A stretch of DNA of 64,000 bases from Candidatus Sericytochromatia bacterium. Its GTDB lineage: Bacteria; Cyanobacteriota; Sericytochromatia; S15B-MN24; UBA4093. The notes under the pieces were generated by a model. That model was not told the DNA's origin. It saw only the letters and a program-made list of their open reading frames with translations, and did no database searches. Position 1 is the first letter of the stretch; every line of letters starts with the position of its first letter. A program made the translations under genes and the position numbers. This document shows positions 1 through 64,000 of this stretch, piece after piece. The DNA lies in NCBI GenBank assembly GCA_036676495.1, contig JAKFCT010000014.1:32001-96000 (forward strand). Direction: 5' to 3'.

Positions 1-484
1 GGTAGCCGTTGACCAGGGTCACGTTGACCGCGAGGTAGGCCAGGGTCGCGGCGATGAAGAAGGGGACGTCCGTGATGGTCAGGGTTTCGGCCGGGGTGAT
101 GCCGGCGGCCGAGAGCACGGCGTAGCTGGCCGAGTAAGAGAGGGTGTACTGGCCGAAGTTGAAGGCCGCCAAGGACCAGTGACGCCGATGGACCAGCATG
201 TGGGCGACGAGGGTGACTCCCAGCAGGATCGCCACGGTGGCCGAGAGCCCCAGGATGAGCAGGGAGGCGAAGAAGATGGCGAAGCTGGTGGTCAGGCGCC
301 CCCCGCGCGGCAGCGGCACGTCCACGAGCTCGGTGGCGACCCCCAGGACCAGCATGGCCCAGAAGACCCAGCTATCGATGGGCAATGGGGTGGTCGGGAG
401 GATCCAGAGCCATGCCGCCAGCAGCGTGCCTGCGAGCGTCACGGCGCGGAAGTAGACGTTGGAGAGGACGGCGCGGTGGATCAC
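1..484 (-). CDS. Multi-pass membrane protein, N-terminal part only (runs off the window); resembles the membrane sensor region of GGDEF/HD-GYP/kinase proteins
   Basis: Manual translation of the minus strand from GTG at 484 gives an open, hydrophobic frame (VIHRAVLSNVYFRAVTLAGTLLAAWLWIL...VATELVDVPLPRGGRLTTSFAIFFASLLILG...AAFNFGQYTLS...LAYLAVNVTLVNGY). It is absent from the ORF track because no stop lies inside the window. Confidence 0.65.
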   Translation of the reverse strand, partial: MIHRAVLSNVYFRAVTLAGTLLAAWLWILPTTPLPIDSWVFWAMLVLGVATELVDVPLPRGGRLTTSFAIFFASLLILGLSATVAILLGVTLVAHMLVHRRHWSLAAFNFGQYTLSYSASYAVLSAAGITPAETLTITDVPFFIAATLAYLAVNVTLVNGY

Positions 485-662
485 GGGCCTCGAGACCTAA
501 AGGGACCAAGGGGACGGAGTGGACGTTCGTGCTTCAGTATACCACCCCCTCGCCCCTTCTCGACCTCTCCCGCCGATTTCCTTTGACGATTCGGCCTGTC
601 TTCGGTATCATGGCAGATCGCGAATCTACAAACCCGATCAATTCTCAATCCGAGGAGTAAGT

Positions 663-2447
663 TTGAACGCCAATATCCGAAACGTCGCTATCATTGCCCA
701 CGTCGATCACGGCAAGACCACCCTGGTGGACGGCTTGCTGCGCCAGTCGGGCGTCTTCCGCTCGAACGAAGTCGTCTCCGAGCGGGTCATGGACTCCGGA
801 GACATCGAGCGCGAGCGTGGCATCACCATCCTGGCCAAGAACACGGCCGTCGAGTACTCCGGCCACAAGATCAACATCGTCGACACCCCCGGCCACGCCG
901 ACTTCGGCGGGGAGGTCGAGCGCGTCCTCGGAATGGTTGACGGTTGCCTGCTCATCGTGGATGCCTTCGAAGGCCCCATGCCCCAGACCCGCTTCGTGCT
1001 CCGCAAGGCCCTCGAGCAGGGTCTCAAGCCGATCGTCGTCATCAACAAGATCGACCGCCCCGGCGCGCGCCCGGAGGAAGTCGTGGACCTCGTGCTCGAC
1101 CTCTTCATCGACCTCGGCGCCGACGACTCCCAGATCGAGTTCCCGGTGGTCTACGCCTCGGGCATCTCGGGCTTCGCCAAGACCCAGCTCTCGGACGAGT
1201 CCACCGATCTGCGCCCCCTCTTCGAGGCCATCCTCACCCACGTCCCCGCTCCCCTGGGGGATGCCTCCAAGCCCCTGCAGCTCCAGGTCACCACGCTCGA
1301 CTACTCCGAGTACCTGGGCCGCATCGTGATCGGCCGCATCCACAACGGCACCATCCGCGCCAGCGAGCCCAGCGTCCTGATCCGCGCCGACGGCAAGATC
1401 ACCAAGGGCAAGATCGCGAAACTCTTCACCTTCAGCGGCCTGAAGCGGATCGAGGTCGAGGAGGCCAAGGCCGGCGACCTGGTCGCCGTCGCCGGTTTCC
1501 CCGATGCCAACATCGGCGAGACCATCGCTTCGGCCGCCGATCCCATGCCGCTTCCGCTCATCCGCGTCGACGAGCCCACCCTCCAGATGACCTTCTCGGT
1601 CAACGACAGCCCCTTCGCAGGCCGCGAGGGCAAGTTCGTCACCAGCCGCCAGATCCGCGAGCGCCTCATGCGCGAGCTCGAAAGCAACGTCTCGCTGCGC
1701 GTCGAGGAAACCGACTCCACGGACGCCTTCCTCGTCAGCGGCCGCGGCGAGCTTCACCTCGGCATCCTGGTCGAGACCATGCGCCGCGAGGGCTACGAGT
1801 TCCAGATCTCGAAGCCCAAGGTCATCTTCCGCGACGTCAACGACGTCACCTACGAGCCCTTCGAGATGCTGGTGGTCGACGTCCCCGAGTGGGCGGCCGG
1901 AACCTGCATCGAGCGGCTCGGCCAGCGCCGCGCGGAGATGCAGAAGATGGATGCCACCGGCGAACGCTCCATCATCGAGTTCCTGATCCCGGCCCGCGGC
2001 CTGATCGGCTTCCGCAGCGAGTTCATCCGGGCGACTAAGGGTGAGGGCATCATGACCCACTCCTTTTTCGACTACCAGCCGCACGTCGGCGACATCGGCA
2101 GCCTGCGCAACGGCGTGCTGATCGCCCACGAGGATGGGGACTCGACCGCCTACGCCATCCAGAACCTGGAGGACCGCGGCCAGTTCTTCATCAAGCCCGG
2201 CGTCAAGGTCTACGCAGGCATGATCGTCGGCGAGCACAACCGGGCTCAGGATCTCGCGATCAACGTCTGTCGGACCAAGAAGCTCACCAACATGCGTTCC
2301 GCGGGCGGCGAAGAGCTGGTTCGGCTCACCCCGCCGGTGGACATGAACCTCGAACGCGCCATGGAGTACATCAACGAGGACGAACTCGTCGAGATCACTC
2401 CGCAGTCCGTGCGCCTGCGCAAGCAGAAGCTCAACGCGTTCAAGTAA
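663..2447 (+). CDS. typA: Translational GTPase TypA/BipA
   Basis: [55 protein letters not shown]. Probable TTG start at 663 behind GAGGAG. Confidence 0.97.
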
Positions 2448-2454
2448 AAACAGG

Positions 2455-2480
2455 GCGGGCCCGGCGTTTGCCGGGCCCGC
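2455..2480 (+). terminator. GC-rich hairpin after typA
   Basis: GCGGGCCCGGC-gttt-GCCGGGCCCGC; lacks a U-tract on the plus strand. Confidence 0.45.
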
Positions 2481-2528
2481 TCGCATGGTATGATGGCTTC
2501 GTCCAATCATTCATCACGGGGTTCGACC

Positions 2529-3041
2529 ATGTCGCTCGCCATCTACCCGGGGTCCTTCGACCCCATCACCAACGGGCACCTCGATATCCTGGTGCGCGCC
2601 AGCCAAATCTTCGACGAGGTGATCGTCGCGGTCTTGCAGAACACCTCGAAGAACTGCATGCTGGACTTCACCGAGCGCGTGGAATTGATCCAGGCGGTCA
2701 CCGCGGATCTGCCGCGGGTCTCGGTGGACTCGTTCTCCGGCTTGACCGCGGATTACGCGCGGCTCAAGGGGGCCAAGAACCTGATCCGCGGCCTGCGAGC
2801 CGTCTCGGACTTCGACGCCGAACTGCGCATCGCCCTGGCCAACAAAAAACTCAACCCCGAGCTCGAGACGGTCTTTCTGATGACGTCCTCGGACTACCTC
2901 TTCTTGTCCTCGAGCACGGTTCGCGAAATCGCCTCCCTGGGGGGACCGACCACCGGCATGGTTCCCGAGATCGTCGAGCGTCGCCTGAGCGAGAAGTTCG
3001 CTGCCCAGGTCGACAGGAGGAATGCGCTATCAATAAGCTAG
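2529..3041 (+). CDS. coaD: Phosphopantetheine adenylyltransferase
   Basis: AIYPGSFDPITNGHLDI, IRGLRAVSDF, FLSSSTVREIA motifs. Confidence 0.96.
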   Translation: MSLAIYPGSFDPITNGHLDILVRASQIFDEVIVAVLQNTSKNCMLDFTERVELIQAVTADLPRVSVDSFSGLTADYARLKGAKNLIRGLRAVSDFDAELRIALANKKLNPELETVFLMTSSDYLFLSSSTVREIASLGGPTTGMVPEIVERRLSEKFAAQVDRRNALSIS

Positions 3042-3481
3042 AGCAAGCCCTCTTCGCCATCGAAGAGTTGGTCGTGAAATGTCCCCGGATCCCCTTCAGC
3101 AGCCGCGCGCTGGTGGACGAGGATCGCTTGCTGGATCTGATGGAGGAGCTGCGGAGCCTGCTCCCGCAGGAGCTTCAGCAGGCCCAAGAGCTGGTCGCCC
3201 AGCGCGATCAGATGCTGGCAGACGCCCAGCGCCAAGCGGATCTCATGGTGAGCGAGGCGCGCCGCCAGGCGCAGGCCATGACGGCGGAGCACAGCGTTCT
3301 GCGCGAGGCGATGGCCGAGGCGGACAAGGTCCGCAAGCAACTCGAGCAGGACACCCTCAATCAGCAAGTCGGTGCCGACCGCTACGCCGAGGAGCTGCTG
3401 ACCGACCTGGAAGCCAAGATCGCGCGCGCCCTGACCATCATCCAGAACGGCCGCACGATGCTCAACTCCGAGAAGGCGTAA
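3029..3481 (+). CDS. DivIVA/Cdv3-like coiled-coil protein (probable non-canonical ATC start)
   Basis: C-terminal part of ORF 2468..3481 (PRIPFSSRALVDEDRLLDLMEELRSLLPQEL...ADRYAEELLTDLE...IQNGR). AGGAGG at 3015-3020. Position right after coaD is typical for this family. Confidence 0.75.
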   Translation: MNKLEQALFAIEELVVKCPRIPFSSRALVDEDRLLDLMEELRSLLPQELQQAQELVAQRDQMLADAQRQADLMVSEARRQAQAMTAEHSVLREAMAEADKVRKQLEQDTLNQQVGADRYAEELLTDLEAKIARALTIIQNGRTMLNSEKA

Positions 3482-3482
3482 C

Positions 3483-4331
3483 ATGGCCCGCGTGGCGATC
3501 GCCCAGGTTTCCCCCGTCCTGGGGGATTTGGACCGCAACCTCCGCACGCATCTGGAGCGCATCGAGTCGGCCCGCGAAGCCGGAGCGTCCCTGATCGTCT
3601 TCCCGGAACTCTCGCTGACCGGCTACTTCCTCAAGGACCTGACGGCCGACGTCGCCATGGCCCCCGATCACCCGGTCCTCGCCCGACTCGCCGAAGCGAG
3701 CCTCGGCATCGACATCGTGGCGGGTTACATCGCGCTCGAGGACGACCACGCCTACATCGCGGCCGGCTACTGGTCGCAGGGGCGCTTGATTCACCGCCAT
3801 CACAAGGCTTACCTCCCTACCTACGGCATGTTCGAAGAGGGGCGCTTCGTCACGGCGGGATTCAAGCTGCGGGCCTTCGACGCCCCGCTGGGACGCTCGG
3901 CGATGCTGATCTGCGAGGACCTCTGGCATCCCTCGACGGTGGGCATCGTCTCGGTGGACGGGGCCGACCTCCTGATCGGCATTGCGGCCTCGCCGGCCCG
4001 CGGCTTCGGGGGCGATCGCCCCGACAGCGCCCGCATCTACGAGCAGATGACCGAACTCTACGCCCGCCTCTACGGCCTCAACGTCCTCTTCGCCAACCGG
4101 GTCGGCTTCGAGGACGGCATCGGCTTCTGGGGCGGATCCCGGATCGTCGATCCCTTCGGAGTCGAGCGCGCCCGCGCACCCTACTTCGACGAGGCCTTGA
4201 TCGTGGCGGATATCGACCTCACGGCGAGCCACCGCGCCCGCCGCCTCATGCCGCTGACGCGCGACGAGCGTCCCGACCTCACCATCGCCGAATTGCAGCG
4301 GGTGCTGGCGCGGCGCGCGGAACGCCTCTAA
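3483..4331 (+). CDS. Nitrilase/carbon-nitrogen hydrolase family protein (NAD-synthetase glutaminase-like)
   Basis: Catalytic triad E-K-C in VFPELSLTGY, HHKAYLPTYGMFEEGR, ICEDLWHP; also NRVGFEDG and FWGGS. Confidence 0.88.
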   Translation: MARVAIAQVSPVLGDLDRNLRTHLERIESAREAGASLIVFPELSLTGYFLKDLTADVAMAPDHPVLARLAEASLGIDIVAGYIALEDDHAYIAAGYWSQGRLIHRHHKAYLPTYGMFEEGRFVTAGFKLRAFDAPLGRSAMLICEDLWHPSTVGIVSVDGADLLIGIAASPARGFGGDRPDSARIYEQMTELYARLYGLNVLFANRVGFEDGIGFWGGSRIVDPFGVERARAPYFDEALIVADIDLTASHRARRLMPLTRDERPDLTIAELQRVLARRAERL

Positions 4332-4340
4332 CCCCTCGAA

Positions 4341-4371
4341 GCGGGCCGTCCGGGACTTTCGGACGGCCCGC
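4341..4371 (+). terminator. Hairpin after the typA-coaD-nitrilase run
   Basis: GCGGGCCGTCCG...CGGACGGCCCGC inverted repeat. Confidence 0.5.
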
Positions 4372-4466
4372 AAACATGTGCGCGGATCACATTTTTTGAT
4401 CCCAATCCGCTCTAAACTTGGAGGGCCGCATCAACTACGCCTTGGCGTTTCTGAAGGAGGACCTCG

Positions 4467-4880
4467 ATGGCTTTCGACTCGGAGAATCCCGCGACTCAGC
4501 CCTGGAACGGGCTGGAGAATGCCTACAAGTCCAACGGGCGCCTGAGCGAGGACAACCCTGAGATCGTCGCCATCTTCCAGCAACTCAAGAACCTCCGCGA
4601 AGCCGACCGCAGCCTGCGCTCCCTGCGCCGGACCATGACCCTCGACAACATGCCCATCCTGGAGCCCGTGGTCGAGGAGGAAGTCGAGGACGTCGTGGCG
4701 GAGGCGGTGCCGGAAGCCCCGCGCAACGACCTCGAGCAGCTCCTGGAATCCTTCGTCGAACTCAAGCAGGAGAAGTCGACCCTGGAGGCCCGCTTCGCCC
4801 AGATGATGGATGCCGTCGGCCAGTTGCAGGAGACCGTCCAGAAGCAAGCCGCCGAAATCGAGCAGCTGCGCAACCGCTAG
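4467..4880 (+). CDS. Hypothetical acidic coiled-coil protein
   Basis: AGGAGG RBS, host-like codon usage, C-terminal heptads (LEQLLESFVELKQEKSTLEARFAQMMDAVGQLQ). Confidence 0.75.
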   Translation: MAFDSENPATQPWNGLENAYKSNGRLSEDNPEIVAIFQQLKNLREADRSLRSLRRTMTLDNMPILEPVVEEEVEDVVAEAVPEAPRNDLEQLLESFVELKQEKSTLEARFAQMMDAVGQLQETVQKQAAEIEQLRNR

Positions 4881-4902
4881 GGCGCTGTCAAACCTTCCTT
4901 TC

Positions 4903-4928
4903 AAGCCCCCCGAGTTCTCGGGGGGCTT
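4903..4928 (+). terminator. Intrinsic terminator-like hairpin
   Basis: AAGCCCCCCGAG-tt-CTCGGGGGGCTT. Confidence 0.55.
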
Positions 4929-4978
4929 CGCGCTGGCGGCTCATTTGCTAAGATAGCGGCATGGAGAGGAGGGCGGTC

Positions 4979-5965
4979 ATGGGACGTCGCATCGATCTAC
5001 ACGTCCATCTCGCGGGCCTTCAAGGGGATGGCTGCGGCTGCTTCGTCTCGGACCAGATGCGGCGGACGCTGACCTTTCGCATCCTCATGCGCCTCATGGG
5101 GGCGGACGTCCGGTTTCCCGCCCAGGCCAACGAAACCTACGTGCGGCGGCTCTCCGAACTGTTGGAGACGTCGACGGAGCTGGACTACGCATGTCTCTTC
5201 GCGATGGACGGGGTCTACGATGCCCGTGGCGAGCTCGTGCCGGCTGAGTCGCACCTCTACGTGCCGAACGCTTACGTCTTCGCGGCCAGCCGCCGCAGCC
5301 CCCACCTCCTGCCAGTGATCTCCATCAACCCGCAGCGCCATGATGCGCTGGAGGAGCTGGAGCGCTGGGGGGATCAGGCGATCGCCCTCAAATGGCTCGC
5401 TCCCATGCAGAAGTTCGACCCCTCAGAAGCCCGCTACGAGCCTTTTTACCGCAAGCTCGGCGAGCTGGGCCTACCGGTCATCGCCCATACCGGCTGCGAG
5501 CACACCTTCCCGGGCATGGAGCAGCGGCTGGGTAATCCAGTCCTCTACGAGCGCCTGATCCGGCAGGGAGTGCCGGTGATCTTCAGCCATTGCGGGACGG
5601 GCTCGTTTCTCTACCCCGGACACGACTACTCCGCAGCTTTCGTGGCCATGCTGGAGCGTTACGACAACGTCTACGGAGATACCTCGGCCTTCTGCTCGCT
5701 CGTGCGCTACAAGCAGGTGCGGCGCTTCGCCGCGGACCGCTACGCGGGACGGATCCTCCACGGCTCGGATTTCCCGATTCCCAGCAGCGCGCTTTACTTC
5801 CTGCCCGCCCTGGGCTTCGGGAAGGTGCTGGACCTCGAAAAGGGCCGGCACCCCATGGATCGCGACGTGAAGATCAAACGGGCCATGGGGATGCCGGACT
5901 CGGTTTTCGAGGGGGCTTACGCGTTGCTGGAGAAGCGGATCGCGTGCTGGGTGGCCAGCCGCTAA
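4979..5965 (+). CDS. Amidohydrolase family (metal-dependent TIM-barrel) protein
   Basis: IDLHVH, AHTGCEH, SHCG, GDTSA, HGSDFP motifs; ATG 4979 behind GAGGAGG (alternative start 4961). Confidence 0.85.
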   Translation: MGRRIDLHVHLAGLQGDGCGCFVSDQMRRTLTFRILMRLMGADVRFPAQANETYVRRLSELLETSTELDYACLFAMDGVYDARGELVPAESHLYVPNAYVFAASRRSPHLLPVISINPQRHDALEELERWGDQAIALKWLAPMQKFDPSEARYEPFYRKLGELGLPVIAHTGCEHTFPGMEQRLGNPVLYERLIRQGVPVIFSHCGTGSFLYPGHDYSAAFVAMLERYDNVYGDTSAFCSLVRYKQVRRFAADRYAGRILHGSDFPIPSSALYFLPALGFGKVLDLEKGRHPMDRDVKIKRAMGMPDSVFEGAYALLEKRIACWVASR

Positions 5966-7986
5966 TTCAAGCTGTCGATCAGGTCTGCCGGCGCGTCGAG
6001 GGGGGCTCCTCCGGGCGCCGGCGTGGCCGTGCCGTCGAGCGGCACGTTCAAGAGCGGAACGCCTTCCGAGCCACTGGCCGGCTGGGTCGAGGGTTGCTCG
6101 GGCAATTCCGGCGGCGTGAAGGTCGAGGGCTTGGTATCCTTGAGGGCTACCCGCATGACCTTGTTCCAGATGGGAGCGCAGATGCCACCGCCGGTGGTGC
6201 CGCCGCGCATCTGCGAGTTGTCGTCGTTGCCGACCCAGACCACGGCGACCAGGTCGGGCGTGTAGCCCACGAACCACGCGTCCCGGTGGTCTGACGTGGT
6301 GCCGGTCTTGCCTGCCGCGGGGCGTCCGATGTTGGCGGCGGCGCCCGTGCCCCACTTCACGACGCCCTGGAGCACGTCGTTGAGGACGCGCACGGGGTTC
6401 TCGGGGTAGACCCGGCGAAGCTTGGGGGAGCGCTGCTCGATCAAGGCACCCGAGCGATCCTCGACCTTGCTGTAGGCCAGGGGTTCGGTACGCATGCCCT
6501 CCGCGGCGAAGACGCCGAAGGCCGATGCCAGCTCCAGCGGAGTCACCTCGGAGGTGCCCAGGGCCAGCGAGAGGTTGGGCCTCAATTCGCTTTGCAAGCC
6601 AACCATGTGCGAGGTCTCGATGACGTTCTCCAGGCCCACCCGCTGGGCCAGCTTGACGGCGATGACGTTGTTCGAGCGTTCGAGGGCCTTGCGGAGCGGC
6701 ATGGCCCCGGAATGCTTGCCGTCGTAGTTCTTGGGAGTCCAGACTTGGCCGGCCCCGGCGTCGAAGGAGACGGGATCGTCGACCATCGGGGTCCACGGCC
6801 AGAGGCCGGAGTTGAAGGCCGCGAGGTAGACGAAGGGCTTGAAGGCCGATCCGGGTTGGCGATAGGCCTGGATGACGCGATTGAACTTCGAGGCCTTGTA
6901 GTCCACGCCCCCGACCATGGCCTTGATGAAGCCGGTCTTGGGCTCGATGACCACGATGGCACCCTGGCTGAAGTTCAGCCGCTTGCCGTGCTTCGCGATG
7001 CTCTCCTTGAGCAGGCGCTCGGCTTCCAGTTGAAGATCCAGGTCGAGCGTCGAGTGGATACGCAGGCCGCCCTTCATCACGGTGTCCTCGCCGTAGCGGG
7101 TGATGAGCTGTTGGATCAGGTAGGAGCTGAAGTACGGGGCGCGGTACGCATAGCTGGTGATGCCCGTGAGCGTGATGGGTTGAGCTTTGGCCGCCTCGGC
7201 CTGGCGATCGGTGATGAAGCCGGCCGTGACCATGCGCTGCAGGGCGACGCTTTGACCGCGCTTGGCGAGGTCCATGTTGCGGTAGGGCGAGTAGCGCTCG
7301 GGGCCGCGCAGGAGGTACGCGAGCATGGCGCTCTCGGCGAGCGTCAGGTCCCGGGTGTGCTTGCCGAAGTAGTTGAGGCCGGCCGCTTCGACCCCATAGG
7401 TGTTATGGCCCCAGTAGACCTGGTTCAGGTACAGCTCCAGGATCTGATCCTTGGAGTAGCGCTGTTCGATCTGGATGGCGAGCCATGCTTCCGCGAGCTT
7501 TCGGGTGATGTTCTTGGAGCGATCCAGAAAGAGGTTCTTGGCGAGCTGCTGGGTGAGGGTGCTGCCTCCCTGGACCGAGCCGCCCTCGGCGATGTCGGTC
7601 AGCAGCGCCCGCAGCATGCCGCGCGGGCTGATGCCCTGGTGCTGGTAGAAGCGATCGTCCTCGACGGCGATGATGGCCTGTTGGAGATGCTTGGGAATCT
7701 CTCCCAGGGGAACGACCACCCGGTTCTCTTCGCCGTGCAGGTTGGCGACGAGCTGCCCCTTGGCGTCGTAAATCTTGGAGGTCTCGAAGGGCACGTAGCC
7801 CTCCAGGGAGCTCACGTCGGGAAGCGACGAGAGGGCCAGTGCCAGCCCGATGGCCGCTCCCAGGCCGGCGAAGCCGACCTGGGCGAAGACGAAGGCCGCG
7901 ACCTCACGCGGTCTCAACGACCGCGTGGGGCCCGTACGGGCTTTGGGGGCCTTGGCCTGATTGGGCCGGGGGGGCTGGTTGGGCAC
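5962..7986 (-). CDS. Class A penicillin-binding protein (PBP1A family)
   Basis: Transglycosylase motifs EDDRFYQH, GGSTLTQQLAKN, RKLAE; transpeptidase motifs SAFK, SNN, KTG. Confidence 0.95.
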   Translation of the reverse strand: MPNQPPRPNQAKAPKARTGPTRSLRPREVAAFVFAQVGFAGLGAAIGLALALSSLPDVSSLEGYVPFETSKIYDAKGQLVANLHGEENRVVVPLGEIPKHLQQAIIAVEDDRFYQHQGISPRGMLRALLTDIAEGGSVQGGSTLTQQLAKNLFLDRSKNITRKLAEAWLAIQIEQRYSKDQILELYLNQVYWGHNTYGVEAAGLNYFGKHTRDLTLAESAMLAYLLRGPERYSPYRNMDLAKRGQSVALQRMVTAGFITDRQAEAAKAQPITLTGITSYAYRAPYFSSYLIQQLITRYGEDTVMKGGLRIHSTLDLDLQLEAERLLKESIAKHGKRLNFSQGAIVVIEPKTGFIKAMVGGVDYKASKFNRVIQAYRQPGSAFKPFVYLAAFNSGLWPWTPMVDDPVSFDAGAGQVWTPKNYDGKHSGAMPLRKALERSNNVIAVKLAQRVGLENVIETSHMVGLQSELRPNLSLALGTSEVTPLELASAFGVFAAEGMRTEPLAYSKVEDRSGALIEQRSPKLRRVYPENPVRVLNDVLQGVVKWGTGAAANIGRPAAGKTGTTSDHRDAWFVGYTPDLVAVVWVGNDDNSQMRGGTTGGGICAPIWNKVMRVALKDTKPSTFTPPELPEQPSTQPASGSEGVPLLNVPLDGTATPAPGGAPLDAPADLIDSLN

Positions 7987-7993
7987 GGAGAAC

Positions 7994-8767
7994 CTAGGCG
8001 AGCGCGGCCCGCAGCAGCATGTCCATGGCCTTGGCCGCCTTGGCGGCGACGTCCACGACTTCTCCGTGCGAGGTGGTGGCCTGGGTCTCGGCCGTGGTCG
8101 CGATGTTGGTGATACAGGAGATGCCGATCACCGAGAGGCCCCGCGAGGCGGCATAGGCCGATTCAGGGACGGTGGACATGCCCACGGCGTCGCCGCCGAT
8201 CCGCTGCAGCCAGGTGATCTCCGCCGGGGTCTCGTAGGAGGGACCCAGCAGGCCGACGTAGGTGCCGCGGCGCAGCGTGAAGGGCGCGTGCTTCGTCGCC
8301 CAGTCCGCGAGGCGCTCGCGCCACGCGGCGTCGTAGACGGAGGCCGGGGTCAGGGCCTTGGCGGCCTCGGCACCCTGCACGCCCATGAGGTTGATGTGAT
8401 CGTCGATCAGCATCAGGTCCCCGGCCACCCAGTCCCGCAGGCCGCCGGCCGCGTTGGTCAGGATGATCCGGCGGATGCCGATCTGCTCGAAGAGCCGCAT
8501 GATGGCCGTGGCCGACTCGAGCGGATGCCCCTCGTAGAGGTGGAAGCGGCCCCGGGCGATCGCGACGACCGGTCCGCCCGGCACCCGTCCTACCGTGAGC
8601 ACGCCGGCATGGCCTGCCACCGTGGTCTCCGGCAGGCCGGGAATCTCGCTGTAGGGAATGTCGAGGCGATCTTCCAGGTCTTCGAGCACCACGATGCCGG
8701 AACCGAGCACGATGCCCACTTCGGGCATCACCGGCAGGGAGGGCAGGAGGGGGGATTTTTCGGTCAC
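7994..8767 (-). CDS. punA: Purine nucleoside phosphorylase (trimeric PNP/PunA family)
   Basis: VLGSG, VAGHAG, GRFHLYEG, TNAAGG, GPSYETPAE, VGMSTVPE, CITN. Confidence 0.9.
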   Translation of the reverse strand: MTEKSPLLPSLPVMPEVGIVLGSGIVVLEDLEDRLDIPYSEIPGLPETTVAGHAGVLTVGRVPGGPVVAIARGRFHLYEGHPLESATAIMRLFEQIGIRRIILTNAAGGLRDWVAGDLMLIDDHINLMGVQGAEAAKALTPASVYDAAWRERLADWATKHAPFTLRRGTYVGLLGPSYETPAEITWLQRIGGDAVGMSTVPESAYAASRGLSVIGISCITNIATTAETQATTSHGEVVDVAAKAAKAMDMLLRAALA

Positions 8768-8789
8768 GTCGGGGATCTCCTCTCAGGGG

Positions 8790-9347
8790 TCATGGGCGGG
8801 AGTCGGGCTGGGACGTCCAGACCGCCTCGGTGGCATTGAGATTCTTCAAGTGTTCGTACTGGTGAATGAACATCCCTTCGACCAGGCGCATGGCCCGGCG
8901 CCACGGCCGAGTTTCCGGCGAAAGGGGAGTCACCAGGATGGGGTGGGCTCCCAGGCGGTTGCCCCCCAGCACGTCGGTGAAAAGCTGATCTCCGACGATC
9001 GCGACCTCGCGCGGCTGGAGGTTCATCGCGGCGAGCGCCCGGCGAAAGCCCTGGCGACGCGGCTTGAACGCCTGGTGCAGGCAGGGCAGGTCGAGATCCT
9101 CCGCCACGCGGGTCACGCGCTCTCCGGAGTTATTGTTGGAGACGATGTAGAGCTGGAACTCGCTGCGCATCGCGCCGATCCACTCCCGCACCTGATCGGC
9201 GGCGGTATGCGAGATCGCGGTCACCAGGGTCTCGTCCAGATCTAGGATCAAGCCCCGGATCCCATGGGCTTTCAGGTAGTCTGGTGTGATGTCGGCGACC
9301 GAAGCAACCCAGACCTTCGGTGCCAGGAGTCCAAATGGATTCGTCAT
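8790..9347 (-). CDS. yqeG: YqeG family HAD-IIIA phosphatase
   Basis: DLDETL, VSNN, AFKP, VGDQLFTDVLGGNRLG. Confidence 0.9.
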   Translation of the reverse strand: MTNPFGLLAPKVWVASVADITPDYLKAHGIRGLILDLDETLVTAISHTAADQVREWIGAMRSEFQLYIVSNNNSGERVTRVAEDLDLPCLHQAFKPRRQGFRRALAAMNLQPREVAIVGDQLFTDVLGGNRLGAHPILVTPLSPETRPWRRAMRLVEGMFIHQYEHLKNLNATEAVWTSQPDSRP

Positions 9348-9452
9348 ACGCCTATCTTACCACCGATTTCGGCCCCGGAACCCCGATTCGCGCGCTAAAC
9401 GCCGCGCAAGCCTCGCTCGCCGAAACCTCGCCCGCGCCCCATGGAGGGCTCG

Positions 9453-10475
9453 CTACTTGCCGCGAATCCGCCGCTGAGCCGCCAAGTGCTCCGCGTAACT
9501 GCGCGTGAATTGATGCGTTCCGTCCCCCCGCGCCACGAAGTAGAGCATCGGCGTCTCCTGGGGGTTCAGGGTCGCCTTCAGGCTGGCCAGGCCCGGATTG
9601 GCGATCGGACCCGGCGGAAGCCCCACGTTGCGGTACGTATTGTACGGGGAGTTCACCTTCACGTCCTTGAAGCTCAGGCCCTTCGATCCCTGTTTCCAGC
9701 CCAGCGCGTACTCGACCGTCGGATCCGATCCGAGCGGCATGCGAAGCCTCAAGCGATTGTAGAAGACTCCGGCAATCAGCGGGCGCTCAGGCGGATGTTG
9801 GGCCTCCAGCTCCACGATCGACGCCAGGGTGACCGTGCGGAACAGGTCCAAGCGCGGCGAGGCCTGCGCCTCCCAAGCCGGCAAGCCCACCTTCTCGAAG
9901 CGGGACAGCATCAGGGAAATCAGGGCCTCCTCGGGAATCTGCGTGCCCCCGTACTCGTACGTATCGGGGAAGAGGAAGCCTTCAAGCGTGGCGCCCTCTG
10001 GAAAGTCCCGTAGCCAGGTGAACCGCTCCTCGAAGCGATCCGGATCCGCGGCGAGCTCCATGAAGCGATCGGCCGACCCGATTCCCTGGGCCTCGAGGAC
10101 CTGGGCCATCTGGCGAACGGAGTACCCTTCGGGGAAGGTGAGGCGTTTCTGTTCGGCCTTGCCCTGCACCATCCAGCGGAGGATTTCCCGAGGGCTCATG
10201 GCCGGAGTCAGCGCGTAGAAGCCCGCCTTGAGGCGGCTCTCGCTTCCCGTGAGGCTGGCCAGCAACCGAAAGGTCCAGGCGCTGCGGATGAAGCCCTGCT
10301 CCTGGAGCGCGGCCGCGACCTGCCCCACTCCGCTGCCGGCCGCGACCGAGAACATCCGGGTCGGAGCCCCGGGGGCGGCTGCGGGGGTCACGCTGAGCAT
10401 CGCACCAACCAGGAGGAGGCTGGCGGCAAGCCCACCGGCCAGCATGATCGTGCGGCGCCTATCAAGCCGAGCCAT
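9453..10475 (-). CDS. mltG: Endolytic transglycosylase MltG
   Basis: TFPEG, LEGFLFPDTY, LASIVELE, SDPTVEY, SPYNTY, GLPPGPIANPG. Confidence 0.95.
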   Translation of the reverse strand: MARLDRRRTIMLAGGLAASLLLVGAMLSVTPAAAPGAPTRMFSVAAGSGVGQVAAALQEQGFIRSAWTFRLLASLTGSESRLKAGFYALTPAMSPREILRWMVQGKAEQKRLTFPEGYSVRQMAQVLEAQGIGSADRFMELAADPDRFEERFTWLRDFPEGATLEGFLFPDTYEYGGTQIPEEALISLMLSRFEKVGLPAWEAQASPRLDLFRTVTLASIVELEAQHPPERPLIAGVFYNRLRLRMPLGSDPTVEYALGWKQGSKGLSFKDVKVNSPYNTYRNVGLPPGPIANPGLASLKATLNPQETPMLYFVARGDGTHQFTRSYAEHLAAQRRIRGK

Positions 10476-10487
10476 GGGGCGTTCCTC

Positions 10488-12545
10488 CTAGTCGAGGGGG
10501 TCGATGATGCGGCCGCTGAAGATCTCGGCGGCCTTGCCGACCACATCGTCCGAGGCGGGCGGCGGCGGGGGCCGGTCCATGAGCGGGGCTAGCGGGACGC
10601 CGAGCCCGAGGTCTTCGGTCGACTCCGTGGAAGACTCGCCCCAGCCCTCGTCGGGCGGCGGTTCGCGATCCGGAGGCTCGAAGTCCATGGGGGCGTCCAT
10701 GGGCGGTTCGACATGCATCGGGGCCGGCTCGGTGACCTCGGGAACCCGCGCTTCCGCTGGCGCGTTGGCCACGGGCGCAGGAGCAGTCGGGACCGCCGGG
10801 GCGGGGGCAGCATGGGGAACGGAACGTTCGGCAGCCGGAGCGGGCGGTGGACTTGGTGGCTGCGGGGCCGACGGAGGCGCAGCCGAGGCAGGCGCAGCGG
10901 CCACCGGGGCGCTCGTGACCTCGAAGGTGAGCTGGAAGCGCGCATTGGCCCCGAAGGTCGCCTTGATGGCCTTCTCGATGTAGGCGCGCCGGTCCTGTTT
11001 CTCGAAGAACATCTTGACCGTGGGCTTGATGCCGATGGTGACGGTCTCCGACTCGAAGCGCGCGAAGACCCCGTGCTGGGAGAGAAGGCTGCCGGTGCTG
11101 CGATGGACCCGGTTGACGCCATCGATCACCTTGCCGAGCACGTCCGCTCCGCCGGCCGCTGCCACGGGCATGGCGGCGGGGCGCGCTTCCGGCTCACGGG
11201 CGGGGGCTGGACGCGGCGCGTCGTGCGGGGGCTCGGTGGGGGCGGGGCTCGCCGGCCGAGACGGTGCGGGAGCGGACGGCGCCGGAGCGGAGACCGGGGG
11301 AGGCGCAGGCCGCGCGGGCGCGACGTCGCGCGCCACGGGACGGACACCGCCCTGCGACAACGCCGCGAGACGCTCCTCGAGATCCGAGACGCGCTCGGCG
11401 AGCGCCTTGATGGAGGGGATCTCGTCACGGCTGGCGAGGCGAATCGCCGCTGCTTCCAGCCAGATCGTCATCTGATGCGAGCCCTTGAGCAAGGCCTCGG
11501 TTTCGCGCAGCACTTCCAGGGAGTAAAGGATGTCGCCGGCGGAGAAGCGATCCGTGAGGGGCTTGAGGCCGTCCAAGAGCCATGAGGGGACGTCCAGGGC
11601 TGCCGCGCGATCGCCGGCCATCTGAAGCAGCATGAGGTGCCGGTAAAGCTCCATCCACTCGCGCAGGACGGCGTGGTGATCGTAGCCGCGGGCGAGTAAG
11701 GCCTGGATCAAAGCGATCGCCTCGGCAGGCTGACGATCCGCCAGCGCTTGGCCCAGGCCGATCACGGCCTCCGCGGACATCAAGCCCAGGGCGTTGAAGA
11801 CGTCCTCGGCGGAGATGGTCTCGGATCCCGTGGAGATGACCTGATCCAGCAGTGAGAGGGCATCGCGCAGGCCGCCGTCGGCGCGCTTCGCCAAGGCCTC
11901 GATGCCGGCACGGGCGACGGAGACGCGCTCCTCGGCCGCAATTCGCTCCAGGTGATCGACCATGGACGGGAAGGGGATGCGCTGGAAGTCGAAGCGCTGG
12001 CACCGCGAGATGACGGTCGGAAGCACCTTGTGAACGTCGGTGGTGGCCAGGATGAAGACGAGGTTCGGCGGGGGTTCCTCGATGGTCTTGAGCAGCGCGT
12101 TGAAGGCCGCGTTGCTCAGCATGTGGACCTCGTCGATGATGTAGACCTTGTAGCGCCCCGCCACCGGAGCGAAGCGCACCTTCTCGCGGAGATCGCGGGC
12201 GTCGTCGACACCGTTGTTGGAGGCCGCGTCGATCTCGATCACATCGACGAAAGACCCGTCGGTGATACCCTTGCAAGCAGGACAAGCCGCGGCGAGGCTC
12301 GCGGGATCGTCCCGGCGAACCACGCAGGGGTTCGGAGTCGGTCCCTTCTCGCAGTTCAACGCCTTGGCGAGGATGCGGGCGCTCGAGGTCTTACCGGTGC
12401 CCCGTGGGCCCGTGAAGAGGAAGGCATGCGCAATCTTGCCATGCGTGATGGCATTTCCCAAGGTACGGGAAATGTGCTCCTGTCCGACGAGATCGGAAAA
12501 GGTCTGGGGACGGTGCTTTCGGTAGAGTGCCTGGCGCTCGGACAT
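10488..12545 (-). CDS. dnaX: DNA polymerase III subunit gamma/tau
   Basis: ALYRKHRPQTF, GPRGTGKT, EIDAASN, DEVHMLS, SRCQRFDF; Pro/Ala-rich C-terminal linkers. Confidence 0.96.
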   Translation of the reverse strand: MSERQALYRKHRPQTFSDLVGQEHISRTLGNAITHGKIAHAFLFTGPRGTGKTSSARILAKALNCEKGPTPNPCVVRRDDPASLAAACPACKGITDGSFVDVIEIDAASNNGVDDARDLREKVRFAPVAGRYKVYIIDEVHMLSNAAFNALLKTIEEPPPNLVFILATTDVHKVLPTVISRCQRFDFQRIPFPSMVDHLERIAAEERVSVARAGIEALAKRADGGLRDALSLLDQVISTGSETISAEDVFNALGLMSAEAVIGLGQALADRQPAEAIALIQALLARGYDHHAVLREWMELYRHLMLLQMAGDRAAALDVPSWLLDGLKPLTDRFSAGDILYSLEVLRETEALLKGSHQMTIWLEAAAIRLASRDEIPSIKALAERVSDLEERLAALSQGGVRPVARDVAPARPAPPPVSAPAPSAPAPSRPASPAPTEPPHDAPRPAPAREPEARPAAMPVAAAGGADVLGKVIDGVNRVHRSTGSLLSQHGVFARFESETVTIGIKPTVKMFFEKQDRRAYIEKAIKATFGANARFQLTFEVTSAPVAAAPASAAPPSAPQPPSPPPAPAAERSVPHAAPAPAVPTAPAPVANAPAEARVPEVTEPAPMHVEPPMDAPMDFEPPDREPPPDEGWGESSTESTEDLGLGVPLAPLMDRPPPPPASDDVVGKAAEIFSGRIIDPLD

Positions 12546-12661
12546 GGCGAGGATTATACCACGAGCTTTTTGCCCCGGGCTCCGAGGCGACCAATCCGCA
12601 TGCATTGAAGTTTTGTCTCGGAGCGCATACCCGGTTGATTATCGGGCCATTGTCTGCCACC

Positions 12662-13945
12662 ATGAGACCCGAGGAAAGTCAATTGACGCCGACTGCCGCC
12701 AGCCTCCCGCAAGCCGCGACCCACTCTGCCCCGGGACCGCTCGTGCCCCGAGGGATTTGGGGCATGGTTGCAGCCGCCTTGCTCTTCCTGCCGCTCTCCT
12801 CGGCCGTCTCGGCCGTGCTTTACCTGATTGCCGCCGCAAGCTTCTTCGTCTGGCGCCGTCGCCATCGCATGCCTCCCTTGCCGGTCGCAGGACGCCTCGG
12901 GGCCGTCATCCTGGGAGGCGTTTGCCTCTCGGCCGCCTTTTCCGTCACGCCCGCCATCAGTTGGGCCTCCGTCCTGCTGACCGGAGGCTACCTCTTGGTC
13001 ATCTGGGTGACGGCCGGGTCTCTCGATACCCCCGAGCGTCTCTGGCAAGCCCAGCGCATCCTCTTCTGGGGAGCCGTGGTCTGGGCGGCCGTCGGGATCG
13101 TGATCTCGCTCGCGGGCTTCCAGTGGACCTTCAACAACGCCGGCATCTTCATCACGCTGGGCACCTGGGACCACCGGGCGAACTCGATCTTCATGCATCC
13201 CAACATCCTTTCGGGCTACCTCTTGATCAGCACGGGGATCGGGCTGTCCTTGCGGACCCGGGAGGGCTTCAGCCGCCGCATGCGCTACAATTCCGGACTC
13301 GCCGTCATCCTGCTTTGCCAGCTCTTGACGCAGTCGCGTTCCGGTTGGATCGGGACTGCCGTGGCCCTCTTGCTCGCAGGCCTGCTGATCGATCGCAAGA
13401 TCCTGGTCAAGGCGGCGCTCGGCCTGGGAGTCGGCCTAATCTTCTTCTACCAGATGATCTGGAACCGGCTCATCACCCTGTCTCAATCGGAGTTCGGAAG
13501 CAATCTCAACCGCACGCGCGTCTGGCATAGCGCCCAGGAGATGATCGCGGACCGTCCGATCTTCGGCTTCGGCCCCGGGTCGTGGACCCAGGCCTATCCG
13601 GCGTACCGCGACCCCCTGGAGTGGGAGAACCTCCAGAACGCGCATTCGTTCTATCTCCACATGGGCGCGGAATACGGCCTGATCGTCCTCGCACTGCTGC
13701 TTGCCTTGACCCTCGGTTTGACCTGGAAGACCGTGACGGAAACGCGCGGCCGACCTCACTGGTGGGCGCCCTCCATGGTCATGGCATGCGTGGTGGTCGG
13801 CTACCTGGTCACGGGCCTCTTCGAGTTCATCTTCTCGGAAGGCCGCAACTCCGTCATCTTCTTCATTCTCTTGGGAATGCTCGCGGCCATGCGCCGGTTC
13901 GTGGCGGCGGAAAAATCCGACGTCAGGGCGTCGGACTCGGAGTGA
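12662..13945 (+). CDS. O-antigen ligase / IctB-like membrane protein
   Basis: Multiple TM helices; HPNILSGYL, TQSRSGWIG, R..VW....M...RPIFGFGPG, NAHSFYL..AEYG. Confidence 0.85.
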   Translation: MRPEESQLTPTAASLPQAATHSAPGPLVPRGIWGMVAAALLFLPLSSAVSAVLYLIAAASFFVWRRRHRMPPLPVAGRLGAVILGGVCLSAAFSVTPAISWASVLLTGGYLLVIWVTAGSLDTPERLWQAQRILFWGAVVWAAVGIVISLAGFQWTFNNAGIFITLGTWDHRANSIFMHPNILSGYLLISTGIGLSLRTREGFSRRMRYNSGLAVILLCQLLTQSRSGWIGTAVALLLAGLLIDRKILVKAALGLGVGLIFFYQMIWNRLITLSQSEFGSNLNRTRVWHSAQEMIADRPIFGFGPGSWTQAYPAYRDPLEWENLQNAHSFYLHMGAEYGLIVLALLLALTLGLTWKTVTETRGRPHWWAPSMVMACVVVGYLVTGLFEFIFSEGRNSVIFFILLGMLAAMRRFVAAEKSDVRASDSE

Positions 13946-15059
13946 GGGCGTTCGCCAGCGTCCGGTAGAGATCGTGCGTCTCGCGGGCCATGTGGCGGTG
14001 GCTGAAGCCTTTGGCCCGCTCACGCGCCTCAGCGGAGTACCGCGCCATGCGATCCGGATCGCTCAGCAGGGCGTCGAGGGCGTCCGACCAGGTTTCGGGG
14101 CCGGCGTCCAGCGGGACCAGGTCTCCTTCGCGTCCCGGCCGGACCAGGCCGCGAAGGGCGGGCAAGTCGGTGGCCAAGACGGGTAAGCCACAAGCCATCG
14201 CCTCCAAAGCGGCCATTCCGAAGGCCTCCTTGCGGGACGGTGTCACGAAGAGATCGTAGGAACGCAAGACGTTTCCGAGATCCGCCCGTTCCCCCAGCCA
14301 GCGGACCGCATGCGTCATCCCGAGCTCCTGGGTCAAGCGCTCGAGGCGGGGGCGCTCGGGGCCGTTTCCGACGATACCCAGGAACACGTTCGGATGGCGC
14401 TCTCGCAATCGCGGCAGGGCCTTGAGCATCAAATCGACCCCCTTGAAGGGATCCAGGCGATTGACCATGCCGATGAGAAGGCTGCCGGCCGGGATGCCCA
14501 GGTCCTGCTTGAGGGTAACCGAGGGGCCATCGAGGCTTTCGAGGTCGATGCCGTTGGGAACGATCCGGGTCATGGCGGCATTCAGCCCGTAGCGCAGCAA
14601 GCGGGCCTGCTCGGGCTCGGACACGGCGATCACGGCCTCGGCCGTCGCGTTCAGCATGAGGCCCGCCTTCATGTAATCCAGCTCGACATGGTAGCCGTGG
14701 GCCGTGAAGACGCGGGGCACCGCCGGAGCCGCCAGCTTCGCCGCCCAGACCAGCTCCATGGCCGCATGGACGTGAACGAGTTCCGTGCCCTGAGCGGCGT
14801 CCGTGCGGATGGCCGAAACCCAGGCCGGCATGCTCCAGATAGACGGGGCGGGAAGCGGTAGGATGGGCAAGCCCGCTGCGCGGAAGGCGTCACGCGCCGG
14901 ACCGTCCGGCAGGGCGATGCGGACCGCGACTCCGGCTTCCTGAAGGCCTCGGCTGAGCAGCAAGACGTGCCGTTCGGTGCCTCCGACGTTGCCGTAGGGC
15001 AGCAGCATGAGGACCCGTCGAGGCCAGGAGGGCGTGGGCAGGGAAGAGGCGTCATGCAT
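13923..15059 (-). CDS. Glycosyltransferase family 4 (GT-B)
   Basis: GGTERH, FTAHG, VPNGID, KGVD, EAFGMAALEAMACGLPV. Confidence 0.92.
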   Translation of the reverse strand: MHDASSLPTPSWPRRVLMLLPYGNVGGTERHVLLLSRGLQEAGVAVRIALPDGPARDAFRAAGLPILPLPAPSIWSMPAWVSAIRTDAAQGTELVHVHAAMELVWAAKLAAPAVPRVFTAHGYHVELDYMKAGLMLNATAEAVIAVSEPEQARLLRYGLNAAMTRIVPNGIDLESLDGPSVTLKQDLGIPAGSLLIGMVNRLDPFKGVDLMLKALPRLRERHPNVFLGIVGNGPERPRLERLTQELGMTHAVRWLGERADLGNVLRSYDLFVTPSRKEAFGMAALEAMACGLPVLATDLPALRGLVRPGREGDLVPLDAGPETWSDALDALLSDPDRMARYSAEARERAKGFSHRHMARETHDLYRTLANALTPSPTP

Positions 15060-15852
15060 GGGATCGATTCACCACAAACGCCATGGGGATGAAGACGAAG
15101 AGGCCCAGCAGGGCGATGGTCCCTCCGCCCTGAATCGGCAGGCCGGTCTCGGCCCAGCGCCAAAGGTCGAGCTGCTGGGACATCGAGAAGAACGCGACCC
15201 AGCTCGCATGGATGCCGACCGCAAGCCAGATGGAGCCGGTGCGCAGGGTACCGAGGGCCAGGACCAATCCCGCCACGACCAGCACGGCGAACATGACCAG
15301 GTCGTTCCACGTGAAGGACGTCCGAATGAAGTGAAGCGCGGCGTAAAGCAGGGCTGAGATCAGCACGGCGCGCCATTCCGGATGGTCGACGGCCAGCGTC
15401 CGCAGGAAGAAGCCGCGAAAGAGGATCTCCTCGCTGATCGCGAAGGCCAGGGAAGCCGCCAGAATCCCGAGCATGAGGCCGAGAGGCCACTGGGTGGGAG
15501 GCGCGAACTGGGCCCAGCCCAAGCGCATCTCGATGCCCATGACGACGGCGAGGCCGCCCGAGCCGACCAGTACCCCGCGGAGGAACTGAAGGCCGGAGGG
15601 CCTCAGGCCCATCTCCGACCAGGGGCGGCGCAAGCGCCGGCGCCAGATGAGGGCGACCAGCGCCACCAGCCAGAGGTAAAGCCCGACCATGTAGGCGGTG
15701 AGATAGGGGGCGGGGATCTCGGCCGGGGTCAGCAGGATCGCGACGGGCTGTCTCGCGAGGCCGAGCAGGATCAGGACCCAGGCGATGATTCCGGCGACGA
15801 GCGCGCCGAAGAAGCCTCCGAGGACTTTGGCAGAGCTAGGCTCAGCGCCCAT
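15052..15852 (-). CDS. CPBP/Abi (CAAX) family intramembrane metalloprotease
   Basis: EEILFRG, YAALH, GSIWLAVGIHASW. Confidence 0.9.
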   Translation of the reverse strand: MGAEPSSAKVLGGFFGALVAGIIAWVLILLGLARQPVAILLTPAEIPAPYLTAYMVGLYLWLVALVALIWRRRLRRPWSEMGLRPSGLQFLRGVLVGSGGLAVVMGIEMRLGWAQFAPPTQWPLGLMLGILAASLAFAISEEILFRGFFLRTLAVDHPEWRAVLISALLYAALHFIRTSFTWNDLVMFAVLVVAGLVLALGTLRTGSIWLAVGIHASWVAFFSMSQQLDLWRWAETGLPIQGGGTIALLGLFVFIPMAFVVNRSHA

Positions 15853-16717
15853 CCTCGAACCTCGGGCGATAGCTCCAGCATTGCTTGAGCAAGTCCAGGT
15901 GGAAGCGGGCGCTCTTGGAGGCCTCCTGGCGTTCTTCCCGGCGGAAGGCTCGCAGCGTGTCGCCCGTGAGTTCGATCAGGGAATGGAGGTTGGCGTAGAG
16001 CCTTCCTGGGATGCCGTGATGCTTGGTGAAGTAGTGGTGGCGGCCGATATGCAGGGCTTCTTTCGCGCGTCGCGGCAGCGAGTCCCGGGTGGCCCCGCCG
16101 TAGTGAATGACTTCCGCGCGGGGAGTGAAGGCGACTTTCCAGCCCTTCCGGCGGGCGCGCGTGCCCCAGTCGCAGTCCTCACCCGTGTAGAAGAAGGCTT
16201 CGTCCAGCAAGCCGATCTCGTCGAGGGCTTGTTTACGGATGATCATGCAGGCGCCGGAGACCCAGCGCGCGGCACAGGCGGTCTCCGGCGAGCTGAAGGC
16301 ATAGGGGAAGCGGTCGGGAGCGCAAGAGGGCTGGGGCGTGCCATCGGCGTTCAAGAGCTTGGCGCCCAGTAAGCCCAGACGCGGATCGCAGTCGAGCGCG
16401 TCCATCATGGCCGCGAGGGCTCCCGGCAGCATCTTGGTGTCGGTATTGAGCAGCATGTAGAAATCGGCCTGCGCGGCGCGTAGCGCCTGATTATTGGCCG
16501 CGGCATAGCCCAGGTTCTCGGCGTTGGCGATCACCCGAACCTCCGGGAAGCGGGCTTCGAGCATGGCGACCGAGCCGTCGTGAGAGCCGTTGTCCACCAC
16601 CCACGCTTCCCAAGAGACATCCGCCTGCTGTGCGGCAAGGGCCTCGAGGGCCTGGGCCAGCAAGTCACGAGTGTTCAGGTTGACCAGGATCACGGCGAGT
16701 TTCAATCGAGCCTCCAC
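15842..16717 (-). CDS. Glycosyltransferase family 2 (rhamnosyltransferase-like)
   Basis: VVDNGSHDGS, NLGYAAANN, LLNTDT, WVSGAC, FFYTGEDCDW. Confidence 0.9.
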   Translation of the reverse strand: MEARLKLAVILVNLNTRDLLAQALEALAAQQADVSWEAWVVDNGSHDGSVAMLEARFPEVRVIANAENLGYAAANNQALRAAQADFYMLLNTDTKMLPGALAAMMDALDCDPRLGLLGAKLLNADGTPQPSCAPDRFPYAFSSPETACAARWVSGACMIIRKQALDEIGLLDEAFFYTGEDCDWGTRARRKGWKVAFTPRAEVIHYGGATRDSLPRRAKEALHIGRHHYFTKHHGIPGRLYANLHSLIELTGDTLRAFRREERQEASKSARFHLDLLKQCWSYRPRFEDGR

Positions 16718-18429
16718 TGCTCATAAAGCGAGCGATAGGAACCGGCTCCTTGCAGGAGCTCGTCGGGGGCACCCACCTCGACGGCGCGGCCCGCGTCGAT
16801 GACGACCACGCGGTCGGCCCGGGTCGCGCTCTTGAGGCGATGGGTGATGAGGATGGTGGTGCGCCCCTTCATCAGGCGCTCCAGGGCTTCCTGGACGACG
16901 GTCTCGGACTCGGCATCGAGTGCGCTGGTGGCCTCGTCCAGGAGCAAGATGCGCGGGTCCTTGAGGATCGCTCGCGCGATGGCGATCCGCTGGCGCTGGC
17001 CGCCGGACAAGGTCGAGCCGCGCTCGCCGACCAGCGACTGATAGCCGTCGGGCAACTGGCTGATGAAGCTATGGGCATTGGCCTGGATCGCGGCGTCGAC
17101 GACCTCGTCGTCGGTGGCGTCGAGCCGGCCGTAGCGGATGTTGTCCATCAGGGTGCCGGCGAAGAGGGGCGTCTCCTGGGGCACGTAGGCAATCTGCTCG
17201 CGGACCCAGGCGACGGGTAGATCCCGGAGGTCCATGCCGTCGAGCGACACGTGTCCGGCGCTCGGGTCGTAGAAGCGCAAGAGCAGCTTGGCGAGCGTGC
17301 TCTTTCCGGATCCGGAGGCGCCGACGACGGCCAGGGCTTCACCGGGACGAACCAGGAGGTCGAGGCCCTTCAGGCCCGTCTGGCCGTTGGGATAGGTGAA
17401 CTGTACTCCCTCGAAGCGGACGGCCCCCTCCACGGTTTCCAGGGGACGCGCATGCGGGCGGTCGACGATGGTGGGAGCCTCGTCGATGACGGCGAAGACG
17501 CGCTCGGCGGCTCCGATGGCGCGCTGAATCCGCCCCACCCCGTTGGAGAGGGCCTGGACCGGCTCGATGCAGATGCCGACCGCCGCCGCGAAGGCCATCA
17601 GGTCCGGCATGGCGAGGCGGCCTTGCAGCATTTCCCAGCCTCCGACCCAGAGCACTCCCGCCAGCGCGACGACCTGCAAGAGCGCGATGGTCGGAAGCTG
17701 CAAGGCCCAGACCTGCTCTCCGCGGAAGGTGGCCAGGAAGTGGGAGTCGTTGACCTCCTCGAAGCGGCGGCGCTCGAAGTCCTCCCGGTTGAAGCTCTTG
17801 ATGGTGGCCGATGCGGCCAGGCTTTCGTTGAGGTACGCCAGGATATCCGCGGATTTCCCCTGCGCCTGCAGGGACCAGAGGCGCAGGCGCGACGCGAAGA
17901 GGCTGATGGCCCAGCCGACGATCGGCATGCCGACGACGGTCAGGAGCGCGAGCCTCCAGTTCAAGGTGAAGAGGTAGCCCAGGGCGGCGATCAGGATCAG
18001 GGTGCTGGGAATGAGCTCGGCGGCACCTTGCGCCAGCGCGTCGCGGACGGCGTTGACGTCGGTGACCAGGCGCGAGGCGGTATCCCCGGACTTGTGCCGG
18101 TCGTGGAAGTCGAGGGACTGCGTTTGCAGGTGGTTGAAGAGGGTGGCGCGGAGATCCGCCACGGCGCGAATCGAGACGTAGCCCATCATCAGCGTCGTCA
18201 GCCAGGTGAAGACGCCCTTGAGGGTGTAGCCGGCGACCGCTGCCAGGATCAGGCGGTTCAAGCCCTCCAGGGTCAACTGCCCGAAGACCTCGCCGGCGTA
18301 GCGCGCGACCGGGATCATCACCATGGCGGCGGACGCGTTGGCCAGGAGCAGGATGGTCAGGCCGACGATGTGAAGCGTGTAAGGGCGTAGGAACGGCAGG
18401 AGCCGGCGCCAGGTATGGAAGGAGCCCAT
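16702..18429 (-). CDS. ABC exporter, fused TMD-NBD (MsbA-like)
   Basis: Six-TM N-terminus, GASGSGKS, LSGGQRQR, LLDEATSALD; start MGSFHTWRR at 18429. Confidence 0.9.
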   Translation of the reverse strand: MGSFHTWRRLLPFLRPYTLHIVGLTILLLANASAAMVMIPVARYAGEVFGQLTLEGLNRLILAAVAGYTLKGVFTWLTTLMMGYVSIRAVADLRATLFNHLQTQSLDFHDRHKSGDTASRLVTDVNAVRDALAQGAAELIPSTLILIAALGYLFTLNWRLALLTVVGMPIVGWAISLFASRLRLWSLQAQGKSADILAYLNESLAASATIKSFNREDFERRRFEEVNDSHFLATFRGEQVWALQLPTIALLQVVALAGVLWVGGWEMLQGRLAMPDLMAFAAAVGICIEPVQALSNGVGRIQRAIGAAERVFAVIDEAPTIVDRPHARPLETVEGAVRFEGVQFTYPNGQTGLKGLDLLVRPGEALAVVGASGSGKSTLAKLLLRFYDPSAGHVSLDGMDLRDLPVAWVREQIAYVPQETPLFAGTLMDNIRYGRLDATDDEVVDAAIQANAHSFISQLPDGYQSLVGERGSTLSGGQRQRIAIARAILKDPRILLLDEATSALDAESETVVQEALERLMKGRTTILITHRLKSATRADRVVVIDAGRAVEVGAPDELLQGAGSYRSLYEQWRLD

Positions 18430-19283
18430 CAGCGCGCTCCCCGGGTCGTGACGCGCGAGAGCCAGCGCTCCCACCAGGTGGTTTCCGGTTCGGCTAGCGC
18501 GTCCTGGCCTTCGAACGGCAGGTAGATGGGGCCCCCCTTGCGATCCTTGGCGACCGCGCGGGCATTCTGCTTGACCGAGCGACGGGCTTCCTCCTGGGTC
18601 ACGCTCGACTGGAAGCCGCGGGGGATGACGAGCTCGGGGAACGGCCCGTCCTGCGGGCGATAATCGAGTGCCAAAAGATACTCCTCGGCGTCCAGGAGGC
18701 TCAGGTTGCGGCCGAAGCCGGCATGGAGCCCCGCGCGGTAGCAACGGGTCGTGTAGGTTTCATGTTCGAAGCCGTAGAGGCCGTAGCGCTCGTTGAACGC
18801 TCCGACGGTCTCGACGACCTGCGCGGTGAGGACCATGAAGACGCCGCCCGGGGGCTCGAACTCCCCGATGGTGAAGCCGTCGACGACGGACTTCTTCTTG
18901 AGGCGGTGGCGTCGGGAATCGTTGAAGTTGAAGTGCTGGATGCCGGTGGCGGCGATCGCCTCGGCGTAGAGCGTCGCCCAGCCGCTCTTGACCGGGTAGC
19001 AATCGTCATCGAAAAGGAAGATCACCTCGCAGCCGGCCAGGGCCGAGAGGCAGCGGTTCTTGGCCTTGGCGATGCCAAGGCGCTCCGGGCTGTTGAGGAC
19101 CATGAGCGCGGGATCCGCGGCCTGCGCCTCGGCCAGGACGCGTTCGGTCTCGTCGTCGCTCGCGTCGTTGACGACCATGAGGCGATAGGGCTCCGGAGTA
19201 TGGGCGCGAAGTTGCCGGAGGGTATTCGCGAGGACCGGCGCCCGATTGCGGGTCGTGACGCCGATGCCGAAGCGGGGGGTCAT
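18429..19283 (-). CDS. Glycosyltransferase family 2
   Basis: GVTTRNR, VVNDASDD, GIAKAKN, FLFDDDC, YGFEH; ATG overlaps the stop of the upstream gene. Confidence 0.82.
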   Translation of the reverse strand: MTPRFGIGVTTRNRAPVLANTLRQLRAHTPEPYRLMVVNDASDDETERVLAEAQAADPALMVLNSPERLGIAKAKNRCLSALAGCEVIFLFDDDCYPVKSGWATLYAEAIAATGIQHFNFNDSRRHRLKKKSVVDGFTIGEFEPPGGVFMVLTAQVVETVGAFNERYGLYGFEHETYTTRCYRAGLHAGFGRNLSLLDAEEYLLALDYRPQDGPFPELVIPRGFQSSVTQEEARRSVKQNARAVAKDRKGGPIYLPFEGQDALAEPETTWWERWLSRVTTRGAR

Positions 19284-20623
19284 GAACGGGGGTCTCCTTC
19301 GGGCATGCGGGTTTCGGCCGTTGCCGGGGGCATGCCGAGTGCGGCGGCCAGCTGAGCCACCACGGCTTCGGCGGCTCCAGCCGGGCCCATGACCTGGCTG
19401 ATGGCCAGCTTGATCTCGCGCCGGCGCGGCGGGCTGGAGAGCAGGTCGAGGGCGGTGCGGGAAACCTCTTCGGGAGGGAAGACGCCCTTGAGCTCGGGAG
19501 TCAGCATGCGTCCCGCGCGAACGTTGGGAAGCGCGGTCAGGGAGGTCCGGCGGGCCACGGCCTGGACCAGCTGGCGCTTGAGCCACTTTCCGACGAGGGG
19601 GAGGTTTCCGACCTGACCGGGCAAGCCGTCCAGCGGAATCTCCTCGGGCTTGTTGAGCGGCAGGAGCACGAGCATCGGGACGCCCAGGATGGCGAGCTCG
19701 GCGGTGTTGGTGCCGGGGACGGTCATCGCGAGGTCGGCGATCGCCATGCCCGCCAGGTGATGCTCGGGGGCGAGCACCCGAATCTGCGCTCCCTGCGGGG
19801 TCACCAGCACGGCGCGGTCGTCGTTGGTGATCAGACGGGCGGTCGTCCCCCCGGTGACCGAGGCGTAGCGCTCGTTGGAGGCCGCCTCGGCAATCTGGGA
19901 GAGCGGCGTCCACGGGCTTTGGTGCATGACGAACTGCAGCCCGGGGTTCGCCTGGTGCATGAGCTCGGCGACTCGCAGCAGCAGCGGGGTGATGAACTTG
20001 ACCTTGAAGGGCTTGCTGCCGGGCAAGAGGCCGATGATCATCTCTTCGGAGTTGAGCCCCAGCGCCCGGCGGGTCTGATGGGGGTCGAGATCGCGGCGCA
20101 CGGCATCCACCATGAGGTTGCCGACCATGGCCACCTTGGAGGCGGGCAAGCGCATCTTCTGGAGGCGCGCGGAGACGTCGGCATCGCTGGTCAGGAAGCG
20201 GGTGACGAAGGGCGCCCAGCGGCCGGTGGTTTCGGTGTAAACGAAGAGCGGCTGGCGCAGGCGGCGGGAGAGCATGACCCCGAAAGCCTGGTCTCCGCCC
20301 ATGAAGAGGACCGCCCCCGGCCCCCGTTCGGGCAAGGGCCCCCGAAAGATCCGTCGGATCGTCTCGTCCGGGCGCCAGACTTCAATAAGCCCGTCACTCA
20401 GGCCGTCAGGCCGTTCAAGGAGGCTTTCCGGCGCCGCAGGCGCGATGTCTGCGCCCCAGCCGGCGATGGTCTCGGCTTCCTGACCGCTCGCATAGGGGCA
20501 AGGCACCAGGGCGATCCGCAGCTTCACGCCCGGCAGCGCCGTGCGGAGCACGCGGACGACCGGTCGCACCCAGGTGGCGAGCTCGCCGGGGCCGTTGGAG
20601 ATGATGGTGATGGTTGCCTGCAT
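19280..20623 (-). CDS. Lipid-A-disaccharide synthase-related (LpxB-like) protein
   Basis: IISNGPGELATWVRPV, FMGGDQ, VGNLMVD, GLLPGSK, TVPGTNTAELAILGVP; neighbours an MsbA-like transporter. Confidence 0.75.
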   Translation of the reverse strand: MQATITIISNGPGELATWVRPVVRVLRTALPGVKLRIALVPCPYASGQEAETIAGWGADIAPAAPESLLERPDGLSDGLIEVWRPDETIRRIFRGPLPERGPGAVLFMGGDQAFGVMLSRRLRQPLFVYTETTGRWAPFVTRFLTSDADVSARLQKMRLPASKVAMVGNLMVDAVRRDLDPHQTRRALGLNSEEMIIGLLPGSKPFKVKFITPLLLRVAELMHQANPGLQFVMHQSPWTPLSQIAEAASNERYASVTGGTTARLITNDDRAVLVTPQGAQIRVLAPEHHLAGMAIADLAMTVPGTNTAELAILGVPMLVLLPLNKPEEIPLDGLPGQVGNLPLVGKWLKRQLVQAVARRTSLTALPNVRAGRMLTPELKGVFPPEEVSRTALDLLSSPPRRREIKLAISQVMGPAGAAEAVVAQLAAALGMPPATAETRMPEGDPRS

Positions 20624-20773
20624 GGATGTCACCGGCGGCCTCGGCGGCCAAGCGTTGCGTCCCCCCCATTCTAGCCCGTGCGGGAAGGCACGTAAAGGCC
20701 GAGAGGCCCGCCCCAGGGGGCAAGGCCTCTCGAAACGGCTCGTCGAACCCGGTGGGTTCGGCGGGGATGCGGC

Positions 20774-21328
20774 TTAGACGCGGTCCATCTCGCGGCCCAA
20801 GAGGGCCAGGTGAGACTGGTTGACGATGCACTCCGTGTAGCAATCGCAGCCGCAGCGCTGGCAAAGGGTCGCGATCAGGTCGCGATCCCCCATGAACGCG
20901 GCCGTGACGAAGCTCCTCAGCCCGCGGTGCATGGCCTTGGTATCGTCCGGGCTCATCTTGGCCAGGATGCCGTCCAGCCGCTCGCGCCGCTCGGAGCGCA
21001 CCCGCTCGAGCAGCGCGAGGCCGGTCTCGGTGACCGTGAGTTCCGATTGCCGGCGGTCCTTCGCATTCTCCTGGCGGGTGACGAGATCCTTGGCCACCAG
21101 GCGGTCGACCGCCTTGGTCGCCGCCGGGTAACTGATGCCCAGGCCATCCGCCAGGTCCCCCACGTAGTTGGGGTTATGCCTCGCCAGGAAGAGCAGGGCC
21201 TGGACCTGGGCCGGGGTAATGTCCAGGTCCTCCAGCTCTTTGAGCGGCTCGTTGATCAAGACCTTCCCGAAGAGATCCACGAACAACTCGAACAGGGTCT
21301 CCGTATCACGCAGGAGCAGGTCTTTCAT
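20774..21328 (-). CDS. MarR family regulator with Cys-rich C-terminal tail
   Basis: wHTH (ITPAQ..AL..., LADGLGISYPAATKAVDRLV.K.LV.R...KDRR..LTVTETG); tail CQRCGCDCYTEC. Confidence 0.88.
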   Translation of the reverse strand: MKDLLLRDTETLFELFVDLFGKVLINEPLKELEDLDITPAQVQALLFLARHNPNYVGDLADGLGISYPAATKAVDRLVAKDLVTRQENAKDRRQSELTVTETGLALLERVRSERRERLDGILAKMSPDDTKAMHRGLRSFVTAAFMGDRDLIATLCQRCGCDCYTECIVNQSHLALLGREMDRV

Positions 21329-21331
21329 GGG

Positions 21332-22399
21332 TTACCTCAGGACCGGAAGCTCGATCCGCGTCACCGAGTTGACGGAGACCTTGGCCGCCATGGCCTGGGC
21401 AATCCGCCGGAACGCGCCCGCCTGAGGCGATTGCGGCTCGGCCACGAAGACCGGTTCGCCCTTGTCGCCGCCGGTCCGGATCTTGGGATCCAGCGGGATC
21501 TCGCCGAGGAAGGGCACCTGGGCATAGGTGCTGGTCTTCTCGCCGCCGCCATGGTCGAAGATGGCCGTGGACTCGTTGCAATGGGGGCAGACGAAGGTGC
21601 TCATGTTCTCGATCAGGCCGAGAATGGGAACGTTGACCTGCTTGAACATGTTGAGGGTCTTCATGCCGATCTGCGCCGCGACCGGCTGGGGGGTGATCAC
21701 GATGACCGCGCCGGAGAGCGGAAGGATCTGGGTCAGGCTCAGGGGTACGTCACCGGTGCCCGGGGGCAGGTCGACCAGCAGGTAGTCGATCTCTCCCCAC
21801 TCGACATCCCGGACGAACTGCTGGAGCACGCCGGTCAGCATGGGGCCGCGCCAGATGACGGGATCGTCGTTGTTGGGCAGCATGAAGCCGATCGACATCA
21901 TCTTCACGCCATGGCGCTCGACCGGGATGATCCGGCCGTCGCGGGTGCCGGGGCGGCTGGTGGCTCCCATCATCAGGGGGATGGACGGGCCGTAGATGTC
22001 GGCGTCCAGGAGGCCCACCTTGGCTCCCGACTCCGCGAGGGCGAGGGCCAGGTTGACGGCGACGGTCGACTTGCCGACGCCGCCCTTGCCGGAACCCACC
22101 GCGATCACGTGCTTGATGCCGGCCGGACGATTCCCGTTGAGGGGCGCGCCGGTAGGGACGTTGGCCCCGAACGCGACGGTGACCTCGGTGACGCCGGGGA
22201 TCTGCTTGACCGCAGCCGTCGCCTCGTTGCGGATCTGGTCCTTGAGGGGACAGGCAGGGGTGGTCAGGACGACCTTGAAGGACACATGGCCCCCGTCGAC
22301 CTTCACGTCCTCGATCATGCCGAGCGTGACGAGATCCTTGCGGATCTCGGGGTCGTTGACGGTCGATAGCGCCTTCATGACTTGTTCGTTGGTGGGCAT
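21332..22399 (-). CDS. mrp: Mrp/ApbC (NBP35) Fe-S cluster carrier ATPase
   Basis: N-terminal DUF59-like (DPEI..., TTPACP), GKGGVGKS, DADIYGPS, DLPPGTGD, ENMS..CPHC. Confidence 0.95.
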   Translation of the reverse strand: MPTNEQVMKALSTVNDPEIRKDLVTLGMIEDVKVDGGHVSFKVVLTTPACPLKDQIRNEATAAVKQIPGVTEVTVAFGANVPTGAPLNGNRPAGIKHVIAVGSGKGGVGKSTVAVNLALALAESGAKVGLLDADIYGPSIPLMMGATSRPGTRDGRIIPVERHGVKMMSIGFMLPNNDDPVIWRGPMLTGVLQQFVRDVEWGEIDYLLVDLPPGTGDVPLSLTQILPLSGAVIVITPQPVAAQIGMKTLNMFKQVNVPILGLIENMSTFVCPHCNESTAIFDHGGGEKTSTYAQVPFLGEIPLDPKIRTGGDKGEPVFVAEPQSPQAGAFRRIAQAMAAKVSVNSVTRIELPVLR

Positions 22400-22454
22400 T
22401 CCAATCTCCTCGATACGGGAAGGGTCTCCCGGACCCCTCGACTCCCTTGAATCT

Positions 22455-22467
22455 TAACGCGGTTAAC
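22455..22467 (-). promoter_or_regulatory. Candidate operator GTTAACCGCGTTA upstream of mrp-marR
   Basis: Near-palindrome TTAAC-N3-GTTAA, 55 nt before the mrp ATG; the same 13-mer occurs at 41258. Confidence 0.5.
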
Positions 22468-22492
22468 CAAAAACGACAAGCATCCGAATCGT

Positions 22493-22526
22493 GAAAGGCC
22501 CCGCTCACCCGGGAGCGGGGCCTTTC
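22493..22526 (-). terminator. Terminator hairpin downstream of the CPA2 antiporter
   Basis: 14-bp stem GAAAGGCCCCGCTC / GAGCGGGGCCTTTC. Confidence 0.65.
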
Positions 22527-22548
22527 GCAATGCCTCGCGACGGCGGAT

Positions 22549-24306
22549 TTACATCTCGGTGAGCGGCTTCAAGGAAGGAGGCCGTACGATCCCGGGATCG
22601 CGCGCGCCTTCGTGCTCATGATAGCCGGAAGGGAAGTAGAGCCGCATCGCCCGGGCGATCTCGCGCTCCCCCATGATGATCGTGTCGGCGCCCATCGATT
22701 GCAGATACGCCACCTCGCCGTCCGTATGAGCCCGCGAGACGATCACCAGGTCGGGATTGCGCAGCACCGTCTGCTCGATCAGATGTCCCGCATCGATGGC
22801 GTTCGGGATGGCCACGAACATGCGCGTCGCCGCGGTCACGTTGGCGGCCTCGATCAGTTCCGCGGGAGAGGCGGGCCCCATGAGCACTTCGATTCCGAGC
22901 GTGCGAAGCCGCTCGGCAATCTCCGGATTCTCCTCGATGACGAGGAATGGAACCTTCTCGGCCCGCAACGCCTCACCCAAGAGGGATCCCACGCGCCCAT
23001 AGCCGATCAGGATGACGTGATCGCGCAGGGAGGTCTTCCGCAGCCGCACGGGCACGGTCTCTGCCGCGGCCTCCCCGGCGCCGGCCTCGGAGGCCTCACG
23101 CAGTTCGAGCCAGGGACGCAAACGGTCCACCAGCGCGAAGACCATGGGGTTCAGCATGATCGAGAAGATGGCGCCCGCCAGGATCAAGTCCCGGGCCTGC
23201 ACCGGCAAGAGGTTGAGGCTGACTCCCAGGGTCGCGATGATGAAGGCGAATTCGCCAATCTGCGCCAAGCTCGCAGAGATCGTCAACGCCTTGCTCATCT
23301 TGTGGCCGAACGCGCGCACGATGAGCATCGCCGCCGCGGATTTTCCCACCATGATGATCCCGATGGTCGCGACCAGGGGCCAGAAGTCCCGGACGACGAT
23401 GGTCGGGTCGAGCATCATGCCGACCGAGACGAAGAAGAGGACGGCAAAGGCATCACGCAGGGGCAGGATCTCGGTGGCGGCCTGGTGGCTGAGCTCGGAT
23501 TCGCTCAGGATCATGCCGGCGAAGAACGCGCCCAGCGCGAAGGAGACCCCGAAGAGCTCCGCCGAGCCGAAGGCGACTCCCAGGGCGATGGCAAGAACGG
23601 CAAGCCGGAAGAGCTCCCGCGAGCCCGTCAGAGCGACACGATGGAGCAGCCAGGGGATGAAGCGGCGCCCCACGATCAGCATGACCGCGACGAAGGCCGT
23701 CACCTTCGCCAGGGTCAGGCCGATGCTCGCCAGAATGGCCTGCAGCCCCCCCGAGCCTCCCGCGGCCGTCGAATCCGTGCCGAGGATGCTGGCGAGCGCC
23801 GGGAGCAGGACGAGCGCCAGGACACAGGCGAGATCCTCGACGATGAGCCAGCCGATGGCGATGTGCCCCTGGCGCGTTTCGAGGAGATGGCGGTCCTGGA
23901 GGGCACGCAATAGGACCACGGTGCTCGCCGTGGCCAACGCAAAGCCGAAGACGAAGCCCGTCACGGACGACCAGCCCATGGCGAGCGCGAGCCCCCAGCC
24001 CATGAGGGTCGCCATGGCGATCTGTACGAGGGCCCCCGGAACGGCGATGGCCTTCACGGCCATGAGATCCTTCACCGAGAAATGCAGGCCCACCCCGAAC
24101 ATCAGGAGGATGACGCCGATCTCCGCGAGCTGGGGAGCCAGTTCGAGATCTCCCACGAACCCGGGCGTGAAGGGCCCGACCAGCACACCGGCCAGCAAAT
24201 AACCGACCAGAGGAGAGAGGCGCAGGCGCTGGGCCACCATCCCGAACAGAAACGCCAGGACCAGGCCCCCGACGATCAGGGCAATAAGTGAGGTATGATG
24301 GGGCAT
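22549..24306 (-). CDS. CPA2 cation:proton antiporter, YbaL/RosB family, with TrkA-N domain
   Basis: MPHHTSLI start, GVILLMFGVGLHFS, GWLIVEDL, PLRDAFAVLFFVSVG, IGYGRVG. Confidence 0.92.
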   Translation of the reverse strand: MPHHTSLIALIVGGLVLAFLFGMVAQRLRLSPLVGYLLAGVLVGPFTPGFVGDLELAPQLAEIGVILLMFGVGLHFSVKDLMAVKAIAVPGALVQIAMATLMGWGLALAMGWSSVTGFVFGFALATASTVVLLRALQDRHLLETRQGHIAIGWLIVEDLACVLALVLLPALASILGTDSTAAGGSGGLQAILASIGLTLAKVTAFVAVMLIVGRRFIPWLLHRVALTGSRELFRLAVLAIALGVAFGSAELFGVSFALGAFFAGMILSESELSHQAATEILPLRDAFAVLFFVSVGMMLDPTIVVRDFWPLVATIGIIMVGKSAAAMLIVRAFGHKMSKALTISASLAQIGEFAFIIATLGVSLNLLPVQARDLILAGAIFSIMLNPMVFALVDRLRPWLELREASEAGAGEAAAETVPVRLRKTSLRDHVILIGYGRVGSLLGEALRAEKVPFLVIEENPEIAERLRTLGIEVLMGPASPAELIEAANVTAATRMFVAIPNAIDAGHLIEQTVLRNPDLVIVSRAHTDGEVAYLQSMGADTIIMGEREIARAMRLYFPSGYHEHEGARDPGIVRPPSLKPLTEM

Positions 24307-24369
24307 CGTCGGCTCAGACCTCCAGTTCTGGGACGCGGGTAGGGTTGATTTTTTTGGGCTTTTTTGATT

Positions 24370-24392
24370 ATATCACCCATTTTGGTTGATAT
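24370..24392. promoter_or_regulatory. Candidate operator in the divergent promoter region
   Basis: ATATCACCC-atttt-GGTTGATAT (8/9 inverted repeat) in an AT-rich gap between divergent genes. Confidence 0.4.
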
Positions 24393-24413
24393 TGGCCTTT
24401 TAGGAAAGAATCC

Positions 24414-24713
24414 ATGACGAGAAAAATTACCGCTCTGACGCCGATGCAGTGTCGGGCGGCGCGCGCGCTGCTGGACTGGACCCAGCAGGAACTCGCGGAT
24501 ATCGCCCAGGTCTCGCGCGCGACGGTTCGCGATTTTGAGCAGGGCAAGCATGACGCGCACCGGAGCACGGAGTGCATGATCCGAGAAGCCCTCCTCGAGG
24601 CCGGCATCACGTTGGCCACGGATCCCCTCCTCGGTGAAGGAGTCTTCCTGCGCCGGAACGGCAGCGGATCGACGGTCGTCCCGGAGTCCCTTGGCCAGGA
24701 TTCGCCTGACTAG
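24414..24713 (+). CDS. XRE-family HTH protein
   Basis: QCRAARALLDWTQQELADIAQVSRATVRDFEQG, ending ALLEAGI...GEGV. Confidence 0.85.
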   Translation: MTRKITALTPMQCRAARALLDWTQQELADIAQVSRATVRDFEQGKHDAHRSTECMIREALLEAGITLATDPLLGEGVFLRRNGSGSTVVPESLGQDSPD

Positions 24714-24769
24714 CGCGACGTGGTGAGCCTGCCCGACGCTGCGGGCACATCCCTCCCCGCGCCCATGAA

Positions 24770-24817
24770 CAAACGCGAGGCGCCCTTCCTGTTGCCAGGA
24801 AGGGCGCCTCGCGTTTG
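24770..24817. terminator. Bidirectional terminator between the XRE gene and secF
   Basis: 22-bp perfect stem CAAACGCGAGGCGCCCTTCCTG with a 4-nt loop, between convergent genes. Confidence 0.7.
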
Positions 24818-24831
24818 AATTGGCGCGATGC

Positions 24832-25776
24832 TTAGGCGGCGGCCGGCGCCGTCGGCTTCTTGTTGCTCCAGTTGCGGATCAGCACCACCACGGGGACGGC
24901 GTTGAAGATGCTGGAGTAGGTGCCCGAGATGACTCCGATGAGCATGACGAGGGTGGCGTAGAAGATCGTCGATCCCCCCATCAGGACCAGGGGCAGCAAG
25001 GTCAGCACCAGCGTGAGCGAGATGTTGATCGAGCGCGCCAGGGTCTGGTTGATGCTCAAGTTGGCGACGTCGTCGAAGGTGTCGCCCTTCTTGGCAAGCC
25101 GCATGTTCTCGCGCAGACGGTCGAAGATGACGATCTTGTCGTGCACCGAGAAGCCCATGATGGTCAGCAGGGAGACCACCAGCATGCCGTCCGCCTCGGC
25201 CCCGAGCACCAGGCTCAGGATCGAGAAGGTACCCAGCATGACGACGCCATCGTGAAGCATCGCGAGGATCGACGAGACGGCGAAGTCGAACTGGTAGCGG
25301 AAGGTGATGTACAGGAGCAGGGCCAAGGTGCCGATGCCCATGGCCATGGCGGCGTTCTTGAGCAACTCGGCGCCGATGGTGGGGCCGACCGACTCGAGGC
25401 GGAAGGTCTTCTCGTCGATGGTGCCGAGCGTGCCGAGCGAGGCCTTGACCTCGGTGGACTTGGCCTTGTCGAGGTACTGGCTGCGGATCATGACGGTCTT
25501 GTTGTCCGTGGAGGTCTGGAGGTGCGGATGCACGCCCTGCTTCTCCAGGAGGCTGCGCACCTTCTGGGTCTCGACCGGCTCGGAGAAGGTGGCCTGCATG
25601 AGGGTGCCGCCCGTGAAGTCCAGGCCCAGCTTGACCGGCGCGCCGAAGTGCTGCATGCACATGATGATCGCGATGGTGAACGGCACCATGTATGCGAGCG
25701 AGAGCCAGAGCCAGAAGCCCTTGCGGCCCATGACGTTCAGGTGGAACTTGGTGTTGGAAGTTGATTCGTTGGCCAT
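24832..25776 (-). CDS. secF: Protein translocase subunit SecF
   Basis: GLDFTGG, ESVGPTIG, HDGVV, GFSVHDKIVIFDRLRE, GTYSSIF. Confidence 0.96.
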   Translation of the reverse strand: MANESTSNTKFHLNVMGRKGFWLWLSLAYMVPFTIAIIMCMQHFGAPVKLGLDFTGGTLMQATFSEPVETQKVRSLLEKQGVHPHLQTSTDNKTVMIRSQYLDKAKSTEVKASLGTLGTIDEKTFRLESVGPTIGAELLKNAAMAMGIGTLALLLYITFRYQFDFAVSSILAMLHDGVVMLGTFSILSLVLGAEADGMLVVSLLTIMGFSVHDKIVIFDRLRENMRLAKKGDTFDDVANLSINQTLARSINISLTLVLTLLPLVLMGGSTIFYATLVMLIGVISGTYSSIFNAVPVVVLIRNWSNKKPTAPAAA

Positions 25777-25788
25777 GGAGCTCCCCCT

Positions 25789-27075
25789 TTAGCTAGCCTT
25801 GTTAGGCTCGGGGGCTTTGACCCCGAAGTAGGACGATTGGTTGAAGGCCTTGTTGCTCAGGATCTGGAAGAGCAGGACCCGGGTGACGGTGATGGCGGTG
25901 AACATCGAGACGATGACGCCGAGCGCCAGGGTCAGCGCAAAGCCTCGCACCAGGCCGGTGCCGAAGATGTAGAGGATGATACAGGTCAGCACGGTGGTGG
26001 AGTTCGAGTCGAAGATCGCCGTGAAGGCGCGCTTGAAGCCGATCTCGATGGCCGAGTAGAGGCTGCGACCCCGATTGAGCTCCTCCTTGGTCCGCTCGAA
26101 GATCAGGACGTTGGCGTCGACCGCCATGCCGATCGAGAGGATGAAGCCCGCGATGCCGGGAACGGTGAGGGTGACCGGGATCAGGTGGAAGATGGCGAGC
26201 AGCAGGACGGTGTAGATGCCGAGCGCGATACTGGCCACGAGGCCGGGCAGGCGGTAGTAGCCGATCATGTAGAGCACGACGAGCGAGAAGCCGACGATAC
26301 CCGCCATGACCGACGCCTTGACGGTGTCCGAACCGAGGGTGGGGCCGACGGTGCGGTTCTCGATCTCCTCGAGGGGAACCGGCAGGGCGCCCGCGTTCAG
26401 CTGAACGGCGACGTCCTGGGCTTCCTTGGCCGTGAAGTCGCCGGAGATGACGGCGTCGCCGTTGAGGATGGGCTCGTTGACGTTGGGGGCCGAGATGACC
26501 TTGTCGTCGAGGACCATGGCCACGGGGCGGCCGACGTTGCGGGAGGTGATCTCACCGAAGAGCTTGGCTCCCTGGGGATCGAACTTGATGGTCACGACCC
26601 AGCCGCCGCCCATGCCGGGGTTCGGCTCGGCCTTGGCGGAACGCAGCATGGAGCCGTCGAGGCCGGTGTCGACCCAGGCGGGCATCGCGGGAGCGCCGGG
26701 CTTGGCCGGCTGCGCCGCGGTGGCGGCCTGCTCCTGGAACTTCAGGTGCGCGGTCTTGCCGATCATGGCGCGGGCCCGGTCCGGATCTTCGATACCGGGC
26801 AGTTCCACGACGATCTGGCGATCGCCCTTCTTTTGAATGAGCGGCTCGGCCACGCCGAGACCGTCGACGCGGTTCCGTACCACCGAAATGATGCTCTGCA
26901 TCACCTCGGGGGTCACCTTGATCTTCTCGGTGTCCTTGGCTTCGAGCACGACTTGCATGCCGCCGCTGATGTCCAGGCCGAGCTTCGTCGGGAAGCGCTT
27001 CTGATCCTGGAGCACGTAAAGAGAACCGAGCGTCAGGAGGACCACGACGAGGAGCATGATTTTCCTAGGGCTCAA
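25789..27075 (-). CDS. secD: Protein translocase subunit SecD
   Basis: LGLDISGG, LGVAEP, LNAGALP, IGMAVDANVLIFER; TTG start at 27075 behind AGGAGG. Confidence 0.96.
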   Translation of the reverse strand: MSPRKIMLLVVVLLTLGSLYVLQDQKRFPTKLGLDISGGMQVVLEAKDTEKIKVTPEVMQSIISVVRNRVDGLGVAEPLIQKKGDRQIVVELPGIEDPDRARAMIGKTAHLKFQEQAATAAQPAKPGAPAMPAWVDTGLDGSMLRSAKAEPNPGMGGGWVVTIKFDPQGAKLFGEITSRNVGRPVAMVLDDKVISAPNVNEPILNGDAVISGDFTAKEAQDVAVQLNAGALPVPLEEIENRTVGPTLGSDTVKASVMAGIVGFSLVVLYMIGYYRLPGLVASIALGIYTVLLLAIFHLIPVTLTVPGIAGFILSIGMAVDANVLIFERTKEELNRGRSLYSAIEIGFKRAFTAIFDSNSTTVLTCIILYIFGTGLVRGFALTLALGVIVSMFTAITVTRVLLFQILSNKAFNQSSYFGVKAPEPNKAS

Positions 27076-27232
27076 GAGATCGCCTCCTACTGCGTGTTGC
27101 CCCGTGTGATTGGGCGGGTGTTCACTCCCGGAGAGCGCCGAAGGGGCTCCGATCCGGGTGGGAGATATGGCCCGGGCCGTCTCGCCATTCGGGACGTAAC
27201 CCCCGGACGACGGACCTTTTTGGGCCTTCGAC

Positions 27233-27261
27233 AGTATAGGGAGTGGCCTGGGTGATGTCAA
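27233..27261 (-). promoter_or_regulatory. Sigma70-type promoter for secDF
   Basis: On the minus strand, TTGACA (27261-27256), a 17-bp spacer, then TATACT (27238-27233). Confidence 0.75.
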
Positions 27262-27297
27262 CGGAGACCCAAACGGCCATCTCGGCCGGGTTTCGCC

Positions 27298-27822
27298 CTA
27301 CCGCCTGGGTTTCCTGAACCGAAGCAGGCGCTTCGCCCGCGAGACGATCGTATCCGCCATGGTATGCAGCGCCGAGCCGCCCCAGACGCCCAACAGGCCG
27401 TAGCCGACCCATGTCGGGTCGAGCCCGGTCGCGAGCACAGCCCCCCGGGTCGCCCAGCGCTCCCAACCGGCATCCAGCCATCCCAGCCCTCGGCCCAACG
27501 CCCAGATCCCCGCGAACGCCGCTGCCAGCCAGAGGCCCAGGTAGACGATCCGGACGATCGGTCCCAGAAAGAGGCCATGCGTCCACGCCGAGCGGTGCCG
27601 GAACATGCGCTGATAAGGAGTCCAGATCCCGCGCAAGGGCCCCCAGCGGCGGACCTGGACGCTCGGCAGGTCGAGGTCGGGGCCGAACATCAAGCCGCCG
27701 AACAGGAAGCCTGCCCCGAAGATCGCGCCCGCAAGCCACGATTCCGTGGCCCCGCCGAGGCCGAAGGCCAGCGGAAAAGCCGCTCCCCAAGTGAGTCCGT
27801 CGTGGGTCCTTCCCGATGGCAC
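27298..27822 (-). CDS. DUF2227-like putative metal-binding membrane protein
   Basis: MPSGRTHD, PDLDL, RWGPL..IW.PY...F.HRS...HG, H...D motifs. Confidence 0.8.
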   Translation of the reverse strand: MPSGRTHDGLTWGAAFPLAFGLGGATESWLAGAIFGAGFLFGGLMFGPDLDLPSVQVRRWGPLRGIWTPYQRMFRHRSAWTHGLFLGPIVRIVYLGLWLAAAFAGIWALGRGLGWLDAGWERWATRGAVLATGLDPTWVGYGLLGVWGGSALHTMADTIVSRAKRLLRFRKPRR

Positions 27823-27853
27823 CGTCTAGCCAAGCCTTTCGCGTTTCGCTACA

Positions 27854-28663
27854 ATGGCCCGGTCCCCTCCCCGTGCCGCGCTCAGGAGCCTACCCGTGCT
27901 CAAGCTCCTCCGGATCCTCTTGGTCACCAGCTTCACGGCGCTCGGCGCCTTCGTGATGCTGCCCCTGCCGTTCCTGGTCTGGGGCCCGGCGGCGTTGCCG
28001 GGGGCGGCGGAGGCCATTTCCTGGGGGGGACTCTCCGCAGGCCTATTCTACCCGTCGGCCCAACTCCTCGGAGTCTGGCTCGCCGGCTGCTGGCTCGGCC
28101 CCCGGGCCGGAGTCACCAGCATGGTGCTCTACCTCGCCCTGGGGCTCTTCGGACTGCCGGTCTTCATCGACGGCGGCGGCCTCCAATATGCCCAGCACGG
28201 CGCCTTGATGCCCCTGCTCTCGTTTCCCGTGGCCGCGTGGGTGATCTCGCGCGTCCGCGGAGAAGGGCCGGGACGTCGGACCTTCTGGGGCTTGCTCGCC
28301 GGGACCTTGATCGTCTCGGGAGTGGCGATCGTCAGCAGCGTCGCCGGGACCGGACTCTGGCTGGACGGGCCGCAGTGGTTCGCCTTCACCGCTCCCCAGC
28401 TTCAAGCGCTGGGCGGTTGGCTCGCCATGATGGTCCTCGTCGCCGCGGCCGCCTCGCGGATCGACCGCCTCTATCGCCGCTGGTATCCCCCGGCGCCTCC
28501 CGCCGAGCCGGAGCCCGAGCCCGAAGAAGCGGAGGCACCGCCCCAGCCGGCTCCCCCGGGGCTTACTCCCGGCCGCCGGGATCAACGCGCCCTGCCGCCC
28601 GCGATCACCGAGAACGCGAAGCGGCTTAGCGATCCGACGAGGCCCCAGCCTCCCGCTCGATAA
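27854..28663 (+). CDS. bioY: BioY-like biotin transporter with a Pro-rich C-terminal tail
   Basis: [29 protein letters not shown] signature. Confidence 0.75.
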
Positions 28664-29087
28664 GCAACGTGACGGGGCCGTCGTTGACGAGCTCCACATC
28701 CATGTGCGCGCCGAAAACTCCCGTCTCGACCGGCAAGCCCGCTTGGCGTAGGCCTTGCACGAACGCATCGAAGAGGGGTTGAGCCACCTCCGGGCGAGCG
28801 GCCTGGATGAAGTCCGGGCGTCGCCCGCGGCTGGCATCCCCGTACAGCGTGAACTGGGAGACCGCGAGGACGCCGCCGCCGATGTCGACGACGGAACGGT
28901 CCATCTTCCCCGCTTCGTCCGGCCAGATGCGCAGGCCCAGGCATTTCTGGACCAGCCAGTCGGCTTCCTTGGGGGTGTCTCCGGTCCTAATTCCGACCAG
29001 GAGCAAGAGGCCGGGGCCGATTTCGCCGACGACCCGACCGTCAACCGTGACCTTGGCGCGTGCAACGCGCTGGAGCAGCACCCGCAT
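28626..29087 (-). CDS. dtd: D-aminoacyl-tRNA deacylase
   Basis: [25 protein letters not shown]. Confidence 0.96.
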
Positions 29088-29090
29088 GGC

Positions 29091-29915
29091 TCAGCTCAGG
29101 GCGTTGGCCAGGGTGGCGAACTCGTCGAGACTGAGGGTTTCGCCGCGCCGCGTCAGGCTCACCCCGGTGGCGGCCTCGGCCTCGCGGAGGCGGTCCTTGT
29201 CGAAGGACATCGACAGGGCGTTGAGCAAGGTCTTGCGGCGCTGGTTGAAGGCGGCGCGCACGACCCGGAAGAAAACCCGCGGCTCCCGGACGTCGATGGC
29301 GGGCGCTTGGCGCGGGCGGATCCGGATCACCTTGGAGTCGACCTTAGGGGCCGGCTTGAAAGCCGTGCGAGGCACCTTGACGACGGTCTCGACCGTGGCG
29401 GCGTATTGGACCAGCACGGTGATCGAGCCGTAATCCTTGGTGCCGGGCCTGGCGCTGAGGCGATCGGCCACCTCGGCCTGGACCATGAGCAGGATGTCCG
29501 AGACCCGGCCCGTGAGCGCGGAGAACGGCTTGGTGCTGAGCTCTTCCTCGTGAAGCAATTTCAACAAGATCGGCGTGGTGATGTAGTACGGGATGTTGGC
29601 GACCACCTTGGTGCCGGTCTCGGGCAGGCCGAGGTCCTCCCAGGAGACCTTGAGGAAGTCGGACCAGACGATTTCGAGGTTCGGGAACTCGCGTTGCAGG
29701 GGCTCCAGGATGGGGACGAGGTCCCGGTCCAGTTCGACGGCCACGACCTTGCCGGCATGTCCGGCGAGCTCCCGGGTGAGGACTCCCTGTCCCGGACCGA
29801 TCTCGAGGACGCGGTCCTCTTTCGAGAGGTCGGCGGCGTCGACGATGGCTTCCAGGATCCGCCGATCCGAGAGGAAGTTCTGCCCCAGGCGCTTCTTGGC
29901 GCGGAACTGGCTCAT
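29091..29915 (-). CDS. rsmA: 16S rRNA dimethyladenosine transferase
   Basis: KKRLGQNFL, EIGPGQG, ANIPYYITTP, F.PAPKVDS, QRRKTL.N. Confidence 0.96.
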   Translation of the reverse strand: MSQFRAKKRLGQNFLSDRRILEAIVDAADLSKEDRVLEIGPGQGVLTRELAGHAGKVVAVELDRDLVPILEPLQREFPNLEIVWSDFLKVSWEDLGLPETGTKVVANIPYYITTPILLKLLHEEELSTKPFSALTGRVSDILLMVQAEVADRLSARPGTKDYGSITVLVQYAATVETVVKVPRTAFKPAPKVDSKVIRIRPRQAPAIDVREPRVFFRVVRAAFNQRRKTLLNALSMSFDKDRLREAEAATGVSLTRRGETLSLDEFATLANALS

Positions 29916-30529
29916 TTCTTGCGCTCCATGCGGGGTTCGGTCCCCTCGCGAAGGCGCCGGATATTCTCGCGGTGCCGGATGATGACGTAAAGGGAGACGA
30001 CGGCCGCGAAGGCCACGACTTCCAGCGATTGGCGCGTGAGCAGCATCAAGGCGGGAAGGGCGAGGGCCGCGGCGATCGACGCCAAGGAGACGATCCGGCT
30101 GAGGCTGAAGACCAGCGCCCAGACCAGCAGCGCTCCAAGGCCGGCCAACGGAGCCATCGCGACGATGGTCCCGGCCCCGGTCGCCACGGATTTCCCGCCC
30201 GTGAAGCGCAGGAAGACCGAGCGGCTATGGCCGAGGATGGTGGCGGCTGCGGCGAGCAGGATGCCCCAGCGGGGCAAGCCCAGAAACAGCGCCGCCGAGA
30301 CCGGCAGGACTCCCTTGAGGAAGTCCAGGGCGAAGCAGAAGAGGCCGGGGCCGCGGCCCAGGACTCTCACCACGTTGGTGGCCCCGACGTTGCCGCTGCC
30401 GTGCTGGCGAATATCCACCCCGTGCATGCGTCCGATCAGGAGCGCGAACGGGATGGATCCCAGCAGGTAGGCCGCGAGGGCGAGGGCGATCGCCAACGCG
30501 TCCGGAGTGAGCGGGAGGCCCGCTGCCAT
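29912..30529 (-). CDS. plsY: Glycerol-3-phosphate acyltransferase PlsY
   Basis: YLLGSIP, GSGNVGATN, GGKSVAT, RHRENIRRL. Confidence 0.96.
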   Translation of the reverse strand: MAAGLPLTPDALAIALALAAYLLGSIPFALLIGRMHGVDIRQHGSGNVGATNVVRVLGRGPGLFCFALDFLKGVLPVSAALFLGLPRWGILLAAAATILGHSRSVFLRFTGGKSVATGAGTIVAMAPLAGLGALLVWALVFSLSRIVSLASIAAALALPALMLLTRQSLEVVAFAAVVSLYVIIRHRENIRRLREGTEPRMERKK

Positions 30530-30532
30530 CGC

Positions 30533-31858
30533 TTAGCCGCGCTCCCGGCGGGCGCGGAACCAGAGGCGGATCGGAGTGCCCTCGAACCCGAAGGCCTCGC
30601 GAATCTTGTTCTCGAGGTAGCGCCGGTAGTGGTCGCTGACGAGCGTCGGATCGTTGCAGGACATCGCGAAGGTCGGAGGGTTGGTTTTGATCTGCGAGGA
30701 GTAGTAGACCCGCAGGCGGCGGCCCTTGACCGATGGAGGCGGCGTGAGGGTGAGGGCCTCGGTGATGACCTCGTTGAGGACGCCCGTGGTGATCCGGCGG
30801 GCGCTGGACTCGGCCGCGAGCAAGGCGGATTCGAGCACCTGGGTGACGCGCTGGCCGGTCTTGGCCGAGATGAAGACCACCGGAGCCCAGCGGACGTAGT
30901 AGAGGTCGTCGAGCAGCTGCTTGCGGTAGGCGGACATGGTGTGGGAGTCCTTGGAGACCAGGTCCCACTTGTTGACCGCGATCACGACGGCCTTGCCCGA
31001 ATCCTCGGCCATGCCGGCGATGCGCTGGTCCTGCTCGGTGACGCCGTCGACGGCGTCGATCAGCATGACGACGACGTCGGCGCGGTCCATGGCCTTGAGC
31101 GAGCGCACGACCGAGAAGCCCTCGACCCCGAAGCCGACCTTGCTCTTGCGGCGGATGCCCGCGGTGTCGACCAGCAGGAAGTCTTGTTCTTGCCAGTGGA
31201 GGCGGGTGTCGACGGCGTCGCGGGTGGTGCCCGAGACCTCGGAGACGATCATCCGCTCCTCGCCCAGGAGGGCGTTGGTGAGGGAGGACTTGCCGACGTT
31301 GGGACGGCCGACGAAGGCGATCTTGAGCTCGGTGTCCAGGTCCTCGGCTTCGGTCTTGGGCGGGAAGGTGTTCACGATGACGTCGAGCAGGTCACCGATC
31401 CCGTGGCCGTGCATGGCCGAGATGGGGTGGGGCTCGCCGATGCCCAGGGCGTAAAACTCCATGGCCTTGGGGTCGTCCTCGACCTTGTCGAGCTTGTTGA
31501 CCGCGATGAGCACGGGTTTCTTGGTGGTGCGCAGCTTGTTGGCGATGTCGTCATCGACCGGGGTGACCCCGGCGTCGCCATCGACGACGAAGATGATGAG
31601 ATCGGCTTCTTCCATGGCGGCCTGGGCCTGCTTCTCGATGGATTGCAGCAGCTCCTCGTCGGAGCCCGGCACGATCCCGCCCGTGTCGACGACGATGAAG
31701 TCACGGCCGTTCCAGTCGGTGCGCAGGTAGAGGCGGTCCCGGGTGACGCCGGGCTGGTCGTAGACGATGGCCTCGCGGGAGCCCACCAGACGGTTGATGA
31801 AGGTCGATTTGCCGACGTTGGGACGACCCACGATGGCGACGACCGGAAGGTTCTTCAT
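30533..31858 (-). CDS. der: Ribosome biogenesis GTPase Der (EngA)
   Basis: Two GRPNVGKS P-loops, DTGG/DTAG, NKLD/NKWD, C-terminal KH-like domain. Confidence 0.97.
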   Translation of the reverse strand: MKNLPVVAIVGRPNVGKSTFINRLVGSREAIVYDQPGVTRDRLYLRTDWNGRDFIVVDTGGIVPGSDEELLQSIEKQAQAAMEEADLIIFVVDGDAGVTPVDDDIANKLRTTKKPVLIAVNKLDKVEDDPKAMEFYALGIGEPHPISAMHGHGIGDLLDVIVNTFPPKTEAEDLDTELKIAFVGRPNVGKSSLTNALLGEERMIVSEVSGTTRDAVDTRLHWQEQDFLLVDTAGIRRKSKVGFGVEGFSVVRSLKAMDRADVVVMLIDAVDGVTEQDQRIAGMAEDSGKAVVIAVNKWDLVSKDSHTMSAYRKQLLDDLYYVRWAPVVFISAKTGQRVTQVLESALLAAESSARRITTGVLNEVITEALTLTPPPSVKGRRLRVYYSSQIKTNPPTFAMSCNDPTLVSDHYRRYLENKIREAFGFEGTPIRLWFRARRERG

Positions 31859-32952
31859 TGGATGACCTCAAAGGGTTCGGGCTCGGAAAAGCCCAGGATC
31901 GGGATGGCTGCGGGAAGGTGGGGCCGGAGGGCGTCGACCAGGAAATCGACGACGGGCTGCTCGGTCGCCTGGTGACCAGCCTCGATGACGGTGAGGCCGC
32001 GGTCCAGGCAATCGAGAGCCGTGTGGTAACGCAGCTCTCCGGTGATGAAGCATTCGACGCCCTGCTTGATGGCGTCATAGGCGAGATCGCCGCCGGCGCC
32101 GGAGCAGACTCCGATGCGGCGGACCTGACGGCGGGAGTCGCCGACGAGCCGGAGGCTGCGCGGGGCGATCGCCCGCTTGACGCGCTCCAGTACCTCGGAC
32201 ACCGCCATGGCCTCGGGAAGCTCTCCCCAGAGGCCGATCCCCAAGGGCTCTCCGGGCGTTTCGAGGCGGATCACATCGACGATCGGCTCTTCGTACGGAT
32301 GCTGGGCACGCATCGCAGCCTTGACGGCCGCGAGGACGGATCCCTTGACCAGGACCTCGGCCCGCACGAGCGGCTGGCGCGTCGCCTCCAAGAGGGCCCC
32401 TTCGGCAGGATGGCTTCCCGGCAGCGGGCGGAAGGTGGCCTCTCCTTGCATGAGGAAGCTGGCTTGATCGTAGGCCTTAGAGCGGCCCGCGCCGGCGTCC
32501 CACATGGCGCGCAGGACGCGCTCGGCCGCTTCGGGGGGAACCCCCACGCCCATGCGGTAGAGGGGGTCCTGCCCCGTGATCTCGAGGGGGCGGTCCATGG
32601 GGATCCCGAAGAGCTTGGAGAGGTGGTGGTTGCAGGCCGTCGCGTCCAGGTTGGTATGGGCGGCGTAGACGGTGATGCCGTGGCGCATCGCCAGGGCCGC
32701 CGACCGGCCCGGATCGTGGCGCGTGTCGATCACCTTGGTGGCCTTGAAGAGCAAGGGGTGATGCGCCACCAGCAGGTTCGCCCCCTGGGCGATCGCCGCC
32801 TCGAGCGCGGGCGTGGACGGGTTGACCGACACGACGACGCCTTTGAGCGGCTCGTCGGGGGAGCCGATCTGCAAGCCGCAATTGTCCCAGTTGGCGGCGC
32901 GCGACAAGGGCGCCAGGGCCTCGATACGGCCCAAGAGGTCTCGAATGTACAT
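31855..32952 (-). CDS. Nif3-like dinuclear metal protein (YqfO type with PII-like insert)
   Basis: WDNCGL, HHPLLF, HTNLD, AGAG, HPYEEP, GSGAG-like, GH.ATE. Confidence 0.92.
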   Translation of the reverse strand: MYIRDLLGRIEALAPLSRAANWDNCGLQIGSPDEPLKGVVVSVNPSTPALEAAIAQGANLLVAHHPLLFKATKVIDTRHDPGRSAALAMRHGITVYAAHTNLDATACNHHLSKLFGIPMDRPLEITGQDPLYRMGVGVPPEAAERVLRAMWDAGAGRSKAYDQASFLMQGEATFRPLPGSHPAEGALLEATRQPLVRAEVLVKGSVLAAVKAAMRAQHPYEEPIVDVIRLETPGEPLGIGLWGELPEAMAVSEVLERVKRAIAPRSLRLVGDSRRQVRRIGVCSGAGGDLAYDAIKQGVECFITGELRYHTALDCLDRGLTVIEAGHQATEQPVVDFLVDALRPHLPAAIPILGFSEPEPFEVIQ

Positions 32953-33196
32953 GAATGAGGGTCCGAGCTAGCGGGGATACCCCCGTATGATACCACATGC
33001 CCGAACTTCCCCCTCCCGCCGCCCGGAATCCTCACGTCATGAGGGCCTCGGAAGGGCTGAATCGTGGGAGAGTCATGCTATACTGAGTGACGTTCCGCCG
33101 TTCAGTGATTTTAGCCGTCATCCGTCGCCTTCCGTGCGCCAGTGCCGGGCTCCTGATGGGGCGGGTCCCCACCCCGGCGCAGCCTGAGGAGTTCGG

Positions 33197-34543
33197 ATGC
33201 CCCTTGCCAAAACCAGCATGAACCAGGTGATTCACCCGGTGACGGCCCGCGTCAACGCGGAAGGCCGCTGGGAAATCGGCGGCTCCGACCTCGCGGAACT
33301 GGTCAAGACCTACGGCTCGCCCCTTTACGTCCTCGACGAGGCCACCATCCAGGGAGCCTGCCGGGCCTACCTGCAAGCCGTGCGCGAGCATTACCCCGGC
33401 CCGTCGGAAGTCCTCTACGCGAGCAAGGCCCTCTGCAACATGGCCGTCAACCGCCTCATCCATGAGGAAGGCCTCGCCACCGAGGTGGTCTCCGGAGGCG
33501 AGCTCTTCACGGTCCTGCGCGCGGGCATCCCCGCCGAGACCATCTACTTCCAGGGCAACAACAAGAGCGTCGAAGAGCTGCGCTATGCCCTCAAGGAGGG
33601 AGTCGGCCGCTTCATCGTCGACAACCTCGACGAACTCGACCTGCTCTCGGCCATGGCCGAGGAGATCGGCGTCAGCCCCAACCTCCTCCTCCGGGTCACC
33701 CCCGGCATCGAGGCCCATACCCACGAGTTCATCCGGACGGGCGAAATCGACTCCAAGTTCGGCCTCGATCTTCCCGGCCAGCTCGAAGAGGCCATGCGCC
33801 GCATCATCCGCCGGCCGCTGTTGCGCTTCCGGGGCCTGCATGCGCATATCGGCTCGCAGATCTTCGATATCGAGCCCTTCGTGGCGACCGTGGAGGTCCT
33901 GCTGGACCTGAGCGCCCAGCTGGAGCGCGACTACGGCCTCAAGGTCGAGGAACTCGACGTCGGGGGCGGCCTGGGCATCGCGTACGAGCCCGGAGACGAT
34001 CCCCCCAGCATCTCCGCGACCATCGAGGCCATCTCGCTTGCGATGGTCCGCGGTGCCTCCGAGCGCGGGCTCTCCCTGCCCAAGCTGATCATCGAGCCGG
34101 GACGCTCCATCGTCGGCACCGCGGGGGTCACCCTCTACACCGTCGGCGCGCGCAAGGAGATTCCGAACGTCCGCACCTACGTCGCCGTCGACGGCGGCAT
34201 GCCCGACAACCCGCGGGTCGTGACCTATGGCGCCCGCTATTCGGCGGATCGCGTGGTCGTCGGCGAGCCCCAGGAACTGGTCACCATCGCCGGCAAGTGC
34301 TGCGAGTCGGGAGACATCCTGATCAAGGACATCCGCTTGCCCAAGCTCACGGCAGGAGACCACCTGGTCGTCTGGGACACGGGAGCGTACTGCTTCTCGA
34401 TGGCCTCCAACTACAACCGCCTGCCCAGGCCTGCGATGGTCCTGGTCGCCGAAGGTCACCCCGAGTTGATTCGCGAGCGGGAGACCTTTGCCGACGTGGT
34501 CTCGCGTGATCGGCTGCCCAACCGGCTCGGAGGTCAACGGTGA
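33197..34543 (+). CDS. lysA: Diaminopimelate decarboxylase
   Basis: YASKA (PLP Lys), SKFG, HIGSQ, GGGLG, EPGRS, CESGD, GAY..SM.SNYN. Confidence 0.96.
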   Translation: MPLAKTSMNQVIHPVTARVNAEGRWEIGGSDLAELVKTYGSPLYVLDEATIQGACRAYLQAVREHYPGPSEVLYASKALCNMAVNRLIHEEGLATEVVSGGELFTVLRAGIPAETIYFQGNNKSVEELRYALKEGVGRFIVDNLDELDLLSAMAEEIGVSPNLLLRVTPGIEAHTHEFIRTGEIDSKFGLDLPGQLEEAMRRIIRRPLLRFRGLHAHIGSQIFDIEPFVATVEVLLDLSAQLERDYGLKVEELDVGGGLGIAYEPGDDPPSISATIEAISLAMVRGASERGLSLPKLIIEPGRSIVGTAGVTLYTVGARKEIPNVRTYVAVDGGMPDNPRVVTYGARYSADRVVVGEPQELVTIAGKCCESGDILIKDIRLPKLTAGDHLVVWDTGAYCFSMASNYNRLPRPAMVLVAEGHPELIRERETFADVVSRDRLPNRLGGQR

Positions 34544-35388
34544 CCTACTGGTTGGAAGTCATCCGCCAATTCGTCGAGAACCTGCGCTGGCAGGATCTGC
34601 TCGACATCCTTTTGGTCAGCTTCATCCTTTACCGCCTCTTTCTGCTGATCAAGGGGACGCGCGCCGTCCAGCTGCTGCGTGGCATGCTGATGCTCCTCGT
34701 CGCCTACCTCGTGAGCCGCGCCCTGGGCCTTAATACCATTACATGGCTGGTTCAGAGCGCCGCGACCATGATCCTGGTCGCCATTCCGGTCGTCTTCCAG
34801 CCCGAGCTGCGGCGTGCGCTGTCGCTCTTGGGCCAGGGCGAACTCTTCCGCGGGGAGCTTTTCAACGGCAAGGCCCCGGATCCCGGCAAGGTCATCGACG
34901 AGATCATCCTCGCCGTCCGCCAGCTCAGCTCCCGGAAGATCGGCGCGCTCATCATCCTCGAGCGCCAGACCGGCCTCCAGGAATTCATCGAGACCGGCAC
35001 GCCGCTCCAGGCCCTGGTCAGCTCGGACCTGCTCACGAGCATCTTCAACACCCAGTCCCCGCTTCACGATGGGGCCATCATCATTCGCGGGGACCGGATC
35101 GCCGCCGCGGGATCCCTCCTGCCCCTGTCCGAGAGCTTCCGCCGGACCCACAAGCGCCCCATCGGCACCCGCCACCGGGCGGCCCTGGGCCTCACCGAAA
35201 CCACGGACGCCATTGCCGTGGTCGTCTCCGAGGAGACGGGAGTCATCTCCGTGGCGCACATGGGCCAACTGCAGCGTCACCTCACCGAAGACGACCTGCG
35301 GGTCGTGCTTTCGGGCATGGTGCAGGCCCCCAAGTCGGCCACCATGAACCTCAACCTCAATAACCTCTTCCTCTTCCGCAAGTCGTGA
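34540..35388 (+). CDS. cdaA: Diadenylate cyclase CdaA (DacA)
   Basis: Three N-terminal TMs, VFQPELRR, LHDGA, GTRHRAA, VSEETG. Confidence 0.95.
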   Translation: MTYWLEVIRQFVENLRWQDLLDILLVSFILYRLFLLIKGTRAVQLLRGMLMLLVAYLVSRALGLNTITWLVQSAATMILVAIPVVFQPELRRALSLLGQGELFRGELFNGKAPDPGKVIDEIILAVRQLSSRKIGALIILERQTGLQEFIETGTPLQALVSSDLLTSIFNTQSPLHDGAIIIRGDRIAAAGSLLPLSESFRRTHKRPIGTRHRAALGLTETTDAIAVVVSEETGVISVAHMGQLQRHLTEDDLRVVLSGMVQAPKSATMNLNLNNLFLFRKS

Positions 35389-35395
35389 TCGCCCC

Positions 35396-35767
35396 ATGAC
35401 CCGATTGTTGGCACGTGACGAAAGTAACTCCGGCCTGCGCGTCATCGCGGTGCTGATGGCGATCGCCCTCTGGCTCTTCGTGGGCCCTTGGCAGCGCATC
35501 GAGACCGGCGTGCGCAAGATCTCGCTGCCCATCGAGGTCAAGAACGTGAGGGCCGCCGAACCCGTCCGGCTCGATCCCGCCCGGGCGGAAGTCACCATCG
35601 AGGGTCCGCGCAAAGCCATCGAGCACCTCGAGGAGGGCCAGCTGGAAGCCTTCGTCGATTTGCGCCACCGGGATCGCGGCATGTCGCGCTATCCCGTCCA
35701 CGTATCGGTCCCCCCGGGCGTCCGGTACCAGGTCAGTCCTTCCGAAGTCCACGTCGTTACCCCGTAG
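35396..35767 (+). CDS. CdaR/YbbR-like protein (single YbbR domain)
   Basis: TM (LRVIAVLMAIALWLFV) followed by a beta-rich V.IEGP...AFVDL...YPV.V..P.GV segment; directly after cdaA. Confidence 0.72.
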   Translation: MTRLLARDESNSGLRVIAVLMAIALWLFVGPWQRIETGVRKISLPIEVKNVRAAEPVRLDPARAEVTIEGPRKAIEHLEEGQLEAFVDLRHRDRGMSRYPVHVSVPPGVRYQVSPSEVHVVTP

Positions 35768-35791
35768 CCGCCCCACCCTGTTGGAGTCGAG

Positions 35792-36559
35792 ATGTCATCT
35801 AAAGTTAGCAAAGTCGAGGAACTGAGCCGCTGGGACGGGCTCGATCGAGCCCGCCTGCCCCGCCACGTCGCCGTGATCATGGACGGGAATCGCCGCTGGG
35901 CCCTCAACCGGCTCCTTCCCGGAAAACTGGGGCACAAGGCGGGAGTGGAGACCCTGCGTGAAACCGTTCGCTACTGCCTCGAACTGAAAATCCCTTACCT
36001 CACGGTCTATGCCTTCTCGACCGAGAACTGGTCGCGCTCCGACGACGAGGTCACCTACCTCTGGGACCTCTTCAGCGAAGCCTTGACCAAGGAAGTGGAA
36101 TCCCTCCACGGCAACGGCGTGCGGATGCGGTTCATCGGGCAGATCGACGAGCTCGATCCGCGCCTCCAGGAGGCGATCGCCCGGGCGGAAGCCATCACGG
36201 CCGGAAACACCAACCTGGTCCTCAACATCGCCCTCAATTACGGCGGCCGCCGGGAAATCCTCGAGATGGTCAAGCAGATTGCCATGGAGGCGAAGGAAGG
36301 CGCGCTCGATCCTTCCCGCTTGACCGAGGGAGACCTCGCGGACTACTTCTACACCGCCGGCCAACCCGATCCCGACCTCTTGATCCGCACCAGCGGCGAG
36401 AACCGGATCAGCAACTACCTGCTCTGGCAGCTGGCCTACACCGAGATCTACGTCACCCCGACCTTCTGGCCCGACTTCCGCCGAGGCGACTTCCATGCCG
36501 CCCTGGTGGATTACCAGAGCCGCCAGCGCCGCTACGGGGGGCGCCCCGACAAGGCATGA
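35792..36559 (+). CDS. uppS: Undecaprenyl diphosphate synthase
   Basis: HVAVIMDGNRRWA, YAFSTENW, NYGGR, IRTSGE.RISNYLLWQ.AY.E. Confidence 0.97.
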   Translation: MSSKVSKVEELSRWDGLDRARLPRHVAVIMDGNRRWALNRLLPGKLGHKAGVETLRETVRYCLELKIPYLTVYAFSTENWSRSDDEVTYLWDLFSEALTKEVESLHGNGVRMRFIGQIDELDPRLQEAIARAEAITAGNTNLVLNIALNYGGRREILEMVKQIAMEAKEGALDPSRLTEGDLADYFYTAGQPDPDLLIRTSGENRISNYLLWQLAYTEIYVTPTFWPDFRRGDFHAALVDYQSRQRRYGGRPDKA

Positions 36560-37560
36560 TCCCCGCCTTTACCCTCGTCTGGGGAGACGATACCCACAAG
36601 CAGCGCCAGTTCGAAGAGGCCTTCGCCGCCAAGGTCGTCGATCCCGGCTTCGCGGCGATGAACCTGCAGGTGATCGACGGAGACGCCGATGCCAGCATGG
36701 TCGCCGCTTCGGCCTCCACGCCCCCCTTCGGGCCTGGAGGCCGCCTGGTCGTCGTTAGAAACTGCCGCTTCTTCTCGGGACGCAAGAAAGAGGAAGAGGA
36801 GGGGGAATCCGCCGAGGAGTCCGACGGTAGTCCGCTCGCAACCCTCTTCGAGCAAGGGCTTCCCCCGGGATGCCACTTGCTGCTCATCGTCGAAGGCAAG
36901 TTGGACAAACGAAAGGCCCTCACCAAGGTCGCCGTCGCCAAGGCCACGGTGCGGGAGTTCTCGCTGACCGACACGCCGTGGGATCAGTCCGGCTCCGCCA
37001 CCTGGATCTCCGAGTACGCCCAGCAGCTGGGGGTGGGGATCCACCCGGACGCCATCAAGGCCCTGATTGCCGCGACCTCGGGCGATCGCTGGAGACTGAC
37101 GAGCGAGCTTTCCAAGCTGGCGCTCTACACGGAGGGCCAGCCCATCACCATGCAGGCGGTCCTGACCATGTCGGCGCCCAGCGAGGCGGATATCTTCGCG
37201 GTGCTCGATACCCTGGCCCAGCGGGACGCGCTGGGCACCATCAAGGGCTTCCAGCGCCTGCTCACCCTGGACAAGCCGGAACGGGTCCTGGCCACCCTCT
37301 CGACGATGATCCGGGGCTGGCACAAGGCCAAGCACCTTTCCGAGCGCGGGCTCGACTCCATGGCGCTCGCCCAGGAGATGGGCTGGAAACCCGGACGCGT
37401 CCCCCATGAGCTGGCCCGCCTCAAGCGCTGGAACTCGGCGCAGCTTCAGCAGGCCCTCGTCGCCCTCCTGGATGCCGAGCTGGCCATCAAGACCGGCCGC
37501 GGACGCGACCAATTGGCCCTCACCTTCGAGGTCATGGTCGCCCGAATGCTCAATGCCTGA
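36556..37560 (+). CDS. holA: DNA polymerase III delta subunit
   Basis: LVWGDD, TPPFG.G.RLVVV, KLDKRK, SELSKLALY, ELAIKTG. Confidence 0.88.
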   Translation: MIPAFTLVWGDDTHKQRQFEEAFAAKVVDPGFAAMNLQVIDGDADASMVAASASTPPFGPGGRLVVVRNCRFFSGRKKEEEEGESAEESDGSPLATLFEQGLPPGCHLLLIVEGKLDKRKALTKVAVAKATVREFSLTDTPWDQSGSATWISEYAQQLGVGIHPDAIKALIAATSGDRWRLTSELSKLALYTEGQPITMQAVLTMSAPSEADIFAVLDTLAQRDALGTIKGFQRLLTLDKPERVLATLSTMIRGWHKAKHLSERGLDSMALAQEMGWKPGRVPHELARLKRWNSAQLQQALVALLDAELAIKTGRGRDQLALTFEVMVARMLNA

Positions 37561-37613
37561 TCGTTCAAGCAGAAGGCCCTCCGGTTCAACCGGAGGGCCT
37601 TCTGCTTGAACGA
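37561..37613. terminator. Long perfect inverted repeat / bidirectional terminator
   Basis: 26-bp arms TCGTTCAAGCAGAAGGCCCTCCGGTT-c-AACCGGAGGGCCTTCTGCTTGAACGA, starting at the base after the holA stop, between convergent genes. Confidence 0.7.
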
Positions 37614-37666
37614 GGAACGGGAGCTTGTTAACCGAGTCAGGGGCTCGCCAGGTTTTCGAGTTGGGC

Positions 37667-38473
37667 TTACATTCCGGCCGCGAGCGAGACGTTCGACTGG
37701 CTCACCTTGCGCTTCTGGACGGTGATCTTGGCGACTCCGTTGCGGGCATAACCGGCGAGAGCGACTTCCAGGGTGTAGTCGCCAGGGGCCAGACGGGTGA
37801 GGCTGAACGAGCCGTCCCGGCGCGAGGTGACCCGGTAGAGGCGGCCGTTGGATAGCGAACGGGCCGTGATATTGGCTTCGTCCAGGGTCTGCATGGTCCG
37901 GGCGTCATAGATCTTGCCCTTGATCTTGCCGGTGTTGAGCAGGTCGGAGATCAGCGAGAGCGAGGGAATCTGGAAGGCGCGGGTGAGGGTGACGGTTTGC
38001 TTGTCCTCGGTCTTACCGCGGATGATGACGCGCTTGTTCAGGAGCTTGGCGAGCTTCATGCCCATCTTCTCGCTGGAAGCCACCAGGGGGAACGAGAGGT
38101 CCTGCTTCTTGAAGAAGCCCTTCTTCACCTGGAGGAAGAACTTGCCGTCCTCGACGGAGCGCACGTAACCGATCTTGGTGGTGGATTTGCCGGCGATCGC
38201 CGCCGCATCGAGGATCTCATCGGACGCGCCCGCCTCCTGCTCGTCGGAAGCGATGCCGAAGTCCTCGTCGTCGAGCTCCTCCAGCGGCAGCAGATCCAGG
38301 AGGCCTCCGTCATTGAAGGACTTGATCTGGAGCGCTTCCTGATCGGACATGTCCGTGAGTGCGGTGTTGCTGCGCGTGGCGTACGAAGCCGTGCCGGGGG
38401 TTCCACAGCCGACCAGTCCTGCGGTGAGCGTCATCGCCACCACGAGGTGCAAAACGCCTTTGAATGCTCTCAT
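37667..38473 (-). CDS. Lipoprotein with a C-terminal carboxypeptidase-regulatory-like (beta-sandwich) domain
   Basis: Lipobox LVGC; C-terminal GKIKGKIYDA...DGSFSL..LAPGDYTLEV...GY. Confidence 0.75.
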   Translation of the reverse strand: MRAFKGVLHLVVAMTLTAGLVGCGTPGTASYATRSNTALTDMSDQEALQIKSFNDGGLLDLLPLEELDDEDFGIASDEQEAGASDEILDAAAIAGKSTTKIGYVRSVEDGKFFLQVKKGFFKKQDLSFPLVASSEKMGMKLAKLLNKRVIIRGKTEDKQTVTLTRAFQIPSLSLISDLLNTGKIKGKIYDARTMQTLDEANITARSLSNGRLYRVTSRRDGSFSLTRLAPGDYTLEVALAGYARNGVAKITVQKRKVSQSNVSLAAGM

Positions 38474-38594
38474 CCCGTCCTCCTTAGCAAGCCCTTGAAA
38501 ACATGGTGTTAAGTGCTTTATCGGGCCGCGGCCCGCGGAGACGGTAAAACCCAAGCTAAGCTTGGGTTAAGAAAAGACTATGAATTTGCCCTAT

Positions 38595-38648
38595 AAACAG
38601 CATCAAGGACCTGCCTGAGAGGTCGCAGGTCCTTGCGCAGAGCTGTTT
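38595..38648 (-). terminator. Hairpin downstream of rpsT
   Basis: CAAGGACCTGC / GCAGGTCCTTG stem, flanked by AAACAGC / GCTGTTT. Confidence 0.5.
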
Positions 38649-38661
38649 GAAACGGGAAGCG

Positions 38662-38937
38662 TTAGGCGTTGGCCGTCGCTGCGTTGACCGCCTTGACCAA
38701 CCGCGACTTGCGGCGGGCAGCGGTGTTGGGGTGGATGACACCCTTACGGACCGCGCGATCGATGGTGCTGATCGCCTTGCGGAGAGACTCAACGGTCTGA
38801 GCCTGATCCTCGGTCTTCATCGCCTCGTGAACGCGCTTGAAGCGGGTCTTGACCTCCGACTTCACGGCAACGTTCCGAAGACGGTTACGCTCGGCAATAA
38901 GGACGCGCTTGATACCGGACTTGATTCGATTCGCCAT
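38662..38937 (-). CDS. rpsT: 30S ribosomal protein S20
   Basis: MANRIKSGIKR..., IDRAVRKGVIHPNTAARRKSRL; GGAGGT RBS. Confidence 0.97.
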   Translation of the reverse strand: MANRIKSGIKRVLIAERNRLRNVAVKSEVKTRFKRVHEAMKTEDQAQTVESLRKAISTIDRAVRKGVIHPNTAARRKSRLVKAVNAATANA

Positions 38938-39088
38938 GTGTTTTTCACCTCCTCTCAGGTGGCATTGCAAGGCGCCATTGTAACATAAGCCCGCCGAGGA
39001 AGAAAGCCCTTTCGCGCCACTTCTTAATCAAACGTTTCCCGAGGATTAGCGCGACCTCATGGCTTCGGGGGGCGACGCAAGCGCAGCG

Positions 39089-41170
39089 CTAGTTCCCGAG
39101 CCCGCTCAACCGCTCCCGGACCTCGTCCGAATGCTCTCCCCCCGACGAGCGCGACAGGTAGCTGGCATACCACTTCCGCGCCAGCTCCCGGTCCCCGCGC
39201 TCCTCCGCGATCCGCCCCAGGTAGTAGTGAGGGGGGGAAAGCGTGGGGTCCAGCCCGATGGCCGAGAGAAACTCTTCCCGCGCCGAAGCCGGATCCTTCC
39301 GATCGAACAGGGACCTTCCCAGTCGCAGGCGGAAGATCGCCGTGTCCCGCCTCACCTGGATACTCTCCGGGGGACTGCCGTCGACGGTCCGACCCAGGCC
39401 GATGGGAGCCTGGAGCTGGTTCTCGGGATTGACGGGGGCCTGAAGGCGCTCTTGCCCGGCAGCCGGCAACGCTTCGGCCAGGTGTCTTCCCTGCTGGATC
39501 GGGTACTGCACCCGATTCAGCGCCAGTAACTCCGCTTCTCGGCTCGTTTCGCGGCGCGGGGCTCCACTGGCGGTCTGCTTGCCGTACCGCACGGAGTCCG
39601 TGACTCCCGACGTGCCCACCGCCTTCTCCTGGCTGGGCTGCCCCACGGCCCCGAGGCCGCTATGCTCTCCGACGGGTGCGGCGACTCCCTCATGCGGAAG
39701 CGCCGTCCCCACGAAGCCCTCCCCGACTCGGTCACCGACGAAGGCGCCATCGGTCCGACTCCCGATCATCCCACCGCCCACGGCCTCCCCCAGAGGCCGG
39801 CCGGAGAACTCGGTATCGGGGAGATCCAAGGGGTCGAAAGCCGTGCCGCGCTCGCGGCGCGGTCCCGAGGATTGACTCCCCCCCAGGAACTCGGCGGCCC
39901 CCTGCTCGCTCGACGTGGAGGCCTGGGGGCCCTGGATGAAGGTCGACAGCCAGGCGAAATCGCCGCGGGTATAGCGGGTGGCGAAGACCAAAGCCCCGAC
40001 CAAAGAGGCTCCCGCCAGGCCGAGCAATAACAGCCGGCGGCGCGAAACGGGGGGCGCTTCCTGGGCGATCGCCGGCGGGGGCGGCGGCGGGGGCTGCTCT
40101 ACCGGGGGCAAGAGGCTCTCGGCCTCCTCGTCATAGCGTCTGGCTTGCTCGACCAGGCCTTCGAGAACCTTTTCGGCGCTGGCGAGCCGGTGGCGGATGA
40201 GCAACTCTCCCAGACGGTACGGCTGGTCGACTTGCCATGCCAGGGCCTTGGCCAGGGTCTCCCGGTCGATGACCCCGTTCGCCACGAGGATCTCGCCGAG
40301 CCGGAACCGGCCTTCGACGAGTAGGCGGGACTTCGCCTTGCGAAAGGCGTCCGCCCGGCGCACGTTCGAGGCCATGACGCTGCCGTTGGCGACGAGCACC
40401 TCGAACGCCTTGGGGCCATGCGTCTTGGCAGCTTCCCAATGCTCGCGCGTCATGGCCCCCCAGCGCATCAGCAAGGCGGGTGGGGCGTCGCGAGGCCCCA
40501 AGGGGGCATTCAGGGGGGGCAGGCCCCTCAGAGCGGCCTGCAGGATGGGCTCGGGTAAGCCGAACTCGGAGACCAGGATGGCTCCGAGGGGGCGATGCTG
40601 TCGGGCCTGAAGGCTCAAGGCCTGTTTCAAGTCTCCCTGGCTGATCCGGCGATCGCTCATAAGGCGCATGCCCAGGCGATCTTTGGGGGGACGAAAGGGG
40701 GGAAGAGGGGTGCCTGAAAGGACCGTTTCGACCATGCGGTCGAATGTGCAGGCGTCCTGGCGAACCAGCCAGGACAGGGACGTCTCTCCGTCGCGGGTCT
40801 CGCTGCGGGCCCGGGCGAGCCAAGCGGGAGAAAGGGCGCCGGACGCGATCAGCGCGGGCTCATAGCCGGCAATGGGGCGTTCGAGGGCCGCTTTGCCCTG
40901 ATTGGCGAGCGTACGGGTCGCAGGAGCGTCGGCTTCCGCCTCAACCCGGTCGAAGAGGAACCACGCCAGATCGGCCCAACCCACGCGCTCGCAGGCACGC
41001 GCGAGCATCAGGCTCAACGCCGAATCGCCAGGCGAAGCCTGGGCTGCTTTCGCCAGGTGACGCACCGCGTCGGCGAAACGCCCCTCCTTATACGCTTGTT
41101 GCCCCTCTCTGGCGTCCGTCTCGCGGCCCTCCTTTGTGGTATTATGCCCGCCTAGCACGCGTTGCGGCAT
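39089..41170 (-). CDS. TPR + tandem MshEN-like motifs + TM + C-terminal TPR protein
   Basis: N-terminal TPR (GQQAYKEGRFADAV..L.KA....P), four RLG/PLG-xxL motifs, one TM (RRRLLLLGLAGASLVGALVFA), C-terminal TPR (HYYLGRIAEERGD). Start codon uncertain. Confidence 0.72.
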   Translation of the reverse strand: MPQRVLGGHNTTKEGRETDAREGQQAYKEGRFADAVRHLAKAAQASPGDSALSLMLARACERVGWADLAWFLFDRVEAEADAPATRTLANQGKAALERPIAGYEPALIASGALSPAWLARARSETRDGETSLSWLVRQDACTFDRMVETVLSGTPLPPFRPPKDRLGMRLMSDRRISQGDLKQALSLQARQHRPLGAILVSEFGLPEPILQAALRGLPPLNAPLGPRDAPPALLMRWGAMTREHWEAAKTHGPKAFEVLVANGSVMASNVRRADAFRKAKSRLLVEGRFRLGEILVANGVIDRETLAKALAWQVDQPYRLGELLIRHRLASAEKVLEGLVEQARRYDEEAESLLPPVEQPPPPPPPAIAQEAPPVSRRRLLLLGLAGASLVGALVFATRYTRGDFAWLSTFIQGPQASTSSEQGAAEFLGGSQSSGPRRERGTAFDPLDLPDTEFSGRPLGEAVGGGMIGSRTDGAFVGDRVGEGFVGTALPHEGVAAPVGEHSGLGAVGQPSQEKAVGTSGVTDSVRYGKQTASGAPRRETSREAELLALNRVQYPIQQGRHLAEALPAAGQERLQAPVNPENQLQAPIGLGRTVDGSPPESIQVRRDTAIFRLRLGRSLFDRKDPASAREEFLSAIGLDPTLSPPHYYLGRIAEERGDRELARKWYASYLSRSSGGEHSDEVRERLSGLGN

Positions 41171-41257
41171 TAAGCCGGTGTAGAATGTCCGAACGGAGAG
41201 CAGAGCGCCTCATGGCACTCACTTCGGACACCTGGTTAAACCTTATCCAGCTTAAAC

Positions 41258-41270
41258 GTTAACCGCGTTA
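41258..41270 (+). promoter_or_regulatory. Candidate operator GTTAACCGCGTTA upstream of the CDF transporter
   Basis: Identical to the 13-mer upstream of mrp; 56 nt before the ATG. Confidence 0.5.
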
Positions 41271-41326
41271 GTCACATGTCGTCATCAAGCGATGTCAGCG
41301 CAGCACCTAGAAAGTAGATCTCCAAG

Positions 41327-42244
41327 ATGGCCGGGGACCACTCGCACGATCATCACGATCACCATCATCACGTGCACCGGGAAGGCTCCAAGAAGGCGCT
41401 CTTAGCGGTCTTCATCCTTACGAGCGTCTACATGGTCACGGAAGCCGTCGGCGGCTGGATGACCAACAGTCTGGCGCTGCTCGCGGACGCCGGCCACATG
41501 TTCACGGACGCCGCGGCGCTGGGGCTCAGTTTCGGAGCCATGTGGCTCGCGTCGCGTCCTCCGACTCCCGCGAAGTCCTTCGGGTACTACCGCTTCGAGA
41601 TCCTGGCGACGCTGATCAATGGCGCGTCGCTGATCGTGGTGGCGGGAGGCATCTTCTGGGAGGCCTTCCAGCGCCTCGGATCCGCGCCCGAGGTCGACAG
41701 CGTCCCGATGCTCATCATCGCGACGGGCGGCTTGTTCATCAACCTGGTCGGAGCCTTCATCCTGTCGCGCTCGGCGCATGACAGCCTCAACGTCAAGGGC
41801 GCTCTGGCGCACGTCCTCGGGGACGCGCTGGGCTCGGTGGCGGCCATCGTGGCGGGCCTGCTCATGTGGCGATTCGGCTGGTATCTCGCCGATCCGATCG
41901 TCTCCGCCCTGGTGGGCGTCCTCATCCTGAAATCTGCCTGGGGACTCGTCTCCATGTCGGTCGATATCCTGATCCAGGCGACGCCGCTGCATATTGATCC
42001 CGCCCGGGTGACGGACGTCATCCTCGCTTGCCCCGGCGTCCGCTCCGTCCATGACCTGCATATCTGGACCGTGACCTCCGGGATGTTCTCGCTGACCTGC
42101 CACGTCGTGGTCGACGACGTCGAGTCCAGCCAGGACGTGCTCTGCCGCCTGCGGGACTGCATGCACGAGGAGTTCCATATCGATCATGCGACCATTCAGG
42201 TCGAGACCGTCGACCAGGAAGCGTGCCACCGCCTGAACTGGTAG
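41327..42244 (+). CDS. czcD: Cation diffusion facilitator (CzcD/ZitB-type Zn/Co/Cd exporter)
   Basis: His-rich N-terminus, SLALLADAGHMFTD, GYYRFEIL, HVLGD, HDLHIW, HATIQVE. Confidence 0.93.
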   Translation: MAGDHSHDHHDHHHHVHREGSKKALLAVFILTSVYMVTEAVGGWMTNSLALLADAGHMFTDAAALGLSFGAMWLASRPPTPAKSFGYYRFEILATLINGASLIVVAGGIFWEAFQRLGSAPEVDSVPMLIIATGGLFINLVGAFILSRSAHDSLNVKGALAHVLGDALGSVAAIVAGLLMWRFGWYLADPIVSALVGVLILKSAWGLVSMSVDILIQATPLHIDPARVTDVILACPGVRSVHDLHIWTVTSGMFSLTCHVVVDDVESSQDVLCRLRDCMHEEFHIDHATIQVETVDQEACHRLNW

Positions 42245-42261
42245 CCGATCGAACGTTTGTT

Positions 42262-42294
42262 TCAAGCCCCCGTCCGGATTGGACGGGGGCTTGA
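42262..42294 (+). terminator. Intrinsic terminator after the CDF gene
   Basis: TCAAGCCCCCGTCC-ggatt-GGACGGGGGCTTGA followed by TTT. Confidence 0.65.
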
Positions 42295-42404
42295 TTTCTG
42301 AGGACGGCATGCCGCCTGAGCCCCGCCTTGATTGGCTTCTGAGGCCCACCTTTGCTGTGCTAAGATGAGAGCGAGTGCCTTTTCGGTAGCCGGGGGGAGA
42401 AGCC

Positions 42405-45400
42405 TTGTCCAAGCCGCAGTTCGTTCACTGCCACGTCCACTCCGAGTACTCGCTCCTCGACGGGGCGAGCCGCATCGGAGAATTGGTCAAGCGTGCGGCC
42501 AAGTACGAGATGCCCGCCCTGGCGCTGACCGATCACGGCGTGATGTACGGAGCCATCGAGTTCTACCGCAAGGCCAAGGAAGCGGGCATCAAGCCCTTGA
42601 TCGGCTGCGAGGCCTACGTCGCGCCGGGATCGCGCTTCGAAAAGTCCCCACCCAAGGACGGCAAGCCCTACGGCCACTTGGTCCTGCTCGCGAAGAACCG
42701 CACGGGCTACGGCAACCTGATCAAGCTGGTCTCCAAGGGCCATACGGAAGGCTTCTACCATAAGCCGCGAATCGACAAGGAGCTTCTCGAAGCCCATTCC
42801 GAGGGCCTGATCGCCCTGACGGCCTGCCTGGGCGGAGAAATCCCCCAGCATATCCTGAAGGGCCGTCACGAAGAGGCCGAGCAATCCGCCCGCTGGTTCC
42901 AGCGGGTCTTCGGGGACGACTTCTACTTCGAGTTGCAAAACCATGGGCTCGCCGAGCAACGCCGCGTCAATCAGGCGCTCCTCGAGCTTTCGGATCGCAC
43001 CGGCATCAAGGTCGCGGCGACCAACGACTCCCACTTCACCAATCCCGAGGACATGCGCGCCCACGAGGCGCTCTTGTGCATTCAGACCGGCAAGAGCCTT
43101 CTGGATCCGACCCGGCAGATGCACTACGGCCCCGACTTCTACCTCAAGACGCCCCAGGAGATGGCCGACGTCTTCCACGACACGCCCCAGGCCCTCTGGA
43201 ACACGCTCGAAATTGCCCAGAAGTGCAACCTCATCCTCGATTTCGGCCGCACCATGCTGCCGCGCTACGAGGTGCCGCCAGGCCATACCATCGAGAGCTA
43301 CCTCAACAAGCTCGCCTGGGACGGCCTCAAGGAGCGCTTCGAGACGATCACCCCGGACCTCGAGGAGCGCCTCAAGTTCGAGCTGCAGATCATCGAGCAG
43401 ATGGGCTTCGCGGCGTACTTCTTGATCGTCTGGGACTTCATCAACTACGCCAAGACCAACGGCATCCAGGTCGGACCGGGCCGCGGCTCGGCGGCAGGCT
43501 CGCTGGCCGCCTACTGCCTCAAGATCACCAACATCGACCCGGTCAAGTACAACTTGCTCTTCGAGCGCTTCCTCAACCCGGAGCGCGTCAGCATGCCCGA
43601 CGTCGATATCGACTTCTGCATCGATCGCCGCGGAGAGGTCATCGAGTACGTCGGCCGCAAGTACGGCCGCGACCGGGTCGCCCAGATCATCACCTACGGC
43701 ACCCTGGGCGCCAAGGCGGCCATCAAGGACGTCGGGCGCGTGCTGGAGCTCAACTTCAACGACACGAACCGCCTGACCAAGATGGTGCCCGAGGAGCTCA
43801 ACATCAGCCTCGCGGACGCCACCAAGGAAGGAACCGAGCTCTACGAGGAAGCCGAGCGCGACATGAAGGTCGCCGAGATCCTCGAGCTCGGCAAGAAGCT
43901 CGAAGGCATCGTCCGCAACACCAGCCTTCACGCCGCCGGCGTCATCATCTCGCGCGACCCCCTCACCGAGACCGTCCCGCTTCAGCGGGTCGGCAAGGAC
44001 GACGAGGGCATCTCCACCCAGTACGAATACAAGTACTGCGAGATGATGGGCCTGCTCAAGATGGACTTCCTGGGCCTGCGCAACCTGACGATGATGGCCA
44101 AGGCCCTGGAGTACATCAAGGAGCGCCATGGGGTCGACTACGACCTCAACTCCCAGGACTTCACCGACCCCAAGGTCTACGAGCTCTTGCGCAGCGGCGC
44201 CACGGTAGGCATCTTCCAGGTCGAGTCCGAGGGCATGACCAAGCTCATCAAGCGCCTTCAGCCCACGAACTTCGAAGACATCTCGGCCGTCCTGGCCCTC
44301 TACCGCCCCGGTCCTATCCAGAGCGGCTACGTCGACGAGTACGTCGACCGCAAGCACGGCAAGAAGGCCATCGAATACGCCCACCCCGACCTGATTCCCA
44401 TCCTTCAGGACACCTACGGCACCATGGTCTTCCAGGAGCAGATCATGCAGATCGCCCAGGTGCTGGCGGGTTACACGCTGGGCCAGGCCGACCTCCTGCG
44501 CCGCGCCATGGGCAAGAAGAAGAAAGAGGAGATGGACCAGCAGCGGGCCATCTTCCTCGACGGGACGCGCAAGCACGGAGTCACCGATGAGATCGCCAAC
44601 GATCTCTTCGATAAGATGACGAAGTTCTCCGAGTACTGCTTCAACCGCGCCCATACCGCCGCCTACGCGGTCGTCACCTACCATACGGCCTACCTCAAGG
44701 CCCATTTCCCCGCCGAGTACATGGCGGCCCTGATGAGCAGCCTCCTGGGCTCCCAGGACAAGATCCTCCTCTGCATCAACGACTGCCGGCGCATGGGCAT
44801 CAAGGTCCTGCCTCCCGACGTCAACTACTCCGGCGCGGACTTCACCGTCACCGACGAGGGGATCCGCTTCGGCATGGGCGCCGTCAAGAACGTCGGGCTC
44901 GCGGCCATCGAGGCCATCTGCGAGGCCCGCACCCGCCTCCCCGAGGGACGCTTCAAGGATCTCTACGAGTTCTGCTCCGAGGTCGACCTCAAGGTGGTCA
45001 ACCGCCGGGCGATCGAAAGCCTGATTCGTTGCGGCGCCTTCGATACCTTCGAAGGCCACCGGGCCCAGCTCCTCGCGGCCCTGGACGAGGCGATGGACCG
45101 GGCTCACCGCAAGCAAAAGGACGATGCGATCGGCCAGATCTCGCTTTTCGGCGGGGCTTCCGCACCCTTGGTCGTGGCGACTCCGAGCCTTCCCGACATG
45201 GATCCCTTCCCCGACGAGGAAGCCCTCGCCATGGAAAAGGATCTCCTGGGCCTCTACATCTCGGGACACCCGCTCTCCACCGTGCCCGTCAAGCTGGAGT
45301 GGCACACGACCCACACGGCGTATCAGCTGAACTCGTCCCAGCTGGAGATCAAGAACGTCGTGGCGGGCGGCATGCTCACGCAAACGCGGCGCATGATGAC

Positions 45401-45848
45401 CAAGAGCGGCTCGATGATGATGGCCGGCAAACTCGAGGACTTCACCGACGCCATCGACGTGGTCGCCTTTCCGCGCACCTACGAGGAGTGCTCGGCCCTG
45501 CTGCATGACGACTCCAAGGTGCTCATCAAGGGCAAGTGGGCCGGCAACGACGAGCGACCCCAGCTCTTGATCAGTCAGGTCACCCCGCTCGCCGCCATGC
45601 CGAGCCTGCACATCCAGATTCCCGGGAACGCCAGCGGCAAGCAACTCGTCATGCTCGCCGAAGCCCTTCGCCGGCACCAGGGGGACACGTCCGTCGTCTT
45701 CCATTTCGATGGACAGAGCCAACAGGTGGTCGCGAGCGACATGTTCTGGGTAACATGGAATCCGGAGCTCGAGGCGTCGCTTTCCGCCATCATCGGTCCG
45801 GATCGCCTTCGCTACCACGCCCCTGAGGCACAGCTCACCCTTGTCTAG
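42405..45848 (+). CDS. dnaE: DNA polymerase III alpha subunit (contiguous, no intein)
   Basis: HCHVHSEYSLLDG PHP domain, GRGSAAGS, PDVDIDF, KMDFLGL, C-terminal OB fold. Confidence 0.97.
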   Translation: MSKPQFVHCHVHSEYSLLDGASRIGELVKRAAKYEMPALALTDHGVMYGAIEFYRKAKEAGIKPLIGCEAYVAPGSRFEKSPPKDGKPYGHLVLLAKNRTGYGNLIKLVSKGHTEGFYHKPRIDKELLEAHSEGLIALTACLGGEIPQHILKGRHEEAEQSARWFQRVFGDDFYFELQNHGLAEQRRVNQALLELSDRTGIKVAATNDSHFTNPEDMRAHEALLCIQTGKSLLDPTRQMHYGPDFYLKTPQEMADVFHDTPQALWNTLEIAQKCNLILDFGRTMLPRYEVPPGHTIESYLNKLAWDGLKERFETITPDLEERLKFELQIIEQMGFAAYFLIVWDFINYAKTNGIQVGPGRGSAAGSLAAYCLKITNIDPVKYNLLFERFLNPERVSMPDVDIDFCIDRRGEVIEYVGRKYGRDRVAQIITYGTLGAKAAIKDVGRVLELNFNDTNRLTKMVPEELNISLADATKEGTELYEEAERDMKVAEILELGKKLEGIVRNTSLHAAGVIISRDPLTETVPLQRVGKDDEGISTQYEYKYCEMMGLLKMDFLGLRNLTMMAKALEYIKERHGVDYDLNSQDFTDPKVYELLRSGATVGIFQVESEGMTKLIKRLQPTNFEDISAVLALYRPGPIQSGYVDEYVDRKHGKKAIEYAHPDLIPILQDTYGTMVFQEQIMQIAQVLAGYTLGQADLLRRAMGKKKKEEMDQQRAIFLDGTRKHGVTDEIANDLFDKMTKFSEYCFNRAHTAAYAVVTYHTAYLKAHFPAEYMAALMSSLLGSQDKILLCINDCRRMGIKVLPPDVNYSGADFTVTDEGIRFGMGAVKNVGLAAIEAICEARTRLPEGRFKDLYEFCSEVDLKVVNRRAIESLIRCGAFDTFEGHRAQLLAALDEAMDRAHRKQKDDAIGQISLFGGASAPLVVATPSLPDMDPFPDEEALAMEKDLLGLYISGHPLSTVPVKLEWHTTHTAYQLNSSQLEIKNVVAGGMLTQTRRMMTKSGSMMMAGKLEDFTDAIDVVAFPRTYEECSALLHDDSKVLIKGKWAGNDERPQLLISQVTPLAAMPSLHIQIPGNASGKQLVMLAEALRRHQGDTSVVFHFDGQSQQVVASDMFWVTWNPELEASLSAIIGPDRLRYHAPEAQLTLV

Positions 45849-45861
45849 AAGAGGCCGTCGC

Positions 45862-46305
45862 GTGATCCGTAAGCTGCTCATCCCGATTGGTCTGCTCGTC
45901 GTGACCGGTTGCGCGCCGTTCATGGCGACGTCCCAGGAGTTCTACTACCACGATGAGACTTACGCTGTGCGCCGGACCGCCGATGCGGTGGAGGTCTTCA
46001 GCGAGGGAACCCCGCGAACGCCCTACGTCGTGCTCGGGCGTGTCGTCGCCACCCAGGGGCTGTTCGGTTCCCGGGAATCGGTGCTCGCGGAGCTGCGCGC
46101 CAGGGCCGCCGCCATGGGAGCGGACGCCCTGATCAACCTGACCGAAGCGAAGGGAGCGCTCAACGGCACCGATGCCCTCTCTTCCGAGACGACCCGCTAT
46201 AACCAGGAGGGAAACGTCTCGACCAGCGAATCCTGGAACCAGGACGCAAAGGCCTCCATTCGCCTCACGATCTCGGCATTGGCGATTCGCTATCAATCGC
46301 CCTAA
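45862..46305 (+). CDS. Lipoprotein, YbjQ-like (LG.V...L..RAAAMGADA)
   Basis: Lipobox VTGC after a GTG start; PYVVLGRV and ELRARAAAMGADALI motifs. Confidence 0.65.
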   Translation: MIRKLLIPIGLLVVTGCAPFMATSQEFYYHDETYAVRRTADAVEVFSEGTPRTPYVVLGRVVATQGLFGSRESVLAELRARAAAMGADALINLTEAKGALNGTDALSSETTRYNQEGNVSTSESWNQDAKASIRLTISALAIRYQSP

Positions 46306-46325
46306 GTCGGGCGAAACGAAGCAAG

Positions 46326-46357
46326 AGAGCCCCCTCCGAACGCTCGGAGGGGGCTCT
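46326..46357. terminator. Bidirectional terminator
   Basis: AGAGCCCCCTCCGA-acgc-TCGGAGGGGGCTCT between convergent genes. Confidence 0.65.
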
Positions 46358-46376
46358 TGGTTGCACTTAGCGCGGA

Positions 46377-47318
46377 TTAGCTCATAACGGCGACGAGCCG
46401 TCCCGTGACACCGCCCTCGTGCAAGCGATCGAGGCCCGCCGGGATCTCCTCAAAGGTGGTCGGAACGATGAGAGGCGTCAGTTTCCCGGACGCATAGAGA
46501 TCGTAGACGGCCTTGACGTCATGAACGTCTCCTCCGACGGAGCCAACGAGCTGGACCGCCTTGACGATGAGCAGGCGGGTATTGATGGTCGCTTCGAGGC
46601 GCCCCATGCCGACTTGCACGACCCGGCCGCCCGGCTTGATGACCTCGATGGCGCCCGCCGTGGTGGTGCCGAAACCGGCGAAGTCGACGATCACGTCGAG
46701 GTCCAGCGGGAACTCCCGGACGTCGGTGAAGACCTGTTTTACGCCGATCTCCGCGCCAAGGGCGCGCGCCTTCTCGCTGACGTCAGCGGCATACACCTCG
46801 GCGCCGGCAATGACGGCGATCCGGGCGCCGACCTGTCCGAGTCCGCCCAGGCCGATGATGCCGACCTTCATGCCGGCCTTGGTCTGGCCGGCGACCATGA
46901 CCGCATGGTAGGAGGTCATCCCGGAATCGGTTCCCGCCGCCGCGTACTCGAAGGAGACGTTGTCGGGAATCCTGACAATATCCTCGACCCGGGCCGTGGT
47001 TTTGTTGGCGTAGCCGCCGTCACGGACGTAGCCGGGCAGGGTAGGGGTGCTGGGGCAAACACCCACCCGGTCTCCCACCTTGAAGTCGGTGACTCCCTCG
47101 CCTACCTCGCTGATGACGCCGGCGACCTCGTGACCGAGGATGACCGGCCGCGTCGTGATGATCTCCAACCAACCCGGGTCCTCCAGGGCGCCCACATCCG
47201 AGTGACACAGGCCTGCCGCCTTGACGTCGATGACAACCTCCCCGGGCGCTGCCTTGGGATCCGGCTTCTCGACCAGCGTCAGGGGTTCACCTGTGGTAGT
47301 GAATTGCCAACCCTTCAT
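46377..47318 (-). CDS. Zn-dependent alcohol dehydrogenase (MDR family)
   Basis: GLCHSD, GHEVAG, GLGGLG; lacks the four-Cys structural Zn loop; AGGAG RBS. Confidence 0.92.
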   Translation of the reverse strand: MKGWQFTTTGEPLTLVEKPDPKAAPGEVVIDVKAAGLCHSDVGALEDPGWLEIITTRPVILGHEVAGVISEVGEGVTDFKVGDRVGVCPSTPTLPGYVRDGGYANKTTARVEDIVRIPDNVSFEYAAAGTDSGMTSYHAVMVAGQTKAGMKVGIIGLGGLGQVGARIAVIAGAEVYAADVSEKARALGAEIGVKQVFTDVREFPLDLDVIVDFAGFGTTTAGAIEVIKPGGRVVQVGMGRLEATINTRLLIVKAVQLVGSVGGDVHDVKAVYDLYASGKLTPLIVPTTFEEIPAGLDRLHEGGVTGRLVAVMS

Positions 47319-47995
47319 GAGAAGAACTCCTTTTTCGAGTGCGAGGGTCCCAAGAGGAGGGCGCGCGGCCCGAGGTGGTGGGAACCCCAAATTGTTACCC
47401 CCGTCGCGGGGACCCGGCCTGATCCAAGTCCGTTAGGCGAGTGCACGCGAAGCGGGTCTCGTCTGACCTCTTCAATGCTCGGACATCGGGAGTCGGGTGT
47501 CATCGGTAAAACCCCCTTGGGGGATATTACAGTCCCTTCACACCGTCCCGGTCATGTCCGATCCTGTCGCGGCGTTCGAAGGAGGAGGCGTAAGGCCGTC
47601 TCCCGGCATGGGAGACATAACCTATATTATCGGACGCAATTTGGCCGTCTAGGCAGGCTCGCTAGAATCGCCTGAGATCCGGTCACATCAAGGGTTTGGG
47701 GCGTTTTGCGAATCACAACCCCTGAAAACCCCGTCTTGCCGCGTGCAAGCTCCGGGAGCTTCAGCCTTGCGCGAAGTAAGCGCCATGCGTTATGTCAGGT
47801 CCGAGGCGTACGAGAGCCAGGACTCAACCCAAGGGAGCGGAGTTTTGCCTGCCTCCCAGGTCATCCTGGAATGTGAGGCCTTGAAACCCGCTGGCGATGC
47901 GCGTTTGCGCGATCGAACCCAGGGGGCTGGACAACGGCTTTACCTTATCTTAAACTAAGAACGGAATGCAACGAAGCAATGGAGAGGATCCGACG

Positions 47996-48352
47996 ATGCT
48001 GAAGCCCCTCTTGGTCGGCATGGCCGTTCTGGCGATCGCCGGTTGCGGTACTTCCGGGATCCTGATGAAGGGCAAGCCTCCGGTCATCCGAACCATCCAG
48101 GCAGAGAGCAGCGACGTTCAGGTTGGCGCCGGCATTCATCTCAAGGCTCAGGTCGTCTCGGAGTCCGAAGACCTGACTTACGCGTGGCAGGCGAATAACG
48201 GCTTGCTCGCGAAGCCGACCGAGACCACGACCCTTTGGATTGCTCCGTCCGCCGTGCCATTCAGCCCTTACCCGGTCACGATCGCCCTGACCGTCAAGGA
48301 CGAGTACGGGCGCAACGTCAAGGCGACGTATCAAATCAGGGTCCATCAATAG
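47996..48352 (+). CDS. Small lipoprotein with a PKD/Ig-like domain
   Basis: Lipobox IAGC; PPVI..., LTYAW....G, W.AP, I.LTVKD..G pattern. Confidence 0.7.
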   Translation: MLKPLLVGMAVLAIAGCGTSGILMKGKPPVIRTIQAESSDVQVGAGIHLKAQVVSESEDLTYAWQANNGLLAKPTETTTLWIAPSAVPFSPYPVTIALTVKDEYGRNVKATYQIRVHQ

Positions 48353-48397
48353 GCCCTCTCGCCCCTCTAACGAGGCCTTGCATGCTACCATGGCCCT

Positions 48398-49354
48398 ATG
48401 AGAGTACTTGCCATTTTCATCGCGAGCACGGTCCTTCTGGCCGGCTGCTCCAAACCCTCCGACTCATCGGCTAACCAGGCGGAAATCCGCCTGGGAGCCC
48501 AATTATTCACCGAAAAGCGGCTTTCCCGGGACGGGTCTCTGTCGTGCGCCAGCTGTCACGACCCGGCACGAGGCTTCACCGATGGCCAGCCGGTCGCGGT
48601 GGGCCTCAACGGCGCCAAGGGCACCCGAAACACCCCGACCCTCTACGGCGTCGCGCACATGTCCAAGTTCTTCTGGGATGGCCGAGCCAATACCCTGGAG
48701 GAGCAGGCCCTGGGACCGCTCACGAGCCCCATCGAGATGGCGGCTGACCCCGATGCGGTCATCGACTGGCTCTCCAAGGACGAGGGCTACCGCCAGCGCT
48801 TCGAAGACGTCTTCGGTGGGCCTCCGACCTTGGAGCGCCTGACCAAGGCGCTGGCCACCTTCCAGCGGGCCGTGAAACTGGAACCGAGCCCCTTCGACCG
48901 CTGGCGGAACGGGGAGACCGAGGCCATCTCCGAGGCCGCGAAGCGCGGCTACAAGACCTTCTCGCAGCAAGGAAAGTGCTCGGTTTGCCACCGTGGGACC
49001 GAGCTCACCGACGGTGAGTTCCATAACCTCGGCATGGCTTCCAACCCCGAGAAGCCGGACCTCGGGCGCTTTGCGGTCAGCCAGTTCGAGGCTCACCGTG
49101 CCGCTTTCAAGACTCCGACGCTCTACAACGTGGACCTCACGGCCCCGTACATGCACGACGGGTCCCTCGGGACGCTGGAAGAAGTGGTGGAGTTCTACGA
49201 CCAGGGCGGCGGTCCGGGTCCGGGCCGCTCGACGCTCATGCGCAAGCTGAATCTGACGGAGCAAGAGAAGGCCGACTTGGTGGAGTTCCTCAAGACCCTC
49301 ACGGCACCGGACAATTCCAAACAATTGTTCGAGTCGGCTTCGAGCGCTAACTAG
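48398..49354 (+). CDS. Di-heme cytochrome c peroxidase (CCP/MauG family) lipoprotein
   Basis: Lipobox LAGC, CASCH and CSVCH heme sites, RNTPT, FWDGRA..LEEQA, FKTPTL.N...TAPYMHDG. Confidence 0.93.
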   Translation: MRVLAIFIASTVLLAGCSKPSDSSANQAEIRLGAQLFTEKRLSRDGSLSCASCHDPARGFTDGQPVAVGLNGAKGTRNTPTLYGVAHMSKFFWDGRANTLEEQALGPLTSPIEMAADPDAVIDWLSKDEGYRQRFEDVFGGPPTLERLTKALATFQRAVKLEPSPFDRWRNGETEAISEAAKRGYKTFSQQGKCSVCHRGTELTDGEFHNLGMASNPEKPDLGRFAVSQFEAHRAAFKTPTLYNVDLTAPYMHDGSLGTLEEVVEFYDQGGGPGPGRSTLMRKLNLTEQEKADLVEFLKTLTAPDNSKQLFESASSAN

Positions 49355-49381
49355 GTATCCTAGTTAGCGCTCGAAGCCGAC
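49333..49381. repeat. 23-bp perfect inverted repeat spanning the peroxidase stop codon
   Basis: GTCGGCTTCGAGCGCTAACTAGG-tat-CCTAGTTAGCGCTCGAAGCCGAC. Confidence 0.9.
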
Positions 49382-49414
49382 AACCTTCTCCCTGATTACG
49401 CGAATAGGCATCCA

Positions 49415-49461
49415 AGTAAAACAATAACCAGGTTATATAATAACCTGGTTATTGTTTTACT
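49415..49461. repeat. 22-bp perfect AT-rich inverted repeat
   Basis: AGTAAAACAATAACCAGGTTAT-ata-ATAACCTGGTTATTGTTTTACT. Confidence 0.9.
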
Positions 49462-49556
49462 CGGCTTTTTAACGAGGTGTATTTTTAACAAGCCTAATGA
49501 TTAACTAGTTTAATTATTAATCAGGTTAATGATTAAGGGCGTTATCCAATCGTCGA

Positions 49557-49937
49557 TCATGGGGTGACCGGAACCCGGTCCTCGACCTCGATCTTCAAAG
49601 GACCGAACTCGTCGGTGCGAACCTTCACGGTGAGCGCATGCGTTCCCGGAGCCAAGATCTGCCCCCGGACGGTGACCGCGACGACCTCCCCCTTCTTGAA
49701 AGTCACCGGGGCGGCTTCCGACACCGAAAGCGCTTCCCGCGTAACGCCTTCCTGGGCGAAGGTGATGGCTTCCAGGGCGTAGGACGTCCCGTCGACCGAA
49801 ACCTCGAGGATCTCCACGATGGTCGCCGGCATCACGGGATTGGTGAGGCCGAACTGAAACGCATGCTCCGCGTTGGATAGGCTGCCTGCCTGGTAAAACT
49901 GCGTCAGCATGAACGCGGGTATCTGCATTCCGAACAT
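49557..49937 (-). CDS. Hypothetical small beta-sandwich protein (possibly DUF6379-like)
   Basis: IPAFML..FY..GSL.N...FQF.L.N....ATI....VSVDG...GTH.L pattern; AGGGGG RBS; family assignment is from memory only. Confidence 0.65.
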   Translation of the reverse strand: MFGMQIPAFMLTQFYQAGSLSNAEHAFQFGLTNPVMPATIVEILEVSVDGTSYALEAITFAQEGVTREALSVSEAAPVTFKKGEVVAVTVRGQILAPGTHALTVKVRTDEFGPLKIEVEDRVPVTP

Positions 49938-50107
49938 CCGAGCCCCCTAAAATCGCTAGCTTCCGGTCCTTCTCTCTTCTTACACCCCTTCGGGCATCGA
50001 GACAAGCCTTTGGTAATCCCTGGGCCAATGGGGTAGAATGAACCAAGGAAGCACGTTCACCCCTGGCGCATCCCCAGGCATCTGGCTCAAAGACAGAGGA
50101 CTCACCC

Positions 50108-51283
50108 ATGAGTGGGCTTTTCCGCTCGATACAACTTCCCGACGGTAGATTCATCGACCTGCGGCGGGCCGGCCCCGACGACTCGGATGCCATCTTCGCC
50201 CTTTACGACCAGGTCTATCAGGGGTCTTACACCCTCGATATCGTCAACAAGACCACCGATCGCCTCGCGGCGCTCAGCGACCCCAACTTCTACTGGCTGG
50301 TGGTCGATGACGGCAGCGCCATCGTCGGCTCGGTCATCCTCGAGATGGACACCGTTCAGCGCAACGGCAAGGTCTTCGCCGCCGTCATGCGCGACGACTT
50401 CCGCCGCTATGACGCCATGAGCCGTCTCATCGGCATGGGCATCCAGAAGCTCATGTACGACGACCGCATCTGCGACGTCATCTACGCGACCACCCGGACC
50501 GCGAGCATCGGCCCGCGCCAGCTGCTCAAGAAGCTGGGCTTCATCAGCCTGGGGATCTTCCCGAACGTCCACCGCCTGGCCGAGTACGAAACCCACGGCC
50601 TCAGCGCCCTCTTCCACCCGGATGCCTGGGAGAAGCGGCGGCGCCTCCCCAAGCTCATCCCCGAGGTCGAGGGGTTCTACCGCATCATCCGGCAGACCTT
50701 CCATCTCGAGCCCGCCGAGATCATGCCTGCCAAGCACCAGCCCAAGCTCAAGATGATCCGCGGGGACGCCGTGGAACAAGAACTGCTGCGCGAGCGCGAG
50801 GCCGGCGCGCTCTTGATGGACTTCTTCCCCTTTCACAAGGCCAACTTCCTCTTCTCCAACGAGGACCGCAGCGTCATGGCCTTCGTCAACTACGAGGGCA
50901 AGGACGGCTACGGCACGCTCGTGGCGCTGAAGGCCCCCATCGAGGACCTGCGCGGCGTGCTCGAGGCCAGCTTCGACATGGGGCAGCGCCTCGGCATCGT
51001 CTACCTGGAGATCCTGGTCGACGCGTACAAGCCCCGCATGCAACGGGCGGCGCTCGCGGCCCAGTTCCTGCCATGCGCCTACTTCCCGAGCATGCAGCAA
51101 ACTGACGACGACCGGAAGGACTACCTGGTCTTCGCCCGTTCCACGCTGCCCCTCAACTTCTCCAACGTGCAGATGACGCCCCGAGACCGCGAGTTCCTCG
51201 ACCACTACCTCCAGAACACCGAGTTCCGGAACCTGGTCGTCAAGATGCACTTCACGGGGCCCCTCGACGAGGGTCGCCTGTGA
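50108..51283 (+). CDS. GNAT-fold acyltransferase-like protein with an extended C-terminal domain
   Basis: LRRAGPDD...I..LY..VY, WLVV....IVGS, V...FRR, LKKLGF..LG; GAGGA RBS; first gene of the operon. Confidence 0.65.
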   Translation: MSGLFRSIQLPDGRFIDLRRAGPDDSDAIFALYDQVYQGSYTLDIVNKTTDRLAALSDPNFYWLVVDDGSAIVGSVILEMDTVQRNGKVFAAVMRDDFRRYDAMSRLIGMGIQKLMYDDRICDVIYATTRTASIGPRQLLKKLGFISLGIFPNVHRLAEYETHGLSALFHPDAWEKRRRLPKLIPEVEGFYRIIRQTFHLEPAEIMPAKHQPKLKMIRGDAVEQELLREREAGALLMDFFPFHKANFLFSNEDRSVMAFVNYEGKDGYGTLVALKAPIEDLRGVLEASFDMGQRLGIVYLEILVDAYKPRMQRAALAAQFLPCAYFPSMQQTDDDRKDYLVFARSTLPLNFSNVQMTPRDREFLDHYLQNTEFRNLVVKMHFTGPLDEGRL

Positions 51284-52605
51284 TCGGGGCGTTCAACGCA
51301 GCCTCCATGGAGCGGCTCGCCTGGCCCGAGATCGAGACCCTCGCCCGGATCAAGCTGCGCACGCTGCTCGAGCTGGCGCGTTCGCGTTCCCCCTTCTACC
51401 GGGAGCGTCTCGCCGGCTTCCCGCTGCATGACCCCGAGGTCCTGCCCACCCTTCCGATCCTCAACAAGGAAGATCTCGTCGCCAACAGCCCGCCCGAGAG
51501 CGAAGCCATGCTCACCGGGCCGCTGGCGTCGGCCTACCTCTTCCGCAGCGGGGGCACGACCGGAGCCCCGAAGTTCTCGCCCTTTTCGGTCAGCGAGTTC
51601 AAGCACTGGGTCGATATCTTCAAGCGAACCTACGGCGCTGCCGGCCTGACGCCTCAGGACCGGGTCGCCAATCTCTTCGTCAGCGGCAGCCTTTACGCCT
51701 CGTTCATCTTCATCAACCGCATGGTCGAGGAGATGGGCTGCCTGAACCTTCCTTTCACCTCCTCGGCCGCTCCCGACACGGTCAGCGCCCAGATCGAGCG
51801 CTTCGACATCAACGTCATGATGGGCATTCCCTCCTGGCTGCTCGAGGTCGTCGCGGCCCTCACCCCGGCGGCCGCCGCGAAGGTCACCAAGATCTTCTAC
51901 GGAGGAGAGAACCTCTACCCCGAGGAGCGCGAATGGCTCCAATCGCACCTTCCAAATCTTAGAACTATCGCCTCGGGAGGCTACGCGTCCGTGGACGCCG
52001 GGATGATGGCGTTCCAATGCGGGGCCTCGCCCGGCGGCGTTCACCATGTCCACGCCGACCACGTGATCCTGGAGATCATCGATCCCGAGACCTGGATGGC
52101 GGTCGCTCCCGGTGAAGTCGGCCTGCTGCTGGTCACCACGCTCGACCGCCACTTGATGCCCCTGATCCGCTACCGCACGGGCGACGTCGGTCGCTGGGTG
52201 CCCGGTGACTGTCCCTGCGGCCGGCAGATGCCGCGCTTCGAACTGCTCGGGCGCGGCGACGACAGCCTGAGAATCGGCATCGCCACCGTCGGCATCGAGG
52301 AGATCCTGCCACCGATCGCCCAGACCCCCGGCCTCTCCACCCATGCGCAGATCGTCAAGGATCGCATCGAACGCAAGGACCAGCTCACCGTTCGGGTGGA
52401 GCGCCTTCCCGACGCGTCCGAGAGCCGCGAGGCGCTCGAAGCGAGCCTGGCCGAGCAGATCCGCCTCCAGAAGCCCGACCTCGCGAAGTTGGAGGCCACC
52501 GGTTACGTCATGCCCGTGCGCGTCGAGGTCCTGGACCCCAACGGCATCGGACGGGTCGCGGTCACCGGCAAGATCCGCCGCGTGGTCGACCGGTCTCGGG
52601 AATAG
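51280..52605 (+). CDS. PaaK-like (phenylacetate-CoA ligase family) adenylate-forming enzyme
   Basis: SPFYRE, RSGGTTGAPK, GYASVDAG, IRYRTGD, CPCGR, LLGRGDD, TGKIRRVVD. Confidence 0.88.
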   Translation: MIGAFNAASMERLAWPEIETLARIKLRTLLELARSRSPFYRERLAGFPLHDPEVLPTLPILNKEDLVANSPPESEAMLTGPLASAYLFRSGGTTGAPKFSPFSVSEFKHWVDIFKRTYGAAGLTPQDRVANLFVSGSLYASFIFINRMVEEMGCLNLPFTSSAAPDTVSAQIERFDINVMMGIPSWLLEVVAALTPAAAAKVTKIFYGGENLYPEEREWLQSHLPNLRTIASGGYASVDAGMMAFQCGASPGGVHHVHADHVILEIIDPETWMAVAPGEVGLLLVTTLDRHLMPLIRYRTGDVGRWVPGDCPCGRQMPRFELLGRGDDSLRIGIATVGIEEILPPIAQTPGLSTHAQIVKDRIERKDQLTVRVERLPDASESREALEASLAEQIRLQKPDLAKLEATGYVMPVRVEVLDPNGIGRVAVTGKIRRVVDRSRE

Positions 52606-52609
52606 CCAC

Positions 52610-53728
52610 ATGACTGCCATCGAACGCCTGGTTGAAATCGACACGCTCTTCGACCTGACGCCCGAGCACGACACATGCTTCGTCGAGGCCATGCGCGAAG
52701 CCAGCGCCTGGCATGTCGCGCAATCGCAGGTCTTTCGCCACCTTTCCCGCAAGCAAGGCTTCACGCCCGAGGGCCTGCGCGACATTGCGGACGTGGCCCA
52801 GGTGCCGCATGTCTTCGTGAATGCCTTCAAGCAGTACGAGATCCTCTCCGTCCCGCGCGAGGAGGTCGTCCTGACCCTGACCTCCTCGGGAACCACCGGC
52901 CAGCGCAGCCAGATCATGTTCGACCAACCCTCCCTGGATCGCGGCTTGAGGATGGTCGACCGGGTCTTCGAGGCCATGGGCCTGAAACACCCCGAGCAGG
53001 TCGTGAACTACATCCTCTTCGCCTACGACCCCGAGGAGGCCAAGCAGGTCGGCACCTCGTACACCGACGACAACTTGACCAACCTGACCCGCAAGGGCAA
53101 GGTCTACCACGCGCTGCGCTGGAACGCCGAGACCAAGGCGTTCGAGTTTCGCCCCGCCGAGTGCTACGCCAAACTGCTCGAATACGCCTCAGACGGCTTG
53201 CCCGTTCGCCTGCTCGGTTTTCCCGCCTTCCTGCATCGCCTGGTCCAGTACCACCAGGAATCCGGAGCGCCCGCCCTCGACCTGGGCCCCGAGTCCTACG
53301 TCCTCACCGGGGGCGGCTGGAAGACCTCGGAACATGCGGCCATCGACAAGGATCGCTTCATCGCGGAGGTCTCCGCGACCCTCGGCATTCCCCCCGGCAA
53401 CCTGCGCGACGGGTACGGCCTGGTCGAGCACGGCATCGCGTACATCGAGTGCGAGCACCATCGCTTCCATGTTCCGGCTTTCGCGCGGGCCTTTGCCCGG
53501 GACGTCGGGACCCTCGAGATCCTTCCCGACGGCGAGGTGGGCTTTCTCCAGCTCGTGACCCCGTACATGCGCTCGATGCCGACCATCTCCCTGCTCACCA
53601 GTGACCTGGCGCAGGTGGGAAGGGATTGTCCTTGTGGCCGTAAGTCCGGGACCATCGTCCTCCAGGGGCGTGCGGGCACCCGCAAGAACAAAGGATGCGC
53701 CATCACGGCGGCTCAGCTCTTGAAGTAG
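52610..53728 (+). CDS. LuxE-family acyl-protein synthetase
   Basis: TSSGTTGQRS, GFPAF, TGGGWK, RDGYGLVEH, LLTSDL, and C-terminal GRAG....KGCA carrying the acylated Cys typical of LuxE. Confidence 0.88.
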   Translation: MTAIERLVEIDTLFDLTPEHDTCFVEAMREASAWHVAQSQVFRHLSRKQGFTPEGLRDIADVAQVPHVFVNAFKQYEILSVPREEVVLTLTSSGTTGQRSQIMFDQPSLDRGLRMVDRVFEAMGLKHPEQVVNYILFAYDPEEAKQVGTSYTDDNLTNLTRKGKVYHALRWNAETKAFEFRPAECYAKLLEYASDGLPVRLLGFPAFLHRLVQYHQESGAPALDLGPESYVLTGGGWKTSEHAAIDKDRFIAEVSATLGIPPGNLRDGYGLVEHGIAYIECEHHRFHVPAFARAFARDVGTLEILPDGEVGFLQLVTPYMRSMPTISLLTSDLAQVGRDCPCGRKSGTIVLQGRAGTRKNKGCAITAAQLLK

Positions 53729-53738
53729 GAGAAGACGG

Positions 53739-56390
53739 ATGCACTACCTCTTCGGCCGCCCTTTCAAAGGCCTCATCGACGATGCCAAAGCCCAGGACGT
53801 GCTCCGAGAGGCGCAGTCGCGCCGGGCCGCCTTCCGTCAGGTCCCCCTGGAGACGATCCTGGGGGTGCTGGAGCGGGTCGGAAAGCGCTTCAGCGATCCG
53901 TCCGATCCGGTCACCCGCAAGGTGCTCGCGGAGGCCCCGGCTCAGATTGGTTTCAGCCGGCCCATGGTCGAGGAAGAGCTCAAGGGAGTGGCGCTCGCCC
54001 TGAGTCGCCCCTACCTCGAGCCGAAGATCGCCAAGGAGCTGGGATCCCTCGACGCGCTGGACGACTGGACCGGAGGGTACGGGAAGCCGTTCACGCGGGC
54101 CCTTCCGCGCGGAGTGGTCCTTCACGTCTCGAGCGGAAACGTCCTCAGCGCCGGGGCGTTGAGCATGGTCGAGGGCCTGCTCACCAAGAACGTCAACCTC
54201 CTGAAGGCCGCGAGCCGCGCCACCCTCTTTCCCCTGGCCTTCGCCGAGACCGTTCGCGAGGTCGACGAGGACGGCCATGTCGCGGAGTCCTTCGCCGTCC
54301 TCTCCTGGCCGGGCTCAGGTAGCCAGGTTCACCGCGTCTTCCAGGAGGGCTGCGATGCCATCGTGGTCTGGGGCGGCGAGGACGTCGTGAAAACTTACCG
54401 GGAAGGCCTCGGCCTCAAGTGCAAGCTCATCGAATACGGGCCGAAGGTCAGTTTCGGGGCGATCGCCCACGACGTCCTCGACGACCCCGACATCGCCCGT
54501 GAAGCGGCCATGGCGCTGGCCCTCTGGGATCAGAGCGCATGCTCCAGCCCGCAGGTCCTCTACGTCGAAGACGCGACTCCCGACCATGCCCCCACGCTCG
54601 CCTTCGTCGACCGCCTCGCGGACGCGTTGCGCGAGGTCGAAGCCTCCCTTCCCCAGGGCCCCCTGGGCTTCCAGGAGCGCGCCGAGCTGACCAAGGAACG
54701 TCAGGTGGCCGAGGTCACCGAGGCCATGGGCCAGGGTTTGCTCCGCAAGCCCGGCACGGCTCCCGACTGGACCCTCGTCGCGGAATGGGATCCCTCCTTC
54801 AAGCTCTCACCGCTGTTTCGCACGCTCTACATCAAGCCGGTCGCCAGCCTCTCCGAGCTTCCCGCGCTGGTCGCGCCTTACACGGATTACCTGCAAACCG
54901 CCGGGATCGCGGCAAAGCCCGAACGGGTCCGGGACCTGGCCGAGCAGCTCTTCGACACGGGCATGCTGAGGGTCACCACGCTCGCGGGCATGTCGGGCGG
55001 CGAGCCCGGCGAGCCGCATGACGGAGGCTACGCCCTGCATGCCCTGGTCAAGTGGGTGACCATGGGCTTCAAGGGGGAGGGCGATCGCTACGACGCCGCC
55101 GAGTGGCACAGCTCCGAGGCGGCCCAGCGCCAGACCTTCGCCAAGCTCAAGCGCCTGGTGGAGGATGTCGCTCCGCAAGCTCCCCTCTACCGGGAACGCT
55201 ATGCGGGGCTGAAAATCCGGACCTTGGACGACTGGTCTCGGGTGCCCGTCCTCAGCAAGGAGGATCTCCGCGCGGGTACTCCGCCTCGGAGCGAGGCCCT
55301 CTTCACGGGAGCGCCGCATGGGGCGCATTTCCTGAGGAGCGGGGGCTCGACGGGTGAGCCTGCCCTCTCGGCGTTCGCCTATCCCGACTACGAAGCCGAC
55401 ATGCTGCGGGCCGCACGGGGGCTCTTCGCCCTTGGCCTGAGGCCCGGCGATCGCGTCGCCAACCTCTTCATGGCCGGACACCTCTACGGATCCTTCCTCT
55501 CCATCAACCGCGGGCTGGAGCTGGTCGGCTGCAACAATTTCCCCTTCACCAGCGCCACTCCCGCCAAGGAGCTGCCTGCGCTCTTGCGGGCTTACGGCAT
55601 CGAGGTCCTCGCGGGCCTGCCGTCCTGGCTGATGGAGGTCTTCGAGGCCATCCGCCAGGACCCCGAAGGAGTTCGGATCCGCAAGGTCTTCTACACCGGC
55701 GAGCACTTCTACCCGCAGGATCGCGAGCGTCTGGCCCACGAGTTCGGGATCACGCAGTTCGGAAGCCTGGGCTACGGCACGGTCGACGCCGGCCCCATCG
55801 CTTACCAGTGCCAGGAGAGCCGCGGGGGAGTGCATCACCTTCACGACGACCACCAGTTCATCGAGATCGTGGACTCGGAGACGCTGATGCCGGTTCCGGC
55901 CGGAGAGCCGGGCGAATTGCTCATCACCAACCTCAACCGCCGCCTGATGCCGGTCGTGCGCTACCGGATTGGCGATCGCGCCCGCTGGATCCCCGAGCCC
56001 TGCCCCTGCGGCCGGCCGGCTCCACGCTTCGAGCTGCTGGGACGCTGCGACGACATGATGGTGGTGGGCGGCATCAACCTCACCTACGCCGAGTTGCACG
56101 AGGCGGCCATGAGCCTCGACGGCGTGCAAGGCCCCTTGCAACTCGTGATCTCGCGGCATGAGCACCGCGATCGCCTCACCCTGCGCATCGAAGCCAGCGA
56201 GCAAGGTCTGGGCGACATCCTCGCCGCGGGCGTCGTCGCCCGGGTCGACCTGCTGCGTCAGGTCATCGACAAGGGCCAGATGAGTCCGCTTGTCGTCGAC
56301 GTCCTGCCCCCCGGTGGGATCGAACGCATCCCCCGGACCGGCAAAATCCGCAAGGTGATCGACCGGAGAAACGATGAGCCCGTCAATTAG
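53739..56390 (+). CDS. Fusion: LuxC-family acyl-CoA reductase + PaaK-like adenylating domain
   Basis: N-half: PRGVVLHVSSGNV, VWGG, YGPKVSF, WDQSACSSPQ (catalytic Cys), HDG. C-half: RSGGSTGEP, GYGTVDAG, RYRIGD, TGKIRKVID. Confidence 0.88.
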   Translation: MHYLFGRPFKGLIDDAKAQDVLREAQSRRAAFRQVPLETILGVLERVGKRFSDPSDPVTRKVLAEAPAQIGFSRPMVEEELKGVALALSRPYLEPKIAKELGSLDALDDWTGGYGKPFTRALPRGVVLHVSSGNVLSAGALSMVEGLLTKNVNLLKAASRATLFPLAFAETVREVDEDGHVAESFAVLSWPGSGSQVHRVFQEGCDAIVVWGGEDVVKTYREGLGLKCKLIEYGPKVSFGAIAHDVLDDPDIAREAAMALALWDQSACSSPQVLYVEDATPDHAPTLAFVDRLADALREVEASLPQGPLGFQERAELTKERQVAEVTEAMGQGLLRKPGTAPDWTLVAEWDPSFKLSPLFRTLYIKPVASLSELPALVAPYTDYLQTAGIAAKPERVRDLAEQLFDTGMLRVTTLAGMSGGEPGEPHDGGYALHALVKWVTMGFKGEGDRYDAAEWHSSEAAQRQTFAKLKRLVEDVAPQAPLYRERYAGLKIRTLDDWSRVPVLSKEDLRAGTPPRSEALFTGAPHGAHFLRSGGSTGEPALSAFAYPDYEADMLRAARGLFALGLRPGDRVANLFMAGHLYGSFLSINRGLELVGCNNFPFTSATPAKELPALLRAYGIEVLAGLPSWLMEVFEAIRQDPEGVRIRKVFYTGEHFYPQDRERLAHEFGITQFGSLGYGTVDAGPIAYQCQESRGGVHHLHDDHQFIEIVDSETLMPVPAGEPGELLITNLNRRLMPVVRYRIGDRARWIPEPCPCGRPAPRFELLGRCDDMMVVGGINLTYAELHEAAMSLDGVQGPLQLVISRHEHRDRLTLRIEASEQGLGDILAAGVVARVDLLRQVIDKGQMSPLVVDVLPPGGIERIPRTGKIRKVIDRRNDEPVN

Positions 56391-57699
56391 GCCGGAAGGC
56401 CGTTCCGAGCGGCTCTCCGGCGTCGAGGACGGGATGGGTAGCGCGCTTCACGCCGAAACCCAGGTCCGCCGTCACCCTCCCCTGCTTCGCAACCGCGACT
56501 TCCTCCTGCTCTGGTCCGGGCAGGGCGTCTCGCAGATTGGCGCCAAGGTCCTGCAAATCGGCCTGGTCTGGTGGGCTTTGGAGCGAGGTGGCAGCCTCGC
56601 GGCGGTCAGCGGAGCGCTGGTGGCGACCTCGCTGCCCTTCGTAGTCGTCGGCCTCTTCGCGGGGGTCCTCGCGGACAAGTGGAATCGCCGCGGCCTGATG
56701 GTCGCTTGCGAGGCTGGAAACGCCGTGATCGTCTTGGCACTGGCGGCCTTGGCATGGAGCGATCTGCTCACGCTGCCCATCCTGATGGTCGGAACCGCGC
56801 TGGTCTCGACTCTGGCTGCCGTCTTCAGCCCCGCGGCGATGGCGTCGATTCCCGATCTGGTAGACGAGCCCGATCTCATTCGCGCCAATTCGCTTCAAGA
56901 GATGACCGCCCAGGGGGCCTTGGTCTTTGGTCCGGCGCTGGGGGGAGCGATGCTCGCGATGATGGGGGCGCCCGCCGCCTTTCTCACGACCGCGTCGACC
57001 TACGCGATCAGCGCCGTCTGCATGCTGGCGCTGCGCCTGAAGCGCCGCGAGGTGCCCGCGGATCCCGGTTCGGAGGGCGCCCATCCCGTGAAGGAACTGC
57101 TGGGCGGGTTCGCCGTCCTCAAGGAGAATCCGGCGATCGCGACCCTGCTCGGCCTCTTTGCCGTGGCGAATTTCCTCCTGGTGCCGGTCACCGTCTTCCT
57201 TCCCTACTATGCCAAGGACGTCTTCGCCGTCGGAGCGGGGGGACTCGGCATGCTGGAGGGAAGCATCGGGGTGGGAATGATCGTCGGAGCACTGGCGCTG
57301 ATGCGCGCAGGCTCGGTGTCCAAGCGGCGGCTGGCCATCCAGTGCGGCCTGGTCATTCCGGGCATGGCCCTCGCCTACATGGGGATCTGGCCGAGCTACG
57401 GAGGTTTCCTGGGAGCGCTCCTGGTTCTGGGCATCGCGCTATCGGTGATGAACGTCGTCTCGATGACGTTCTTCCAGGAGAACGTGCCGCCCGAGCGGTT
57501 GGGGCGTTTCATGGGCCTGCTCATGACGCTCATCATGGCCTTGATGCCGCTTTCTTACGGGGCGGCCGGCCTGGCGACGCTGGGCGTGCCGGCAGGCAGC
57601 ATCATGACCGGGGGGGGAATCGCGCTGGTGATCCTGGGGCTGCTTTTGCCGCTCTTTCGATCGCTGAGGCCGCTGGAGGGGGGAGGAATCGATGGATAA
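56374..57699 (+). CDS. MFS transporter (DHA3/macrolide-efflux-like exporter)
   Basis: RNRDFLLLWSGQGVS, AGVLADKWNRR (motif A), GPALGG, about 12 TMs; alternative start 56434. Confidence 0.9.
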   Translation: MSPSIRPEGRSERLSGVEDGMGSALHAETQVRRHPPLLRNRDFLLLWSGQGVSQIGAKVLQIGLVWWALERGGSLAAVSGALVATSLPFVVVGLFAGVLADKWNRRGLMVACEAGNAVIVLALAALAWSDLLTLPILMVGTALVSTLAAVFSPAAMASIPDLVDEPDLIRANSLQEMTAQGALVFGPALGGAMLAMMGAPAAFLTTASTYAISAVCMLALRLKRREVPADPGSEGAHPVKELLGGFAVLKENPAIATLLGLFAVANFLLVPVTVFLPYYAKDVFAVGAGGLGMLEGSIGVGMIVGALALMRAGSVSKRRLAIQCGLVIPGMALAYMGIWPSYGGFLGALLVLGIALSVMNVVSMTFFQENVPPERLGRFMGLLMTLIMALMPLSYGAAGLATLGVPAGSIMTGGGIALVILGLLLPLFRSLRPLEGGGIDG

Positions 57700-58966
57700 G
57701 ACCAAGGCTCGGCTTCGCTTCCTGAAGAGTCGTTTCCGCCGGCCGGCGTCGAACTCGGAGCGGGAACTCGCCTACTATGCCCTGCTCCAGCGGATCACGG
57801 CCTCCTTGCACCGGTCTCTGGACTTCGATGCGATTCTCGAGACGGTGGTCTCCGGGCTGCAGCATGAGCTGGATCTGACGCGGTGTTCGGTCTGGTTTCC
57901 CGAAGGCGCGACGGCGCTGCACATCCGCAGGGCCGTCGGGAAAGTGAGCGAGGGTCCGATGGCGAGCGCCGTCTGGCCGGTGGCCTGGGACGCGCTGGCC
58001 GATCGGCGGGTGGTGGCGGTCGACGACGTGCGGGCCTACGGGAAGGCGAGTTCCATCCCCCCGCATGTCGGAGCCCTGGGGCAGGTGGTCGCGGAAGCCG
58101 TCATTGCCGCCCCCATCCTGCTCGAAGCGGAGCTCAAGGGCTTGTTGCTGCTCGAGGCTCCGCATCCGCGGCACTGGGACGCGTCCACGATTCGCCTGAT
58201 CGAGGCGATCGCCGAGCAGCTCTCGGTGGCGCTGGTCCATGCGCGCATGATGATGTCCTTGAAGGAACTCGACGCGATGAAGACCGAGTTCCTTTCCATC
58301 GCCTCCCATGAGCTGCGCACGCCCATCACCGTCATCCGGGGCTACGCGGCCGTCCTCTTGCGACACGGGGGGACGCTCTCGGAAGCCGAGCGCAGCGAGT
58401 TCGTCCGCATGATCGATGATCGGGCCGTGCATCTGGGCCGCCTGGTCGAGGACATTCTCGACGTCTCGCGCCTGGAGGGCGGGATGCTCTCCTTGCACTC
58501 GGAACCCTTCGAATGGGAAGTCGTGCTCGGCAAGCTCATCGAGGGTCTCGAGCTCAAGTACCACCGCCCGGTGAACATCCACCTGACCACCATGACCACG
58601 CGCCGGGTATTGATTGCCGATCCTTCCCGGGTCGAGCAAGTCCTTTTGAACCTTCTCGATAATGCTATCAAGTACTCGCCCCCGAACGATGCGATCGATC
58701 TGGACGTCCGGGATACCGCGCGCGGGGTGCGGTTCACGGTGGTCAATCCGGGCGAGAAGCTGACCGTGGAGGAAGTGCGACGGCTGACCGGAAAGTTCGT
58801 TCGGCTGGATCGGCACCGGACGGCAGGCGGCACGGGGCTTGGACTTTACATTTGCCGGAGGCTCGTAGAGCTGATGGGCGGGACCTTGGAACTAGAAGCG
58901 ATGCCGGAGGGTGGCCTCCGGGTAGGGTTTGACCTGGCATGTCCGGACGATGTGCGAACGACCTGA
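57692..58966 (+). CDS. GAF-domain sensor histidine kinase
   Basis: GAF (SLDFDAIL..., APILL...LKGLL, EQLSVAL), H-box ASHELRTP, N-box NLLDNAIKYS, GTGLGL. Confidence 0.9.
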   Translation: MDKTKARLRFLKSRFRRPASNSERELAYYALLQRITASLHRSLDFDAILETVVSGLQHELDLTRCSVWFPEGATALHIRRAVGKVSEGPMASAVWPVAWDALADRRVVAVDDVRAYGKASSIPPHVGALGQVVAEAVIAAPILLEAELKGLLLLEAPHPRHWDASTIRLIEAIAEQLSVALVHARMMMSLKELDAMKTEFLSIASHELRTPITVIRGYAAVLLRHGGTLSEAERSEFVRMIDDRAVHLGRLVEDILDVSRLEGGMLSLHSEPFEWEVVLGKLIEGLELKYHRPVNIHLTTMTTRRVLIADPSRVEQVLLNLLDNAIKYSPPNDAIDLDVRDTARGVRFTVVNPGEKLTVEEVRRLTGKFVRLDRHRTAGGTGLGLYICRRLVELMGGTLELEAMPEGGLRVGFDLACPDDVRTT

Positions 58967-59083
58967 CGCTCATCCTCCTACTTGTCTTGCCACTAACTTT
59001 ATGAGAAGGTTAAGACAGTCAAGTATGGGATGACCGAACGCCTTTACTTGAGGGACAGGCACGTACTAGACAATGAGGTTTGT

Positions 59084-59905
59084 ATGAAACGCCTAAACCT
59101 GGGTCTTACCGGTCTTTTGATGGGGAGCTTGCTCGTCGGTTGCGGGATGCCGTCCGACCTGATGGTTTCCCCTCGCGCGTCTCAGGGCAGCTTCAGCGCC
59201 CGCTCCGGCGCGCCTGCCGACTACTATCAGTACGCTCAAGGCAAGACCGGCATGGCCCTGCTTTCCGCGCTTCAGAACACCGTCTCCAAGCACAAGGACC
59301 TCGGCTACGGCGGGGCCCGCAACGTGATGTTCGGAGACCTCGACGACGACCTCGACAACGACACCGTCGACTGCGTCTACACCGGCATGGTCGTCAAGGG
59401 CGTCAAGGACTCCGGGACCGCCATGAGCGGTGGCCTCAACACCGAGCACTCCTGGCCCCAGAGCCTGGGCGCCACCGGCGCCGCCAAGGCCGACCTCCAC
59501 CACCTGTTCCCGACCGACGTCGAGACCAACGGAGCTCGCGGCTCCCATCCCTTCGGCGAGGTGAAGAACCCCACGCATACGTTCCCGGTCTTCGACGTCG
59601 GCGCCCGCCAGAGCATGCTCGGCGTGAACGCCGCGGGCAAGACCGTCTTCGAGCCGCGCGACCAACACAAGGGCGACCTCGCCCGGGCCCTCTTCTACTT
59701 CTACACGGTCTATGGCTTCCGCGGCGGTGCCAACCTCTCCAACTTCCGCGTGGAGGAAGAGACCCTCAAGAAGTGGCACGTGCTCGACCCGGTGGACGCC
59801 TCCGAGCGGAAGCGTAACGACGGCATCTACTCCGTTCAGGGCAACCGGAACCCGTACATCGACCACCCGGAGTACGTCCAGGCTATCGGAAACTTCCTCA
59901 ACTAA
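59084..59905 (+). CDS. Endonuclease I family extracellular nuclease (lipoprotein)
   Basis: Lipobox LVGC; NTEHSWPQS, DLHHLFP, KGDLARALFYF, QGNRNPYIDHPE. Confidence 0.9.
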   Translation: MKRLNLGLTGLLMGSLLVGCGMPSDLMVSPRASQGSFSARSGAPADYYQYAQGKTGMALLSALQNTVSKHKDLGYGGARNVMFGDLDDDLDNDTVDCVYTGMVVKGVKDSGTAMSGGLNTEHSWPQSLGATGAAKADLHHLFPTDVETNGARGSHPFGEVKNPTHTFPVFDVGARQSMLGVNAAGKTVFEPRDQHKGDLARALFYFYTVYGFRGGANLSNFRVEEETLKKWHVLDPVDASERKRNDGIYSVQGNRNPYIDHPEYVQAIGNFLN

Positions 59906-60980
59906 CCGGATTGGAGGGCTCGGCTTCGGCCGGGCCCTCTTCGCTTGGGCGGGCCCAGTCCTCCCAGAGCACCATCCAGACCGAGAGGATGGCGGGCCCC
60001 AAGAAGAGGCCGAGCAGCCCGAAGGCGGCGAGCCCCCCGAGGAAGGCGAAGAAGACCTGCAAGTAGGGAAGGCGAGTGGTCCCACTGATGAAGAGCGGCC
60101 GCACCAGGTTGTCGATGGTGCTGATCGCAAGCACTCCCCAGACAAGGAGACCGATGCCCGGCCAGAGGTTACCCTGAAGCAAGAGCCAGCCGGCTGCCGG
60201 CACCCAGATCACGGTCGCGCCGAAGGGCAGCAACGCGAAGATGCCGGTCAGGATGCCCAAGAGCACCGGCGAGGGCACGCCGAACAGGGTGAACCCCAGA
60301 CCGGCCACCGCCCCCTGCGCGAGGGCGGCGAGGATCACTCCGAAGAAGACCGCGCGGGTGGTCTCGCGAATGGGGTACAGCAGGCGGTCGATGTCATCCC
60401 CCAGGAAGCGCCGGAGGACGGCGCGCGTCTTGAGGGCATAGGCCTCCCCGTTGCGGTAGAAGAAGAAGAGCGTGAAGAAGGCGAGCACGAGCTGGAAGAG
60501 GTTCGTGCCGGCTCCGGCGATCGCCTTGAGCCAAGGGAGCGCCTGGGCACTCACCGCTTCGCCGAGCCTTCCGGAGTCATGCAGCAAGGGGCTCAGCATG
60601 TCTTCCCAGATGACGGCCAGATTCGGGAATCGCTCCAGCAGCCCAGGGAACGGGTTTGAGGCCCACCACGCCCGGAGCGACTCCACCATGGTCGCCCCTT
60701 CGACGGTGGCGGCCCGGAGCAGCAGCGTCAGCGGCACCGCCACGACGGTGATCACCAAGAGCAGCATGACGAAGGCGGCGAAGGTCTGACGGCCCTTCAG
60801 GGCGTGAAGGAGCTTGCGGTAGCTGGGCCATGTCACGAAGGCAAAGACGAGCCCCCAGGCGAGGGCTTCCCAGAACGGGCGGATGAGCACTCCCGCCAGG
60901 ATGACGAGCAGCGTGTAGAACGTGAGCTGGGCGAAGATCTGAAGCGGTCGGTCCAATCGTCGCGGCAACATCGTAAGCAT
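59898..60980 (-). CDS. AI-2E family transporter
   Basis: TLFFFYRNG, IDNLVRP, GGLAAFGLLGLFLGP. Confidence 0.9.
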   Translation of the reverse strand: MLTMLPRRLDRPLQIFAQLTFYTLLVILAGVLIRPFWEALAWGLVFAFVTWPSYRKLLHALKGRQTFAAFVMLLLVITVVAVPLTLLLRAATVEGATMVESLRAWWASNPFPGLLERFPNLAVIWEDMLSPLLHDSGRLGEAVSAQALPWLKAIAGAGTNLFQLVLAFFTLFFFYRNGEAYALKTRAVLRRFLGDDIDRLLYPIRETTRAVFFGVILAALAQGAVAGLGFTLFGVPSPVLLGILTGIFALLPFGATVIWVPAAGWLLLQGNLWPGIGLLVWGVLAISTIDNLVRPLFISGTTRLPYLQVFFAFLGGLAAFGLLGLFLGPAILSVWMVLWEDWARPSEEGPAEAEPSNPVS

Positions 60981-61052
60981 CCCTTTCCCAACGACATGGG
61001 GTGGCCCCGATCGAGCCACCCCATGGTACCGCATCTCTTGCTTGGAGAGCGC

Positions 61053-62372
61053 CTAGCGCACTCCCTCGGGAACGTTGAAGGAGAAGACCTTGGCGTCCTT
61101 GATGGCGTCGCGCAGCTCGCCGCGGAAGTTCGGGTGCGCGATCGAGATCAAGGCATCCGCCCGCTGGCGTAGCGACAGGCCATGCAGGTTGACCGCCCCG
61201 TACTCGGTGACGACCCAGTGGACGTGACCGCGGGTGGTGACCACGCCGGCCCCCGGCTTGAGGGTGGCGGCAATGCGCGAGACGGTTCCCTTGCAGGCGG
61301 TCGCGGGCAACGCGATGATGGGCTTGCCACCCCGCGAGAGCGCCGCCCCGCGGATGAAGTCCATCTGGCCGCCGATGCCGGAGTAGACCCGCCAGCCGAT
61401 GGAATCGGCGCAGACCTGACCGGTGATGTCGACTTCGAGGGCGCTGTTGATGGCGACCACCCGATCGTTCTTGCGGATGACGGCCGTGTCGTTGGTGTAG
61501 TCGCACGGGTGGAATTCGACGGTGGGGTTGTTGTCCACGAAGTCGAAGAGGCGCTGGGTTCCGTTGATGAAGCTGGTGACCAGGCGGCCCCGCTTGAAGT
61601 TCTTGAGGCGGTTCGTGATGACGCCTCCCTCGACCAGGGGAACGACACCGTCCGAGAACATCTCGGTATGGATGCCGAGGTCCACCTTGTTGCCCAGCTG
61701 GGCCAGGACGGCGTCGGGGATGGCGCCGATGCCCATCTGGAGGGTGGAGCCGTCCTCGATGAGATCCGCGATGATACCGCCGATGCTGCGCTCCACGTCC
61801 GAGATGACGGCGGGCTCGTGGGTCATCAGGGGGCGATCGGTGAGGATGAAGTGATCGATCTTGCTGATGTGGATGAAGCTGTTGCCGAGGGTTCGGGGCA
61901 TCTGCTTGTTGATCTCGGCGATCACGATGGCGGCCGTGTCGACCGCAGCGCGCGCGGTGTCCACCGAGGTGCCCAGGCTGCAGTAGCCATGCTCGTCGGG
62001 GTAGGAGACCTGCACGACGGCGACGTCGAGGGGAATCTGACGGGACGTGAAGAGCCAGGGGATATCGGAAAGGAAGATCGGGACGTAGTCGGCCCGGCCT
62101 TCGTTGACGGCTTGACGGAGATTGGAACCGGTGAACAGGGAGTTGGCGTGGAACTGGCCCGCCTTTTCGGGAGCCGCGTAAGGAGCGGGCCCCGCCATGT
62201 GCAGGTGATAGACTTCCACTCCGTGAAGGTCGTTGCGGGCGGCCATGGCTTCCTCGAGCGGAATCGGGGATGCACAGGCGCCATGCAGAAAGACCTTCAT
62301 GCCGCTCTTGATGGGCAGGACGGCTTCTTCAGGGGTCACGGCGCGCTGTTGCCAGGTCGTGGTGAGTCGCAT
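61053..62372 (-). CDS. Acetyl-CoA hydrolase / 4-hydroxybutyrate CoA-transferase family
   Basis: LQMGIGAIPD, GIHTEM, SGIGGQMDF, VVTEYG, IAHPNFR. Confidence 0.93.
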   Translation of the reverse strand: MRLTTTWQQRAVTPEEAVLPIKSGMKVFLHGACASPIPLEEAMAARNDLHGVEVYHLHMAGPAPYAAPEKAGQFHANSLFTGSNLRQAVNEGRADYVPIFLSDIPWLFTSRQIPLDVAVVQVSYPDEHGYCSLGTSVDTARAAVDTAAIVIAEINKQMPRTLGNSFIHISKIDHFILTDRPLMTHEPAVISDVERSIGGIIADLIEDGSTLQMGIGAIPDAVLAQLGNKVDLGIHTEMFSDGVVPLVEGGVITNRLKNFKRGRLVTSFINGTQRLFDFVDNNPTVEFHPCDYTNDTAVIRKNDRVVAINSALEVDITGQVCADSIGWRVYSGIGGQMDFIRGAALSRGGKPIIALPATACKGTVSRIAATLKPGAGVVTTRGHVHWVVTEYGAVNLHGLSLRQRADALISIAHPNFRGELRDAIKDAKVFSFNVPEGVR

Positions 62373-62547
62373 AGGTAGATACTCCTCGCATGTGATGGAC
62401 GCGTCAGGAGGATTCTACCGCAAGGAAAACGCGCGTGGCGTCCGCAATCTTTGCGTATGCGATGCTGAGGGGTTCTCGCGTTCTCGGGGGGCTGAAACCG
62501 AGGTAAGGGGCAGTTTAAATTTCCTCCAAGTTTTCTGCATTAGGTGC

Positions 62548-62576
62548 TTGCACAGTTCGAGCCGAGGTGTTATTGT
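62548..62576 (+). promoter_or_regulatory. Sigma70-type promoter of the tRNA gene
   Basis: TTGCAC, 17-bp spacer, TATTGT, ending 12 nt before the tRNA. Confidence 0.6.
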
Positions 62577-62588
62577 AGATTGTGTTGG

Positions 62589-62662
62589 GCGGCCATAGCT
62601 CAGCTGGATAGAGCGAATGACTACGAATCATTAGGTCGGGGGTTCGAATCCCTCTGGCCGCG
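62589..62662 (+). tRNA. tRNA-Arg (anticodon ACG)
   Basis: Acceptor stem GCGGCCA/TGGCCGC, D-arm AGCTCAGCTGGATAGAGC, anticodon arm AATGA-CTACGAA-TCATT, T-loop GGTTCGAATCC; followed by CCT, so CCA is not fully encoded. Confidence 0.96.
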
Positions 62663-62670
62663 CCTGATGG

Positions 62671-62711
62671 AGAAACTGGTTGGACCCGATGGGTCCAACC
62701 AGTTTCTTTTT
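62671..62711 (+). terminator. Rho-independent terminator after the tRNA
   Basis: 17-bp stem AGAAACTGGTTGGACCC-gat-GGGTCCAACCAGTTTCT plus a T-run. Confidence 0.8.
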
Positions 62712-62899
62712 AATCGTATCAGCCGCAGCGGCAAGGCTATCAATGGTTGGCGGTATCCGACCGCCAGTTCTTCATCCTTCAAAGGCCAGTTAGGTCGAGA
62801 TCGCTGGCCTGGAAAACCCTGCCCCCGCGGAACCGGGAAGAAACTAGCGTTAGCAGCACTTTTCGGGATAGTGGCCCAATATGAACGCTGCCACTCGTG

Positions 62900-63931
62900 C
62901 TATTTCGCGCCACTAGCGCGGGCACATTCCAGAAGGCTACGTCGCACTGCCAGCTCATGAATCTTCCGATGGCCATGGGTTCTCAACGTTTCCCGGACCG
63001 TTTCATTCGAGAAGAGCGTATCGCACAAGTGGCATGAGTTCGCATATCGCTCAGGCAATTCCAGGTTCGGATTATGAGCCAGTACGAATTGTCGGATGCT
63101 TTCGGGTCCCTCAAGAGCGAGCCAGTTAACGATGAGGTCTTGATTGCCTTGCCGGAGAATCTCGGACAATGACTGTTCTTTGAGTGATCCAATGGTTAAC
63201 TCGGGCAATGAGCGCCGGGTAATGCCGCAGCATATCTCTACATCCATGCTGGGAGCTACAACAATGCTCTCCATGACGGAACTGCACGCGCCTACCCAAG
63301 GCTTATCTGATTCGCTGGGCATCCATTCGTCCGAGCTGACGGAGTTTGAGCCTCGACCAATGGGGACTGTGATGCCCGTGGAGATGAGGTTGCATGGGGG
63401 ATTCTGTTCGCCGGGCCGAAACTGGATGAGCTTTCTCTCCAGGGCGCTTTCCAGGTATTCGTGCGTGATGGTGCTGCTGCGAAACTGCTTGTGAGCGAGT
63501 AGGTAGGGAATTCCTAACTCCTCAGCCGCGTCCATGGCGTTCCCAATGCAATCCAGGCTCACGAATTCTTGGTGAAAGTCGTCTACGCTGAAGTTGATCT
63601 CCGTGAGACCTGCCGTGAGGAGTTCGCTCAGCCGGGCCAGGGCCACTTCCTTACTAGTCGCCCAGTATGCGCTGGTAACGATCCGGGTCATGACGTTCAG
63701 AGAGCTGCAATGTTCGACGAGTTCCACAAGCCGATTCCTGAAGAGAAACGGCTCGCCACCTGTAAAGACGACCAATTCCAGCAAACCCCAGGAATTCACC
63801 GTGTCGATCATGTCCTTCATAAAGTCCGGTGAAAGCGCTTCAGTTTCCCTGGGGCCGCAGCTCGTGCCGCAGAAATCGCATTGAAGGGGACAGCGGTAGG
63901 TGGTAACGAACGTAAGCTGAGAAATCGACAT
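62900..63931 (-). CDS. Radical SAM protein with a C-terminal Cys-rich (SPASM/twitch-like) domain
   Basis: CPLQCDFC, FTGGEPF, SVDDFH, C-terminal C...CC and CHLC; codon usage differs from host genes. Confidence 0.9.
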   Translation of the reverse strand: MSISQLTFVTTYRCPLQCDFCGTSCGPRETEALSPDFMKDMIDTVNSWGLLELVVFTGGEPFLFRNRLVELVEHCSSLNVMTRIVTSAYWATSKEVALARLSELLTAGLTEINFSVDDFHQEFVSLDCIGNAMDAAEELGIPYLLAHKQFRSSTITHEYLESALERKLIQFRPGEQNPPCNLISTGITVPIGRGSNSVSSDEWMPSESDKPWVGACSSVMESIVVAPSMDVEICCGITRRSLPELTIGSLKEQSLSEILRQGNQDLIVNWLALEGPESIRQFVLAHNPNLELPERYANSCHLCDTLFSNETVRETLRTHGHRKIHELAVRRSLLECARASGAK

Positions 63932-63932
63932 G

Positions 63933-63998
63933 TTAGGCCCTACCATCAAGCAGTTTCATCACCTCTTGGCTAAGCAGCGGGCCAAAATCGAGCGTGAG
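63933..63998 (-). CDS. 3' end of an upstream gene (partial)
   Basis: Open frame LTLDFGPLLSQEVMKLLDGRA* ending TAA-C-ATG directly before the radical SAM start. Confidence 0.4.
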   Translation of the reverse strand, partial: LTLDFGPLLSQEVMKLLDGRA

Positions 63999-64000
63999 GG

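Follow-up and report, generated by a model that had tools for sequence, protein, structure and literature searches.

Six genes follow one another closely on the same strand between positions 50108 and 58966 of the window, as the whole 64,000-nucleotide stretch of DNA that was analyzed is called here. The list of open reading frames placed all six where the original prediction had them, and the domain calls of that prediction were found to be right (Table 1). Genes 1 and 2 share a GTGA overlap (51280 to 51283), the TAG of gene 2 (52603 to 52605) is separated by 4 nt from the ATG of gene 3 at 52610, a further 10-nt gap lies ahead of gene 4 at 53739, and the last two junctions are overlaps of 17 nt at 56374 (genes 4 and 5) and 8 nt at 57692 (genes 5 and 6). 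The later of two possible starts was taken for gene 3 because its relatives align only from about residue 90 of the longer listed frame. A scan of 49300 to 59400 returned one promoter-like site versus 1.2 expected from shuffles, which is the chance level, and the only argument for this site is its placement ahead of gene 1.

Table 1. Genes and a candidate promoter at the locus (window positions)
Feature	Position	Strand	Description
Promoter-like site	50010-50039	+	TTGGTA, 18-nt spacer, TAGAAT; in the 170-nt gap 5' of gene 1; low confidence
Gene 1	50108-51283	+	Tandem-GNAT acyltransferase, 391 aa; occupies the position of LeupD in a different two-domain form
Gene 2	51280-52605	+	Free-standing PaaK-like adenylate-forming ligase, 441 aa, LeupC-like
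Gene 3	52610-53728 (ORF listed from 52343)	+	LuxE-type acyl-protein synthetase, 372 aa, LeupA-like
Gene 4	53739-56390	+	LuxC-type thioester reductase::PaaK-like ligase fusion, 883 aa, LeupB-like
Gene 5	56374-57699	+	MFS exporter (predicted), 441 aa, EntS/Mef-like
Gene 6	57692-58966	+	Soluble GAF-HisKA-HATPase histidine kinase, 424 aa

Genes 2 to 4 carry the adenylating and reducing domains. Gene 2 matched AMP-binding (8.6e-10) and AMP-binding_C_2 in Pfam and retains an SGGTTGAP loop and a C-terminal TGK lysine. Phosphate loops are kept in all three ligase domains of the operon, and ligase domains matched solved phenylacetate-CoA ligase (PaaK) structures at 2e-45. The window ligases missed the PaaK equivalog cutoffs by a wide margin, both for NF041878 (141 bits for gene 2 and 175 bits, versus 700) and for TIGR02155 (129 and 158 bits versus 646), so gene 2 is not a true PaaK. 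Gene 3 matched LuxE in Pfam (1.6e-35) and in a solved structure (PDB 7xc6_E, 2e-25), and its TRKNKGC sequence aligns with the TRxxKGC motif that the available text of a structural study reports, with Cys364, in Photobacterium LuxE (PMC9157457). Gene 4 consists of a LuxC domain (about residues 1 to 441; Pfam 1.1e-78) followed by a PaaK-like ligase (about residues 455 to 883; AMP-binding 6.3e-12). It matched solved LuxC (PDB 7xc6_A) at 2e-31, with WDQSAC aligned to YDQQAC; the active-site Cys296 of LuxC is named in the same text (PMC9157457) independently of the alignment made here. Residues Q265, C268, and K869 of gene 4 were invariant across 19 homologues, a [DE]Qx[AG]C motif was kept in 81 of 81 LuxC alignments, and the C-terminal cysteine motif of LuxE was present in 59 of 68. 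Both catalytic cysteines claimed for the operon are thus present, in motifs that align with solved LuxE and LuxC, and the gene set is carrier-free as proposed, with no carrier-protein domain found by Pfam in any of the six genes.

A LuxC and a LuxE domain, each with its catalytic cysteine, raise the question of bioluminescence, in which an ordinary lux-type reductase would convert fatty acids to the aldehyde used by a luciferase encoded elsewhere in the genome. The window enzymes keep both cysteine motifs of the LuxC-LuxE reductase of luminous bacteria (PDB 7xc6; PMC9157457) and would share its logic, in which, according to the portion of that study available, an adenylate becomes a LuxE-cysteine thioester, then a LuxC-cysteine thioester, and finally an aldehyde (PMC9157457). 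However, the window has no luxA, luxB, or luxD, its LuxC is fused to a ligase, and its scores fall far below the NCBIfam equivalog cutoffs (LuxC, 120 bits versus 750; LuxE, 105 bits versus 550). The absence of these genes, originally noted for the window, extends across the genome, with the reservation that the genome is 92% complete and the absence is not absolute. One LuxC was found there, LuxD (PF02273) had no match, and no luxAB was detected. The sole luciferase-like protein in the same genome is an MsnO8-family oxidoreductase (435 bits), with scores of 29 bits versus a cutoff of 600 for LuxA and 22 versus 500 for LuxB. Supply of aldehyde to a luciferase is so improbable that it can practically be set aside, and the substrate of the window LuxC and LuxE is probably not a fatty acid.

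The original prediction recognized no characterized pathway with this architecture and offered the operon as an undescribed system, provided that it matched no characterized cluster. Such a match exists in the leupeptin operon, leupABCD plus an MFS gene, which is built from the same set of five components, the LuxC::PaaK fusion among them, and neither claim survives the comparison. A study of this operon reportedly appeared as Li et al. 2020 (Angew Chem 59:17872). As described in the accessible parts of two later papers, the leup operon produces leupeptin and a pyrazinone derived from it (PMC11480411, PMC8283571), and these papers and a preprint cite as carriers Klebsiella michiganensis/oxytoca, Photorhabdus, and Xenorhabdus (PMC8283571, PMC11480411, bioRxiv 10.64898/2026.08.25.747093). 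A reference leup locus (L084) was retrieved from metagenome contigs by using the published leupA primer; leupA_f matches at 10001 and leupB_r at 11216 to 11235, corresponding to the published 1235-bp amplicon. Its genes are, in order, MFS, LuxE (378 aa), LuxC plus AMP-binding (801 aa), PaaK-like (446 aa), and GNAT (305 aa), in agreement with the five components that the excerpted preprint lists for NC_016612.1 (bioRxiv 10.64898/2026.08.25.747093).

Homology to the Leup proteins was observed for each of the central enzymes. LeupA and gene 3 were 38% identical (3e-85), the two halves of LeupB matched the LuxC half (28%, 1e-32) and the ligase half (37%, 2e-58) of gene 4, and LeupC matched gene 2 (35%, 3e-62) better than the fused ligase of gene 4 (30%, 3e-43). 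In the ligase tree, LeupC and gene 2 also shared a starred set (31 rows), a placement subject to a long-branch caveat. The LuxC domain of LeupB branches outside the other 78 sequences at a distance of about 2.3 to 2.5 changes per site, with a top identity of 28%, and judged from these sequences the kinship of the window cluster to the characterized leup operon is remote. The window contains a LeupA-type LuxE, a LeupB-type fusion, a LeupC-type ligase, and an adjacent MFS gene, has a GNAT-type acyltransferase related to LeupD at the profile level, and, like leup, has neither a carrier protein nor a nonribosomal peptide synthetase (NRPS). The two differ in gene order (GNAT-PaaK-LuxE-LuxC::PaaK-MFS in the window versus MFS-LuxE-LuxC::PaaK-PaaK-GNAT in leup), in flanking genes (a GAF kinase 3' of the window operon versus a LacI-type gene 5' of leup), and in host, since the window comes from a soil Sericytochromatia-like metagenome-assembled genome, unlike the hosts of leup.

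The acyltransferase and the exporter both differ from their leup counterparts. Gene 1 had no Pfam match and a weak NCBIfam GNAT match (1e-4), and homologues of it form 175 protein clusters. In its AlphaFold model (pLDDT 83), both halves have a predicted GNAT fold, the N-terminal half with a Z score of 18.4 (rmsd 2.4 Å over 154 residues) and the C-terminal half with a Z score of 12.3 (rmsd 3.3 Å over 129 residues). BLASTP found no match between gene 1 and LeupD, a 305-aa protein with one Pfam-detected GNAT domain; the likeness is at the profile level only, with hhalign aligning the gene 1 family to LeupD at 94% probability (E value of 1e-7, 128 columns) through the N-terminal domain only. As read from the sequence and the consensus, the acetyl-CoA loop motif usual in GNATs looks degenerate in that same N-terminal domain, which counts against a leup-type role. 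The tandem-GNAT form clearly sets the window cluster apart and could alter the chemistry of the N-terminal cap. Gene 5 matched MFS_1 (7e-36) and MFS_3 (2e-23) in Pfam and TIGR00900 (224 bits) and EntS (102 bits) in NCBIfam; BLASTP at 1e-3 did not link it to the MFS protein of the Klebsiella-type leup locus.

Because the enzyme parts are those of the Klebsiella leup operon, the most likely function of the cluster is the synthesis and export of a small acylated peptide aldehyde resembling a protease inhibitor. We put the probability at roughly 0.7 that the genes from 50108 to 57699 are a distant variant of the leupeptin-type pathway, working independently of NRPS and carrier proteins, and that they would yield an N-acyl peptide aldehyde; given the remoteness of the kinship, this product need not be leupeptin. 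In such a pathway, the tandem GNAT would cap the first amino acid by acylating its amino group. The free and LuxC-fused PaaK-like ligases would each adenylate a carboxylate and couple the resulting acyl-adenylate to the amine of the following amino acid, giving an N-acyl di- or tripeptide acid. The LuxE-type enzyme could then adenylate the terminal carboxylate and load it onto its own C-terminal cysteine, after which the acyl group would pass to the cysteine of the LuxC domain for NAD(P)H-dependent reduction to the aldehyde, and the MFS protein would export the product. The parts list and the known functions of the enzyme families are the basis on which we infer the product, its building blocks, and the ligase acting at each step. 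The original proposal that the operon makes and exports a small aldehyde fits its closest characterized relative and stands to that extent; the novelty attached to it and the inclusion of the GAF sensor are not supported.

Peptide aldehydes are also made by NRPSs with a terminal reductase, such as those for Streptomyces leupeptin, livipeptin, and flavopeptins (PMC10548850). The product class is likely the same as that of the window cluster, and these pathways too end by reducing a carboxyl group to an aldehyde. Unlike the window cluster, they are carrier dependent and modular, and their enzymes are not homologous to those of the window. The same enzymes could instead make something other than a peptide, if the ligases formed thioesters, with CoA or an enzyme, of an aryl-acetic acid, a fatty acid, or a single amino acid and LuxC reduced these to a simple aldehyde, an alcohol, or an N-acyl amino aldehyde. 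The match of the ligase domains to solved phenylacetate-CoA ligases is consistent with such a product, as are the large distance to leup and the occurrence of three-gene forms without a free ligase in Armatimonadota, Riflebacteria, and other groups, by which chain length clearly varies. However, the PaaK, LuxC, and LuxE scores were all far below their equivalog cutoffs, three adenylating domains and an N-acyltransferase exceed the needs of single-acid reduction, and the leup operon offers a counterpart for each part. A nonpeptide product is accordingly doubtful, and an N-acyl peptide aldehyde is preferred.

The gene set is conserved across genomes, a test that the original prediction had named. 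Of 47 genomes in the class, 24 carry the LuxC::PaaK fusion, among them all 17 others from the two nearest families; by family (f1 to f7), it was found in 9/9, 8/8, 1/1, 4/8, 1/1, 0/6, and 0/13 genomes. Among one genome per species for 185,579 species, 467 fusion-family stretches were found in many phyla. Within 9 kb, the 79 related loci from other species carried LuxE (67 loci), a GNAT-type gene (58), a free PaaK (40), and an MFS gene (36). All five biosynthesis and export genes occurred together in 8 of the 79, and LuxE was directly 5' of LuxC in 63, so the arrangement is more than chance. Against the leupeptin-type reading, three loci of the Sericytochromatia clade with flanks present (L006, L007, and L009) lacked both a tandem GNAT and a free PaaK within 9 kb. 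A second type of cassette, found in Proteobacteria, Bacteroidota, Thermodesulfobacteriota, and others, for example in Rhodopseudomonas palustris JSC-3b (L017) and Marichromatium gracile DSM 203 (L069), shares the PaaK, LuxE, LuxC::PaaK, and MFS genes with the window. Unlike the window, it has a 463-aa protein without a family match, a GNAT fused to an RsbW-like HATPase_c_2 domain, and often adjoining STAS, RsbW-like, and SpoIIE-Cache genes that link it to partner switching. In the LuxC tree this cassette has a supported clade of its own (44 rows), and no paper on it was found.

The sixth gene encodes GAF (6e-13), HisKA (7e-18), and HATPase_c (1e-24) domains and was originally counted as a member of the system. 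Across the 79 loci, only two close relatives (L003 and L011) had the kinase gene immediately 3' of the MFS gene, so the kinase is not a core part. These two loci have the whole neighborhood in common with the window, including genes for cytochrome c peroxidase, endonuclease I, and AI-2E, and their adjacency is for this reason not independent evidence. Kinase matches in L006, L027, and L076 were 5.7 to 7.4 kb away with partial query cover, in L006 on the opposite strand. The GAF kinase is a lineage-specific neighbor and at most a local regulator.

A circuit along the lines originally suggested, in which the kinase senses the exported aldehyde or a pyrazinone derived from it and feeds back on the operon, would agree with the same-strand overlap of the kinase and MFS genes, with the retention of this position in L003 and L011, and with the activity of a leupeptin-derived pyrazinone as an autoinducer-type signal in Klebsiella, reported in the part of the source available (PMC11480411). 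Against this, the adjacency in the two relatives is tied to their common neighborhood, a similar kinase was absent within 9 kb in 74 of 79 loci, and no response-regulator match was present among the flanking open reading frames scanned (42360 to 63949). Such feedback is unlikely. Slightly less probable again is the fuller version, in which a self-contained circuit of synthesis, export, and sensing by the GAF kinase would use a nonacetyl cap added by the tandem GNAT and a peptide aldehyde or pyrazinone as the autoinducer. If a circuit of this kind did operate, the leupeptin/pyrazinone signaling of Klebsiella would extend to an unrelated phylum, in a nonphotosynthetic relative of the cyanobacteria.

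What had been taken for an undescribed system is, on this comparison, a distant member of a system already described. Leupeptin is in wide use as a protease inhibitor. While the available text of one study calls the leup operon narrowly distributed (PMC11480411), the window cluster belongs to a far larger family that has the LuxC::PaaK fusion at its center. If the cassettes of this family make peptide aldehydes, they would represent an unexploited supply of protease inhibitors or signals made independently of NRPSs, which genome mining centered on NRPSs may miss.

Six plus-strand open reading frames make up the operon (see the table of window features), and the ORF listing, together with Pfam, bore out the positions, junctions and domains of the original prediction. 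Genes 1 and 2 overlap in a GTGA at 51280, a 10-nt gap precedes 53739, and overlaps of 17 nt and 8 nt lie at 56374 and 57692. Relatives aligned to the long frame listed for gene 3 only from about residue 90, so the LuxE start was reassigned to the ATG at 52610, which lies 4 nt past the TAG stop codon of gene 2 (52603 to 52605) and gives the 4-nt gap that had been predicted.

Table: Operon genes and other features of the window
Feature	Position	Strand	Remark
Gene 1 (tandem-GNAT acyltransferase)	50108-51283	+	ORF listing
Gene 2 (free PaaK-like ligase)	51280-52605	+	ORF listing
Gene 3 (LuxE)	52343-53728	+	ORF listing; start reassigned to 52610
Gene 4 (LuxC::PaaK fusion)	53739-56390	+	ORF listing
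Gene 5 (MFS exporter)	56374-57699	+	ORF listing
Gene 6 (GAF histidine kinase)	57692-58966	+	ORF listing
Promoter-like site	50010-50039
Rejected ORF	49510-50193	-	taken as spurious
Upstream gene (probable)	49557-49937	-	126-aa protein
Palindrome	49415-49461		perfect, 20 bp
ORF without Pfam match	42360-45923	-	1187 aa
Radical-SAM gene	62900-63949	-
Low-G+C region	62001-64000		0.56, from ~0.65

Upstream of the operon are 170 nt of non-coding DNA with a single promoter-like site, which is no more than sequence shuffles yield. One listed minus-strand ORF was rejected, having no family match and an Arg/Gly-rich translation; the true upstream gene is probably a divergent one whose product has an HMG-CoA_red_N/C-glycoside deglycosidase beta-like domain (1.7e-18). 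The palindrome, probably a two-way terminator, occupies an AT-rich island between that gene and a plus-strand cytochrome c peroxidase gene. Elsewhere in the window, the 1187-aa ORF is mirrored by a 1147-aa ORF on the opposite strand, and G+C falls near the radical-SAM gene.

Pfam assigned AMP-binding and AMP-binding_C_2 to gene 2, LuxE to gene 3 (1.6e-35), LuxC (1.1e-78) and AMP-binding to gene 4, MFS_1 to gene 5, and GAF, HisKA and HATPase_c to gene 6. None of the six genes gave a carrier-domain match, and gene 1 gave no match at all. Because NCBIfam scores were far under the curated cut-offs (LuxC, 120 versus 750; LuxE, 105 versus 550; PaaK, 141 to 175 versus 700), the window LuxC, LuxE and PaaK proteins count as members of these families and not as functional equivalents. 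The catalytic cysteines were present as claimed: the C-terminal TRKNKGC of LuxE aligned with the TRxxKGC of the solved Photobacterium LuxE (motif and Cys364 as given in an excerpt of PMC9157457), and WDQSAC of LuxC aligned with YDQQAC of the solved LuxC. The phosphate loop was kept in all three ligase domains, and the C-terminal TGK lysine in both PaaK-like ligase domains.

Structure prediction gave a clear picture of gene 1. Its AlphaFold model (pLDDT 83) has a canonical GNAT fold in the N-terminal half (Z 18.4, rmsd 2.4 Å over 154 residues). Full-length fold searches were filled by this domain; modelled and searched alone, the C-terminal half also matched GNAT (Z 12.3, rmsd 3.3 Å over 129 residues); each of the 50 rows listed for it was a GNAT-fold protein. 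Since both halves are GNAT-folded in the models, gene 1 is a predicted tandem GNAT.

Ordinary bioluminescence was rejected as an explanation for these lux-type genes. The genome, a MAG of 106 contigs that is 92% complete, encodes one copy of LuxC and no LuxD, and its only luciferase-like protein is an MsnO8-family oxidoreductase (435 bits) that scores 29 bits for LuxA versus a cut-off of 600. A search of this genome for luxAB found no luciferase genes, in line with the luciferase-less operon originally proposed.

The further proposal that the system is undescribed did not hold against leupABCD, the leupeptin operon of Klebsiella, which encodes a LuxE (LeupA), a LuxC::PaaK fusion (LeupB), a free PaaK (LeupC) and a GNAT (LeupD). 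According to an excerpt of PMC8283571, this operon spans 5.8 kb, and its primers are published. Primer leupA_f matched eight metagenome loci, and in L084, the locus serving as the leup reference, the second primer lay exactly 1235 bp away, the amplicon size in the same excerpt. L084 encodes a LacI-type regulator, an MFS protein (419 aa), LuxE (378 aa), a LuxC and AMP-binding fusion (801 aa), a PaaK-like protein (446 aa) and a GNAT (305 aa). By this gene content, the leup operon and the window share the same five parts, the LuxC::PaaK fusion included. BLASTP paired LeupA with gene 3 (38%, 3e-85), the ligase and LuxC halves of LeupB with those of gene 4 (37%, 2e-58, and 28%, 1e-32), and LeupC with gene 2 (35%, 3e-62), a better match than LeupC to the fused ligase (30%, 3e-43). 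LeupD and the leup MFS protein had no window match at 1e-3. Likewise, gene 1 had no significant BLASTP match to LeupD or to the HATPase_c_2::GNAT protein of Rhodopseudomonas palustris, and was linked to both by profile comparison only: a profile of the gene 1 family, built from 24 sequences, reached 94% probability with the LeupD GNAT domain (E 1e-7, 128 columns) and 72% with the R. palustris protein.

Literature searches on LuxC/LuxE/PaaK clusters and peptide aldehyde returned only lux work or nothing relevant, and those on LeupB, LeupC, LeupD and leupABCD returned Klebsiella typing studies only. None was found that ties leupeptin to LuxE, LuxC, F390 or acyl-protein synthetase, or that treats NRPS-independent leupeptin or peptide aldehyde with Photorhabdus and ligases; titles and abstracts on Sericytochromatia biosynthetic gene clusters yielded none on the window cassette.

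The relationship to leup is distant. In a FastTree analysis of 79 LuxC domains, a branch of about 2.3 to 2.5 changes per site set that of LeupB apart, outside the 78 others, a placement that is unreliable. The window LuxC clustered with Sericytochromatia MAGs (13-row clade, support 100), and a further supported clade, with 44 rows, holds a different cassette form. In the ligase tree, LuxE-type sequences formed a single 68-row group (support 100), and LeupC fell in a starred set with Sericytochromatia-type free ligases, a position to which long-branch warnings apply.

Relatives of the fusion form 93 homologous protein clusters and are encoded on 467 stretches of a species-representative genome collection. 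The best 80 of these were kept, giving 79 loci, and the closest among them were Sericytochromatia MAGs at 82 to 84% identity. Counted as tblastn hits of window, L084 and type-II (second-form) queries, short contigs included, LuxE lay within 9 kb of LuxC in 67 of the 79 loci (directly upstream in 63), and the fused ligase was detected in 72. Within the same distance were a free PaaK (40/79), a tandem GNAT (21/79), a HATPase_c_2::GNAT (37/79), any GNAT type (58/79) and an MFS protein (36/79). Where each flank extended for 6 kb or more (34 loci), 33 loci had LuxE and 30 had a GNAT type. All five window parts occurred together in eight loci (L003, L005, L008, L010, L011, L012, L027 and L066). Three others with flanks present (L006, L007 and L009) yielded neither a tandem GNAT nor a free PaaK within 9 kb, which counts against a uniform gene set. 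Within the window's class, the fusion is carried by 24 of the 47 genomes, a count that includes the source of the window: all members of families f1 (9/9), f2 (8/8), f3 (1/1) and f5 (1/1), four of eight in f4, and none in f6 (0/6) or f7 (0/13). The same contig usually holds another match, to a free ligase, a few kilobases off.

The histidine kinase, originally counted as part of the system, was not kept with the other genes at most loci. L003 and L011 are the only loci where a similar kinase immediately follows the MFS gene, and tblastn found none within 9 kb in 74 of the 79 loci. Both loci also have the window's neighbouring genes for cytochrome c peroxidase, endonuclease I and an AI-2E transporter; because the whole neighbourhood is shared, they represent a single lineage and do not count as independent evidence of kinase membership. 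Partial matches lie 5.7 to 7.4 kb away in L006 (on the other strand), L027 and L076. The kinase was treated as a lineage-specific neighbour, one likely co-transcribed with the MFS gene here, as the two overlap by 8 nt.

The second cassette form has the order MFS, a 463-aa protein without a family match, PaaK, LuxE, LuxC::PaaK and HATPase_c_2::GNAT. It was seen in R. palustris JSC-3b (L017:4651-14208), Marichromatium gracile DSM 203 (L069) and about 35 more loci; two of its hosts are cultured strains. In the last of these proteins (about 490 aa), an RsbW-like HATPase_c_2 domain is joined to a GNAT, the part where Klebsiella-type LeupD matches land. STAS, RsbW-like and SpoIIE-phosphatase (Cache sensor) genes often flank this form, and together with the fusion they suggest partner-switch control of the acyltransferase. 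The conserved protein of about 450 to 463 aa whose gene separates MFS from PaaK (L017:6133-7524 and relatives, 31/79 loci) had no Pfam or NCBIfam match and was weakly similar (22 to 25% identity, tblastn) to the PaaK-like domain at several loci.

In an Armatimonadota locus (L019:7165-10989) and in protein P0045, LuxE, LuxC and PaaK share a single reading frame of about 1280 aa, a fusion that supports the view of the three activities as a working unit. The step-by-step mechanism of the window pathway is one that we infer from its parts. Judged by its genes, the window operon is a distant variant of the leupeptin-type, carrier-free peptide-aldehyde pathway, its product probably an N-acyl peptide aldehyde though not necessarily leupeptin; it differs from leup in its tandem-GNAT acyltransferase, its gene order and its MFS protein.
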